Source: Amoeboaphelidium protococcarum X5 (Eukaryota; Fungi; Aphelidiomycota). Taken from it: DNA of 64,000 nt. Positions 1 through 64,000 of the stretch are shown here, one piece after another. The notes beneath the pieces were generated by a model. That model searched no databases and was not told the DNA's origin. It worked only from the letters and a program-made list of their open reading frames with translations. The stretch spans positions 214,615-278,614 of the forward strand of contig JALDTO010000098.1 of the NCBI GenBank assembly GCA_023515725.1. The letters are read 5' to 3'. Every line of letters starts with the position of its first letter. Within the stretch, counting starts at the first letter, position 1. The translations under genes were made by a program, and so were the position numbers.

Positions 1-1
1 A

Positions 2-1180
2 GCACATGATCTAAATTCACAAGACTAGACGAGTACTGGTCGTATTTTAACGATGATTTTGACTTAAATGGCTGTTGGGCAAGACATAATACAGTTGTAT
101 CTTGGAAATCGGCTGCTTTATTCTCAAGATTTGGTAGACTAACTTCCGTCTTCATGGATTATTAACGAGCTCCCTGCTCTCTTGGTGAATAAAATTTAAG
201 AGGTAAAATATGCCGTGGCTCTGCTTAGACATTTGAAATCCTCCCGATATAAAGTATATATCGCGACATTAGCGAGGACTCACTTCTAGGCCACCTATTA
301 TTAAAAGGAGCATTTCGCGTATCAGCTGTTCATTGATCTAATACTACCCGCTATGCCGAGTACATTGTCCGATCTGATGACAATATACTGTAAATTCATA
401 TCCATTGAAGACGATAAGCACAAAATATAAACTGTAATGGAGTTGACGTCTTCAGTGGCTTCGCTTTTCTGGTAATTCAAAGTATATGCTCCCTAATAAT
501 AGCAGTGGTAGTAGTCGTAATAGCTAGCAATTATTAGCTCCCATATGTACAGTGATGATGTTCCCGAGTACGTCAGGCGTGGTTTCTAGTTGCTAGCGAG
601 TGATTAAAAGCTCAGTATATACAATTACAAATTTCTAGGTGACTTATACTCGACAATGCCATCGGATAAGCTATTGGCTACATTTGATCCATTATTTGGT
701 GGCGGCGCCGTGTTTGACGAACTGCCATTCGAGCGTTAAGTCCTTCTGGTTAAGACGATGAACATCCCTTATGAATGGATCAGCGATGAAGTCTTTACAC
801 GTTTAAGTTGCTCTGAGCGCTTTGAATTGCTTGCTGACGTGTATACTGATTTCAGCCAGTACGGTGCAATGAGTGATATCACCGATAACTTTGACATTCG
901 CTTAGATTTGGGTGACTATGACAACAGTCTAATCGAATTGCTTAGGAAAAGATTATCGGTCACAAATGGAGATGGGAATGAACACCGTCGTAACATGTCC
1001 AGGATCGGTCGTTAAATAAGATTATGCCTCTAAGAAGAAAAGAGGGAATCTAGTAATACACTCACATCCTATTACTGCCTACTGCTGAAGCGTATCTAGA
1101 GTTTGGAGACTGATTTGGAAAGTGTTCCTGAGATTCCCCAGAAGCGATTAAAACGGAAAGCAATGGACGATGAGATTTGA
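2..1180 (+). CDS. Orphan protein, 5'-truncated; paralog of the adjacent secreted protein at 1962-3557
   Basis: Open from position 2 to TGA 1178-1180 when TAR=Gln. Aligns with the next gene (e.g. LLATFDPLFGGGAVFDELPF vs LLATFDPFFGSGAVYDELSF). Ends in a basic PQKRLKRK motif. Confidence 0.8.
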
Positions 1181-1961
1181 TGGAGCCAACAGAAACTACC
1201 AATCTGGTAGATTTTGATAGTTGTGAGTGCTAATCTCGCATCTTAATCATTCGAGACAGAATAATAGAAAATGATTAATTAGATTTTAGTTTGTGACGAT
1301 CCCATGAGGAGTGAGTAACGCGCACGGAACTGAGTTTGCTATAAAGTAAGTCGGTGTAAAAGCACTTCCTGTTTGAGCGACTTTGTTTCAGATCCTTAGC
1401 ATAGATTTAATAAAAAAGCCTTTTCCCATGGCACTCAAATTGCATTACATGGTGCATATTAATACGATTAGATTCCCATTCTGTTTTCAGATTTTAAACG
1501 GCTTATTTACGGTAGTTTAGCCACATATGGATTCGCCTTTTCACTCAGATCAATCCATGCTTCATACCGACTCAACTCGTTCCTCAGTGCGCTAAAAAAG
1601 TACGGAGATTATGAGTGATCAAAGCTGCAATACCTCAACTCGCTCCCAAGGTCCAATCAGAGTCAATTAATTATTTTTATTTACATCTTCTTGGTCTACT
1701 TGGAAGCATCAAAGCGGGTTCAAGTTAAATTGATCTGATATTCAATGGTAATTACTCTGAAGATTCTCGTGACTCGGAGCTCCAATCATTCGATCTGTGG
1801 GGTTGCGCTGATCGTGATTTTTAGAGTCTAGTCTAGCACTAGAGGCTTGCTATTGGCGCCCCTCAATTTGTCCCCGCTTTTGTGCCTGATTTAAGGCATA
1901 GCCTTATATAAGGTAAATCGTTAGATATATCAATTTTATTTTCATATATTCTGACACCGTA

Positions 1962-3557
1962 ATGATAATATTTTGGTTTGGTGTCGCGTCGTTTCTATTG
2001 CCTGCTGTGATATGTGAGAGCTGGTCTCAGGTAATGTTAACGCGTAAAGGACTTAATGCTGCAGACAGCTATGACCTCTTGTACAGCGTTGCTGATTTAC
2101 GCCGATAATGCCAGCCATTCATGGAAGATATGGTTTTCTTTGAACCGGTGCGTAGTGATGAGATTAATGACAACTAATATGCGACCAATGTTGGAGTACC
2201 TAGTTATAAATTAGACATATCTCAATTCGTAAAGTCTCTTGCTGCTGCCCTGGAAAGATAGATTAATGTCGCTGACTATGTACTTTGTCTATTCCCTTTT
2301 TATAATGAGCTTATGTAAAGCCTGCTTGACATAAGCATTTCATCTATCAAGTATGTAAATCAGCCGGATGCTTTGAATGCACCTGAGGGTGGTAGCACTG
2401 GCCAAATTTTAGTCATGATATTTACTTAACTGGCTTCAGGGTAAGATAGAATATAGGTAAATCTTGGCGGCTAGATTAGGTATTCTCCTGATTTACTGGA
2501 CTTACTTCCCTCTTATTGGATTATATATTAGCTTCCCGCTTTTCTGGTGAGTAAATTGTAGGATGCCCATTATGCCGTGGCTGTGCTGAATCTTTTAAAA
2601 TCCTCTCGTTATAAACCATCTGTCGCAGCATTAGCAAGAACTTACTTATATGCCACTTACGTAAAAAGGAACGATTTCACGTATCAGCTCTTCCATGACC
2701 TTTTACTACCGACAACGCGCAGTACAATGTCGGATGTTATGACAATGTTCTGTAAATTTATATCCGATGAAGATGAGAAGAATAGAATTTAGTCTGTGAT
2801 GGAGTTGACCTTCTCTGTCGCTTAGATTTATTGGTCGTTTAAGTCATATATTCCTTAATAGTAGTAGCAGTAGAAGTTGTACGCGTCGTAGAAAACAATT
2901 TTCATGGCCGCTATTAATGCTCGTATGACTAGTTTGGATGTTCCTAATTATGTTAGGAGTGGATTTGAGTTGCTATCAAAAGATCAAAAGCTGTCCATAC
3001 ACCATTACAAGTTTTTAGGAGAAATTTACAATACCATGTCATTGGGCAAGTTGTTGGCAACCTTTGATCCCTTCTTTGGTAGTGGCGCCGTGTACGATGA
3101 GCTTTCCTTTTAACGTCAAGTCCTTCTGGCTGAATAAAAGAACATTCCATTCGAATGGATCGGTGATGGAGTGTTCAAGTGTCTGAGTTACGCCAGGCGA
3201 TTTGAGTTGCTTGCTGACGTTTTTATCGATTTCTAGCAGTACAGTTCTATCAGTGATATCACTACCGATTTTGAGTAACGTGTCTAATAAGGTGAGTTTG
3301 ATAACAGCCTAGTGGCATTGCTTAAGTACAAGTTATCGGAAAAAATTCATGATTTAACGGTGTCAAAACTCAGCATGATAAGTGTTGGCGTTTAGATCAG
3401 ATATTGCCTTGAGTAATAAGAGAAGCAACCGGGCAATCCAAGCACGGGTTACTTCTGTCTACTATTACAGCGTATTAGTCATTTGGATACTTATTCTAAT
3501 GAGATGCCTGGCAAGTCCAAGAATAGGAAAATACATAGTGCTAATCAAGTTAGTTGA
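1962..3557 (+). CDS. Orphan secreted protein (~531 aa), tandem paralog of 2-1180
   Basis: ATG 1962 to TGA 3555-3557 in one frame under table 6. N-terminus MIIFWFGVASFLLPAVIC-ES looks like a signal peptide. No recognised domain. Confidence 0.8.
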
Positions 3558-3673
3558 TATAGCTGATGCAAATTTTTTAGCTGGATGAATTCTAACATTT
3601 AGTGAATTCAATTAATACACGATTAGAAATAAAATTAGAGATGTAAAATCCGTATTATTATTGCTAATCTTAT

Positions 3674-6600
3674 TCAAACTTTCAATTTGCATAAATGCTT
3701 TACAGATCCCATGTGCCAATTGTCAAGATCATCTGATACAATAGCTTCGTCGTCATCGAATCCCATAATGGTTCCTTTAGTACCTTTTAAATCTGAATCC
3801 ACAAACACACATAGATCCTTCTTAACAGGCGGTACAGGCACCACTTGGCTGGAATTGACTTGGAAATCTTTCTCTGTCTGAGAATCGCAAAACACACCCG
3901 ACTGACCACCATCATTTACCGATTTTATCCAACCTTCTGCACCATTGTAAGTGACAATGATATCCTCAATAAGCCACGCACCTTGTAAGAATGAATATGT
4001 TCCATTTTCAGTCTGCTAATTACCATAACCATCAGTGGCATTGCTATAATTGTTGACGGTGTTCTATGAAGATGTCTAATCAGCAGTATAATCATCAACA
4101 GGGCGTTAAATGTTTGGAGTGGCAACTTGCTGGCGATAGTCTTTCGGAGTTGCAGCAAACTATCTTCCTAAATCTGCATCCTACTACGAACCAGATGCTG
4201 ACTATTGAGGCTGTGAGGCCATACCAGAGTAGACCATCGGGGTCTTGGCAGCTGCATCCCACGCTGGAGTTTTCATACCATCAGCTCCACTAATAACATT
4301 AGGTGTCTGTGAGCCACTATACACGTTTGGAGTCTTGGATCCCCCCATCGGAGTCTGAGCACCAGCGGCTCTTCTACTAAAGTTGTCTCCACCAGATGAA
4401 GACTACGACTGCGACATAGATCCATTCTTATTCAATGATCCATAAAGCATGACAGCGGTATGGGGAACATTCACAACCTTGCCGTTAGAGTTAAGCTCGA
4501 TTCTACACCCCTTCTCACTAACAGTCTTGACGCTTCCCTAGTATCCTTTGTACGGGCCTTGTGTGATCGTTATAGTCTTATGTAGAAGATTCGCAGTCTC
4601 TCGTGGAACTCCCTGACCAATACGAGCCTGAGGGCGCATCTAAGTAGGTGGTGCCATTTAAGGCTATTGCAGATTATCATACACACCAGCATTAGTACGG
4701 CCAAGCAGCTGTACAACTCTAGATCTAACCACAAATACACCACTTGTATCATGGAACTGTTTATTATTCAAAAGGAATACCCAATTGCGATAGACATGCA
4801 GTACAGTGGCTTTCATCCCACCATGTTCACCACTAAGCACATTAACAATATTACCCACTTTAAGACTATTGTTCTAAGCATCAAGAGCTGTTGCCAATTT
4901 GGTATCCTTCTTGCTAGTTATTTCTTGAGCCTTCACAGTCTTCAAGATTCCATTCTAATCAAGAACTCTAAATAAGCCATTCTCCACCTTCACAATAACG
5001 CCGACATTACTTATACCCAGTTAAACGAAATCATGAACCTTGTAGATGGAATCCTTCTCTCCCACAATGCTATCCACCACGGCGCTTTACAAATCTTTCA
5101 TAAATACCTCATACTAAGTCTTGGTAAGATCTGAGAATATACTGGCAATATTTCCATTCACTTAAGTCACCATACCCGAATGATCCTTGTACTTACCGCG
5201 CACCACCTGTACATGATCACCAACATGGAAAGTCTTTATGAGCTTACTTGGCTCAATCACCACATCACCGACATTCAGATTGTGCATCTTCAACGTTATA
5301 AGATTCTGTGCTTTATCCACAGCAGTAACCACACCTTTTGCATTGACCAAATCACCCTCGGCAATAGAAACTAAATCTCCGACAACAAACTCTGCAGATT
5401 ACTTCTTACCCTTCTCTGATCGATCAGAATGGCCTTATTGACCGGCAGCTCCATTATCATTGACGGTATTCAAATCAATCTTCTCCCCATCAGAAAGAAC
5501 TGAATTGAATTTGGCAATCTCATCCAGCGATGGAGAGATATTCTGAGTATCCACGCCATTCATCTTGATGGTCTTGATCATGAATCCATTCTAATCAAAT
5601 TGTTCGCCTCTAAACAAATACATGCCACCTCGTTTGTCCAGGTGTTCATTTGTCGATACGTCCTTAACATTGAAGAATCTCTAGGCAGGTCGCTAGGAAA
5701 TTCGCTGCCTTCTGCTCTTCTACTTGGCATCGTCTCCTACTCCCCTCCTTCTGTCTTACGAACTCGTCTGAGCCGCCAGATCCAATCTCGGAATCAATCT
5801 GATTTACAATGAAGCATAATTCTCTGCAACATCTAGTACCTGTGCCAAATCTCCTTTATACTTACCTCTCTTGACACGCACCCAAGAATTTAATTGCAGC
5901 TCAGCCTTAAATTTCTTTGGTTGCAAGACTTGAGTCATTTCATTCAGAGGCACCAGTGTGATCTTGCTAGCATAAATATTGTTCATCTTGTCGACAGCCA
6001 CCTGCACATCTCCCATAGATCTTGCCTCGACATAGAGAAATCCCTTCAGATTATCGCGCGCAACCACAGACTTAATGTTAAGTGAGTGCCCTTTCTCTTT
6101 AAAAGCGATAGCTTTACGCATAAGATTGATAGCAATATCACGCTCTCGTCCGTACTTACATTTCACCAGCCACAGTTTAGGATCATTCTACGTCGGCTGT
6201 AAGAACTACTGCGGAATATAATTGGAATCACCTCTGAAAACAGCTGATGGACCTCTATATGCTCCGCGACCATAGCGCTCCTTATATCGCTGCGTCAGAG
6301 CCTCAACATCTTCATCTTCACCGGCCTGCACTTCTCTTTATCTATCTAGCTGGCGGTAAATCTATGGCTGCAATTACTCGGCTTCATTAGCTTCATTCGC
6401 AATGAAATCCAAATCTTCACCCTCATCATAGAAATCATCGTCGTCGTCGCTCTCATCAACCTCGGCTTCCACTTCAATAAACTGGTTTCTCTTCACCTTT
6501 TTATTAGACCTTTACTTGCTTGGGCGTTCATCTTCATCTTCATCATCCTCCTCTTCTTCTTCTTCTTCACTATCCTCCTCGCTATTACCCAATCGATCCT

Positions 6601-6733
6601 CATCTTCATCATTGCCGATGCTGTCATCGTCCTGCTCCTACTCAGACTGCTCAGCATCCATATCCACGTCGTCCTCCTCCTCTGCCAATGATCTCTTCCG
6701 CTTACCATCATCTTCCTTATTTGATAAAGTCAT
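3674..6733 (-). CDS. SPT5: Transcription elongation factor Spt5
   Basis: Single 1019-aa frame under table 6. Acidic N-terminus, DPKLWLVKCKYGRE NGN domain, KGFLYVEA, several KOW motifs (VRVKRGKYKGDLAQV; GPYKGYQG) and GSxTP C-terminal repeats. Confidence 0.95.
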
Positions 6734-6935
6734 TTTCTAATCAGTGTCGGCCATTTTCTATCTATCGATGTAAAAAAATGTTGAATATACCACAATTTGT
6801 AGTCAAAATGAATTGAAATGAGTGCCGACAGAAGAAGAAAAAGATTTGGAGAAAGTGAACAAATGAAACTCATCGCTTGGAGAACGATCGACATATCACT
6901 GAAAGTCTTTACCGAACAACTGCATCTTCACTAAC

Positions 6936-7733
6936 TCATTTTATCCGCACGAATAATGCACCGCGATTTTAAACAATATATCCTTCGTTTGAGTCCATAT
7001 GTTTCGACATTTTGACGTACAATCGATGGGTCGGATCTGCGAGAATACTGAGATTGACCACCACCCACACGAGACATGCAATGACACACGCATCAAATCG
7101 GGAGAGTAACATAAATGCAGTGTATATCATAATTTCAGCTAGATAGTGCGGATTAGATGTGTACTTGAACCAGGATTTAATTGGAACGGTATACTTTTTC
7201 AGAGAGGCCAGATGAGAATGTGATTAAAACTGTATAATCTATCCACCAGTGAACAGTATCAACGCGATTACATTCAGAAATGATGTATCGGAACTACCTT
7301 GGCTTCGTGTCTGGAATATCATTGAAGTAACCACGTAAAATGAAATGCCAATAAAGTAATGAATAATCAGCATTTGAGACTGCCGACATGAGGACGACTT
7401 ACCGTTATTAACTTGAAACGCAAAACATTCAATCACGCGTCTGACCAGATGCAGCATAAACAGTGATTAGACTAAAGTGGGTCTATCGCCATTATACATC
7501 ACGCAGAAAATATTACATAATGCCCCAACAATATAGAAGTGGATAAACCAAGATTTTGGGACTTTTAAATTGTTAATCAACATATACAAACTACTGTTTT
7601 GAATTGAATTATCACCGTTCAAGTGTTTTCCGTAATTTAACGCAAGATCTTTGAGTCCTTCAAGTTACTGAGCCAATATTGCTGCAACAGTCATTCCTAA
7701 ATAATATACTATAAACAGAGTATCTAAATTCAT
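6936..7733 (-). CDS. Polyprenol reductase / steroid 5-alpha-reductase family (DFG10/SRD5A3-like)
   Basis: 265 aa. LNYGK, VPKSWFIHFY, HLVRRVIEC and PHYLAEIMIY motifs. Hydrophobic. Confidence 0.85.
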
Positions 7734-7937
7734 GGCTATGTTATAATGTAAAGTCAATGTCTGTGGATTGATCGGACAGTTGACTCGAGTTAATTATGTC
7801 GAGCCACGAAAAGCTCGTGTTGGCCGCGCTCTTCGCCGAAGGTTGTGCACCGACTGAACATCGAGATATTACAGTTAGAAAATTTAGCTATTATAGGAAC
7901 AAGAATTCAATCTTCAATGTAATGGTACCGTACTCAA

Positions 7938-8723
7938 TCAACGTTTATAAGGATAGTCTTTGACCAACTGAAACCTTTCTGGATAGTAAATTTCCAGCAT
8001 GCGATCAACGTACTTGACCAAATTTGCTTTGGACCAAACAATCTGCCTAAAATGTTCTTAATGAGGAGCTGATGCATAGACCATGTTGACCAGTAAGCCA
8101 AAAACAGACGCGTCATACTCTGGATGAACTTGATCACCCAGCAGATACTTTTTAGAGCCCAAAAACGCGCTCAGATTCGTCAATGCTTCTTCAATAAACT
8201 TTAATACTTACTCCGCAGAGTGTCTACCCACACCCTGCTCATACAGTTTCTTCTTCATGCCGCTGACAACGTACCATTTGAAAAAATAATTCACAACCAT
8301 GGAGAGTTTGGGAGCGAACATAACATCCCAGAAATAGTCTCCACCATCCTACCATCTCTAATAGAGGCACAAAAAGTACATCCACTCCTCGACCATGGAT
8401 TTAAAAGAGTATCCAATAGCTAACTCTTGCTCTGAATACGACAATGATGGAGTTTACAAGTCCAGCTTCTTCTCCAAATACTAGATAATGAGAGCAGAGT
8501 CCGCCACGATCTCTCCCTAGTACTCAATGAACGGGAGTTTCCCAGTCGGGGAGTTTCCCATTTCACTCATTCTGGTTATCTTTTCATACTTCACGCCTCT
8601 GATTCTCAGATACGTCTCCACCTTGACCACAAAGTTTGACAATGCCGGCGGAATCGGCTCACGCGGGCAGTTGGGAAAGCTGTATAGTTTCAATACATTT
8701 TGATTCTATTCCTAATCGCTCAT
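7938..8723 (-). CDS. FAX (failed axon connections)/metaxin-like GST-fold protein
   Basis: 261 aa under table 6. SNFVVKVETYLR, SPTGKLPFIEY-GEIVADSALII, QGVGRHS, LGSKKYLLGD, DASVFG. Its frame is absent from the ORF track. Confidence 0.85.
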
Positions 8724-8917
8724 TACAGTGCCGTAGCCGTATACTATTGATCGTCAATTGGGCACGATTAGAGAACGACTATCTTTTCTAAAGCAAAGTA
8801 AGTGGTTAAAGCCTCACATTAAATTCCCCTGAATTTGTCAGCTGTTGATAAAAATTGATTCGTACTATTTATTAGAAATAAAGAAATAGGTTAATAAGAT
8901 TTAATAAGTACCTCGAT

Positions 8918-9604
8918 ATGGAGTCTGATTTTAGAAAGGAATTTTCATCATTTAAATAGAATTAGTCCAAGGCATCCACCTCATCTTCTGGCTTCCAGTT
9001 CAAAGACTTTAATGTGCCTCTCCTAAAGAATGTCTCTTTGCCTTCGATATCATTAAACTCCAATCCGGCGGTCAATTCCGTGTCATAGAACAGTAATAGT
9101 GGGGGAGGCGGTGGCTCATGGATGTCCTCAGTATAAAATCGATCGTACGCTCTCACTTACGGATTGATGTCCTTTGGTGGGGCTCTATTAATGACAATGA
9201 TTATGTTCTGGTCTATTCCGCTCATTGTGTTGCGGCCCAGTAAGTTTATGCTTCTGTACGTGATTTGTATGGTTCTCTTGTATGTCGGATACTTGTTTAT
9301 GAGAATAGCTTATGGTTCATCTAGGACGTTTGGACGAGCTATGTTAGACACCATTTATGACACGTCTGGGGATGGTCGTGATTTCAGTCAAAGGTTAAAT
9401 TATGGAATGGTTGGGAACGTGGTGATGATACTACTCATGCTCTACGGCACTCTAGTCCTCCAGAGTCAACTATTCTGTGTATTTCTGATTATAGTCCAAT
9501 TCTCTAGCGTGTTCTTATTTATTGGACGTCTCGTGTGTGGTACAAGAATGTCTTTGGTTACATCTGTGTTCTAAAGGTCAGCCTCAAGTTTTCTTCCTCT
9601 ATGA
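8918..9604 (+). CDS. SFT2: SFT2/Got1-family vesicle transport membrane protein
   Basis: 228 aa. Four hydrophobic segments, PLIVLRPSKFMLLY motif, C-terminal FLPL. Confidence 0.7.
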
Positions 9605-9930
9605 CTTCTGAGTGGATTTGCGATTTAGATTCCGTAACATTATGATGCCTGTGGCCAATAGAGATTGTGTTATTGTCGCGCTCTGTAACTCTGTCTGATT
9701 CGAGTGTTGCATCTTGGGTGCCACAAACGACGTGGCAGATCAAACTCTAACCGACTGATCCGGCTTATAAATATCACACTGGGATCAACCTGATCTTTTT
9801 TATTCTTTTGTTTCATACATTCAGATTTGGTCATTTGATTTTGAATCCTTTTAGATTTATAAATCTATAAATTAGTTGTCCTATCCTCATATAATCCACA
9901 TAGAATATATAGATTATTGATTGATTCGGA

Positions 9931-10992
9931 ATGAGGCAAATCACTGATACAATTGCCGCTGATTAGATGAGCATTCGAGATTAGATTGATCTTGCAGCGA
10001 TCACGCGTAATCGTTAAAGTACTGGCGTCGTTTCAAATGCTGTCTACTAGTCTTACGGTCAACCAATGCAGGGCAGGTTGCTTCGTCGCGTCGGCGCTCC
10101 TACACTCACATTATCTCCGTCAGATGCCTATATGTACAAACTCGACAAGGCAATTGGGCGCAATGCTTCTGCTTAAAGTCGCTTCATGCTGGACATGCTG
10201 AATAACTCACTGATGGAAATGCTGAATGATCACCTCGGCTAAACAAAATCTTTTGGTGATGCCTGCTTTACTATACTGGCTACCGTTTGCAATAGCGCTT
10301 AATATGCGCAGATGCAAGCATTTATCTAGGTCATGTTCAGAAGAGCAGATCTGCCCACGTTTGCCTTAATTCTAGCTAGCAGTTACATAAAGCGGTATCT
10401 GAATGATAAAGGTGAGAGTCTGGTGCCAATGCTTCTTCGCGTTATAAAGCTGGGCTGTGTCTCATCTCTTACGGAGTGCATCAAGATTCTCAACACTGTG
10501 CTTATCACTTCGTGTATGATCGCTAACGATTTTCTGGATGACAATGCGTACTCCACGCGGACTTGGTCTGCAATAACTGGAGTGGCGTGCCGGTCACTGG
10601 CTACTTTTAAGCGCGGCATGTTGTTGTTGCTCGATTGGGATCTGAAACTTGATTCCATCGTTTCTGATCGACACGGCCTCACTGAACAAGATCGCTGGAT
10701 TTCCTTCTGCTTCAACGTGTGCTTTGATCTACATAATGCTAACCGTCGTACTGTTATTCACAAGGGTCAGCCTGATAAATCTTACGAAAAGCCCAGAGAT
10801 GTGATGGTGTACTCTAATGAGCAGCGACTACCAACTCCCGAGTTTGAGTCGAATGTAACGCAAGTTGATTCTACATCCGCAATGTCCATTCATCGCGCTT
10901 CTGATACAGCTAATCAATAGACTGAAAGTGATGATGATAAATTTGCTGCTTAGAAGCGACGCGGTAAACGATTCAGAAGTGTCTCGATGTGA
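9931..10992 (+). CDS. PHO85-type cyclin (PCL/Clg1-like)
   Basis: 353 aa. FILQVMFRRADLP..FALILASSYIKR-type helix and MIANDFLDDNAYSTRTWSAITG...LLLLDWDL cyclin box. Confidence 0.75.
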
Positions 10993-11138
10993 TGATAAAT
11001 ATAGATGATGAACGCATTAAGTAATGAATAATATAAACATTGTATTAAATCCAAAGACTTTATGGCATTGAATCGCTTTTTTGATGAAGAAGAGTCGCTA
11101 TTCAACAAAATATCTATTAGAACCAAATAATGTCATTA

Positions 11139-11588
11139 TCATTTCGATGTCGACTATTGATTGCTCTGAGACTCTGAGCCAGTCTTCTCCAGAGCCTTCA
11201 ACTCCATTTCCAGCCTCTCTTTGGCGCGTACAACTTTCGACTGTAGATAGAAAGATCCGCCCTGCTTCTAATCGTTCACTTTGAATAAATGATCATAATT
11301 CTTCTAGACCATCTCCACCGCGCTTTATCGCGTATTTTACTACCGATACTTGTCCATGAGACTCTTATATTCCACATTCAGGATCTGGGCAGCTTCCTCT
11401 GCAGATAAACCAGTGCGTCTGGTGAGCTCTGAAAAAGCGCGACTTGCACCACCTTACGCAGCCTCAGCCGCCTACTGTCCAGCCTTTTTTCCACCATTTG
11501 CCAGGGCTTACTGATACGCCTGCAGGAAAGCTTTACCAAATACAGATGCACCCGCAATAATAAGCTAAATTATAATTTTAGAGGACAT
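11139..11588 (-). CDS. PAM16: Mitochondrial import motor subunit Pam16/Tim16
   Basis: 149 aa under table 6. IIAGASVFGKAFLQAYQQA, GLSAEEAAQILNV, YDHLFKVND..GGSFYLQSKVVRAKERL. Confidence 0.92.
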
Positions 11589-11769
11589 CACAATCGCTAT
11601 TTTATATCCTGTATTCTCAACACTATCGTTGATATGAAGAACAATGATGATGAAATTTCGATATTTTCTTCAAGACAAGAGCGCGATCGGATCTTCTTAT
11701 CTCACTTTTAATCGTTACCATTTACAATAGATCGCTGCAATCTAGCCTCCGATATATAAATACAGATAG

Positions 11770-12744
11770 ATGAAATTGGAGAAATTTCCTACTTGGATAG
11801 AGATTTAGATTATGCTGTTTAGTGCATTGGCATTCTGGGCGATGCACTTGATAATTCACCCGTGCTTGATGTTGGTGCCTGCTTACCGCGCTGCAGCTTC
11901 ACTGCCAAAGGGCTCTAATCAAAGCGAATGGATTCGACGCGTCAACTCTATCAGATTTGGTCTATCGCTGCCATTTTTAATGTACAATTATGATTTTAGG
12001 AGTATGAAATACCAGTGTAATACTGTACCGCTGCATAGCTGGGATAATTTCGTATACTCCATACGGACGTTGTGGATGTACTCGCTTGGATACACGCTGT
12101 ATGACACTATCCAGATGATTTGGCTTCTGTTGCCATCCAAGCAATAGAATGGATAGCGCAACGCTCAAGCATAGAAGGTTGGGTACGAAATGCTTATCCA
12201 TCATTTGATCATGGGCATCTCCATATATAGCCAGGTTGATCAACCATTCCGTGAAGATGCCGCGCTGCTGCTGCTCTCTGCTGAATTCAGTTCTCCATTT
12301 TTGAACTTTCGATGGATTTTGATGCGAATTAAGGACTACATTCTTTAATCTAATGGTACCTCTTAAAATCTCAATAATGATAAAGAGGACTCTGGAGAAT
12401 AGCAAAAGATTTTACCTAAATGGTATTCCAGGCTCTATCTCGCAAATGGAATCTTGTTGTGGTTGAGCTTCTTTGTTTTCAGAATTCTAACGATGCCTTG
12501 GTTCATTTACGAGATGTTGACGGAGCAGGGATATACTACAAGTTACGGCTAGCTGGCTTACGCTTCATACCTAGTCATCATGGGTTATATGAACTTAAGA
12601 TGGTTTTCTACTATCACTGTAAAGATTCTGTCTTATGTGGGCATTGGTAGGAGCAAGAAGCCGGATTAATCATCTGCTAAAGGTCGCGTTAATAGTCGTG
12701 CAGCTAATGGGGGTGGTAAGATAACGAACAAAAAGACTCAGTGA
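11770..12744 (+). CDS. TLC (TRAM/LAG1/CLN8) domain membrane protein
   Basis: 324 aa. SLGYTLYDT, MLIHH, AEFSSPFLNFRW. C-terminal KKTQ ER-retrieval motif. Confidence 0.8.
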
Positions 12745-12785
12745 TCGTATATTATAACTTTCATAATCCATCTTTCTACTATTTC

Positions 12786-14669
12786 TCATTTCTATTTTAC
12801 GGGTGCTGGTTGATCTTTCACCTTCTTGGCCCTGACGCGTTTCTTCTGCTGTGATGCTGGTGGTGTCACTGCTTTCTATTGTTATTTCAACAACAGACTC
12901 ATACCATCGTCACCGTCATCATCGCTATCTTCAGACTTTTTGTCTGCAACAGGGACTGCCTCTTTGACAATAGCTGATGCAGTGGAGGAGCTATCTTGAG
13001 TACCAACTTTGGAAAGAGCATCTATCTCACAGTTCTAAGCAACAGTTACAGGAGGGAAGCTAAATTTGATATCAGACAGCGTTGGCAATTTAGTGATAGA
13101 AGTGCTGGTGGAATTCAACTGTACAGGCAAAGTAATTGGAGTAGAGGCATCATTAGGAAAGGACACTCTCAGTGTATTGCCACCAGTGTTGATTTTGCTA
13201 GTTACGTTATCGTCTTCCTCATCCACATCATCATCATCGCTAGATGTAGTAGAGTCTGATGAATACGAATCGTCATCACTTGAATCTGAAGGTACGTCCA
13301 GAGGTTATTAAGTAGGGGATGAGACTACCTCTTTTTAAGCACTGACCTCCTAAGCTAGTGTCTATGGAGGTTCAATATCTACACTATTAGTAACAACATC
13401 ATCCTCCTTGACTATTTCGCCATGATCAGCAGTTTCGTGACTGACTACTTCCTAATCAGTAGTATCAACCTTTGAGGAATCATCCTTCACTGGAGCCTTT
13501 ACAACTGGCACTGGAGTCTCAGCAGCCTCCTTCTCAGTGTCAGGCATGGACTCTGCTGTATCACCAGCAATACCCGGAGATTTCAGTGGCGCGTCTTCTT
13601 CAGTAGTCTCTGCAGATCGGTCTTCAGTCGTAGCTTATTCAACTTCCATCTCAATTTACGGTTCCTCAACAAATACCGGTGGACTATGCTGTTCAAATGG
13701 TTCGTCAACATTTTAAATCTGAGTTGGAGCTTAATTATCGTTTGACGACTGTTATAATGACGGTTGATCAATATCCATCTCAACAGGCTTCTCAATAACT
13801 TTCTCGGGCTGCGCAACAGACTCATTAACATCCGGAAAAGGTACTGCAATCTGAGGTGACACATCTTCATCACTCACCATCACAAACATGGATTGTTAAG
13901 GCTACTCTTAAGGAGGAGTAGGAGTAGGAGTTACGGGCTTAGAGCTCTTAGACTTTTTCTCCTTCTTACGCTTAGCTTTAGGAGCCTCATCAGGCTTTTC
14001 AGCAGTAGCCACTTTAGGCTCCTCAGCTTACACCTACTACTACTCTTGTTCTAACTTACGCTTACGCTTCCTCTACTTCTTGGCTAATTTCTTTTACAAC
14101 TCCGCATCCACTTCAGCACTATCATCCTTGACGGCTTCATTAGACTACTAAACAACAGGGATCAGGGATGGCAGAGGTACGACGTCATCTTCCTTCGGTA
14201 CAACGGTATCCTCCGCAGAAATCTTTTATCGCTTCTTTTTACTCTTCTTCTTAGTTTTTGTACTACTATCACCAGTATCAACGGTATCAGTAGATTTCTA
14301 AACTATATCAGGAGCATTAGACTACACATTCAATGACTACTCGCCTTTGTAAGCAATGACGCGTAAAAATTGACCGTTCAACGAGACCAATTCCTTTATG
14401 AGCATTCCATCATACAAATCAAAGCCATCCTTCAACTGAAAGCAGGCAATCTAAATCAATCTATCCGATCGCAAAAGAGGCATAATAAGCTATTGCAACT
14501 CCGATTTCAGTCGATCCATCTTTAGCGCTGCCTGATCATAATCATACAACAATTTGACGCATTTTATCTCTTTTGCGTAATACATCTTGTCCAAGGCATC
14601 CTGTGGGTAATGTCGATACTACTCCACATCTTTTCTATGCACTACATACGCAGTCACTTGCAAAATCAT
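12786..14669 (-). CDS. Low-complexity acidic/basic, probably nucleolar protein with a Net1/Dnt1-like N-terminal domain
   Basis: 627-aa frame under table 6. N-terminal IQIACFQLKDGFDLYDGMLIKELV resembles the Net1/Dnt1 ubiquitin-like motif, followed by Lys-rich NLS-like and E/P/S-rich tracts. Family call tentative. Confidence 0.6.
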
Positions 14670-15055
14670 TATTAGACTATTCTAGTTATTTCCTAACACT
14701 ATTATTCAATCAATTTAAATGATAATCACAGAATGAAGTTTGAATGGAGACCAACCACAATAGAAGCGCCAACAGACTCCTTAGAATCTGAAGCTAATCG
14801 TGAGCGCGTTTTCATTCATCTCTTCGCGCAGTTTACTTTTGCATTTTGGGGGAGAGCGAGCGATGACTAAAGTCTCTTCTTTGTTGCGACAACGTTCGTT
14901 CCTCTTTACTCGCCGCAGCTTTGTTCTTTTCAGTGTTCTTTCTCAGTACCGTGCGACCTCCTTCTTCTATATAATTTCTGCATTTCTTTAGTCAAGTTAT
15001 TATTATAGCAAGTATATATCTAAATCAAGTTGATTGATAATTGGATTGATATAGA

Positions 15056-15262
15056 ATGAGCATGTTTAAGAAATTGCAAGAGGCTACTCAGCAGCTTCAG
15101 AGCAATATGAACATGAATGTTAGAGGCGAATCTTAGTAATAGTAGTAGTAATAAAATGGTAGTGGGGCTCAATCCAAATCTTAATCCACAGATAATGTTG
15201 ACTTGAGTCAAGTTGATCGTCCAGGTAGTAGATTAAGTATGGGCAGTGATAGATCTTAGTCC

Positions 15263-15300
<38 letters not shown>

Positions 15301-18300
15301 ATCAGGATAGCCGTCTTATGACTACTTGTACAAGGCTGTGCAAGTCCTGGTGAAGGAGAGGAATGCTCTGAACAAGATTGTCTCTGAACTTACTCCATTG
15401 GATGGTTTCTAGCCGGTGAGTACTCAGTACATTAACAACTATAATTCCAGATAGGATGATTTCATTGAGTAGTTGGCATCTCATATGCGTTCTCAGCATC
15501 TGACTATTCATACCTTGAGAGAAGAGTTGTAAAAGTAGTCTGTGTAGCAGAAAGTAGAGTAGTAGTAGTAATAGTCAACTGATACTTCCCAGTAATACGG
15601 AGAAGATACCGATAATAATAATAATAGTAATGCTTAGAAAGTGAAAGATTTAGAAGCTTAGGTGGCTGAGTTGAATGCTGCAGTCAAAAAGTATGCCGGT
15701 CACTTGAAGTAGATGATGGATAAGGCCAAGCAGTTGGCTGATGATAATAAAAAGTTGAAGAGTGATTTATAGTAGGCGTCATCGGAGTAGTAGAATAAAG
15801 GCGAAAGTAATGCATCTGACTCTGAAGCTGTTATTAAGGACAAGGATGAGTAGATTAAAAAGTTATAGTCCTAGATGGATGAATTATCCCGCGATAAGTA
15901 ATAGTTGGTTGATAATCTATAGTCCAAGTAGTCTGAAGTGGAGTAGCTTAATCCTTAGCTGAATGAATTGAAGTTATAAGTTGAAAAGTTGTAGGAGCAT
16001 TTGGAGCATCTGTAGTAAAAGCAATAGAGTAATGATGATTCTGCGAGAGTGGAGTTGGAATAAAAGTTGAAAGATGGGGAGAAGTTGACTGAGAATCTCT
16101 AGTCCTCGCTTTAAGATAAAGAATAGTAACTTTAATAGTTCTAGAGTTAACTATAGGAATTGCAAAGTAAAGTTGATTAGAAATCATCCGATTAAAATTC
16201 CACTTTGGACGAATTATAGTAATCTCTCCAGTAGACTTAAAGCTAATTAGATGAAAAGACAGCGCGCGTTAGTGAGTTGGAATTATAGCTGAGGGATTTA
16301 AGTTAGAACGATTCTTAGGCTAAAGTTGAGTTGGATCAGTAGCTTTAGTTGGCACAGTCGCAGATTTAAGATCTGTAGCAATAAGTGTAAGCGTTGAATT
16401 AGAAATCCTCTGAATTATCCACCTAATTATCTGACAAAGACACTGAGCTTAGTAACGTTCGTGAGTAGAATAAGTCCAATTTGGTGTATATCTAGGAGAA
16501 GTAGAGTGAAATTAGTAAACTTGATGAGGAGTTGAGCTAATTGAAAACTGAAAAGAGTCAATTTGCTGAAGCGACTAATGAAAGACAGCAGGAAATCGAC
16601 AGTTTAAAGTTATAGTTGGATAATGTTACTTAGTCATTGAACACGGTGAAGGATTCAGAGTCTGATCAGGTGGGCTAGTTGCGCTCTCAGGTTGAAGATT
16701 TGTAGCGTCAGTTGGTTGAGCAGTAGTAAATCGTGAATACTGCTGCTCGTGAGAAGGAGGAACTGCTTGTTAAATGTAATGAATTAGAGCCTCTTTGTGA
16801 GGAGATGAAATCTAAGCTAACTGAGATGTAAAGTGATATGGTTCAGTAGTAGGCTGGCTTGAAGAATAACTTGGAGTAGTAGAAAGCTGAATTGGATGAT
16901 AAGATCACGGAGCTGAACGAGGCGAATAGTAAAGTGGAGTCTCTTGCGTCAGAGTTGGAGTCTGTAAAGTAGTAGTTGGCTTCCCATGATGACGAGAAGC
17001 AATAATTAAGTGATTAGTGCAAATAGCTGTAAGATTAGTTGATCGAGAAAGCTCAAATCATCTAGGATCTGTAGTCTCGTATTGATCAAAGTGCCTCGGC
17101 ATAAAGTGAAAGTGTATAGAAATTGAGTGAGTAGGTGGAGCAGTTGACTGGTGAAAAGTCGCGAGTTGAACAATCTCTCGCTGAAGAGAAGGAGAAATTA
17201 TTGAAGACTGTCAATTTTCTCAGAGCTGCCAAGTAGCAGAAAGATAAATTGCAATAGGAGTATGATGCCGCCAACCAGTAGGTGGAGTAGCTGTAGAGTT
17301 CGATCAAGACGAAGGATTAGGAACTTGATGATTTGAGATCTAATCTCAGTAATATTCAGTTGCAGTTGAAAGAGTCAGAGAGTGCCAAGGAGTAGGTATA
17401 GTAGCTGGAAACTAGAATTGGCTAGTTGAATGCTCAGATTGAATCTCTGTCTACTCAGATGAAGGACACTGCAGAGTAGCGTGATTCTGTTCAGTAGCAG
17501 CTAAAAGATCATCAAGTAAAGTCCAAATCTATGGCTGAAGAATTTGGTCAACACCAAGATTTGCTTGATCAGAAAGATGCCACCATCAAGGATCTGTCAG
17601 ATAAGATTGGAATAATTGAAGAGGAATTGGCAATGTCAAAGAAGCTATTTGAATCAAGATCTGAAGAGAATATGACGATGCGCAATGAATTAACGTCTAT
17701 TAAGAGTGAGATGGAGTCGATTTAGAATGAAAAGGAGAGGATTGAAAGCTCAAGCAGGTAGGAAGTTGAAAGTCTTCGTTAATCGTTATAAGCCAAGTCA
17801 TAAGAACTTGAACAGCAATTGAACCAGCTCTAGAATGTATAATCTGATAAAGATAATATGCAGTCTCAATTAGATTAAACCAAGACTGCATTGTTGGAAG
17901 CCTAATAGAAATGCAAGTAGCTTGAAGAGCAGAATCATCAGATTTCAAGTTAGATTAAGAGTGGTGAGTCTGATTAATAAGAGCTGGAGCGTCTTAGAAA
18001 GGAAGTTGGATAGAATTAGAAGCGATTAGAGGGAATGTAAAGAGAGATTTAGAATTTGAAAACGAGTCTGAGTGAAAGAGAGCAATAGATGGATGAGATT
18101 GAAGAAGAGTACTCGGCTAAAGAGAAGCAGCTCGAAGCACTGAACCAGAAGTTGAAGGAGGATTTGTAAAAGTTGAGTGATCAGAAAACTTAGTCTGCTC
18201 TGAATGACAAAGATCTCAATCACACGTATGTGCGCAATGTAGTGCTCAAGTTTATGACTGATGCTCACACTAGACCGCAGCTGGTACCAGTTTTGAATGC

Positions 18301-18400
18301 TATATTCCAGTTTACTCCTAAAGAGATGGAGCGCATCGAACATGGTATCCCTGGAGTTGGTAGAAAGTCGGTGACTGGTATGTTAACTTCCCCAAAATGA
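15056..18400 (+). CDS. GRIP-domain golgin (Imh1/golgin-97-like coiled coil)
   Basis: 1114-aa Q/E-rich coiled coil under table 6. C-terminal GRIP domain LNHTYVRNVVLKFM...QLVPVLNAIFQFTPKE. Confidence 0.88.
15263..15301 (+). repeat. (TAG)12TAA trinucleotide repeat encoding poly-Gln
   Basis: In frame with the golgin CDS. Confidence 0.9.
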
Positions 18401-18860
18401 TATCATCACTTTGATCAAAATATATATATATACTTGATAATATTAAAATTTTACCTGTTATCTCTTGTCAATTTGATAAATTTATTCGCAGGTTAGAAAG
18501 GCGTCACGTTGTTTCAATGATTTCATTCATCTTTCATTAAACGAGCAATTTAGGTACAATATTTACATTAAACTACTTGTGTGAAATATTCAACTTCTCT
18601 TTATTATCAATGTTCCCTCTTAGAATCTAGTAAATCTTAGATAATAAGCAGCTCAGTCGTTAGAGTTAAAGTCTCTGATTGGCTGTTGAAGTGATCCAAG
18701 ACAATCCCAAGCTTTGATGTGAGTGGCTGAGCTGGTACTACAATTTTGATCCATTTAGTTCACATTCCACTCCGCAAATCCTCTCCTCATATTCTGTGCC
18801 TTATTGTTATAGTATAATCAATATTGTGTATAATTCATTATTAAAAATCAAGTACGAGGA

Positions 18861-21800
18861 ATGATAACTCGATAGGTGAAGATTGTAAAGCCGTTCAAGG
18901 CACAGAGGAGTGATGAATTGAGCGTGTAACAGGGCGAAATGGTGACTTTACTCTAGAAGATTAATGAAGACTGGTACCTAATCAAACGTGGAGGTATTGA
19001 CTCTGAATAGGTTGGCTTAGTACCAGCTGACTGCATTTAATTAAATTTTGAGGAGAATGATGGGGACAGTTATGATTAATGCCCATCCCCGTCTGAGACG
19101 TAACTGTAAAAAAACGATAGTAGTGACGATGATCAACTGAATACTGCGCAACTAACAGAGATTATGTTGAGGATTAATACACTGCCAACACCTTTATATG
19201 ATCATGGTTCATAACCTTTGTAATCTGCTCCAATTCAGGCAAGCGCTAAGTAATAAAGTCATAACCTTGGGTAGTTGTCGTAGAATTCTCGTGATGGAGC
19301 TGGTGTTCGAGTCAATAATTCAGCACCATCATCTCCTGTACGTAAAGGATAGAATAACAGCGACTCTAATGATGCTGATCGTATTATAATCCGCGGATTT
19401 TTATCCCTCTAATTTGGAGATTCAATGAGAAAAGTGTCCCAGTAGCAACAATCAGAAGATGGAGCTGCCTGGTCGCAGCAAAAGTTTTATTGTACATTTG
19501 ATGGTGTAATTTTTCAGTATTACGCGTCGCTTACTGCTCCTAGTCCCGCTGGTGAATTGAAGAGTTCCACATTCCAGTCTGTCAACTCTATTCAGTATTT
19601 GGATAAGGTTACGAATGAGTAAAAGACAATGTCCACGTTTGAACTTGTATACTTGGATGAGAGCGATGTCACTTAGCGTGTGTGGATAGACTGTGGTGAT
19701 GATGATAATTTATAAAAGCCTGCTGATCAATGGATCTCAAGTCTGAAGGATAGTATCGCTAAACGGCGTCCGTCTATGAATAATCCATTGGAGTAGAAAG
19801 GTTGGTTGCGTCGCGTTAATGATGGCATTGGTTCAGACTGGCGTAAAAGGTATGTGGTGATGCGCTATGGCAAGCTGGAGATGTACAAGAATAGTGACCT
19901 GTCGCAGTCCCGTAATAACAGAGCTGATGAAGTTATGGATATGGCGACGTGTTCAGTAAAGTAATGCTCCAAGTATCCACTAAGATTTGAAGTGATTACA
20001 CCTCGTAAATGCTATACTTTCCAGACTGAGAGTGTTAATGAATGTTACGCTTGGGTCAGGTGTACACGAAGTAATATTGAATGGGCGATCAAGAACATTT
20101 AAAGTTATGGTCATTAAAGCAGGTCGGCATCAGATGCATCATCCCGCTCAGTAAGTAATCGCGAAGTTTTGGATTTGATTTCCGTCAACTCGGACCAGCC
20201 TTTGTTATGCGCTGACTGTGGTTGTCAGTATCCGGAATGGGCATCGGTGAATCTTGGTGTAGCTCTATGTATTGAGTGCAGTGGAATTCATCGGAGTCTG
20301 GGAGTGTACATCTCAAAGGTGCGCAGTTTGCAGTTGGATGACTGGGACCACTACAGTGTGAGAATGATGAGTATTATGGCGAATGGTATGGCCAACTCAG
20401 TGTATGAAGCTAGCCCAATAACTGATCACGTCAAGCCTTGTCTAGAAGATGTACGCTCTTCAAAGGAGAAGTTTATTAGGGATAAGTACATTATAAAGAA
20501 ATTTAAAAGTAATAAGTGTGTATTATCTGGTGACTACGGTGCTCTTTCTCTGTCTTAGCATAATATGAACGGAAGTGGAGATGATCCTATTCTACTCAGC
20601 GTATTGCTTTGTGTTGTCTGCATGAATGGTGGTAGTTCTGCATTGTAAGATGTTCTATAGCTTGTGTGGCACGGTGCTGATATTAATTTCAAGTATGACA
20701 AGTATACGGATGCTCAACTGCACGCTGAAGACATTTGTATTCCACATGGTTCCACTCCCCTTCATTGTGCTGTTCGTAATGCTGATTTGATGCTTGTCAA
20801 TTACTTGCTTCTGAATGGAGCTGATATTAATCTACGAGATGTTGATGAATAAACTCCAGTAGATTTGGCTAATCATCAATCCAAAGCTGCAGATTCTCTT
20901 AAAAGACTATTGAAGGCTCATTGCGATAAAGAGCGAAAGTAATCTGATGTTGGGAGTGGTGATCGTAGTAACAGTCAACATCCAACTGACCTGCAGGCTT
21001 ATCTTATGGTCAAGGACAACGGTAAGAGCGGCAAGTTTAAGCGTAAATGGCTTCATTTTAAGATTGAATCTTCTAACGGAGACAAAGAAGAGAACTATAT
21101 TGGCTCAGTATCCATTTACAAAAATTCTTCAAGTAGAGAGTCAGAGACCACCATAAATCTTGCTGAATGTATTGATGTCAAATCATGTCCACCTGATGAC
21201 GGTATTGTGATAAATGGTGCAAGTTGGGCTTATTAAATTGAACTTCACACTTGGTCGAGTATACACTATATCGCGTTTTAAAGTATGGAAGATGCGGTGT
21301 AATGGCTCGAATCTCTGTAGAAGATAATTGGAAATGAAAAGGAAAATGACCTCTCTGTGCAATCTCCATCATCAAAGAGCTATAATGCTGGGCCCACAAC
21401 TGTTTTTGGTGTCGACTTGGAGTAGTGTGCATCTCGCAAATAGGGATCACGCGATAAAGGTGTTCCATTGTTTGTGGTGAAGTGCATAAAAATGCTTGAT
21501 AGTCTTGTGCAAGAATGCGACTATATCGGTATGCTATTCAAAGGTGAAATTGCGGGAATATCTCAATCTTAGATTCTGGGATTGATGAAAGACATGAAGG
21601 ATTCGTTTGATGCAAGTGATGAAGAGACTGATCTGCAGCTATTTATGAGCCACTGGAAGTTCAAGTTTGGCGATACGGAGTCCACGTAGCTGTCGTTTAT
21701 GCGCTCTCTGTCCATGCTCGTTCTTAATTACTTCTCATCCCTGCCTATGCCTTTATTGGATGCCAAGTTCTCCGACCATACTGCAGATGTTATGGTGAAA

Positions 21801-23027
21801 CTCAGAAGCAAAGACAAGGAGCTCATTAATCTAAGCGACGATCCATCGATTGAGAGTGTTGCGAGTCTGCTTGCTAAACTCTCTTAATCTCACAGCAATA
21901 CTTGTAAAGTTCTGTTTAAGCATCTGCATCGTCTTTGGCTTTAATAATCTTCAGTTAATCAAGAGAATAATTATGCTAGAGAGCTTGCATTTATCTGGAC
22001 GAAAGGTCTGTTCTCTGGTGCCTCAGTAAGCTCAAAATCTTCAACGACGTCTAGAAAGTCAGAGTATAAGTATCAGGTGTATCTGGTAGAGTATTTTATT
22101 TTGCATGCTGATAAAGTTTTTGAAAAGACAGGCCGCCCTATCCCGAACAATGAAGATTAAGGATCGGAATCTGAGCATCATCAGCATTAAACTCTGTTCC
22201 CAGTTGATGTGTTTATTCATGAGGATGGCTAGCAGGTGATATCTCAACGCATCGCTTAGAGATGCGACGCGTCAGAGCTAGTGCAGAAAGTGGTGAAACT
22301 CATGCAAGTTGCTCCTGGAATGTCCCTGCGTGACTTTGCCTTGTTTGAAATCAATGATGGAATGGAGAGAATTGTACATGCAGATGAATGTGTGTTCGAT
22401 ATTGTTCAGAGTTGGCCGTCACCTGCTGGTAAGAAGCTAATGTTTAAGCCAACTTCTCTCGTCTCATCCATTTATAAGCAATAGTAGAAGCAGCTGAATT
22501 CCTCAGTCCTCATGTCTGGCTGGCTGATGAAAGAAGGTGTATCTGTTAGATCATGGAAGAGTAGATACTTTGTCCTAAAAGGAGACTATCTATTCTATTT
22601 CAAGGATACTGAGTGCTGCAAGGATACTTTGATTGGCAAGATTCAGTACAAGAAATCTCTTGTCTATGAGCTTAGACCAAGCAGTCTGGAAGAAGGTGAC
22701 TCTTTGAATAAGGATGGATGCGATCACCTTGCTGCCTCTGGATTGAAGTATGGCTTTTGCCTCAAATTTCCCGATGCTCCCTCCCGGTACTTTTGCTCAG
22801 ACAGTGAACGTGAGGTGAAAGACTGGATCACGATATTTATGAGATGCAACGATTCGGTGCAGTCCAAATTCTTTAATACAAATTCAAGTGCTGTCAAGAC
22901 CACAACATCAACACCGTCACTCTCTCGCTAAACTGTAGTTAAGCCGTAATTGTCCTTGTAAAGTATGCCATCAGTGTCAAGAAGTCCCCTCCCATCCCCT
23001 CCAAAAGATGTGATTTAATATTTGTGA
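18861..23027 (+). CDS. ARAP-like multidomain GAP: SH3-PH-PH-ArfGAP-ANK-PH-RhoGAP-RA-PH
   Basis: 1388-aa frame. SH3 (FKAQRSDELSV..EDWY..GLVP), PH domains (KGWL..WRKRYVV; SGWLMKEG..SWKSRYFVL), ArfGAP CADC..WASVNLG..CIECSGIHR, ankyrin GSTPLHCAV, RhoGAP-like VFGVDL..VPLFVVKCI, RA-like FALFEI..ERIV. Confidence 0.88.
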
Positions 23028-23087
23028 ATACATACAATAAAAATTGACTAAGTGTATATATACATATTCTTTGAAGACAGCAATTCA

Positions 23088-24572
23088 TCATGTTCTATAC
23101 AAGTCACTTTTCCAGTATTTATCATAGGCAGACTTGATGCGCTTGTTGCTTGTCGGCATTGAGAATCTCTAACTGGTTTGATGATTGATTGTTGATTCAA
23201 ACTCGACACTATCTGGCCACTAAGTCGCAGTGATTGATTCTCGTAGTAGACTGGCGCCTGATGATGAGAAATTAAGGCCAAAATCTTGAGAGCACTGCAA
23301 CTCCAGACTTTTTAATTTCTACTCGCGTTAATCCAACTAAATACTCTTGCGGCGATACGATAGTTTCAACTCTTATTCAAGCATTTCCAGCGTATCCGAT
23401 TTCTATGCCAGCTCCTGTTCGAAACTAATCAAAAAGACTTCCTTTTATCTAAGCACTTATTCCCTTTCCATCAGGGATCTTTCTTTTCTGGCCAGGACAA
23501 TCTGCGGATGTTGCCTCATATCCGCTGCTGAGGGTCGTTTCTGACTCTACACACGTTCGATAGTATGATTAATTGATTTTACACATGCACTATACAAAGC
23601 AGTTGGTTATAGACTTACATCGACTTGAATCATTGATTCTATAACTTCATTCAGGCCATCTGAATAGAAATGAGGAATCCGTTGGATATCGCCAGATTTA
23701 ATCTTGACATTTAGCTGTGATTGACTTCTAGCTTCAAACGGAGGCCTACATGTTTTACAGTAATGAATGATGATGCGATATTAATGCATTGACAGTAGTA
23801 AAATCTAAATTTACCGCAAAGCACATAGTTCGTATATGAGACATCCGAGAGCCCAGATATCGCTGCCCTGATCATAAGCGGATTCATTAACAATCTCCGG
23901 AGACATATAGAATGGAGTTCCCACATAAGTCTTTGCAAAATCACACGATAACTCTCCACCAATAAGCTTACACAAACCAAAATCGCCCAATTTTACTTGA
24001 AAATTCTTACCAATAAATACATTCTACATACTGTAAATAGTTCTAGAGTCGACCTGCTTATAAAAAAATACCTCTGGCTTGATATCTCGATGAATGATAA
24101 TGCCACGAGTCTAGCGATGCCCATAATGACATTCATACAGAGCCTCAACCAACTGACTGAGAATATCCCACACTAAATCTTCAGGAACTAGCTTAAGTTC
24201 ACGCTTGTAACTTGAAATCAACTTTGACAGATCACCGCCTTCACAAAACTCCATAACGATGAATATCAAGCAATTCTCCTTGTCCACAATTCGCTCATGA
24301 TAGCGAACAATGTTTGGATGCTTCAACTCGCGCAAGACATTAACTTCAGACACCAGCTGCTTCTTTTCATTAGTGGACATTTTGCGATAATCTATTTCTT
24401 TCCATACTAGACACTACACAGAGCGAAGTGATATATCAAAATAGTACATTCCATTGTGGTTCTTTGGTTTATCACATTTGTATCTTACCTGTCCATCTGA
24501 TTGTCGGCGACATTTTCTAATTACACCAAAACTGCCCTTGCCAATGACATTAAGCGGCTCATACTTTTCCAT
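23088..24572 (-). CDS. NIMA/Nek2-family protein kinase, 4 introns (24414-24488, 24024-24071, 23746-23814, 23547-23618)
   Basis: [37 protein letters not shown]|[26 protein letters not shown]. Four GT..AG introns restore the frame. Confidence 0.9.
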
Positions 24573-24980
24573 CGCTGCAAACAAAAATTTGGCTTATTTA
24601 GATCAAATATATTTTCGCCTATAGACTATGAAAGTAAAACTTTAGGTACAGTGTATTTAATAAAGAGGTGCACTGTAAATAGGCGAGCGATATAAAGTTG
24701 AAACAATTAAACGAGATCACCAACTTTCTCTCATTGTGCCCGAAACCATTCACAATCTTGCGAAACATTTCATTAGACGCGTAATGGTGAAGTAGTTGAA
24801 GAATCATCAAGGGAAACAGTGAAAGTGATGGCTATTGAACCGTCTAAAAAAGTAAAGCAAGATATATAATAGCTAAAGAGAGAGCATTTAACTTTTGTAT
24901 TCAACACTTTGATAATACTCACATGGATGATAACACAAATAAAGATCTAGGCTTGTTCACAGTGCAAAACAAAATGATAA

Positions 24981-25937
24981 TCATTCCACCAAACTTTAGT
25001 TGGCCAAGTTTTGTAATAGTTGAAGCAGGCAACGCTTGGTGATAGTATCATCCTTCAAGACGGCTGCAAATGTACTATCACGCAACTACTCAGGCAGACA
25101 CTGACGTAGAGCTTCTTTTGCGCGCGGATTATCAGACAGTCGCAGGTAACATCTGATCACATGCTTCAATATACGAAGACTCTGACTCTCCACCAGTTGG
25201 GCAACCATATTATTCAACACGGTACACACAGCATAGAATCTCTCGTACGTCATACATACATAAGAGAGGCCGACATCGACAAGCAAAATCTTTTAAATTA
25301 TAAAAATGGATACAGTCTTTGAGATCTCAGTGCCAGTCTCCATGATTCTTAGACACAGAGGGATGATCTCAGTCTGCAGTAGAAAATTGATCACATCTGT
25401 ATTGTCATTCTTTACCAAAGCGCCTATGACACCCAGACTAGTCAATCTTAAATACTCATACGGTCGAGATCTATTCACGGTATTCAAAAATGGATACAAA
25501 AACAGGGGAATATGTGCAGACATGAATGGAGTTCTAGTATCAGGATGACTAGCTATACACTGAATCAATGCCAGTGCATTACACACACGATTAGAGTGGC
25601 CAACTGTGAGAGTAGGTGGACTGAGCATTGGATAAATTGCCACAATCTCTTGCAATAACACTGCAGTAACACCAAACGAAAACCATAACAAGGGAGCCAG
25701 ATCATCATACGTTTCCCTTCTCTTACTCAGCTCCAATAAAGCAAATTCTCTAGTCTGAGGATTCAACAAATCCTTCACTAATGCTTGGATATGTTCATCT
25801 TCTGATACATGCAACTACTATTAATATTACTACTACTGCTACTACTACTATTACTAAAAATTCTGCTTCTTTCCATTTCCATTATTAACGAGATAGTTGT
25901 TAAAATCTGCATTACCATTATTGATATTATTGAACAT
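24981..25937 (-). CDS. CAF40: CCR4-NOT subunit Caf40/Rcd1 (CNOT9)
   Basis: 318 aa. [46 protein letters not shown]. The conserved IIQKIL Gln is encoded by TAA. Confidence 0.95.
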
Positions 25938-26267
25938 ATTGCACACAAACACACACACACAGATTAAAGTTCAATTTAGACTATGCTTAAATTAGTTAAA
26001 GAGTAAGATTATACAGAAATGCACCAGTTCTCAATATCTCAATGACGAGTATAACACGATTGATTAATTAACTGTTAACAAATGATGCTGATGATTGTTG
26101 TGATTGTTGGGGAAAGAGCGATTAAAGTTTCTTCTGCTGGCTGAGAGAAAAAAGATTCGCCGAGTGTGTGACGATCGCCGAAACAGTTTAACGACCGAAA
26201 TTATTCGCCAGGTAGAAACGTGAGAACGGTTTAAACGCACCAATAGTATCAGTAAACATGTGAAATA

Positions 26268-27134
26268 TCATTCAAACTATACATGATTGTCATTTTTCTG
26301 AATGAAAGCTTTACATGACGCAGGATTATTGGAAATGACTGAAATGTCGACTGGGAGTTCATGCAATACTGAAAAGTCTTCATCCCGGTCAACGGTCCAT
26401 GTGGCCCATCTTACTGGACGCGACGATCGCACGGCATTGTCCAGCATCAGGCGCGTCAATTCAACGTAATGAGCCTGCAACAACTTGTAACTAAAGCTGA
26501 CGTGATCTACACTGCCCAGAGTTTAAATAATCTCATCAAAATCTTTAGATATGAGCATTATAGGAAATTCAACTTGTAACTTTTTTAACACTTTTACCCA
26601 GTTATACTTCCATACGCCAATCACAATGTTACTCTCTGCCGGCGAGATGTGAAGACTTTACAATACGCGAATCACCTGCATGACAATATGAAACTGATTG
26701 TCATCTTTAATATCAATGTATATTCCAATTGGATTACTTCTGTGATTATTCTAAAATCCCTTGTGTAGTTCTAACACTTCCTTTAATGTTGGTAACCTCT
26801 ACTGGCCAAGCCATGTTCGTTGATGCTCAACATCGCCAAACCAGTCGTGTTCAGATACCAGCCCGACGCCGGTAGATGTTCTATCCAGAGTAGTATCGTG
26901 TAATATCACCACTTGATTGTCCTTAGTAAGACGGACATCCAGCTCTATGCCATCCGCGCCATCATGGAGCAGGGCAGTCATGAATGAGAGCACCGTATTC
27001 TCTGGCGGACGTAGCTTCTCTGAATGCGGTGCTCCCCTGTGACCGTAACAGGTTGTAATTTTGCTATATGCAATGTCTATGTATATAACCAGATATACAA
27101 TGATAACGCTAAAGAATTTACGCGCGAAATTCAT
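26268..27134 (-). CDS. Glycerophosphodiester phosphodiesterase (GDPD, PGC1-like) with hydrophobic N-terminus
   Basis: 288 aa. [39 protein letters not shown]. Confidence 0.88.
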
Positions 27135-27393
27135 GATGCAATTGCCTTCACCTATAATGATAGAGATGCAATGTTTCGTTTACCTCGAAGCGCTAAGAGG
27201 CTAAAAATATACAATATCAATGTAACCAAAGTCAGGTGGGCGTAATACAATAAGACCAGTCTCGTGATATAATGAGAATTTTTAATTATCAAATAAGAGA
27301 AAAGTAAAAGCCTATTAGTATATTGACTCATATTTCATTTGGCTTTTCTCTTGATATGCTTTCATATCAATTGATTCCAAAGGATATAATCTT

Positions 27394-28503
27394 TCAGTCA
27401 GCCAACAGAATCTTTTCGAAAGCAGCATTGCGTCTCACCTGCTGAACCTTCTCCTTACGCTTCAACTTGCCCTCCTGCTTCAAAGCCTCAGCGCGCTTGA
27501 CAGCCTTAGCATAAGGATTCAGACGCAACATCACCTGCAGATTCTTCAATGGATTCTTCTTCTGCACAACACCCATGTGACCACGCTTGGACTTGACAGA
27601 GTTGGCTGGACGCAAAACGGACTGAATTTCATCAGAGTTGATCACACGGTCAATATCTGGGTTAGAGACCAAGTTCTTTGGCAGAGAGAAGTTCTTCTTC
27701 AACTTGCTCTCCTCAGTGAAAGTGCCAAACAGAGCATCCAACTTGCGCAGAGCTGGAGCGGTCCAGATGACAAAGCGGCCACAGTGGCTACCAGGAGCCA
27801 AGTTCAACACGCTCAAATCATCAACCTTGCACAGCTCAACACCGGCAATGTTACGGAAAGCCTTGACTAGGCCATTGTCGTTAGCATAGACAACCAGAGG
27901 GCCACGACGCTGAACAAAGCGGCGGTTTCGCATCTTACCCTTACCGGCGCGCAGAGTACGGCTATCGATCACCTTCTCAATGTCAGCGTACGCGTTAATC
28001 TTCTTCAGCAGCTCAACAGCCTACTTGGTCTTGGTGAAAGACTCGACAGACTCATCGACAACCAAAGGCACCTCAGCAACCTTCTCAACTCTGTGACCAC
28101 GAGCCAAGACTAGCGATGCAACAGCAGAGGCAGCAATAGCAGATGCCACAGCGAAACGTCTCTGTCCAACAGCAACGTGACGGTGCCACTTTCTCCACAC
28201 TTTAGTAGGAGCGAATCTGCGACCACCACGACACATGTTACCGAAGGCACCCTGTCCGGATCTTCCGGTACCACCACCACCAACTCTAGGAATTCTGGCA
28301 ACAGCACGACCGGTACCCCAAGACTCTGCACTAGTTTGGTGGCCAGCCTTCTCAGACACGGCGTATGCTTGTCTTGCATTCTTGGACACTCCAGTGTGGA
28401 CAATATGGATTAAGTCTGGTCTCACAGGCGCAGAGAAGACAGCTGGCAAATTCTCCTTCTTTCCCTCAACGTTTACGATACTGACAGTCTATCTGCTGGT
28501 CAT
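27394..28503 (-). CDS. RPL4: 60S ribosomal protein L4 (uL4)
   Basis: 369 aa. [33 protein letters not shown]. The two ORF-track pieces are joined across an in-frame TAG. Confidence 0.97.
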
Positions 28504-28834
28504 TTTTGTTATCCTTTGGTTATATTTTTTGAAATCCAATAATCTTCTTCAACAATAGTATAAAAAAGGTGTAAGTAGAGCGACTTCGCGTAAAAATCAG
28601 CCAATCAAATTGATCGCCGCTTGGGTTAAGGTTTGACAGATGTTATAGAATGAAATTTAAACGAGACATTGTAAGTTCTCCTGGAGAAAAGATCACGAAT
28701 TTCACCGATCTTCGCCATCACCCTGTGAAAGAATATCGGCGATTTTTTTATTTCTCGGCGTCAATGTGAAACGTTCTTCCGATATTACTCTATAACTTTC
28801 TACTATCTCATCAGAATATTATTTAACGCGTCAG

Positions 28835-30283
28835 ATGTCTATAATACCTACGTTCAATCAAAGTCTTGGGACGTTAAATCCCTAAATTGTTCGAGTAGAG
28901 CCAAGTGGTTACATAGAGCATAACTCCTCCAGATCTGGATCAACCGTGGACATCTTAGATGAAGTGGAGGACGATATTGATGATGATTTGGAATAGAATG
29001 TTAAAACTCCATTGCAGGAATTGCTCGAATCTCATTGCTCTAAGCTCGATGAATTTGTCTAAAAAGATTCAGTCAGGGTGTCGTCACTGTCAGAGGATAA
29101 TGGTTCAAGTAAATAGGTCCGTGTAATAGTCTCTCCTCATGCGTCCAAGTTAAAGCATGTTTTATTCCACCCGGCACTTTATAGAAACATCCTCTCTCTG
29201 GACCATGGAGATGCAGGTCTTGATAATTTGGCCACTTTGCTTAAAGTTTCGCGTGAAGAATGGGTAGATCATTGGTAAAAGGTCAGTAATAATTAACTTG
29301 TCCAGATGTGCTTGAGATTTCTGCAAGAAGCGGAGTCTGAGCCTGATATCAACAATTTCTTCGTAACACTGGTGTCTTACATAGCTTCAACTCTTTAAGT
29401 TGCAGCCAGGCCATCAGCAGAACAGAAATCTCGCATTGGAGGCATTATGGCTAAATCTGAATATGACTACTAATCTCGTATGGATGTGTCCTTCTAAGAT
29501 TGTAATCATGCCCCGTTTACTTTGCTTGGCACAGAGTTAAAAAGTCGTACTGCGTTTCCTGACTACCAACACTGGTATCAGGATTCAAGAACTGCGCAAA
29601 TGTTTGCCGCGTTGTATTCATTGAATGCACCAATCTTTTTGCTCAGCCCTGTCAGATTCAAAATCTTCGTTGAAAATGAGGGACGTAATGAAGTATATAC
29701 GTACCCATTCTCGGAGGATGATGGGGCGAATGCATCCGAACCTATTGGGAATCGATTGGTGAAGGCTCTAATCATCTGCCTACTGAGGAAGCCGTCTGAA
29801 TAGTAACTAGGTTTGGTGTCGCGTCTTTCGAAGCCTCCTGCTGCTAATTCCTTTCACAGCCCAGTATAGTAGTCATAGCGCCCTGTATCTGGTAGAAAGC
29901 GATCACAACAGTTTATTCCTGACAGTATTGAGAAAGTCAAAGTCAGTAAAAGGGTACGTCCCGCTGATTAATATGATGATATCGATGAGAATGGAATTGA
30001 AGAGAAACATGCTGATATGTCGGATGCTGGGCGTATTGTCCCACGCTTTAAGTGTGGCGAAGCAGTTGACGGGACTATTTTGTATCAAGAGGTGAGAGTG
30101 GAACATTTGCCTGAATTTATTTAACTGACGGGAAGTGTGGATTATGATGATGAATCTTAAAGTGATGGAGATGAAGAAATTCCTGTTGATACCGCTGTGG
30201 ATAAGTTGAATTACGAAGAGTCTACTGCTCTGGATCACTTTTAAACACATTATTTGTCTTCATCTGATTGTGAAAATTGTTGA
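28835..30283 (+). CDS. Orphan protein with a PD-(D/E)xK restriction-endonuclease-like motif (Crinkler-effector-like)
   Basis: 482-aa frame. SEPDINNFF helix, then SRMDVSF..LLGTELKS..AQMF fits E..D..ExK..Q. Acidic tail and basic NLS-like patches. Confidence 0.6.
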
Positions 30284-30485
30284 ATATACATAGAGTATCG
30301 TTGTAATCTTCTCAAGCTGCGGTTTCAGTTACAAATGAATTAAACTTGACGCGACATGCCATGTTACCTTAACAAAAATAATCTCTATAAGTTACCAAGA
30401 GTAAACCACTTTATAATATATCAAAATAAATCACAAAATCTTTAACTTAATCCCAACTTCTTAGCTAACCATTCCATAGAACATT

Positions 30486-31972
30486 TCAAGCTTGAGACAA
30501 TTCAACGATTCTCTTCTTCATCTAGTTCATGTCAATATCTGATAATCCGTTGAGAGCATTATTACTTCTACTCTTGCTTCCATGAGATACAGAAGTCAGC
30601 ACCTTGGAGTGGGGATGAAACTCAATCTGCAAGTCCTTCTACTTTGCCAAATCAAGAGCCACCACAAACTTGGCGCCAATCTCCATCACCTTCTCATTGT
30701 CATCGCTATTCTTAATCCACAGCGCCAATCGATCGCCTTTAGAGCGACGCGAGAAAACAGCGCCACAAACTTCGTCATTCGAATCAATCGACTCTCCCAC
30801 AATGGCACACAAGCACCTGATCCAGCAATTGTCCACCAGATTACTCATAGAAGGCGGAAAGATTACATTCCATTTGCCACCATTCTTGTTCGCAACATCC
30901 TCCCATATCGGCTTAATTCCATCTCTAAACACGTGAAAATTGGCGTTCAACTCCACTTGAGATGCAGGTTTCAAGTGATTGATATACTTCCAAAACAGTT
31001 GCACAGACTTGAAGCGACAGATGGATACAAGTTGACTCTCATACTGATCCACATTATGAGCACCGGGCTTTGAAGTTAAACCACGTCTATCGTATTACAC
31101 ATGCCACATTGAGGTAAAAGGCAGGCGACCAATGTCAGAAGTGACACTCTTAGAGTTACTGTTATTTTCATTCACTTGGCCGTCTTTCTAATCACCACCG
31201 TCAGTCACCTTGGCAGTCCGCGGGGAGAAATACTAATCAATAGCCGCTGATTAGGCACTCTTTGGCGATGAAGTGAGCTAGGCATTCAATTTACGTCTCA
31301 CCTCAGGAGGTAAATCAATCGATACTTTCAATCGACTGCTCATACTTGGCGATGATCTGTTCTCCACCGTTTTCGAATTCTTGGTCTCAGACAATGGAGT
31401 CCTGGTCAGTACAGAGCCATTCTAACCTTTACCATTTGGAGTCCTGCTGCTGATAAGAGAAGGATCAGAAAATTGAACATCCTCCTTGTATCCAATACTC
31501 CCAGCCTTGGCCATGAAGAGCTTCAGTTTCTTATCTCTGTCCTCCATCTCTTTCAGAACATCAGTATTACCGCTAGCCTTCAGCTTCTCAAAAGATTACA
31601 CAAACATCATATTGCGGTGTGTGCTTAAAACTTTGCTGGTTGTAGCAGTGGTGCTAGTGAGACTCTATTACAGAACGATCTGTGATGATGATGATGATGC
31701 AGGCCTTTTACTCAGCACTTGATCCAACTTCTTTGACATTTCCTAAATATCTTTCGGGATGCTCTTTGTACTCTTTATGCTCTCACCTACCATACATTAA
31801 TGTCATACTATTGATCATAAAAATAATTCAGAGTACAAAACATACCACTAGATTTAATCTCATTCACACGGCCAAGACTGAGATTCTTCAAGTCATTACT
31901 ATTACTATGGCTGAGACTATCGTTCTTGTCACTGCTGCGCTGATGTGTCTACTCGGACATTCGTTGCGCCAT
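30486..31972 (-). CDS. eIF4E-family cap-binding protein with long N-terminal extension; intron 31787-31845
   Basis: FHVFRDGIKPIWEDVANKNGGKW, EVCGAVFSRR..DRLALW. The upstream exon joins in frame via a GTATGT..GGTAG intron. Confidence 0.85.
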
Positions 31973-32356
31973 TGTCTTTTACACTGCTGATTGTCTGTCT
32001 GTCTGTCTGTCTGTTATTCTAAAAGCGAACGGGAAAGAAACAACGACGACGAGGCGATCTGTTGTTTCAGACCGGAATTGAAAACAGGGTTTGCTGATAG
32101 ATTTTGCAATATAGAAAGACATAACAGGGAGAAAGGCGTATATCCATCTGACAAATGTGTTTACTTAGATTCACTGACTAATTCGTTACATTGGCAATAG
32201 GAGATACATTTATCAGCTTAACATCTTCAGTCATTTTGTACCAAAAGAACGCTAATACTTACTACATCGCGTTCTCTGAGGGATTCTTCCATATCCAATC
32301 ATCGCGAGTTTAGAATTGATTTTGCTTAAAAGATTTAATACAATATATAACTCAGA

Positions 32357-33874
32357 ATGGTGTTGACTGATCCTGTAGACGAGTATTTCGAGTTGTTGTC
32401 TAAAAGCTAATTTAAAGCAGTTCCCATTATACCATCTAATGATAGTGGAGACTTGGACAAGTGGATATCGGACAATGGAATAGAACTGAAAGGTGTTCAA
32501 GTAGTGTATTAGGATGGCATGAATCGCGTCATTTGTAAACAGAGTATAAAGGTTAGATTGCATTGCCAGTAATGATCAGAGCCATGATTTATTCATTATT
32601 ACTACAGTATGAGTGTGTAGACTGGGGCGGAGGTGATCAAAGTCCCAAGAGATGCAATGATCACAGCATCTACAGCATTGGTGGATGATGATGATGATGA
32701 AGACTATTCCAAGTTGAATGTATATGTTAATTCTAGCAAATTAATCAACACATTCCCAATGTACAAAATCATCTTATTTCTGCTAATTCATGCTGGCAAG
32801 TCTTAGTCCAAGTGGCGTCCGTATCTCGATAGACTGCCACGTAACTTTACTATCCCCTTCTGGATGGACTAGAAGATTGTGAAGCAGATACTTGGTCAGA
32901 CTTCTGCATATATCGAGTTTAGCCGGGCTGTCAAGTTTATAACGCTTCAGTATTAAATGCTATCACGATGGGCTGATCAACTGCCACAGGAACTTGGATA
33001 ATGTGTACCTAAATTCAGTTTTAGAGATTACATATGGGCATAGTGCATTCTGTTCACTAGATAAAATGCCGTCCCTTCAACATCGCCCAATACTGCCTCT
33101 GTTGACACTACTCCTTAGGATGTTATCGCGTTGATTCCCATCTGGGACATGGTTAATCATAAAGATGGACTCCTATCTACCGAGTATGATTTATAGAGTG
33201 ATTGTCTTGTGTCTCGTTCTAGCTCCGACTATCAGTAAGGTGAAGAGTATTGCATGTGCTATGGCAATCGCTCCAATATGGATCTATTGCTATACTCTGG
33301 ATTTGTACTTTCTCAGCGGACAAGTCTAGATATAGAATGTGTAAAGATGTAAGTGAGTTTAACCAACTCGAAACATCCATTATACAGTTAACGTGCAGAA
33401 TTACTAAAGCTTTATCATCTATAATCGTAAACCTCATGTTCGCATCTTTGGTGCATAACATTCTAATTAACACACGTTTATCTATGTAGACCACAAGTTT
33501 TGACTTTGCATCATAATTTAAAAAGTTCCGATAATGTGAAGCTATAGATTTATTTGAATATTTTACTGGGAGACAGGGAGAGTTTAGATCGCTATCAGAA
33601 TCAATAAATGTCTCCCTTGGAGTTTGGTCAAGTGTAAATAAAGTTTATTACGTTGATTCTTGAAAGGAATTTAAGGTAAGATACTGACAATGTATTGCTA
33701 GTATAAAAACGCTTTATAAGGTGATGTAGAGAATTCAAAGCAATAGATGATCAAGATCTTGAAGATTCAGATTCTGGTAAAGTGTTAATAGAATATCGAA
33801 ATCTCGAAAGACGTGCTATAGAGAGCATGTTAAGTCAACTTAAAATTAAGACGTCCACGTCTGACACTAAATGA
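32357..33874 (+). CDS. SET-domain protein methyltransferase (SETD3/RKM-like); introns 32552-32620, 33676-33729 and probably 33427-33489
   Basis: LDKWISDNG, SKWRPYLDRLP, ALIPIWDMVNH, CYGNRSNMDLLLYSGF. Confidence 0.8.
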
Positions 33875-33903
33875 ACAATCTGTAATAATACGTGAGAGAT
33901 ATA

Positions 33904-34821
33904 TCATCTGTTCATTAATTTCATTAGTTGCTCATAAGCGAGAAAGGTGGCCGCATTAACTGGTGCAGCTCTGAGCATACACGGCCAGAAGCCTCGGTAC
34001 AGTCCAGCTATACCATCCGCTTTAAGAGTCTTGACGAGACAGTCCACCATGCCACGATACTTCTAATTAGAGACATTGAGCGCGTCAGTCTACAGTCGGC
34101 TCTTCACGGAGTCAATTGGAAAGATTGGAATCCACATGACATACCCAGCCACTGCACCAAAAGTCATAACCTACCACACGGGAAGATCTCTTCTACCAGC
34201 AGCTGATTGTGGACCCATTGATTATCTCGCCCTTTGAACCAGAGTCTCATAAGCCCAAAAGTATCCACCATATCCCTACCACTCCCTCAACATTGTCACT
34301 CCTTATCCTTTGTATATACCGCGGATTCCAAATTATTTAAAGATCTACTTCGCACAATCAAAAGTGGATTTGTATTAGGCACCACCAGACTGACCTGGCG
34401 ACGTTGTCTGCACTTGCATTCTAGTTCTAATGTGTTCCACCGGACCAGAGATGAGAGAATTTGCAACACCAGCAATACCACCGCTAACATACAGCTGAAG
34501 CGGTGTAAATTCATAGACATTACGCGCTGCATTACTCTCCTTGAACCTTCTCTTCATGTGCTCCAGCGTTGCAAATTGTATGCTGACACAGAACGCGATT
34601 CCAGCCAGCGGACTCATCGTCCCTTTGTACAGGGCCAGAGCACCTTCTTTCTACACCGTCTAACGGAGGCAATCCAACGCGCCGCCATACTACAACACAG
34701 ATCCTTGACTTTACAATCTCACCTTGATAGTGTCAAATGGCTGCGCAATAAGAACTTGCACCACTCCACTACCAGTTCCGGCCGCGAGTTCCTTGAATAC
34801 TTGTTACTCTTACGCTGGCAT
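33904..34821 (-). CDS. Mitochondrial carrier (SLC25; YMC1/carnitine-ornithine carrier-like)
   Basis: 305 aa. PFDTIKVRLQ, PVEHIRTRMQ, LYKGTMSPLAG, C-terminal ANAATFLAYE. Confidence 0.9.
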
Positions 34822-34946
34822 ATTTTAATCGGATCAATACAATCGGGAATGTAGAAATCAACGAAAGTAAAAGCGAAAGAGAAAATTCACTGGAAAGAAT
34901 CTATATAATAAACTATCTTGGCATTTCAAGATTTAGTATCGCTAGT

Positions 34947-36176
34947 TCAATCTTCCTCTTCATCTTCACTATCAGAAGCTGGTAACTCGGTGTCCTGATC
35001 AATTTCAAAGTCCTCGTCGCTGTAATATTGAGCTTCCTCTTCATCTTCAGACAGGGACATCTCCTAACCCTTAGATTCTTCCACATTACTCGTTTATGCA
35101 ACCGACTCGTCAAATTTAACCTTCTTTCTCTCAACATTAGCCTCTTGCTCTTGACGGCGCTTCTTCTTTAACTGAATACGCTCCTAATATTTACGATGCT
35201 TCTCCTTGGCCTCTGCAGGAGTCAGTTTAATAACGTCATGATAAATCACCTCACCATCACAGAATCCATCCTAAATCTTTCTCAACTTCATATCAATACG
35301 AGGTCCAATCTCAGTCAACTTGATGGCGCGTTATTAAGATTACTTATTATTCTGACCGACATACTTCTCAGGAAGAGTGACTAGAGACTTATCAGCAGCA
35401 TCTTCAACGTCCGACTCTGATACGACTGCATCTCTAAGAACATACTCACTGATATCCTCAAACTTGTGCAAATCCGGGATATCAGTCTGGATAATACGCT
35501 TCAAACCCTTACTCACACCGACAATCTTCACATTAATGTAATAATGTCTAAAGCTTACAGACTTGCGCCCCTTGTCATAATTAATCAACACAATTCTACG
35601 ACATTCTGACGCGTGAATCTTCTATAGATTAAGAGATGGAAATATATTCTGGAACATTGTGGCCATAAGCTTGACGTGTTTATCTTCGGAATTGAAGTTA
35701 TTAAGTACAAGCAGAGGAGCCTGAGAGTACTCTTTTCCAGGACTTCTTGGCTTTGCCTGGCACGCAATAATATCTCGGATAAGAGCGTATTATTCGATTT
35801 TAAAAGTCAAGGTGGGACCTTTAGGCGACTTGGCAATTCTCAGACTGGTGGAATTGTCAGTCTGTGACAACAGCATCATGTGCGATACCCCCATAAGACC
35901 GGCTACACTAACGAAATCCTTCAACTTGTTCTTTCTACGTGCCTTCAGCTTTGCAGCAGTGTTTGGCTCCATCACTTTACGGATATCAAGTAAAAGTTGA
36001 TTCGCCGAGGTGGTGAGCTTGTTGGTCTAGATCACAAAAGTCTTTGGTACATTCTTCAAATTCGGATCATCCTCCTACTTCTTGTGCGTTCTCTTCTTCT
36101 TCTACACATTTATTATAATTACCAGTAAATAAACTATTGTCAATATTATAAATAAATAACATCTTACTCTAACCAT
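34947..36176 (-). CDS. SSF1: Brix-domain ribosome biogenesis protein Ssf1/Peter Pan; intron 36102-36167
   Basis: MVR|KKKRTH, RKVMEPNTAAKLKARRKNKLKDFV, GPTLTFKI, FRHY, IKLTEIGPR. Confidence 0.92.
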
Positions 36177-36291
36177 TGTTTATACTATTGTCTAATACTT
36201 TGCGTGATTTTCGCGTTTCGCTCTTTAAAGTGAAAAAGTAAAGGAAGCGCTCCCACCCAGACAATAAAGCTAAGTTTTATAAAGGGGGACA

Positions 36292-37089
36292 ATGGGCGCT
36301 GCATAGAGTCAAGACTTAAATTTAGACGAGTTGGGCCCAAAAGTTGGATTTCATGTGCTGGATGTAAAATAGGAGTCTCCCGCTCATTAGGCTGGCCTTG
36401 AAGCGTACTTTTCATACGTACTCTCCATAAACGATGTTAGATTGTCTGAGCCTGGATCCGCTTCTGATCTTGTTAATACTCTGCGCGAGAATGTGAACAA
36501 AGAGGTACAACTCTTGGTTTATAATTCTAAATTGTAATCATTAAAGTAGTTTATTGTTATTCCCTCCGCTGGTTGGCCTGGTAGTAGGGATGATGAAATT
36601 TTGGGATGCTCATTAAGATTTTGCTCATTTCAGCACGCGGGAGAGCAAGTCTGGCACGTAACTAAAGTTCATTCAAATAGTCCTGCTGAAGATGCAGAAC
36701 TAATTCCAAACACAGACTACATCATCGGGGCGCCTCTGCATGTTCTCAAAGACAAAGATGACTTGTTTAGATTGGTGTAGTATCACATGCGAAAAGTTTT
36801 ACGTCTCATTGTTTACAATTGGGCTCAAGACCGATGTCGCGAGGTGACTATAGTTCCAAACGATCAATGGGGTGGTGAGGGTTCACTTGGTTGTGATATT
36901 GGATACGGTATTCTTCATAAAATTCCAAATGTTTTATTTAAAGATGTTGACAAGTCTCCAGGTAAAGAGCTTAAATTAGATGCTGATTCTGGGACTGAAA
37001 AGGAGAATACTAGTCTACAAGTCAGTCCAGGCGATATGGCTCAACAAAAGAAGGTGGATCATAAAGAAGAGCAGTCTAATGAACAATGA
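36292..37089 (+). CDS. GRH1: GRASP55/65 (Grh1) Golgi stacking protein
   Basis: 265 aa. MG myristoylation start, [36 protein letters not shown]. Confidence 0.92.
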
Positions 37090-37229
37090 TAAATAATGTC
37101 AATTTAATATTAACAAATACGCACGACAATGCTAATGAAATAAAGTAGAAGAAGAATTCATTCAATGGTGATACGGTGACGCCTTTATGTAATAAAGTCA
37201 TCTATTGAATTTACAATCATAGCGAGAAT

Positions 37230-37680
37230 TCAATTATCTTGATCATCAGGATCCTCCAGCATGGCGATCATTTATTACTTGCCGACTGAATGTTAATCTT
37301 ATAAAAGCATTGTCAATTTCTTGTAAAACTCTTCCGGTTCAATCGGGACAGTAGTTTGCAAAGAGTGATGATCAGTATGTTCGTGATAAACGCACAATCC
37401 TTTCGGTAGAGTCATACCACCTTTCAATACATAAATTCGCGGCTCTCCTCTCCATAACTTCAATATTTCCAGCATCTTGTCGCTAGCAGGACGCAGAGTC
37501 ATCCCGTTGGGGATGGTGAATTTATCACGCGGTTCTACCGGAGTGATGCAATCCATTGAGGAGCTTCAAATCAAACGACGATCTCCCCAGTGCCATTTGA
37601 TCTTAATATTATCGCAATTTCACAGGCATAGAGCTTTATACGCGATATAAAGTGTAAGGTAACTAAGTGAATCTTTTCAT
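37230..37680 (-). pseudogene. Tse2-like ADP-ribosyltransferase toxin gene, frameshifted at ~37548
   Basis: LYRVQ..SFDL in one frame, then PNGMTLRP..GMTLPKGLCVYHEHTDHHSLQ in the next. One extra base relative to the paralog at 40859-41173. Confidence 0.7.
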
Positions 37681-37858
37681 ATCTTGTTTTAAAGTACTGC
37701 CGCGTAAAGTCCTTGTTACTTGTAGATACGTACCTAATGCGCCGCGATGTATTGTCTTAATCGGGTCAAAAATCTTGGGGTGAAGCAAAAACACGAGCCA
37801 AAGACACATCGTACGACACAGAAATACACAGCTATTACGATAAAAACTCAATTTGGCT

Positions 37859-40216
37859 TCAAAAAAGTTCATAGTACTTCATCTCAGTCGGATACCCATA
37901 TTCATTGATCAATATGGCCATAGAATCTTCATCGTTGTATAAACTCTCACAAGATGCAATGAATGCAAATCTTTTAATCATACGATGACGATCACCGATG
38001 GGAACCTTGTCAGAGTGAACATAGTTAAAGAACCCGCGCACAAGTTCAGACTCATCCGGAACTAAATCGCGATCGTTAAGCACCTCTTAATCTTTCCAGA
38101 GCCTTATATATTGCTCAAAGAAATCCTACTCTTTCATAACAAAATACGGCAAGCCTTCAAAGAAATAAAACCTTGATTTGCGTTACTCTAACGGCATAAC
38201 AATACTAGATGCAATTAACCGCTCAATCAGTCCACCCACATAGCAAGATGAATAGACAAACCTGCCGTAATTGGCATAAGCAATACGCGCGACTTAAACA
38301 ATATTGTCAGGAAACTAGAGCTATTGTTCAGCTTATTTCATCTTTTACATCCATTCTTAGTGATATTCATCTCCTAATTTAAGATCTTCTATAGTATCAG
38401 GCATCAAGTGAGCAGTAATCAGTTTCAGCATATCAAATGAGAAAGAGGCTTTGACCATTTTATTTAAATCGATCTCTACAAATCCAAAATACAATCTATT
38501 AAAAAATGTCGCAATCTACTTAGGATCTCCAACCTCTGCAAAAAGCTAAATTAGGTGACCAAAAAGCTATTCAGTCTCTGCCGTAAGTTATTTATAGCTA
38601 AAATTGCCAAACGCCACAGCCAAAACGCATTCATTATACTACGCCAATGTCTCAGCGTTTAAAGACTTGGCGAACTTTAAAAACGACTTTCTTCCACCCA
38701 AAGAATCTTCAAGAGTCCTTATTACTTCTAGATGATTTGAACAACCATTGGCTTCTTACGGAAACTCATGCGCTTTACTGAAAGCTAAAAGAAAGCGAGG
38801 TAGAATCCATTACAAGTCATCTATCAACATGCTTTAAAACAATTAAAACGCCATTGAAAGCCAATAATGCTCTGCGTTACGAACAATGAAAATATTGTTC
38901 ACTAATTTCAGCAAAACTTCCCGCATAACATCCTTATACTTGCACTTATACAGATTGATATCGAAACTGCGATTAATATCCTATCTAATACACTAAGACG
39001 AAGTAATGGCTATTAGCAGATTTGCAGCCTCGTCAACAAGGCCGCGATTGATCTTCTCAGCCAATTTTTACAGTAAATAAAGCAAGGCGCGATCTTTATC
39101 GGTGGCCACAAACAGCTCAATCATAATCCAACAATATTCAACAGAAAGTATCGAGTCTTAATACTCGAATTGTTGGCCAACCCATTCGTAACTTATACAC
39201 GGGCACAGCTCACTTTTAAGACTATCATTTATACAAAGATCCCTATGGCGCCGTCTAAGATTTGTAATATCATCCGATTGAGTAGTAGATGAGGAATAAT
39301 ACTTGACCATTCGAATAATATAAGTCTTGAAGAACACCTCTTTATCCAGTTGATCATACATATCCAACTCTTTCGCCGATATAATGTACGCCTAAATGAC
39401 ACCGAAACTCGGTGCAATATCACTATCTTCGTCAATGAATCTTTGTAAAACTTCTAAGGGACGGCCCAAGGAGAAACTCCAACAAATCGGCTGAATGACT
39501 TCATCTGGGAGTATCACTGGGCCACTGTAATACAGCCCGACAACAGAAATAAAGTACTCATTTATGGCGCCTACTAAAGCTTATTATAACAAATCAATCT
39601 TATTCACGGCCTCATAGAAATAACCATACTTAAGTACAGACATGCGATTAATAGACAATGTACGCAAGTCATCAGTAACTTCAGCTGTACTTTAGAGTTT
39701 CCAATTCATCACAGATTAAACAAACACAGTAATCAATAAATCTACTTGAGAAACGGCCAAAGGTTGATCCACAATCAATGAACGATGAACTATCTAATTC
39801 ACGTAAATTTCTTACCATTCAGTGACTTGACCACATACATTAGGTAAGAGTCTATCATCATCTGAGAATGATGTCCATATTGCCTTGTTCCACGAGACAA
39901 CTTCGCGGTCGCCCACAACCATGCAGCCGAGTGAATTCATGTGCAGAGTACTATCATACACCAGATCTTTATGCATAAAGAACTAAAAATCCTCAACAGT
40001 CTTCAGTTATAGATATGGATGCAATTTGACGCGAAACATTGCCAACACTGGTCCATAGAATTTGAAATACGAGTTGCGTACTTACACCCTCTAACTGAGA
40101 ATTATTTATTGACAGTCACGGCAGGTCAATGTCAATTAAAGCAGTTCCTATGGTCTTAAATATACATACAGATTAGTATCAGATAACAATAGTAAATGCT
40201 ACAGTGAACTTGTCAT
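37859..40216 (-). CDS. 785-aa orphan with N-terminal F-box-like motif
   Basis: Uninterrupted frame under table 6 from ATG 40216. N-terminus LYVYLRPQELLQLTLTCRDCQQII matches the F-box pattern. The rest is unrecognised and probably helical. Confidence 0.7.
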
Positions 40217-40330
40217 TGTTAAATGATTAACACATCAAAGTGAAAATAATGCTGGTGATGAACGAGGTCGGAACGATCTAAAAATTCGGTGTAATCAACA
40301 AAGACCACCAGTTTTATTGATCAAGTTAAC

Positions 40331-40850
40331 TCATTCACTAAACGTAGCAAGTCGTAAGATTTTGATTTCACGATCCAGGATCTTACGCCCAAGCTGTGTC
40401 CATTATTTAAGGCATTGAAAACCATACTTCTCTCTAGTTTGACCACGCATCACTCGATCGGTAGAAGTCAAACGCTTTCCAACGAAGGAGCGGTTGAATT
40501 CATCTGGTTTTTGGTTAGAGGCACTTACAGCACTTTGTTCGGGTAAATAACTCACTATATGGTGGCTAAATGACTAACTGCATCATATAATAACCGCGAG
40601 CATCCATAGCAAATTGACTATCATTAGGCGGCTGCATGCTTTTACTGACGTTGTAAACAATATTTTGCAGACATATAAGGACAGGCTCTTTACCGCGTCG
40701 CAATCTCATTCATAAGTATACCGTCAGAGTATTATATATCACGCTTTTCCGACGCACTATAGCTAACATTAGCTTATTCAACTGTAGTCATCGAATACCA
40801 GACACTGCATTGAATTTATCAACAGTAGTACAAACTCCAAATGCAGCGAA
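40331..40850 (-). pseudogene. Possible decayed REase-kinase (Crinkler-like) fragment
   Basis: Broken frames give FGVCTTVDKF and KSLSLYVCKI, resembling FGVLTTYEKW and ALVSLLYKV in 56909-58630. Several TGAs and frameshifts. Confidence 0.3.
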
Positions 40851-40858
40851 GCATAGTC

Positions 40859-41173
40859 TCAACTCACCAGAATAGTATCATAAACACGCAGTCCTTCTGG
40901 TAGAGTCATGCCACCTTTTAACATGTATATATGCGGCTCTTCTCTCCGGAATTTCAATAATTCCAGCATATTATCGCTGGCGGGACGCAGAGACATCTCG
41001 TTGGGGATGGTTAATCTATTTCGTGGTTCCACTGGTGTCACCAATCCGTTAAAGTCCTTCAAATCAAACGACGTTCTCCTCAGTGCCATTTGATCTTGAT
41101 AAGATCGCAATTTCACAGGCATAGAGCTTTATAAGCGGTACAAACTATAAAGGGGCTGGGTTTATCTCTTCAT
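40859..41173 (-). pseudogene. Second Tse2-like ADP-ribosyltransferase copy, C-terminally truncated
   Basis: MKRQTQPLYSLYRLQSSMPVKLR...PNEMSLRP..GMTLPEGLRVY then diverges and stops. Lacks the HEHTDHHSLQ segment. Confidence 0.7.
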
Positions 41174-41361
41174 ATATTAGTTACATTGTACAAACACGCT
41201 GGTGTTACGAATTTGATACGAAGGTGTTCCTCGACGCGACTTGCCGTCCTTTGATGATCTCAATCAAGAAGACTGGTTTCACTTCTACTATAAGCGATCT
41301 TTTCTTGATTATCTCACAGTGAGTCTTAACCAATACTTGTTTTGAGTTGTATCTGTAAATC

Positions 41362-41667
41362 ATGAATTAAAGTTACTATTGTAAATAATGTGCTATCCAA
41401 GTTGCTGATGCCGATGCGTGTCTATCAAAAGCGTTTCATGGACGGCACGGGAAGGCATTTCTGTTCAACAAGGTGTAGAATGTTTCATTCGGGAGTGATG
41501 ATGAACGCCTTCTGATCACAGGACTGCATGTGGTGAATGATATCCGCTGCTCGGTCTGTGAAAGTTTGCTTGGATGGAAGTATGTGAAAGCATTTGAAGA
41601 ATCTTAAAAGTACAAAGAGGGAAAGTGTATTATTGAATAGCAGAGAATTGTCAAAAGATTTTAATGA
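41362..41667 (+). CDS. Yippee/Moh1-family zinc-binding protein
   Basis: 101 aa, missed by the ORF track. YYCKQC, SKAFHGRHGKAFLF, LITGLHVV.DIRCSVC..LGWKY..AFEESQKYKEGK. Confidence 0.93.
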
Positions 41668-42003
41668 AGTTTGATTCGAGGAACCTTTTGATTAACATTT
41701 CTGATATTCTATCTGACAACATAGTAATAAATTGAATTTCAACTGTATAGATAACTTGGCGAATACTTTTAAGTTTAATTTTCAAATTCTGGAATATCTA
41801 TGGTATACAGTATGATCAGTTGCTCTCGATTGCGGCTTGTTTCACTTTGATTGATCAATTCAGTGTCTTTCGCTTGTGATCTTGTCCATAGGACTACTTC
41901 ACAATACTCTGGTTACAAAGGCTTCTAGAGTACTTATATATTAAGAAATAAAATGCACTAAATAAGCTTAAAATGGATTGATACAGCTTAAAATACATAA
42001 ATT

Positions 42004-42649
42004 TCAATAATCATCCTCGGAATCCTCACAATTATAACGCTCATCAGAGGTAGATTATCCCGAGTTGCTGCTGCCAATCTTAAATAAAACGCCTACAATT
42101 CACACGCGCGTTAAAAACGCAAAAATACACGTGAAACTTTGCAATGGAATACTTACCACTCTTTTATAATCGCTACTCTAATGCGGCAGTTGTAAAGTCG
42201 TCAGTGTTGCCAAGATCTTCGAATCCAATTAACTTGTCAAGAGACAGGCCATTTATAAACACAATGACACATGGCAATACTTAAATTCGCATCTTTTACA
42301 CCAGGAAGGGACACCTCTCAGCACAAACTTTCACAAATTTCACGTTAAAGTGTCTCTCAGCCAGTACTTACAAGTGGCGATCCATAATCTAGCACCTAGG
42401 GAAATCTTGATGGTAAAAGTGTACAATGCATCGCTTAGTCTGTGTGGTAATTTCAAAGACTTCCTTTTCTGATTACACTTCTAGGTACTTGCCATGTTCC
42501 CTTTAGGAGTACTCTTGCCTCAACGCCTATTCTCTCTTCAATTGCTCGAATCTGGCTTCCCTTATATTCGCGTCCAGTTCCTCATTCTCCAACTCTTCGA
42601 AAATCTAATCCAAATCAGATTCTTATTCCAACTACTCTGCCCAATTCAT
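42004..42649 (-). CDS. Phosducin-like thioredoxin-fold protein (TXNDC9/PLP1-like); intron 42093-42156
   Basis: HGKYLEV..EKEVFE, CIVHFYH..FPRCQIMDRHL, PFLVQKMRIQVLPC, IGFEDLGNTDDFTT. Missed by the ORF track. Confidence 0.9.
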
Positions 42650-42884
42650 AATATTAGTTAGAAATGTCTATAGAACACTTTTTAAGTTGATTCTAATTCT
42701 GAGCGAGAAAACTCAACTGCGATCAAGAAAGCCTTACGATTCTGCCAGGAGGAGTTTCTCCTTTTCCCCGACGGTAATGACTTGAAGCCATATAGATCAT
42801 CATTTATCAACAACACTGCGAATATTAACATCACTATAATTGGAAGAGATTTGTGAGGAACATATCAATCCTCCCCTAATAATA

Positions 42885-45632
42885 ATGACTGACGTTAGGA
42901 ATAGAAAGAAATCACCTGGTGTTATAGACGAGGATGTTGATGATCATATAAACACCCATTAAAATAGGGAAATGAAGGCTCTATTATCTGGCTCGGCCTT
43001 CAAATCTGCTGCATATTTGAATATATCATAGGAAGAGAGACCACTACCTATTGTGTTTGTGTATCTACTGTTATTTATTATAGCTTTGATGACTTCTGCT
43101 GTCAGAACTACTCTACCTGAGGCATTGATGTCCGTCTCTGATCAATTTGGTGCCTTGAATGCAATGCTTCATCTTCGCAATATCACAGAGTTTTAGCATC
43201 CATGGGGATCCAATGCTAATATCAAGGTGGGCCAGTATATCGTAGAGTAGTTGCATAACTTGAAGCAGTAGGCCAATGTTAATGGTTACAGTCTCCAGAT
43301 TGAAGTGGATGATGACCAAATGGATTATCAAGGATTGTACTTTGTGCCTAGTAGTTCAATCACTATTGAGATTCCGTATAAGAGAGCCTTTGTTCGTTCA
43401 CCTCAGAACTGGCTTGTTGAACCACGTAATATTTATGCACTATTGTCTGTAGGCAGTGGTGGATAGTAATCACCGTAGAATAACACTTTAAGAAAGTGTA
43501 TTCTCGTCACTGGTCATTTTGATTCTGCAGTATCCTCGTACGGAGCATATGACGATGGTATGTCCATGGCGTAGATGCTAGAGATCATTAGAGCTCTTAT
43601 TGATACTAATGCTTAGTCACTATCTTAGCCGTGGAAGTATGACATTTTATTCATGTTTGGCGATGGTGAGGAAGTTGGTCTCCTGGATGCATTTATGTTT
43701 ACATCAAGTAAATGGTACAATAGAACGGCAATGTTCATCAATATGGAGGCTGGTGGCAATGGGAGACGGCCAATGATGTTCAGGTACAACGATTTGAATT
43801 TGAAATTAAGAGCGGCCTCGGTACTTCCCTATCCGCATATGGATGTTATTGGATCTGAGGCTTTCAAACTGGGACTTGTACCATCTGATACTAACTACCG
43901 TGTATTTGTGGATAATGCCAAATTACCTGGTCTGGATTTTGCATTCTATGAGAATAGATACAAGTATCACACGCACATGGATGAGTTTTCCGATGTTAAT
44001 CCTAAAACTGTTCAGCTGTTTGGTGGTAATATCCTGGCTTTGATTAAGCATCTGCTGTATAGTGATTATACACCTCAGAAAAACTCAAAGGGGAAATACT
44101 ACGACTCTTTCTATGTCGTGTTTGATTTCATGGGAAAATCAGTGGTTTAAATTGGATTTGGAGGTTATGTAGCGTTAATTGTTATATTTGTGGCTACCGC
44201 TAGTGCTTATTTGTACTTTCTACGTGGTTATGGGGAAGGTACTACTGAGCAGAGTAGTAGCAATGGATAGTCATTAAAGTAATCATTCAAAAATGTTGGA
44301 TGGCTTTTTCTGCACTTCTTCTTGAGCTTAATTGGCACTCTAATTGTATTCTATGTCGTACAGTTCTTCAATCCAGCTTATATTGGCACGAAGTTCTTGA
44401 CATGCTTTGCCATGTTGCTAATAATGATGCACGCTATTCTGTTTGTAATGAAGGATCATATTGCGAAGGATTCCCTTGTGATTGATAATTCAGTTTTGTT
44501 GATCTATTACTCTATTTGGAGTGTATTTGCTCTTATATTGGCCTTATTTGGCAGTGGTGTTCTATACCTAATGGTGTTTTGGTTGATTTTTGTATGCTGT
44601 GAGGCTTATATAAGAAAGGTAGCTATTTACTATCTTGCTAAAAGTGATTAAAAGCAAGAGATTGGAGTGGCTGCGAACGTGTTTTTGATTCTAGTCAGAA
44701 TGACTATTCCTATTATGATGACGTGGGACGCATTCGAAGTCTTGTATGAAGGCCTGGCTCCTGTAGTACTGGATGGATCTACGCCGTTCATGTCCTTTGT
44801 GTTGGCCTTTCTGTTTTGCACCTTGTTCTTTGTGCCATTTACACCCGAGTTATTACAAGCGTATCAATTCTCAAAGTCTTGGAAGTATGCTAGTATTACT
44901 CTCACCGCGATTCTTCTTCTGGTGTGTACCGTCTAGTTTCCATATTCTGACTGGAGAGCAGTGCGTATGAGACCATGGCTTACCGAGCGTATGACTGAAG
45001 GTTAGAATCAGAGTAGTGGTGTCAATGTGACGATGTACGGCGGATATGATGTTCTGTATTCGTTGAAGAGAAGTCAATTCGCGTCCAAGTACCAGTTTAC
45101 CTGTGGCTACATTGATCTCCTGATGCAGTTTGATCCTGCCAAGGACTTGCACTTGGAATCGTGCTGGTTTATGATGTAAAATCGTTCATTGGTACCTAGT
45201 GTTGATAAAGAGGTACTTGGTGTCAGTGTCAGTTCTTTTAATGCAAGCCAAATAAGTGGCGTGTTCTCTGCACCAGCTGGTTCATACAGCTGCGAGATGG
45301 TGATGAGATTCGATAAAGGGAGCATTGTTACTGCCAAATTTGAGCCAATGGAGAAGAGTGTCGTGCAATTGCCAGGATTGAATATACTAACTCTAATGGC
45401 CCTACGCAAGAATGCATAACAAGACTGGCAGTTGCCGTTCACGGTGCAGATTAAATCTCAAGATTGGAATTAGATGAATTTCACAGCCACTTGTTACTAT
45501 GATGACCTCGTACACCAAGTCCCATTGGTTGATGAGGTTATGAAAGAGTTTCCAGACTGGGTCACTGAATTCACCTTGGGCGAGAGAACTGCTGCATTAA
45601 TGAAGAACAGCATTTTACAGCGTGAACCTTGA
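42885..45632 (+). CDS. M28-family membrane metalloprotease (ERMP1/Pff1-like)
   Basis: 915 aa. GHFDS..GAYDDG, GEEVGLL, FINMEAGG, PSDTNYRVF, YHTHMD, followed by a multi-TM region. Confidence 0.9.
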
Positions 45633-45716
45633 ATTTTGAAAAACGTAATAAAAAAATGATAATTTTATTTATATTTGTCACAAATTGATTATCAGGTAGG
45701 TTAAAAAGGGTAACGA

Positions 45717-47179
45717 TCATAAAAAGTCCATGCCAACTCCAATCTGCAATTTAGGACCTCTCTTCATCCACTTGAAGTATGAATAAGATTCCTTGTCCAG
45801 CTGAGATTTCATGAATGGAAATGCCAAGTTAACCTCCAGTCGACACATTGGTGCACGGAATAGTAATCCCCATCCAACACTGCCTGCAATCGGAGTCTCT
45901 CTGATGGTCTACACTGAATTCTACACAGTCATGTCCTGATACAGAGAACCGACATTGACAAATGTATGAGACTTCAAATTGTTCCACTCTTTCAAGTATG
46001 GCAGTGCACTATACATAGACAGTCCTGCAGCCCAATAACTATTACCACCAATAGAGTTATACTTTTACTAAAGCTAGTCTGAATTCTTGATACCAGTCTC
46101 TAAAGAGCCAGAGAGAGTATGAGCCTTACAGCCAATACCGCGCATAGAAAATCCCCTTATATCAGATGGACCACCCAAGACAAATCTGTCATATATGGGC
46201 AATTGAGAATTTGACATAGACCCACCAAATGGACTAATAAAGCCGCCAGATAATGAAGCATTAATAATCACATTCTCAGAAACCTATTTACAGTACTGAA
46301 ACAAAGCTGTGCTCTTCATAAATCCATCAGTTCCCTAAAGCAGAGACAATTCATTGACCACCTTTAATAACTTACCTTCAGACGGTATGAATAAATCATT
46401 TCTCTCATCACGTACAAATTCGAATTAAGCACTCAGTTTATTCGACAATTTAGCATTCTCCCTCACGTACATGGACGCATCCGCATGGATATTGGTCATC
46501 TCTCGAAAGTGATTGAACAGTGACGCTGTATGATATCCATACTTGGTCATGAAATTCCATTTACACCCAACAGCAGTGTCCACTTGATGAAATGCACTAG
46601 ACTGAGTGTAGTCATGAGATTTCTTGTACGCCACCACCTCCAGCGAAGATTCACGCAGACTATAGAGAGGTTTACGCGCTTGAAGTTCAAATGAGAAATT
46701 GGTCAAAGTACCGCGAGATGCAGACACAGACACAAACTCTCCTCCACCAAGAGCATTACGCAGCACACCCTGTATATTGACGTCAGCCTCATTGCGGTCG
46801 AATTCCGTGCCAGATTTGATGTGGATGCGCGGCCTCTCACGCAGAGTCAACTTTAACTCCATGGGAACTGAGTCTCTATCGCGATCACTCACATTCAAAT
46901 ACTTGTCATCTTCCGGGTAATTGAAGACGACATCCACAGACTGGAATATACCGAGCTTAGTTAACTTGTCCAATTACACGTGAGTTTACTTGAACACGTC
47001 TCGGAATGGCTGATTCTACATCTCCATTATGGGATCAAAGTACATCTAAAGCACAGACTTATTCGTATACTCAACTCCCTCAACATCAACTACATTCACA
47101 TAAATATATATTATTAAATTCTTAAAGTGATGAATATTAACTATTACTTACTCTTGTTTATAACCACTTTTCTATCCAT
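45717..47179 (-). CDS. SAM50: Mitochondrial outer-membrane beta-barrel Sam50; intron 47090-47151
   Basis: POTRA (LTKLGIFQSV), LRNALGGGE, DRFVLGGPSDIRGF, RLEVNL, C-terminal beta-signal QIGVGMDFL. Confidence 0.92.
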
Positions 47180-47305
47180 TTTAACTAGTATTGAGTAAGC
47201 CCTATAGATTACTGTTAGATTTACGCCGTATCGTCGCGCTTAATAGTCTTTAAGAGAATTACACTGCTTTCAATAACACGTAACTTTACGTGCATAAGTT
47301 GAAGT

Positions 47306-48923
47306 ATGAGTAACGACAATTAAATGCTTACTTCAAAATAGTAGCGATATGATAGACAATTGAGGTAGGCTTTAATACATTTAGATTATGCGAATTCAAT
47401 AAACATTATATTCATGTAGATTGTGGCATGAGCATGGATAGTAACGGTTGGATGAGAGTCACGTACTTTTAATTAATGCGGATGCTACTGGGAGTGAGGT
47501 GTTGAAGAATTTAGTTCTGCCAGGGATTGGATAGTTTACTGTGATGGATTAAGATTTGGTTACAGAGCTGGATTTGGCTAGCAATTTCTATGTCGATCAT
47601 GAATCTATTGGTTCTCCGCGTGCTGATACCGTTTGTAAACGGCTGATGGAGTTGAACGAAGCTGTCATTGGTCACCCTGTTATTCCCACTGATGGTTCTT
47701 ATAAGAAACTATTGGAAGATTCCGATTATTTGAAATAATTCACATTGGTTATTGCAAGTAATCTTCCACTTGACGTTCTTATTCCACTCTCAACGCGGTG
47801 TAATGCTAATAGATAGCCTCTAGTTGTCGTATATACTTGCGGATTTTATGGTTATGTCAGATTGCAACTTCCAGAGCATTGTGTGATTGAAGCTCATCCA
47901 GAGAATGTCATAGACTTGCGTATTGCTGATCCGTGGAGTGAATTACGTGAACTTGCCGCGGAAGTTGATCTATAAAACAAGGATTCCATGTACAAGTCTC
48001 ATATTCCATATTCTCTACTGCTTTTATCGTACTAACGCGTGTGGAATGAGCAGCACGATACTCAACTCTGTAGACGGGACTTGGAGGAATTTAAAAAGTT
48101 TATGCTCAGCGATGCTCCTCAGGATGACTCTGAAAACTATCATGAAGCTTGTCGCAACGCTTACAGATTGGTTTAGCAGTAATAGAAATTACCTTCAAAT
48201 TTGGAGCAATTGTTTGCTGTGAATACAAAGTTGACCTCTGATACTGAGGATTTCTGGTTCTTGGTTCAGGCATTAAAGGCATTTTACAAAAGTAGCAATG
48301 ACTAGTTGCCTCTAATAGGATCTCTACCTGACATGAAAGCTGATACTGAACAGTACATCTAGTTGCAACGTGTTTACAAAGCGAAAGCTACCGAAGATTG
48401 TTCGATAATGCAGTAAAATGTTGATTAACTTACGAAAGAGCATGGTAGACCATCTATCAGTGCTGATCTAGTTTAAAAATTCTGCAAGAATGCATAATTT
48501 ATTCGCGTCGATTAGTATTCTACAATCGCTGATGAGTTCAAGTCGCAGTAACTAAATAGTGAAAAACATTTAGAGGATGCAGATGCGATTTATATCTCTT
48601 TGCGTGCAGCACTAAAGTTTGCCTCAATAAATGGACGAATGCCCGGTTATGGAGTTGATGACAGTTGGGATTAGGATGTACAGTAGCTTCAATCAATCAC
48701 TCAGGAATTGTTGTAACAGCGCGTATTGACCAATTAATTGCTGAAAACACTTTATGAATTTGCTAGAGCTGGCAATGCCCAAGTGCATTCAACTTGCGCA
48801 TATATTGGTGGTCTGGCTAGTCAGGAGTGTTTGAAGATTATGACAAAGCAGTACATTCCAGTGAACAACACTATTATCTATGATGGTATGAATTCGCTTC
48901 CATCCATACGAAAATATGGGTGA
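47306..48923 (+). CDS. NAE1: NEDD8-activating enzyme E1 regulatory subunit (NAE1/APP-BP1/Ula1); intron 47365-47419
   Basis: YDRQLR|LWHEHGQ, GSEVLKNLVLPGIG, LPDMKADT, AYIGGLASQECLKIMTKQYIPVNNT. Confidence 0.92.
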
Positions 48924-49179
48924 TCATCTGTTAAATAGTTCTAGGTGCTTATTATAAATAAATCTTAAATTTTCCTGTAATGGAAGATGTGTAGTCGCAA
49001 AGTTCTAAAGTCCAAAATTTCCGCGACTAAGCTTGAAATTTGAGCGTTTATGAAGCAGTGTGCAGCACCACCTCGTACCTTAACGTGTATAAAAAGCTTA
49101 AGATGCAAAGACAGCATAGCAAAAATAATTAATTGGTCATATTCTCAAAATCAGAATATCAACGTAGCATTATGACACC

Positions 49180-49779
49180 TCATTGGCCGAACTATAATCG
49201 GACCATCATAAAATTGCCTTCAAACGGTACTTGACAAATTATTTAGGGCGACGGAATGTAGCTTGCCATTTTTCTTCTCATGTCCTAATGATTGCTGTAA
49301 TCTACTAGAACATCCTAAAAACGACCAGATTATGGGCACTTGGCAACTCGTTCAAGATAGCTTTATTATATTTCTCTCTGCTGGGCCTCGAGCAGTGCAA
49401 TTTTATTAATCAGGGGCTACTCGTGCTCCATACGATCTTCAATCATTAGCACCAATTCTGGCAGCTCAAAGAAATCAGCCTATCGGCGCAAAATGGATAG
49501 CGTGGCATAATCGATTCCTAGCTCCAGTTCATCATAACGCAAATAATTCAGAACCCATCTAAAGGCTGTGCCATCCTAATCCAGGAACATGGGATCAACA
49601 GTGCGGTGCCAGCGGTCCAACCAAACGCGAAAAAATGGCGATTTTTACAAGGTTTCTGCTGATGACGCGTAAAAACGACCGCCGACGTTAAGTGCCACCA
49701 GATTTGCTTAAATATGACCTGCGAAAAGTAGTAGGCAGATTGCCAGAGGTGCCAAAATACGGCGGATATAGGAATGCAT
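49180..49779 (-). CDS. Secreted BTB/POZ (KCTD/T1-type) domain protein, 199 aa
   Basis: Correct frame absent from the ORF track. MHSYIRRILAPLAICLLLFAGHIQA signal peptide, then LVALNVGGRFYASSAETL..SPFF..FLDQDGTAFRWVLNYLR..QADFFELPELV. Confidence 0.85.
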
Positions 49780-50421
49780 GCTGATCTTCTAAATCGTGAA
49801 GTGTCGAAGTTGACGCGGACTAAAGAGAGGAGTGATATTGAATGTAAAGGCATCAAGGGGCAGTTTAGAGATCTTAATTAAATTACAAAACATGTGCCTA
49901 TAAATGGCTTATTTACTGTACATCTATAAAATTGAACCAGATGGCTTACAATCATTCTAAAAATTTTAAAGTAATGACATTAAAATTTCACATCATGATG
50001 AATTTGGGCAGGGAGCAGATATAATGAAACAAGATCATCTCTTTTAGAATAAGTAATCATACACTTGAAACTAATTTCACATTACCGTATGTATATAGCG
50101 CGGAGAGTAAGTTTACAGAGGGAGCCGTCTACAACAGCAAGGACCGAATGTAACAGAGATAGCAACGATTCAAGAATATGCCTGGTGCATTAACAGCCAA
50201 TCATTTTGATCACACGGACAGTCGCAGCGTTGCGCCCGGAATTCGTCTTCTCACGCGGAATTTCCCTCAGCCTGATCACTCGCTCTCTTTCGTTTCTCCT
50301 TACATCAAGTCATTGGATTTGATTATAATTTGTCTCTCTCTCTCTCTTATCATTAAAATAATCAAGTTAAGTGACCTGAAATTATCGTAATCTAATACGG
50401 TAGTGTGAAAGTAACTAAAGG

Positions 50422-51636
50422 ATGACACAGAATATGAACGGTAGTAATTTCTAAAGTGGTAGATAGCAGAAAGCTTATACTAGCGCTCCATCCTCATCAA
50501 TTCCAATATCGCGCTAGTAGTAGTAATAGCATGGATTTCTGACATCTCATTAATCTACTTAGCTGTAGCGATAACAATAACAACTATTGTAATCGCGTCA
50601 GAATTAATTTAATCATCAATTTGGTGGTGTTGATGGTAACGGTAATGGGAATTCTGGATTGATGCTTGGTAATCAGTAGCAGTAATCGTAATTTCTCACC
50701 AGTCCTAATAATCTCATGATGCCGTAAAGTGCACCAGTCACTTTTGGTGGTGGAATGTCGAATTATGCAGCGATGCGGTAAAGTGCTGGTGGTAATTTCT
50801 CCTTTGGGTTCAATCAGTAGCAGCAGTAGCCATAATAGCAAATGTAGACGATCAATCCTCAAATGCTGCATGATGATCACCTATTGGATGAACTAACTGC
50901 TGACATGCTACTGAATGATGACATGTTCCCACTTAATTTGGATGGACATTAGTAAAGCTAGAATGATCTCTTATCTCCTAGTAATAATCCGAATGATCTT
51001 GGCGATGACATGGATGATGGTTGTTCTCCGTACTAATCCACATCTCCCATCATATTTGGCAGTAGTAGTTTTAATCCTAGTGCATTGTCTGCTGGTAGTT
51101 AGGGATTTTAGCGAAGTGCTAGAGGTAGTGGTAGTTCACTTTCAGGTGCTGTGAACAGTGCCGATACTAAGCCTCGCGCTATCATCAGAAAGGCGCGTGC
51201 CAGCTCTAATGCTCACTCTGTAAACACGAGTCAGGAGTTTGATGTTGATGTCAAACCTGGTGCTGGTAATAGCAGTAGTAATTCTCATATCATCAGTCAG
51301 TCATTTCCTGGTAGTACACTCTCTAATGATACAATCAATGAGGATGATAGCTAGTCTGGTAGTCTGCATAAGCACATCAGCGAGCTGGAGAAGCGTAGAA
51401 GGCGGCGAGAGTCACATAACGCGGTGGAGAGGCGACGAAGAGATAATATCAATGAGCGTATTTAAGAATTATCTACCATGGTTCCTCCTCTACCTGCGGG
51501 TGAAGATGATGGCAAGATGCATAAAGGGTCCATTCTGAAGCGATCTATTGACTACATTAGATATCTCTAACGCGAGAATGAACATCTCAGGCATAGACTC
51601 AAACGCTACGAATAGTCTTTTGGCGCCATTGAATGA
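50422..51636 (+). CDS. bHLH-Zip transcription factor (MiT/TFE-Rtg3-like)
   Basis: 404 aa. Q/N-rich N-terminus. KRRRRESHNAVERRRRDNINERIQEL..KGSILKRSIDYIRYLQ. Confidence 0.88.
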
Positions 51637-51870
51637 TAAGAATTGAATAAACTTTGAAGTCATTACTTTTTGATTCTATTTATTTTTCCTGTTTACTTCG
51701 ACGATATAAATTAAATCTTATAACCTTCTCGTTCAGTATGTCGTTTCACCCTTAGAATCTTTTAGCCGCAGTTCCGTAGCTTTGAAACGCGTCCACTTTT
51801 CCACTTGTCGCTTGAGGAAATATCCCGCTGAAATACTCTCTTGATAACACACACACACACCCTATTGAGA

Positions 51871-52587
51871 ATGAGTATAGTGGCAAAGCAAGTGACCACA
51901 TGTAGTAATTAGGTGGAAGCCATCTCGCGAAATATTTATAATGGCTATGCTGAAATATTGCAAGAATTCGCCGGTGAATTGGTTGAAGGTTAGTTGTAAG
52001 ATGGCTCTTTGGAGGAAGTCCGCGCTCTTGTGGATTAGCTGGTATAGGCGCATTAAGAAAATACAGCCTTGTAGCAGTCTCTTGGTTAGTTCAAGATGAG
52101 TGAATACGCTGAAATTGTGGAGTCGACTGATGGTAGTGTTTCCCAATATATTGAGACATTAAAGCGCATACAGCTCGAAGAACTGAAAGAGCGAGTCGCC
52201 CGTCATCCATTTCACGTTGGACTGGAGGCTGCTATCGAGGAGGCGCGTAAGAATCTTGTGGATTCTGATGACGAGATGGATGTAGAAGAAGATGCAGATG
52301 CTGATATGGTGGTGGCCAAGACTAAGCAAAGTACTATTTGCCCTATTTCGCAGACTACCCTTGTCAATCCACAGATGAGCACCAGGTGTGGACACACTTT
52401 CTCGCATGATGTTATTCATGCATGGCTTGGTCAGAATGCTGGTGGTTAGAAAGTATGCCCAGTTGCTGGATGTAATCAGATTATATCTGCAGCTACCTTA
52501 GTTCTGAACAAGAAGATGGTAAAGTAGTTGAAGAAGGAAGCCGCCAATGCCAAAGGTTAGGATGATGATGTGACTGTTTTACTGTGA
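51871..52587 (+). CDS. NSE2: SP-RING SUMO E3 ligase Nse2/Mms21
   Basis: 238 aa. DADMVV..STICPISQTTLVNP..CGHTFS..I..CPVAGC. Confidence 0.85.
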
Positions 52588-52698
52588 ATAATCTCCTCTA
52601 ATTAATGTATTTATGTTCTTTAATGAAATTAAAATCGTCAATATAAGACTACCTTGATTTAGTCATTGTATTAGTTCAATCGATTTCAATAATGATGA

Positions 52699-53151
52699 TC
52701 ATTCGTAGATCTGCTTGTCAACGGAGCGCTCGTAGGCCAATACTCCCTCCGAGAACCACAACTTAATCTCACGCTCGGCACTCTCCACAGAGTCAGAGCC
52801 ATGGACAATGTTACGGCCAACATCGATACAGAAGTCGCCTCTGATGGTACCTGGCTGGGAGTCAAGAGGGTTGGTAGCACCCAACATCATACGGCCAGTC
52901 TTGACAACACCCTTACCAGACCATACCATAGCTACAACAGGACCGCTGCTCATGTACTTGATCAGACCGGCAAAGAATCCCTTGCCCTTCAAATCCTTGT
53001 AGTGCTCCTCCAGCAAGTTGGCATTTGGGTGGGTCATCTTCATGGCCAGCAGTTGGAATCCACGGTTCTCGAATCTCTTGATGATCTCACCAACCAGTCC
53101 ACGCTGGACACCATCCGGCTTCACCATTATGTAAGTACGTTCTTGAGGCAT
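52699..53151 (-). CDS. NDK1: Nucleoside diphosphate kinase
   Basis: [37 protein letters not shown]. Confidence 0.97.
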
Positions 53152-53819
53152 TTTGTGATGTTTGTTTAGTACTTGTTAGTCCAAATCTACACAGTAATAA
53201 TCACTAAAATGTCAAATCAGAACGCGAATTATAATGATTAACTTACTAGGTTCAAGTTAAGTGCAATTGTGCAATAGCAGTAAATAGAGTAAAATGATGA
53301 AGAGAGACCTTAGAAAACGCGCTCGCATTTAACGCGACAACATTCGCCCGATCCACGACGAAGAAAAGTGAACAAGTATTATGCTGTTTATAAATGAATG
53401 CATGGCGTAAAGTAATAACGTCGGCTCGGATGGTCATTGAACGCGCGATTCAGCGATTGATGCACTCAATATGTAATTATTACTACAGCACTTGAAGACG
53501 TAGACGCTGAATACATATTAAGTTGCATGTGAAACCATCCTAATAGATATTTCATCATCGCTCATGTCTTTGTTGAACTGGCCATTATGCCACGCGTTCG
53601 GTTAAGGCTGATGATGGATTCAAGTTGAAACGATCGCTGTTTCCGTTCCTTCAAGATTCGTCGCGGCGCGCGTGGAATAGTACGACGTTGCTCTCACTAA
53701 CTTCCCTTAATAACACACGCAGACAATAGTAGAGCTCTGCCTATTCCACTTATATAGATACTCTATCCATAGTGCATACATTACTTCTGAAAATACTTTG
53801 AATTTTTATTATTAGAGAT

Positions 53820-53931
53820 ATGATGGCGATGAATAAAAAGCCTGGAAATGAGTTGCCATCTAAAGAAGCGGCATTGTTCAAGTAGATTCTGGTAAGACTT
53901 TAATACATATATGATCTCTTATATCGACTTC

Positions 53932-53983
<52 letters not shown>

Positions 53984-56098
53984 TTGTGTATTGTGTAGAA
54001 GCAGTATGAGCATAAATAATACAAGAAAGGTCTTAAGAATACTGATGCCATTCTGAAAAAGTTTCCAGAGAATGGAGAGACTTTGGCCATGCGTGGACTA
54101 TTCCTAAGTCATCTGGACAATAAGAAGGAAGCGTATGAGTGCGTGAAGAAGGGTCTCCGCTTCAATCTGACGTCGTCTATTTGTTGGCACGTGTATGGAC
54201 TGCTGTATAGAAGCGATAAGAATTATGAAGAGGCTGTGAAGTGTTACAAGAATTCACTCAAGTATGATAAAGAGAACATTCAAGTAATGCGAGACTTTGC
54301 CTTCCTCTAGGTGCAGATGCGCGACTTTGATGGACTGGCTGAGAGTATGCACACTCTGCTCACTTTAAAGTCTAATCAGAGAATGTATTGGATTGGGTTT
54401 GCTCTTGCCAATTATTTGAAAGGTAATCAGGAGGCAACTCGTCGCGTACTTGATGCTTATGAAGGAACTGTGACCGTTAATACTGACAAGCCTGATTATG
54501 AGCATTCTGAGTTTGTATTATGGAAGGCGCATATTCTCTCCTAGTATGAGGACTATCCTTCAGCTATAAAATATCTGTTGGATAATAAAAAGTTGGTTTT
54601 GGACACTATGAATTATAATAGAATTCTTGGAGATATTTATGTCAAGTCTGAGGAGTGGACAGAAGCAGAGAGGGTGTATTTACAGTTGGTTGATAGAAAT
54701 AGCGAAAGTCGAGTGTTTATAGAAGCTTTGGTGGATGTTAAGCGGAAGTTGAATCCAGAAGAAAGTGCATATCAGGTGCTGTGTGATCTTCAAGCCATCT
54801 ACTCTAGATCTAATATGATTGCCAGACTCAAGCTATTACTCAACGATTGTACTGATTAGGAGAATTTCAAGCAGGATTTACATAATTTCATTCTCAAGTA
54901 TTTGCGTAAAGGTGCACCATCTCTGTTTGTTCTCATCGCACCTCTTTATGAGTCTGGCAAGAAGGACGTTATTTTTATAATCGAATAGATCCTCTCCGAT
55001 TTGGGAGAGAATACAAGTAAAAATGAAAGCCCTACGTTTACTTTATGGCTTCAGTACCTGATGGCTCATCACCATTTGAAGATGAATTAGCCAGAGAAGG
55101 CGTTAGTCGATATAGATGCTGCTATTGAGCATACTCCAACTCAAGTTGAATGTTATATGCTAAAAGCTAGAGTCTTGAAGCATCTTAATAGATTAACTGA
55201 GGCTGCAGAATGTATGAATACTGCTCGAGTGATGGATTTGTAAGATAGATATCTGAATACTAAGGCTGTGAAATATTATCTTCGTGCAGACATGATTGAT
55301 GAAGCTGAGGACTGTATCAATTTGTTTACAAAGAATGGCAACTTTGAAGAGAAGGCTATGGATCTTGTGGAGATGTAGTGTCTATGGTATATTATAGAGC
55401 GTGCAAACTCTCATCTCAGGTTAAAGCAGTACGGTCTGGCGTTGAGATACTTTAACTATGTCTGCACCGTATTCGAGGAGATTTATGATGATCAATTTGA
55501 TTTCCACGCTTATTGTCTGCGTAAACTCACTCTGTGCTCATACTCACAGTTTCTAAAGTTTGTGGATGAGTTTTATGCTATTTAGAAGGCTTACATTCAG
55601 TGCGCTGTTGGCATATCTGAAATTATGTTGTTAAGATTAAAAGATTAAGCAGGCGTCGTGGATAAGTATCTTGCAGACGTACCCAGATTGGAGGAGAAGT
55701 ACAACTAAAGGCTTGAGGCATCTATTGAATTAGCCAAAGATGGCAAAAAGACGGATGTCAAATCTACTGGACCAAAGGCTGAAGATAAGTTTGGAGTGGA
55801 ATTGCTCACTTGTAAAGCACCTACTGAATTTGCTATTAAAGTTCTTTCACCTGCTCTTAAATCGGAATCAGATAGTTTCGCTCTTTACCGTGCCGCCACG
55901 CAAGTATTTATATAGGATGGAAAGTTGTTGCTGGCTGTAAAGTCTCTAAACAAGGCTACTTAGTTGGCCAAGTCGGACTCAGAGCAACGGATGGCTACTG
56001 ATCTCAAAGCTGAAGTCTAACGTTTGATAGAAGGATGGAAGGTGGAAGGCAAATTGTCCGCTTTAGCCTTGGATGTCTTGGAGAAGGTTAAAATTTGA
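53820..56098 (+). CDS. NAA15: NatA auxiliary subunit Naa15/Nat1; intron 53892-53998
   Basis: [13 protein letters not shown]|[60 protein letters not shown]. Confidence 0.94.
53935..53980. repeat. (AT)23 microsatellite inside the NAA15 intron
   Basis: Directly visible perfect dinucleotide run. Confidence 0.95.
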
Positions 56099-56158
56099 GC
56101 ACTTATCGTGTGCATAGATTGAATGAATATCATGCTATTAATCTAACATATACTGTAA

Positions 56159-56773
56159 TCACATATCAATTTCATCAAATTTTGTGCAGGCATTCACCAG
56201 ATGGATCGGAATATCTGTCAATTCATCCATTCTATAATCTTGATACAACTCTGCATTGCCTGTCAACTCGGTAGACGACGAACTATCTTCATTTCGCTTT
56301 ATAGACGCCATCCTGAGTTCATCATCTATATAACTAACATCATCGTCATTTGAGAGTCTGTTGGATGCAGAATATGATTACTACGAATTAGACCGTCGAG
56401 ACTTGGAACTTTTAGTAAATTACCCACTACTACTACTACTACTATCATACTGCCTGATTATGCTGTGACGATCGGTAAGAGTTTTGTAACTGTCCAGCGG
56501 CGGCGAAGTACTGACCATATAAGCCATGGCGACGGCGACCAGAGTAAGGAGCGACACTATAAAGAAGACGGGGATAGCAATGCCCCAGTACCTGGCGACA
56601 TAGTACGTGACACCATACGCATGCAGGGTGGCCTCAGGTAGGTACGCCCACGCAAGATAAACTCCGTACAATAAGAAACTAATCAAGTAAGTGCCAAATC
56701 CATAATACTCATAACTATTATCCTAATTATTATTCCCGCCCTCTTGTTCAACTTCTTTGGAATCGCCTTTCAT
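56159..56773 (-). CDS. GPI19: GPI-GlcNAc transferase subunit PIG-P/Gpi19
   Basis: 204 aa. EYYGFGTYL..YLAWAYLP..L..YGVTYY..RYWGIAIP, TSPPLDS..TLTD, DIPIHLVN. Confidence 0.88.
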
Positions 56774-56908
56774 ATCAAATTGTTTTTTAACGGATACAGT
56801 GAGGATATGATGGTGGTGGAAAATAGATTGAAACAATAAATTTATCGCAAAAGATCTCGGAGGAAGACAAAAACATAACATGGAGATAATAAAATAATAC
56901 TTCATACT

Positions 56909-58630
56909 TCACACAAACTTTTTGTTATATTCCAATTGCTTAATGATCTAGTCCAGCTCCTCTTTCAGATCAGACTCAAACTAATTCAACAGAGCAGGGG
57001 TATCATCCTACTCCTACTAAGAAAGCGGACTAGTACGCGTGATATCAATTAAAATGGGCATCAACTCGACAGTATTTAATTTGGCAGAGAATTTAGGCAA
57101 CAGAGCCACATGTGACCACTTGAGATCATCGTGCTTAACTTTGCATTTCAACATTGTACTCAGTGCCTCCTTTGCAACAATCATAGGGTCCTTCTAATCA
57201 GCATCGAATAACTCACGATTCAAATGAGGAAATTCAACCACTTCACGATCATCCAACGCTGCCGACATAGATGATGGACGCCGATTCCAACCGGATAGAC
57301 CGCAGAATGTAGGCTGTTGAGAAATGAATCGAATGTGAAAGCAGAACGGCATCAGTAGTGCATATTAACCGCTGAGTACTACGACACGACATTTAGTATC
57401 CCAAACACGATTCCACAAATCAGCTTCCTACTACAACTCCTGCAACTAATTTTCACGCTCAAAGGGGAACTTGACGACGCATAGATGGCCTCGACTTGTA
57501 CATCAGAGAGCTACCCTCCCATCACCACCGCGATGATAGTAATTCAGGATATAAAAGTTGTTATACTGGCAACTGGGGAACTTGTACGAGAATGAAGTTA
57601 ACGACTGAGGGAGTGACTCATAGGTAAAGCCATCCTTAGTCGCGAGGATATACTTTCTTTGAGGCTAAAGGAAACTTTAGAAAGGCGCTATAGGAGTCCT
57701 GCTTACTTTGTAAAGCAGAGACACTAACGCTTCTACCAGATCCACCTCAGAATGGTCATATACGCGTGAAGCATAAACAATAACTTTCCCAGAGCTGATT
57801 GAACAATCATTTGCCGTCATAATCGCAGAACTGCAAAGCTCATCATACTTCTATTAGTCAGTTTCCTACGCAGCTTCATTAGTATCTTCAAACCACAAAA
57901 TTCGCCACTTCTCATAGGTGGTCAAAACTCCAAAGACATACCTGACATTAAATGAGTTTCGTAAATCAACCATATAGTCCACAACTGAGAATAGCGAATC
58001 CATCGAGGACCCAGGAATCTTCACTTCACATACACTTGCGACTTGCTTGGTATCAGTAACTAAAGTAGTTACATCAACACGGTTTTGATGCTTCGACATA
58101 ATTCGAGAGATAGAAAACATAACCTCTTATTTGACCTCTAATTTCTTGAACAGGCCAGAAAGCTTCAAACAGTCAATGACAGTGGCTCTTACATAAGTCT
58201 AGATATCTATTTCTCTACTCCATGTGCCTAACGAACCAGATTCAGCTTCATTCCAGAGTCCTGAGAAAGCCCTTCGACTAAACTTATCACGCTTAAATTC
58301 GTCCAAAATTCCAAAAGAGCCGTCTAATTTAATTATTTTGAAATTGTATACAGACTGAGCTCTAGTTGTGCTTTTAGTAGAAGAGAATTCTCTATCTCCA
58401 AGAGGAGGTAGTGCATATACAGCAGGCGAACGATACTGACTCTGAAAAAAATTGTAAATGTCATCTCCATCATGAGGACGGAGTCTTAGCCAGTTATCCT
58501 CATTTCGCCTTCTCCATATTTCAATCGTAGCTTCAGCATCTTCATTAAGTTGGTCAATCAGATCTTGAGGAATAGGTTTCAATACATTTAACAGTTCAAG
58601 CAGATTACTTTGCATAGTTTCAGTCGACAT
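56909..58630 (-). pseudogene. Crinkler-like header + PD-(D/E)xK REase + kinase-like gene with one in-frame TGA (57503-57505)
   Basis: NRVD..VCEVK..FGVLTTYEKW REase-like segment, then GGDGRVAL*CTSRG..VVKF, QEADLW, HDDLKWSHV and LIDIT kinase-like motifs. The frame is otherwise open for 573 codons. Confidence 0.7.
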
Positions 58631-58807
58631 TTTAGTCCCCGTTTCTTTCTCAAAGTGCAGTGATTACTAGAGTATATGAAGAAAGAAAAGAGAGCGCATT
58701 TCTACCAGGAGACGCGTCTTCTCCTCGCCTTTTTGTTCTTTTGCTTGTAAATATTCTGAAACGGAAAATTATAGAAATTGAAGCAAGCTAATAGACAGCG
58801 AGACATT

Positions 58808-59599
58808 ATGCAGGGAATTATATTATCGGAAAAGTCTTCTTTGATTACCAAGGAGTAGGAGCTGGTGGAGGCCACTATAAAGGTGCTCAGGTAGCATTAT
58901 GAAAGATCAATTGAGGATTTGAAGCGATTGGAGTTGATGAAAAGGAGAGCCTTGGATGATCCTGAGGCGTACATTAACACTCATCTATTGAAGACGTTAC
59001 CTCTTGGGGATGGAGATGAAGACATTGCGGTAGAATGTAAACGGATTAAAGAGAGGCGCGATTTTGCTGTGCGCAATTATGGAATCCATGAGGTGAATTG
59101 GAAGGAGATTTATTGCCGCGGTGTCAGAATTCCAGAGGGTGTATACTCTAACAGCCATATAGATTCCGCATAGAATCATTCTATTGATCCTGTGCTGCGT
59201 CCACTTGGTGAGAAACGGCGCCCACTTAGTGAAAAGGTGTCTAATGCTCTGCGTAAATATGGAGGTGAATCCGCTAATGGGCAGCGAAATTCCAGTCTAA
59301 TACCCCTGTCCGCCAGCACTTCAATCGATAGCATCCCTGGTCTTGTTGACTCTAGGTACAACTCGCCGCGTATTCCAGAGCATGATGAAGATAATAGTTG
59401 CGGTAAAGATGGTCTTCATTCCGCCACTACTGCTCCACATGCAGCAGCGAAATCATCACAGTAAGCTGGTAAATTGCAGTAGAGTGCGCGTCGCCGATCG
59501 CGAGCGAATTTGGCGCGTCTCGCCAGTCGTTCTGACAATGACGATGATGACGATTAACAATAGGGCGATGAAGACTTTGAAATCAATGGCTAGAACTGA
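58808..59599 (+). CDS. Protein resembling the ZZZ3 coiled-coil region (no Myb/ZZ domain seen)
   Basis: 263 aa. ATIKVLRQHYERSIEDLKRLELMKRRALDDPEAYI resembles ZZZ3 TIAVLE.Q...DL..L.....AL..P..FV. Confidence 0.55.
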
Positions 59600-60728
59600 T
59601 GCAGCGTTGCGTCTGTCTTAATAATATCATAGTTTGAAATGTTTTAATAATAATTATCGTTGTGTATATCGACCAATTCTCTTTACATCTTCATAGAAGC
59701 GGCGCTTGCATAGTAACACCGGCCGTTAGTATAGTATTGGCGGAAGTCAAGTGCCGAAAGTATTTGATAGTGCACTGGTATAGCGGCATAAAATTATGGC
59801 TGCTACTACGCCCGGTCTAGTAGATAGAGCACGTAAGGCTGACAAGTATTTGAGACAAGAAGTATCGGAACGCTTGTTGGATAGATTATACGATTTCAAG
59901 GCTGATTATCGACAATTTACACGAGTACTAGATTTTGGCTCAGGATCTGGATTTTTAAAATCTCTTGTTGATTAGGAAGATATTTATCATGAAGATTTTG
60001 GAGTAAAAGAATTGGTTTAATACGATTTAGATGCTGCTATACTGGAACGCGATTCTGATATTTCGAGTGGGAATAAGTCCATTACCAATGTTATCGGCGA
60101 GATAGATGGTGTGCGCCTGCCGTTTAAGGATAATGAATTTAATCTTATCGTGAGTTCAATGTCAATGCACTGGATTAATGATATACCAGGAACTTTAAGT
60201 GAGTTGTACCGAGTTCTGAAGCCAAACTGTCCTCTGTTGATTGCAATGCCTGGAAATGACACGCTGTATGAGTTGCGATCGTCACTGATATTGGCCGAGC
60301 AGGAACGACATGGATTCATTGGCCCTTCGCGCATATCTCCGATGATGAAGAGTTCTGATTTGGCTGGTCTATTGGGCCATAGCGGCGCTAACTTTCAAGT
60401 TGTCACTGTGGATGTTGATGAGCTGACGATCTTGTACCCGGACGTGTTTGAGCTAATGCGCGATCTCCAAGCGATGGGTGAGAGTAATGCATCAATTCTC
60501 TCCGGTGGTCAGCCTTTGTCAAAGGATGTCTTACTGGCTCTTGATCCTGTATACAAGGCAATGTATGGAACACAGTTGGACGCGGATTAGAATGAAGGTG
60601 ATGCTAAGGGTGAAGACCTCATTCCGGCTACGTATTCTATAATTTATGCAATCGGTTGGAAAGACGGAGAAAATGTGCCAAAACCAGCTGAACGCGGCTC
60701 AGCGACAAAGTCACTAAAGGACATATGA
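59586..60728 (+). CDS. NDUFAF5: Mitochondrial complex I assembly factor NDUFAF5 (methyltransferase fold); start uncertain
   Basis: KVFD..YLRQEVSERLLDRL.D, LDFGSGSG, SSMSMHWINDIPG, DTLYELRSSL.LAEQER, DLQAMGESNA, ERGSATKSLKDI. Confidence 0.9.
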
Positions 60729-61509
60729 ACATTATATTGATAATGTGGTTAATTGTTACGCGTTTATTTAACTTTGTCTGATTTCTTGACACCTCATGCA
60801 CTATTATACGTAATGCATGGGCTCTAATATAATCAATTCATCTTGGTATGTGATAAAATCGCGTCAACTCAGCGAATGAACATAAAATCAAAAGCACCGA
60901 AAATATCGACAAAATACCTTGATGAAGAAAAGAGAAGTGTTCAAATCTTATCACTTTTTATTCGTATTGGTGAAAACTTTTTGAATATGTTTTGCAATAT
61001 TCCCGTGGCATTTCTCTATTGAAATGGCAACTTTACACAATGAGAGTATACAAGTGAAATATACTGTATATCAAAGGCGATATCAAAAAGCTCAACAAGC
61101 GAAAAGCATATAAATGTAGCATATGTGCAAGAATATTTATGTTAATCTTACTAATAAAAATAAATGTACGGATTTATCCACACAGCAATAAAACTGACAA
61201 TTTTATTGGAGCTCTATTGAATCCGGTCCATCTAAGAAGCATATGGAAATTAATGGCCACGGTGATATGCCACTATTTTCGAGAGCTTCTACTTTGCAAT
61301 TAAGGAGAAGAGAAGTGAGCTGATGAAGATTTCGCAGTTTCGGTTGATCGACGCGTCAATTTCAGTCTCTCTTATCACATTTATACGCGAAACCGTTGCA
61401 TATAACGGATTGACTATTCTCAAATACTCAACTCATCAAATATTGAAACGCGTGAAATAATATGACCTGCTTGATAAAGAAAAAGAAAAGAATATAAACT
61501 AGTGTGAAA

Positions 61510-63453
61510 TCAGCCAGTGTTATTGGAAGATACAGCCTCTTCACTCTTCTGACCGCTAATGGTTGCGACTTTGCCAGAAGGACCATCAGCAGAAGAAGAA
61601 GCACCATTGTCGCCCAGAGACTTGCCACTTGCATATTCACCTTCAGTCTTCTGATCCGATTCCGTCGATGGCTTGAAAGTTCTACGCTGAGACTTTGGAA
61701 GAACCCACATTTACCAATCTTCAACTCGTCTAACGCGTCCATCAACAACTTCGATCAACGAGCTTAGTTTAATAGTCTACACACATTATGTAGTATAATT
61801 ATGGTTAGTACTCTTTTCCAAAAATGGAGAGTGCAATGTCGTTGGCCAGGTAACTAGTTATTGAATATCCTGATATTCTCATTAAATCAGAATCATCACA
61901 TTGATTCAGAGAGATTCCCATCTGATACGATTAAAATCATTGAATATCAGGACCCGACAATTACTTACACCTGACCAAAGACGACATCAACACTATCCAC
62001 AACTAAAAAATCAAATTCTTACCTCAGTGATTAAAGCGACATCAGACGTGACATTCTTCATTCTAGGGAAGGAAGCAATGACATCAATAGACACAAAGCC
62101 TTCATCATCCATAAAGGATCTAAAGTACGTATCATGGATCAGATTCTCAATACTGAAATAGTACTCAACCTGACGAATGACAAAGTGTCTGATGGAGTCC
62201 ATCTCCATGGCAGATTGCACATAAGCATAATATGCCTGAGGATTACCATACTCATACGCATAATTAGCTCCATAAGGTCCTGGCATCATCGCCTGAGGAC
62301 CACCAGCACCAGGTTGACCTATAAATGGTTGCTGCTGTTAACCTTGTTGCATCATTTGTTGCTACTGAGCCACTGGAGGATATACACTGCCGTTGCTGTA
62401 ATATCTTGGCTGACCACTATTGTAGCCGCGGCCGCCACCTCTACCACGACCACCTCGTCCTCTGTAGTAACCACCAGTATTGCTGTTGTTATAATAGCCA
62501 CCAGAGGATTGACTATGAGTACTTCCACTCTAGTACCCATTACCGTGATAGCCAGCGTATCCAGAAGCTGAAGACACTGCGCGATCAGACTTTTGAGCAG
62601 GCGACACTCTGGCAGGCTGAGATGCTCTTTAATCAGGCGAAGAAGAAGGACTCAGCTACTACTAAGAGCGCCCAGATGACGCGTTTCCACTGCCATTGCC
62701 ATCTGCAGCAGAAGCTAAAGCTTTCTGACCATCATTGACTGCTACAGGGTCGGCCAATTGAATATCGCCCACTTTGGAGGCAATTTCATCACTCTTGTTC
62801 ATATCAACAGTAGATTAGTCGAGCTAAGACTATCCACTTTAATCTTTAGCCTCACTAGCAATACTCAGCTCAGATGAGGATGAAGAATTTTATTACTTTT
62901 CTGAAATTGACGCGCCAACTGATGTTTGCCCCTGTTACTACTACTACTACTATTACTATGATTACTACGGCGGCTATTGTGGAATCTTCAATTTTCTCTC
63001 TGCCCACACGTTGACAGCAGGAGTAACCGAAGGCGTCTATTGATTAGATGAGCTAGACTTTGGTGTAGTGTCTTTGACTAATTATTAAGAAGCAGAACCT
63101 TAATCTTCATCACCATCAGATTTTCGCGATTTCTAACTCTCAACGGGAGCGGATCTATGTGACTGAGATTTATTACTACTATTCGCATTTCTACCAGCTT
63201 ATTTAGAATTGGCATTCTACCCAGCACTTTACGACGTGTTCTTACTCTTAAGCAAATCTGCAAAACTCATCTTCTTCAATGGGGCGGCAGACGCCTCTTT
63301 CAATATCGTCGAACCAGTCTCATTAGTATTCTACTATGATGATTTACCAGCATTTGATGTCAAAGTATCCAATTCTTTTGAGGCCTTCTTTTTATCAGAA
63401 TGAACAATATTACTATCCATCTGCATAGGATCTCTAACTTCGTCAGTTGTCAT
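61510..63453 (-). CDS. La-related RNA-binding protein (LARP1/Sro9-like); intron 61777-62022
   Basis: PAVNVW motif, RGG-rich region, La motif IRQVEYYFSIENLIHDTYFRSFMDDEGFVSIDVIASFPRMKN, completed after the intron by LIEVVDGRVRR..DWQMWVLP. Confidence 0.9.
61827..61997 (-). other. Long intronic RNA stem-loop in the LARP intron
   Basis: Nested complementary arms: AUGUCG/CGACAU, UUGGUCAGGU/ACCUGGCCAA and a perfect 11-bp UCCUGAUAUUC/GAAUAUCAGGA, plus inner hairpins. Confidence 0.75.
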
Positions 63454-64000
63454 TTATAATGTTCGAGCGTGTTCAATAGAGATTCAAAATAGTAATGATA
63501 TAGCAATGTCTTCGAGAACAATCAAACCAGAGCTGTATGGTCAGTCAGTCAGTAGTAGCGATATTACGGGTATTCACAAAATGAAGGCTTTCAATAATAC
63601 TGCGGTAATATATTAAGCGCGTCTACACAGAAGGCAGGCAGTATACAGCGGGACTATATGAATGAAGCTAATATAAATTCACACACTAGAGTGATGACTG
63701 ATTGTCGCAAAGGAAGAATCAAGGCGGCCCAGCTGGCGAAGAAAATTCAATTTTCGGTTGGGTTCGAATCACTCGGCCGCGTACTCCGCTCAATTGCATG
63801 CATGCTTCCACATAACGATTGCGATTCGCGGGATGTAATTCAGATTAAATGGGACTCTGTTTTAAGATTATACAAGATTTTATTGATTAACTTTCAATAG
63901 TTGCTGCAACTAACTTTGTAGAATTATTTACCTTATTGAGTACGACTTTATCGCCATGATGGAAAGTCACTTTCGAATACGCGAAGACTTGTTTCGTTAC

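What the first reader, a model, noticed from the sequence alone, without database searches (positions are those of the whole stretch)
49180..49779. Signal peptide fused directly to a KCTD-type BTB/POZ domain: candidate Cullin-3-hijacking effector
This gene is invisible in the ORF track. The 199-aa protein has a textbook signal peptide (basic n-region, ILAPLAICLLLF h-region, IQA cleavage site) followed at once by a T1-type BTB domain (LNVGG, FLDQDG..FRWVLNYLR, QADFFEL..L), a short coiled coil and a small C-terminal domain. BTB/KCTD domains act in the cytosol or nucleus as oligomerisation modules or Cul3 adaptors, so secretion makes most sense if the protein is delivered into host cytoplasm. It lies tail-to-tail with the NEDD8 E1 subunit gene, which is probably coincidental.
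Basis: partly seen in the sequence, partly recalled or inferred. Interest (0 to 1): 0.8.

Follow-up and report, generated by a model that had tools for sequence, protein, structure and literature searches.

The report
Small KCTD-type protein with secretion-like leader
An algal parasite (Amoeboaphelidium, which reads TAA/TAG as glutamine) has a real 199-residue gene joining a signal-peptide-like leader to a KCTD-type BTB domain, an unusual pairing, but nothing yet shows that the protein is secreted or touches a host ubiquitin ligase.

Summary
The minus-strand frame 49180-49779 is an intact 199-codon gene with 12 in-frame TAA/TAG and one terminal TGA. Public annotation already holds exactly this model, and two Amoeboaphelidium protococcarum 'hypothetical proteins' are 87% and 81% identical.

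- **BTB domain:** residues 28-110 match Pfam BTB_2 (33.6 bits, cut-off 21.4). They match KCTD15/1/16/5 in the PDB (E about 1e-9). The predicted fold agrees (Z 12.5).
- **Leader:** residues 1-25 are a short polar start, a 14-residue uncharged hydrophobic core, then G-H-I-Q/K-A. All four known copies keep it. It resembles a native signal peptide of this genome and is too short and polar-flanked for a membrane span. None of 117 other BTB_2 proteins sampled has one.
- **Selection and copy number:** dN/dS is 0.33 against 0.03-0.15 for the neighbours. There is one copy per subgenome, and no relatives were found outside the genus.
- **Not shown:** no signal-peptide predictor was available, no RNA run was listed, and the C-terminal 80 residues match no family. 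Secretion is therefore plausible (about 0.5). Delivery into the host and Cullin-3 capture are conjecture (about 0.1).

First readers of this scan noted several other 'signal peptide + BTB' genes on other pieces of this genome. None was followed up. The one I looked at could not be verified.

The parts
49180..49779 (-). Whole coding sequence: 199 codons plus the TGA stop (49180-49182), single exon, read with TAA/TAG = Gln
   Evidence: The product is identical to database protein P0001. There are no indels across three genomic copies. dN/dS is 0.33.
49705..49779 (-). Leader, residues 1-25: polar start, a 14-residue uncharged hydrophobic core (residues 8-21), then G-H-I-Q-A. This is the candidate signal peptide, with cleavage inferred after Ala25.
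   Evidence: It is predicted as a separate low-confidence helix at 2-25. It lies outside every BTB alignment. dN/dS is 0.92, and all four core substitutions are hydrophobic-to-hydrophobic.
49450..49698 (-). BTB_2 (T1/KCTD-type BTB/POZ) domain, residues 28-110
   Evidence: Pfam PF02214 scores 31.9 bits on DNA and 33.6 bits on the protein. PDB KCTD15/1/16/5 match at E 1e-9 to 1e-7. VIA-align gives Z 12.5, rmsd 2.5 A over about 95 residues. dN/dS is 0.28.
49342..49461 (-). Predicted long helix, residues 107-146 (last BTB helix continuing into a linker or possible coiled coil)
   Evidence: AlphaFold2 model, pLDDT about 80-90. hhalign to KCTD21 extends weakly to residue 150.
49183..49341 (-). C-terminal part, residues 147-199: predicted beta-alpha-beta-beta with two conserved cysteines (148, 182). 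It has no family assignment.
   Evidence: no Pfam hit; modelled alone: poor; no profile match to KCTD6/21 C-terminal domains; conservation. dN/dS for residues 121-199 is 0.24.
49780..49870 (-). Conserved upstream block (90% identity between homeologs), probably the 5' UTR or core promoter. It holds an upstream ATG whose frame differs between copies.

Best explanation
This is an intact, selected, single-exon gene of an Amoeboaphelidium aphelid, a parasitoid of green algae whose nuclear code reads TAA/TAG as Gln. It encodes a small, lineage-restricted KCTD-like protein: a T1-type BTB oligomerisation domain (28-110), a long helix and an unassigned C-terminal part of about 50 residues. A 25-residue leader precedes it. 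The most likely mechanism is as follows (inferred, not shown). The leader acts as an ER signal peptide and is cut near Ala25/Asn26, immediately before the first BTB strand. The roughly 174-residue protein then assembles through its BTB domain into an oligomer, as KCTD proteins do, inside the secretory pathway, and is released at the parasite surface or the parasite-host interface. There it would act as a multivalent binding scaffold. Shown here: the gene, the genetic code, the BTB domain, conservation of the leader and its signal-peptide-like physical properties. Inferred: the start codon, ER targeting, cleavage, oligomerisation, destination and partner.
For: The gene is real and under constraint. 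It has no indels over 600 nt in three copies, while the flanks carry frame-breaking indels, and omega is 0.33. The BTB_2 domain is supported.

Leader properties:
- It has a 14-residue uncharged core with a mean Kyte-Doolittle value of 2.9-3.1.
- The three aphelid proteins rank top 3 of 120 BTB_2 proteins for this measure.
- Only 1 of 38 window ORF N-termini reaches 2.5.
- On an approximate Hessa scale the best 12-mer scores -2.0 and the best 19-mer +2.3 to +3.2. The native calnexin/calreticulin signal peptide of this genome scores -1.6 and +4.7. A true membrane-span-like N-terminus in the window scores -3.25 for its 19-mer.
- All four sequences keep [IV]LAPL..CLLL.AGHI.AN, with Ala at -1 and Ile at -3.

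Start codon: upstream in-frame sequence is frameshifted between copies and not conserved as protein. The ATG at -74 is out of frame in this copy, which argues for a short 5' UTR. Public annotation uses the same start.

Precedent: relatives of aphelids add signal peptides to otherwise cytosolic enzymes and do secrete them (microsporidian hexokinases, PMC6460350).
Against: No RNA run was listed, so the transcription start is unknown. In two of the three genomic copies examined (L002 and L009) an upstream ATG at -75/-78 is in frame and could add 25-26 residues. The polar start has net charge +2 only in this copy and about 0 in the other three. BTB/KCTD domains are known only from cytosol and nucleus. 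The mature part has no N-glycosylation sequon and only two cysteines. The parasite has its own cullins, so a purely internal role is possible.
Confidence: 0.5

Rival explanations
1. One reading: the secreted protein crosses into the algal cytoplasm and acts as a substrate adaptor that captures host Cullin-3. This is a special case of the best explanation.
For: The architecture is KCTD-like, and full-length KCTD5, KCTD1 and KCTD7 are the best Foldseek matches. The leader is signal-peptide-like. The protein is small, restricted to one genus and evolves 2-10 times faster than its neighbours. There are precedents for secretome candidates carrying a BTB domain (Plasmodiophora PbPE17, PMC8282356) and for secreted 'cytosolic' proteins in microsporidia.
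Against: There is no evidence of secretion, translocation, infection-stage expression or Cul3 binding. Omega is 0.33 with no sign of diversifying selection. The gene is single-copy per subgenome with no expansion. The nearest solved relatives by sequence are KCTD15/1/16, which to my knowledge do not bind Cul3. The trophont engulfs host cytoplasm, so lasting control of host ubiquitination may bring little benefit (inference).
Confidence: 0.1
2. An endogenous KCTD. The hydrophobic N-terminus is an uncleaved membrane tether or packs inside the oligomer. The BTB domain faces the parasite's own cytosol and works with the parasite's own cullin on membrane-proximal targets.
For: Every characterised KCTD/T1 domain is cytosolic (established knowledge). 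The genome encodes at least two full-length cullins per subgenome, one 114 kb away on the same contig. This appears to be the only BTB_2 gene found in the genome, so it may fill the ordinary KCTD role. The start region has net charge about 0 in three of four copies, with a Lys just after the core, which leaves orientation open.
Against: The hydrophobic core is only 14 residues, contains a proline and has polar flanks. The best 19-mer is unfavourable for membrane insertion, unlike a real span in the same window. Sampled KCTDs lack such a segment. A uniformly hydrophobic helix cannot sit on a soluble surface (inference).
Confidence: 0.27
3. Gene-model artefact at the 5' end. The real protein starts elsewhere (upstream ATG or unseen upstream exon), so the hydrophobic stretch is internal or untranslated.
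For: The transcription start is unknown. A pyrimidine tract plus TAG about 45 nt upstream looks like a splice acceptor. Upstream ATGs exist, and with TGA as the only stop the frame stays open for 72-93 codons. This genome does place signal peptides on separate first exons.
Against: Upstream in-frame sequence differs by frameshifting indels between copies and is not conserved as protein. The next downstream Met (residue 64) would cut the BTB domain. The ATG has A at -3. The apparent CAG acceptor inside the leader is absent from the other two copies. Three independent annotated models use the same start.
Confidence: 0.1

Closest known systems
KCTD family (human KCTD5, KCTD1/15, KCTD6/21, KCTD4): soluble T1-type BTB proteins, mostly pentamers, several of them Cul3 substrate adaptors
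   Same: It shares the BTB_2 domain (33.6 bits). PDB hits are at E 1e-9 to 1e-7, and hhalign probability is 98.7-98.8% over residues 20/24-115. Size is similar, as is the layout of BTB, linker and small C-terminal part. Full-length KCTD5/1/7 and KCTD4 are the best whole-model matches.
   Different: It has a hydrophobic N-terminal leader, absent from 117 other BTB_2 proteins sampled. The stretch after 'TLxKxP' is six residues shorter. The C-terminal part has no detectable homology to KCTD C-terminal domains. No relatives were found outside one genus.
Kv channel T1 tetramerisation domain
   Same: It belongs to the same Pfam family, with weak sequence matches to Kv4 T1 (E 0.05-0.9).
   Different: There is no six-helix channel body. 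The only hydrophobic segment lies before the domain, not after it, and is too short for a membrane span.
Microsporidian secreted hexokinases (signal peptide added to a normally cytosolic protein)
   Same: The logic is the same: a parasite from a lineage related to aphelids carries a leader on a protein type that is cytosolic elsewhere (PMC6460350).
   Different: For the hexokinases, secretion has been shown experimentally. Here it has not. The protein family is also different.
Plasmodiophora brassicae putative effector PbPE17 (signal peptide, three ankyrin repeats, predicted BTB domain)
   Same: It is a predicted secreted protein with a BTB domain from an intracellular protist parasite of a photosynthetic host (PMC8282356).
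   Different: PbPE17 has ankyrin repeats, and its BTB type was not compared here. No sequence relation was tested.

Membership tests
KCTD / T1-type BTB proteins (Pfam BTB_2, PF02214) | BTB_2 domain above Pfam's gathering score | tested here: met
   It scores 33.6 bits against a cut-off of 21.4, over residues 28-110 and model positions 1-90 of 94. On DNA read through stops it scores 31.9 bits.
KCTD / T1-type BTB proteins (Pfam BTB_2, PF02214) | BTB fold | tested here: met
   The AlphaFold2 model has pLDDT 84-93 in the domain. VIA-align gives Z 12.5, rmsd 2.1-2.6 A over 91-97 residues to the KCTD13/15/5/9 BTB domains.
KCTD / T1-type BTB proteins (Pfam BTB_2, PF02214) | Soluble protein without a channel body (distinguishes KCTD from Kv channels) | tested here: met
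   The protein has 199 residues and no hydrophobic segment after residue 25.
KCTD / T1-type BTB proteins (Pfam BTB_2, PF02214) | C-terminal domain homologous to a known KCTD C-terminal domain | tested here: inconclusive
   There is no Pfam hit in residues 115-199. hhalign to KCTD6/21 stops at residue 115/150. Whole-model matches to KCTD5 and KCTD4 span most of the length, but with rmsd 12-14 A or TM 0.57. The domain modelled alone is poor, pLDDT 60.
KCTD / T1-type BTB proteins (Pfam BTB_2, PF02214) | Homo-oligomer (usually pentamer) and, for a subset, Cul3 binding | not testable with these tools
   No multimer prediction or binding assay was available.
Eukaryotic ER signal peptide | Located at the true N-terminus of the translated protein | tested here: inconclusive
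   The start is supported by comparing three copies and by public models. No RNA run was listed.
Eukaryotic ER signal peptide | Hydrophobic core of about 7-15 residues, shorter than a membrane span | tested here: met
   The uncharged core is 14 residues (8-21), conserved in four sequences. Its 12-mer and 19-mer insertion scores resemble those of a native signal peptide and differ from a membrane-span-like N-terminus in the window (the scale is approximate).
Eukaryotic ER signal peptide | Positively charged region before the core | tested here: inconclusive
   Net charge is +2 in this copy (two Arg). It is about 0 in the other three, which have Asp4 and Arg7.
Eukaryotic ER signal peptide | Small residue at -1 and small or aliphatic residue at -3 of a cleavage site | tested here: met
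   I-Q/K-A followed by N is invariant at -3 and -1 in four sequences. This is read by the rule of thumb only, without a predictor.
Eukaryotic ER signal peptide | Function: ER import and cleavage | not testable with these tools
   This needs SignalP-type prediction, a secretion trap or N-terminal sequencing.
Host-translocated effector acting as a Cul3 adaptor | Secreted, delivered into the host and expressed during infection | not testable with these tools
   No RNA run was listed and no localisation data exist.
Host-translocated effector acting as a Cul3 adaptor | Typical effector genomics: family expansion or diversifying selection | tested here: not met
   There is one gene per subgenome. 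Omega is 0.33 overall and 0.24-0.28 in the folded parts. That is faster than the neighbours at 0.03-0.15, but still purifying selection.

The most novel reading that the evidence does not exclude
A eukaryotic parasitoid exports a KCTD-type pentameric BTB adaptor into its algal host, where it recruits host Cullin-3 to destroy chosen host proteins. To my knowledge this would be the first functionally shown secreted T1/KCTD-type ubiquitin-ligase mimic from a eukaryotic parasite. With the other leader-bearing BTB-like genes noted in this genome, it could belong to a wider set of exported ubiquitin-system mimics.
Probability: 0.08. Interest if true: 0.75.

Novelty: new variant of a known kind. Interest (0 to 1): 0.35.

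Why it matters
If the leader works, a protein module known only from cytosol and nucleus is being sent through the secretory pathway of a parasitoid that sits next to Fungi in the tree. That would give a concrete and easily tested candidate for how aphelids handle their algal hosts, about which almost nothing molecular is known. It would also extend the microsporidian habit of putting signal peptides on cytosolic proteins to a second related lineage. If the leader does not work, this is simply the genome's one divergent KCTD-like gene. As it stands it is a reasonable secretome candidate, not a demonstrated effector.

Tried and rejected
- **Pfam on stop-free pieces:** the pieces, including a 67-residue piece from the homeolog, gave nothing. 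Piecewise scans are therefore too weak in this genome, and the read-through genome search was needed.
- **RNA evidence:** no run was listed.
- **Upstream extension of the ORF:** the first ATG of the TGA-delimited frame is at 49980. I rejected it because the copies are frameshifted relative to each other there.
- **Intron acceptor inside the leader:** the CAG at codons 20-21 is not conserved in the other copies, so I rejected it.
- **Paralog search with the 67-residue piece:** it found only the homeolog.
- **Word-based homolog searches:** the whole protein and residues 26-199 found only the genus's own three proteins.
- **Profile search:** it was swamped by animal KCTD6/21. It served only as a sample for N-terminal hydrophobicity.
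- **The one exhaustive search:** I spent it on the 67-residue piece, before a protein id for the whole protein was available. It is therefore blind to relatives of the C-terminal part.
- **C-terminal part folded alone:** pLDDT was 60 and the topology differed from the full-length model, so I did not search with it.
- **Peptidase_C1 as a second signal-peptide control:** no match in the genome search.
- **Another 'signal peptide + MATH-BTB' note:** C98:526944 onward has a hydrophobic start, but its pieces hit no Pfam family. It remains unverified.
- **Not attempted:** handing the read-through translation to tools as typed letters.

Full report
**What is there**

On the minus strand, 49779 down to 49180 reads as 199 sense codons plus TGA. 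It contains 12 in-frame TAA/TAG and no internal TGA. A bacterial-code ORF list does not show it. Across the window, long open frames of up to 1,425 codons appear only when TGA is the sole stop.

The assembly is 23.6 Mb in 346 contigs, and the window is C98:214615-278614. The closest database proteins are labelled Amoeboaphelidium protococcarum. That species is reported to read TAG and TAA as glutamine (PMC6299283). A CAG/TAG swap at codon 134 between the two genomic copies fits this code.

**The gene is real and already annotated**

The genome holds a second, collinear copy on contig C142, 88.7% identical over 3.2 kb. A stop-free 67-residue piece of that copy was used in the exhaustive protein search. 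It returned a 199-residue protein, P0001, identical to the TAR = Gln translation of the window gene. The same single-exon model is therefore already on public record.

Two more 199-residue proteins from an A. protococcarum assembly (GCA_023515745.1) are 87% and 81% identical, and both are named 'hypothetical protein'. One of them matches the C142 copy at 197 of 199 residues.

Three genomic copies align over the 600 nt without any indel, whereas the flanks carry 1-, 3-, 4- and 5-nt indels. By the Nei-Gojobori method with code 6, dN/dS values are:
- whole gene: 0.33
- residues 1-25: 0.92 (8 nonsynonymous and 3 synonymous changes)
- BTB domain: 0.28
- C-terminal part: 0.24

The flanking genes give 0.146 (ThiF-type gene) and 0.033 (HLH gene). 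The gene is thus constrained, but evolves faster than its neighbours.

**The BTB domain**

- Pfam BTB_2 scores 33.6 bits (cut-off 21.4) on residues 28-110. It scores 31.9 bits when the DNA is read through the stops.
- PDB sequence matches are KCTD15, KCTD1 and KCTD16 (E about 1e-9), KCTD5 (1e-7), and Kv4 T1 only weakly.
- An AlphaFold2 model (mean pLDDT 80) shows a helix at 2-25, the BTB fold from residue 27, a long helix at 107-146 and a beta-alpha-beta-beta unit at 154-196.
- VIA-align gives Z 12.5 to the KCTD BTB domains.
- Foldseek ranks full-length KCTD5, KCTD1 and KCTD7 first. The Atlas shape search ranks KCTD4 first, TM 0.57.
- Profile-profile comparison with KCTD6 and KCTD21 gives probability 98.7-98.8%, but only over residues 20/24-115, or to 150 for KCTD21.
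- The last 50-80 residues match no Pfam family. Modelled alone, they fold poorly.

**The leader**

Residues 1-25 lie outside every BTB alignment. They comprise a short polar start, a 14-residue stretch without charged or amide residues (8-21), and then G-H-I-Q/K-A before Asn26. All four sequences keep this, and every substitution in the core is hydrophobic-to-hydrophobic.

No signal-peptide predictor was available, so I used simple measures.
- **Hydrophobicity against other BTB_2 proteins:** the maximum 12-residue Kyte-Doolittle mean is 2.9-3.1. The three aphelid proteins rank top three among 120 BTB_2 proteins gathered here.
- **Hydrophobicity against the window:** only 1 of 38 first-ATG N-termini of long ORFs in the window reaches 2.5.
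- **Controls:** the native signal peptide on exon 1 of this genome's calnexin/calreticulin gene behaves the same way. A true membrane-span-like N-terminus at 34950-36176 does not.

The segment therefore looks like a cleavable signal peptide rather than an anchor.

Caveats:
- The start region carries +2 only in this copy.
- The transcription start is unknown, because no RNA run was listed.
- An upstream ATG is out of frame here (-74) but in frame in the other two copies (-75 and -78).
- The upstream in-frame sequence is not conserved as protein, which favours the annotated start.

**Context**

- The convergent neighbour is the NEDD8 E1 regulatory subunit. The order NDK, HLH, BTB, ThiF, Omp85 is kept in the other assembly. 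Within one genus this says little.
- The genome has its own cullins.
- The Pfam searches found one BTB_2 gene and one ankyrin plus double-BTB gene per subgenome. The latter has no leader. These counts are lower bounds.
- No paralogs of this gene were found.
- No relatives outside the genus were found. The exhaustive search used only the first 67 residues.

**Reading**

The best-supported account is a lineage-restricted KCTD-like protein that enters the secretory pathway through a cleavable leader. I put this at about 0.5. A membrane-tethered or purely internal KCTD is at about 0.27, and a 5' gene-model error at about 0.1.

There is no expansion, no diversifying selection and no expression or binding data. 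I put it at about 0.1.

Two precedents exist. Microsporidia put signal peptides on cytosolic hexokinases and secrete them (PMC6460350). A Plasmodiophora secretome candidate carries a predicted BTB domain (PMC8282356).

**Earlier notes of this scan**

First readers listed several other 'signal peptide + BTB' genes on other pieces of this genome, and none had been followed up. The one I could reach, C98:526944 onward, has a hydrophobic start, but its BTB could not be verified piecewise.

**Limits**

The read-through translation was never typed into a tool. All searches used stop-free pieces by reference, or the database protein P0001.

Noticed in passing
window 47950-51198 (L001) versus L002 (G000:C142:383403-386651); L009: The genome carries two collinear homeologous copies of this region at 88.7% nucleotide identity. 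The C142-type protein is 197/199 identical to A. protococcarum MP228_001648. The window-type protein is only 161/199 identical to that assembly's other copy (MP228_008231). The two assemblies seem to share one subgenome and differ in the other, which would fit hybrid origins.
   Followed up: partly
window 49780-49870 (minus strand, upstream of the ATG): A 90-nt block is as conserved as the coding sequence (90%). It contains a pyrimidine tract plus TAG that looks like a splice acceptor. It also holds an upstream ATG that is out of frame in this copy (-74) and in frame in the other two (-75, -78). This could be a regulatory upstream ORF or the 5' UTR. It could not be resolved without RNA.
   Followed up: partly
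window 47388-48920 (+): The convergent neighbour is the NEDD8-activating enzyme regulatory subunit (APPBP1/ULA1-like, E 6e-11 for the last 61 residues). A cullin gene lies about 114 kb away on the same contig (C98:378419-380395). Having three cullin-pathway genes on one contig is probably chance.
   Followed up: partly
L010 (G000:C181:249315-253445) and L011: The calnexin/calreticulin gene puts its signal peptide on a short first exon. An intron follows that begins GTAAGC and ends in TAG. This is a useful local example of native signal peptides and of 5' introns in this genome.
   Followed up: partly
window 34950-36176 (-): This 409-codon ORF begins with a strongly hydrophobic 17-residue run followed by a lysine cluster. 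It looks like a membrane anchor, and it is the only window ORF more hydrophobic at its N-terminus than the finding.
   Followed up: no
L012:945-2072 (G000:C98:526944-528071, +): This is another first-reader 'signal peptide + MATH-BTB' gene. It has a hydrophobic start without basic residues. None of four stop-free pieces hit any Pfam family at E <= 1, so the BTB and MATH calls remain unverified.
   Followed up: partly
L004:1021-2787 (G000:C98:1703170-1704936, -) and its homeolog on C189: An ankyrin-repeat protein with two Pfam BTB domains and an ordinary polar N-terminus. It shows that conventional BTB proteins of this genome do not carry a leader.
   Followed up: partly
window 49548-49856 (-): The 102-residue ORF that the bacterial-code list shows here is the +1 frame of the BTB gene. 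It is an artefact of the code, not a gene.
   Followed up: yes

What the first reader, a model, noticed from the sequence alone, without database searches (positions are those of the whole stretch)
61777..62022. Oversized LARP intron folded into a ~170-nt stem-loop that contains an alternative 5' splice site
This 246-nt intron is far longer than the other introns here (48-107 nt) and interrupts the La motif. Its interior forms nested helices: GUGUUGAUGUCG/CGACAUUGCAC, UUGGUCAGGU/ACCUGGCCAA, AGUAAUUG/CAAUAACU, a perfect 11-bp helix, and two apical hairpins. The G-U wobbles work only on the transcribed strand, implying selection at the RNA level. Folding would cut the effective intron to ordinary size ahead of a perfect UACUAAC branch point (61804-61810). 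A consensus GUAAGU donor (61963-61968) lies in the 5' arm, and using it adds GTA AGA ATT TGA, a premature stop. Hypothesis: a structure-controlled splicing switch autoregulating an RNA-binding protein, or an intron-hosted ncRNA.
Basis: partly seen in the sequence, partly recalled or inferred. Interest (0 to 1): 0.75.

Follow-up and report, generated by a model that had tools for sequence, protein, structure and literature searches.

The report
U79-type snoRNA inside a LARP1 intron
The long intron of this LARP1-like gene carries a box C/D small nucleolar RNA with the U79 guide sequence, which likely directs a ribosomal RNA methylation, and the long stem predicted around it likely helps its processing rather than acting as a splicing switch; this is an ordinary arrangement in a new host.

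Summary
62022-61777 (minus strand) is a real 246-nt intron: one RNA contig and the annotated protein both skip it exactly. It splits the La motif of a LARP1-like gene of the aphelid Amoeboaphelidium protococcarum (TAA/TAG = Gln). It folds far better than chance (z -7.4; 0 of 1030 other tiles as stable for their GC).

Rfam SNORD79 matches over the whole model (E 7e-6; 46.6 bits against a cut-off of 47). Its 15-nt guide plus D' box is identical to Neurospora Nc CD14, the U79 orthologue for 26S Am2288. Boxes C and D are variant but complementary in kink-turn register. The 'perfect 11-bp helix' is the snoRNA terminal stem; the 'apical hairpins' are chance folds of the snoRNA body (z -0.5).

The outer stem is real (z -6.1) and most likely aids snoRNP assembly and shortens the intron. 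The internal GUAAGU donor exists but is predicted buried (13.8 against 3.4 kcal/mol to open), is unaffected by snoRNP-like opening, and was not seen used in thin RNA data. New member of a known kind; switch about 7%.

The parts
62023..63453 (-). Coding exon 1 of LARP1-like gene (477 codons, table 6; low-complexity and RGG region, then most of the La motif)
61510..61776 (-). Coding exon 2 (end of La motif, 88 codons, TGA stop)
61777..62022 (-). 246-nt phase-0 spliceosomal intron hosting the snoRNA
   Evidence: RNA contig junction; P0003 equals the two exons
62017..62022 (-). Used 5' splice site GTAAGA
61958..61988 (-). 5' arm of the external (outer) stem
   Evidence: arms duplex -44.4 kcal/mol, 0 of 2000 shuffles
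61963..61968 (-). Cryptic donor-like GTAAGT, predicted buried in the outer stem; use not observed
61942..61953 (-). 5' strand of snoRNA terminal stem (11 Watson-Crick pairs plus one G-U)
61868..61952 (-). Box C/D snoRNA, U79/SNORD79 type (Rfam match span; mature ends probably a few nt outside boxes C and D, inferred)
   Evidence: 46.6 bits, E 7e-6, model 1-83 of 83
61934..61940 (-). Box C, variant AUGAUUU
   Evidence: kink-turn register
61906..61920 (-). Antisense guide plus box D' (CUGA at 61909-61906); identical to the 15-mer of Neurospora Nc CD14
61893..61898 (-). Box C' UGAUGA
61879..61882 (-). Box D, variant AUGA, complementary to the variant box C
61867..61878 (-). 3' strand of snoRNA terminal stem
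61835..61863 (-). 3' arm of the external stem
61804..61810 (-). Branch point TACTAAC (predicted branch A at 61805, 74 nt after box D)

Best explanation
The spliced intron of a LARP1-like gene carries a U79-type box C/D snoRNA that is likely released from the excised intron and likely guides 2'-O-methylation of the large-subunit rRNA adenosine equivalent to human A3809, while the predicted long stem around it likely serves its processing. Shown: splicing at 62022/61777, the guide, the boxes and the complementarity of the arms. Inferred: after splicing and debranching, exonucleases trim to the protein-bound C/D kink-turn. The 12-bp terminal stem and about 25 bp of outer stem hold the non-consensus boxes C and D together for Snu13/Nop58 loading, and bring the 5' splice site closer to the branch point (83-92 nt effective). 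The internal GUAAGU is most likely an incidental site that the stem keeps silent.
For: Full-length Rfam SNORD79 match, the only hit at E<=1 in all 64 kb. Guide plus D' identical to N. crassa Nc CD14, which pairs 10/10 with 26S rRNA at Am2288 and is listed as the U79 homologue and as intronic (PMC2780460, passages and supplement 4). The same element lies in a SNORD79-like hit in an intron of L002. The fifth base before D' is U, so the target is A. Standard kink-turn register: C-G closing pair, 3-nt bulge, G.A, A.G, U.U, then U-A where the Rfam consensus has G-C. Outer arms z -6.1. PMC10557570 (passage) states that stems in flanking intron sequence aid snoRNP assembly. Normal junction seen in RNA.
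Against: Rfam score is 0.4 bit under the gathering cut-off. Boxes C and D deviate from consensus. No small-RNA data and no aphelid rRNA sequence were available, so expression and the methylation are not shown. No orthologous intron could be fetched, so conservation and covariation of the outer stem are untested. A 12-bp terminal stem is already ample, so the role of the extra outer stem is an inference.
Confidence: 0.85

Rival explanations
1. The snoRNA is also, or mainly, released without splicing: the outer stem is an RNase III-type substrate whose cleavage frees the snoRNA and destroys the LARP pre-mRNA, as for yeast U18 and snR38. Compatible with the best explanation as an added route.
For: About 37 bp of interrupted duplex closed by a C/D motif. 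PMC3867540 (passage): Rnt1p excises U18 and snR38 from host introns whose structures lack the canonical tetraloop, with Nop1p's help.
Against: None of the 4 predicted hairpin loops is an AGNN tetraloop; no genome was held to check for an RNase III gene; no cleavage data.
Confidence: 0.2
2. A cis-acting switch like NOP56/SNORD86: conditions shift splicing from 62022 to 61968, adding 54 nt with a stop at codon 481 and truncating the La motif.
For: Exact GUAAGU (4% of 20000 shuffles); in-frame stop; U1 pairing only modestly weaker, -8.0 against -9.6 kcal/mol; both donors are about equally open until about intron nt 170 is transcribed. Precedents: SNORD86 and SNORD2 (PMC11028025, PMC10324135, passages).
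Against: Opening cost 13.8 against 3.4 kcal/mol once nt 180 is made, before the branch point at nt 213, and identical when the snoRNA body is forced open, so snoRNP assembly is not predicted to flip it. Donor-like hexamers occur in 24% of shuffles. The one junction seen is the normal one and no contig enters the intron. The stop lies 42 nt before the alternative junction, under the recalled 50-55 nt rule for junction-dependent decay.
Confidence: 0.07
3. The outer stem is a decayed MITE or chance palindrome into which the snoRNA falls, with no RNA-level role.
For: The opposite strand also folds well (z -4.8); G-U against A-C bias is only 5 to 2.
Against: No second copy in the 64-kb window; no target-site duplication at the 3 stem boundaries inspected; the arms are coaxial with the snoRNA terminal stem and centred on the C/D motif. 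Genome-wide copy number could not be tested.
Confidence: 0.05

Closest known systems
SNORD79/U79 (Rfam RF00152, clan CL00069); N. crassa Nc CD14; plant snoR44
   Same: Same D'-linked guide (15-mer identical to Nc CD14), same box order, intronic location, predicted target LSU Am2288 (Neurospora) / Am3809 (human) / Am2316 (Arabidopsis).
   Different: Host is a LARP1-like gene (L002's copy is in an Hsp70-like gene, by my reading; human U79 in GAS5 is recalled); boxes C and D are the variant pair AUGAUUU/AUGA; terminal stem 12 bp and continued by a long outer stem.
Yeast intronic U18 and snR38 with external intronic stems
   Same: C/D snoRNA enclosed by paired flanking intron sequence without a canonical Rnt1 tetraloop (passage; stem details recalled from Villa 2000 and Giorgi 2001, seen only as reference titles).
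   Different: Here the snoRNA also has a strong terminal stem; RNase III involvement is untested.
NOP56/SNORD86 and EIF4A2/SNORD2 cis-regulatory snoRNAs
   Same: Intronic C/D snoRNA next to a potential alternative splice site that would give a premature stop.
   Different: Those rest on two competing folds involving the snoRNA body, and SNORD86 is an orphan in a core snoRNP protein gene. Here one fold dominates, the snoRNA has a conserved rRNA guide and the host is not a snoRNP protein.
LARP1 family (human LARP1 La motif; S. pombe C1527.03; yeast Sro9/Slf1 recalled)
   Same: Best PDB matches are human LARP1 (E 6e-19) and S. pombe C1527.03 (E 1.5e-17), ahead of La, LARP4, LARP6 and LARP7.
   Different: Only the La domain is found by Pfam; no DM15 or RRM.

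Membership tests
Box C/D snoRNA | Boxes C and D able to form a kink-turn, closed by a terminal stem | tested here: met
   Variant AUGAUUU/AUGA in standard register with compensatory U-A pair and 12-bp stem
Box C/D snoRNA | Internal D' and C' boxes | tested here: met
   CUGA 61909-61906 and UGAUGA 61898-61893
Box C/D snoRNA | Accumulates as a discrete RNA bound by Snu13, Nop56, Nop58 and fibrillarin | not testable with these tools
   Only contigs of one RNA run, none covering the intron
U79 orthologues (guide for LSU Am3809/Am2288) | Antisense element of 10 nt or more before D', fifth base opposite the target A | tested here: met
   Identical to the Nc CD14 guide, which pairs 10/10 with Neurospora 26S
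U79 orthologues (guide for LSU Am3809/Am2288) | Target sequence present and methylated in this organism's LSU rRNA | not testable with these tools
   No rRNA in the window and no genome held
Rfam RF00152 in the strict curated sense | Score at or above the gathering cut-off of 47 bits | tested here: not met
   46.6 bits, E 7e-6; strict Rfam membership is therefore not claimed, orthology rests on the guide
SNORD86-type cis splicing switch | Alternative fold, changed by snoRNP assembly, that alters donor access | tested here: not met
   In silico only: opening cost of both donors unchanged when the snoRNA body is forced open
SNORD86-type cis splicing switch | Alternative donor used in vivo | tested here: inconclusive
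   1 of 1 junction contigs uses the normal donor, depth 6.5, related strain
MITE | Multiple copies in the genome | tested here: inconclusive
   Single copy in 64 kb; genome not held
MITE | Target-site duplication flanking terminal inverted repeats | tested here: not met
   None by eye at 3 candidate boundaries
Canonical Rnt1 substrate | AGNN tetraloop capping the stem | tested here: not met
   0 of 4 hairpin loops; U18-type substrates lack it too
LARP1 family | LARP1-type La motif | tested here: met
LARP1 family | DM15 domain (absent from some fungal members, recalled) | tested here: not met
   No Pfam hit other than La at E<=1; hence 'LARP1-like'

The most novel reading that the evidence does not exclude
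The stem is a kinetic switch: while the 3' arm is still untranscribed both donors are open, and slow elongation, or binding by the LARP or snoRNP proteins, commits U1 to 61968. That would give a truncated LARP mRNA and still release U79, uncoupling snoRNA output from a translation regulator, a NOP56/SNORD86-like circuit at the base of the fungal lineage.
Probability: 0.07. Interest if true: 0.6.

Novelty: new member of a known kind. Interest (0 to 1): 0.22.

Why it matters
It explains the odd intron without a new mechanism and adds an aphelid U79 that Rfam's default cut-off misses by 0.4 bit. Two details have minor specialist value: a compensated non-consensus C/D pair, and an unusually long enclosing stem that could be checked in other aphelid snoRNA introns. 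Two literature searches (listings only) and one search showed no aphelid snoRNA study and no U79-in-LARP1 report in this library; subscription papers on the aphelid genome were not searchable. If the internal donor proved regulated, it would link rRNA modification capacity to a LARP1-type translation regulator.

Tried and rejected
No whole genome held: no genome-wide copy count, no homeologous intron, no rRNA target, no RNase III search. Scan of metagenome contigs with the 19-nt guide gave 2 loci: L002, a U79-like snoRNA in an intron of a gene whose other introns hold three U14 copies, and L001 with no snoRNA hit; no aphelid orthologue. Box-plus-guide patterns in prokaryote genomes (7 loci) and viral contigs (2 loci): 0 of 9 had a snoRNA hit, treated as chance. 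Two sequences are too few for covariation, so no model was built. Only one RNA run held the stretch (0.11 of words); its lack of cover over the intron is not evidence against retention or snoRNA expression. A second lay over 39500-59000 gave 2 joints, neither GT-AG. A codon-score intron finder returned 2 candidates and picked a wrong acceptor for the NatA intron; not used. CUGA at 61890-61887 considered as box D and rejected, because AUGA 61882-61879 abuts the terminal stem in kink-turn register. The apical hairpins rejected as functional structure. A possible 51-nt intron at 63347-63297 rejected (contig and P0003 run through it). Three look-ups of earlier findings returned nothing. PMC2817437 and PMC3542256 (passages) added nothing.

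Full report
Host gene and organism. The minus strand at 63453-61510 reads as a two-exon gene under NCBI table 6 (34 TAA/TAG codons read as Gln in exon 1). A protein search with the La region returned 2 hits among 7 candidates, both labelled Amoeboaphelidium protococcarum: P0003 (100% identical, 565 aa) and P0004 (562 aa). P0003 equals exon 1 plus exon 2 letter for letter. PMC5304391 (passage) reports UAR = Gln in this species. Pfam finds only La (425-480); the best solved relatives are human LARP1 and S. pombe C1527.03. The gene is LARP1-like, without DM15 or RRM.

The intron is real. Of 14 records of RNA run X1 laid on 59000-64000, one contig (depth 6.5, 13 other letters in 290) joins 62023 to 61776, skipping 246 nt with GT-AG ends. 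It was the only joint there. The run is a related strain at low depth, held as contigs, so it shows presence and not absence. The branch point TACTAAC is at 61810-61804.

The structure is more than chance. The transcribed strand folds at -79.9 kcal/mol (z -7.4, 0 of 200 shuffles), the other strand at -57.8 (z -4.8). Against 1030 other 246-nt tiles of the window, none has as low a GC-corrected energy and 6 have as low a raw energy. The stacked helices span 61988-61942 and 61878-61835 with mean pair probabilities 0.93-0.99. The outer arms alone pair at -44.4 kcal/mol (z -6.1, 0 of 2000 shuffles), whereas the apical 63 nt fold no better than shuffles (z -0.49, 140 of 500). The wobble argument is weak: 5 G-U against 2 A-C positions in an arm-to-arm alignment.

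What sits at the apex. Rfam gives SNORD79 (RF00152) at 61952-61868, all 83 model positions, 46.6 bits, E 7e-6, cut-off 47; it is the only hit at E<=1 in the whole window. The guide plus D' box, UGGGAAUCUCUCUGA at 61920-61906, is identical to that of Neurospora Nc CD14, drawn paired 10/10 with 26S rRNA at Am2288 (PMC2780460 supplement 4) and tabulated as intronic and homologous to U79. PMC3511168 (passage) lists U79 at human Am3809 and plant snoR44 at Am2316. The fifth base before D' is U, so the target is A. Locus L002 holds the same element in an intron (SNORD79, 39.2 bits), sharing a run of 22 identical bases. C' (UGAUGA) follows D' by 7 nt. Box D ends 74 nt before the branch A and 102 nt before the 3' splice site; box C starts 82 nt after the donor, further than the 41-60 nt usual in Neurospora.

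How it likely works. Shown: splicing, guide, boxes, arm complementarity. Inferred from known intronic C/D snoRNA biogenesis (PMC10557570, passages): lariat release, debranching, trimming to the protein-bound core, then guide-directed methylation. That review states that stems in flanking intron sequence aid snoRNP assembly, citing Villa 2000 and Darzacq and Kiss 2000 (titles only). The outer stem fits that role, plausibly more so with non-consensus boxes, and it cuts the effective intron to 83-92 nt. An added RNase III-type release, as for yeast U18 and snR38 (PMC3867540, passage), is possible but untested; no AGNN loop is present.

The internal donor. GTAAGT at 61968 would add 54 nt and a stop at codon 481. 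The exact hexamer appears in 4% of 20000 shuffles of the intron core, a GURAGU or GUAUGU in 24%, and GTAAGT occurs 34 times in the window's two strands. Predicted U1 pairing is -8.0 against -9.6 kcal/mol for the used donor, with a U1 motif recalled from memory. Opening it costs 13.8 against 3.4 kcal/mol. The two donors are about equally open until intron nt 170, and the internal one is shut from nt 180, before the branch point at nt 213 exists. Forcing the snoRNA body single-stranded leaves both costs unchanged. This differs from SNORD86 and SNORD2, where competing folds of the snoRNA control splicing (PMC11028025, PMC10324135; passages). The stop would lie 42 nt before the new junction, below the recalled 50-55 nt rule, though other decay routes could apply. 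For the switch: the transient window of equal access and the near-equal U1 pairing. It is not excluded; I put it at about 7%.

MITE. No second copy in 64 kb and no target-site duplication at 3 boundaries inspected; genome-wide copy number could not be tested.

Novelty. Intronic C/D snoRNAs in translation-related genes with enclosing stems are established. Searches for aphelid plus snoRNA (2 papers, listing only, neither on the subject), for U79 with LARP1 or host gene (12 of 224 listed) and for LARP with snoRNA host (15 of 259 listed) showed no report of this locus or pairing; subscription papers and bioRxiv supplements were not available. Verdict: new member of a known kind, interest 0.22.

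Noticed in passing
window 61934-61940 and 61879-61882 (-): Boxes C and D both deviate from consensus at the same kink-turn pair (U-A instead of G-C), with further pairing possible beyond it; probably part of why the Rfam score falls just under the cut-off.
   Followed up: partly
window 61777-61832 (-): Two small predicted hairpins flank the branch point: one just before it, and a 7-bp one (mean probability 0.87) that includes the 3' AG; could shorten the 28-nt branch-to-acceptor distance. Not tested against chance.
   Followed up: no
window 63297-63347 (-): An intron-like 51-nt in-frame stretch (GTAAAT, TACTAAT, AG) in LARP exon 1 is unspliced in an RNA contig and in P0003.
   Followed up: yes
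window 53892-53998 (+): 107-nt intron in the NatA auxiliary subunit gene holding a long TA repeat; source of the next most stable tiles in the folding background.
   Followed up: partly
window 3677-6802, 18750-23024, 42786-45629: Long uninterrupted ORFs under table 6 (Spt5; SH3-PH-ArfGAP-ankyrin-RhoGAP protein; M28 peptidase) suggest an intron-poor region, in which the snoRNA may be why this intron is kept.
   Followed up: no
window 57506-58906 (-) and 37862-40234 (-): ORFs of 467 and 791 aa with no Pfam hit at E<=0.01.
   Followed up: no
window 52854-53107: One X1 contig skips 252 nt with non-canonical ends and a 21-nt side in a gene that reads like nucleoside diphosphate kinase (recalled motif); likely another organism or misalignment.
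   Followed up: no
L002 806-2724 (+): Hsp70-like gene (by my reading) with three U14 snoRNA copies and one U79-like snoRNA in its introns, showing a different host for U79.
   Followed up: partly
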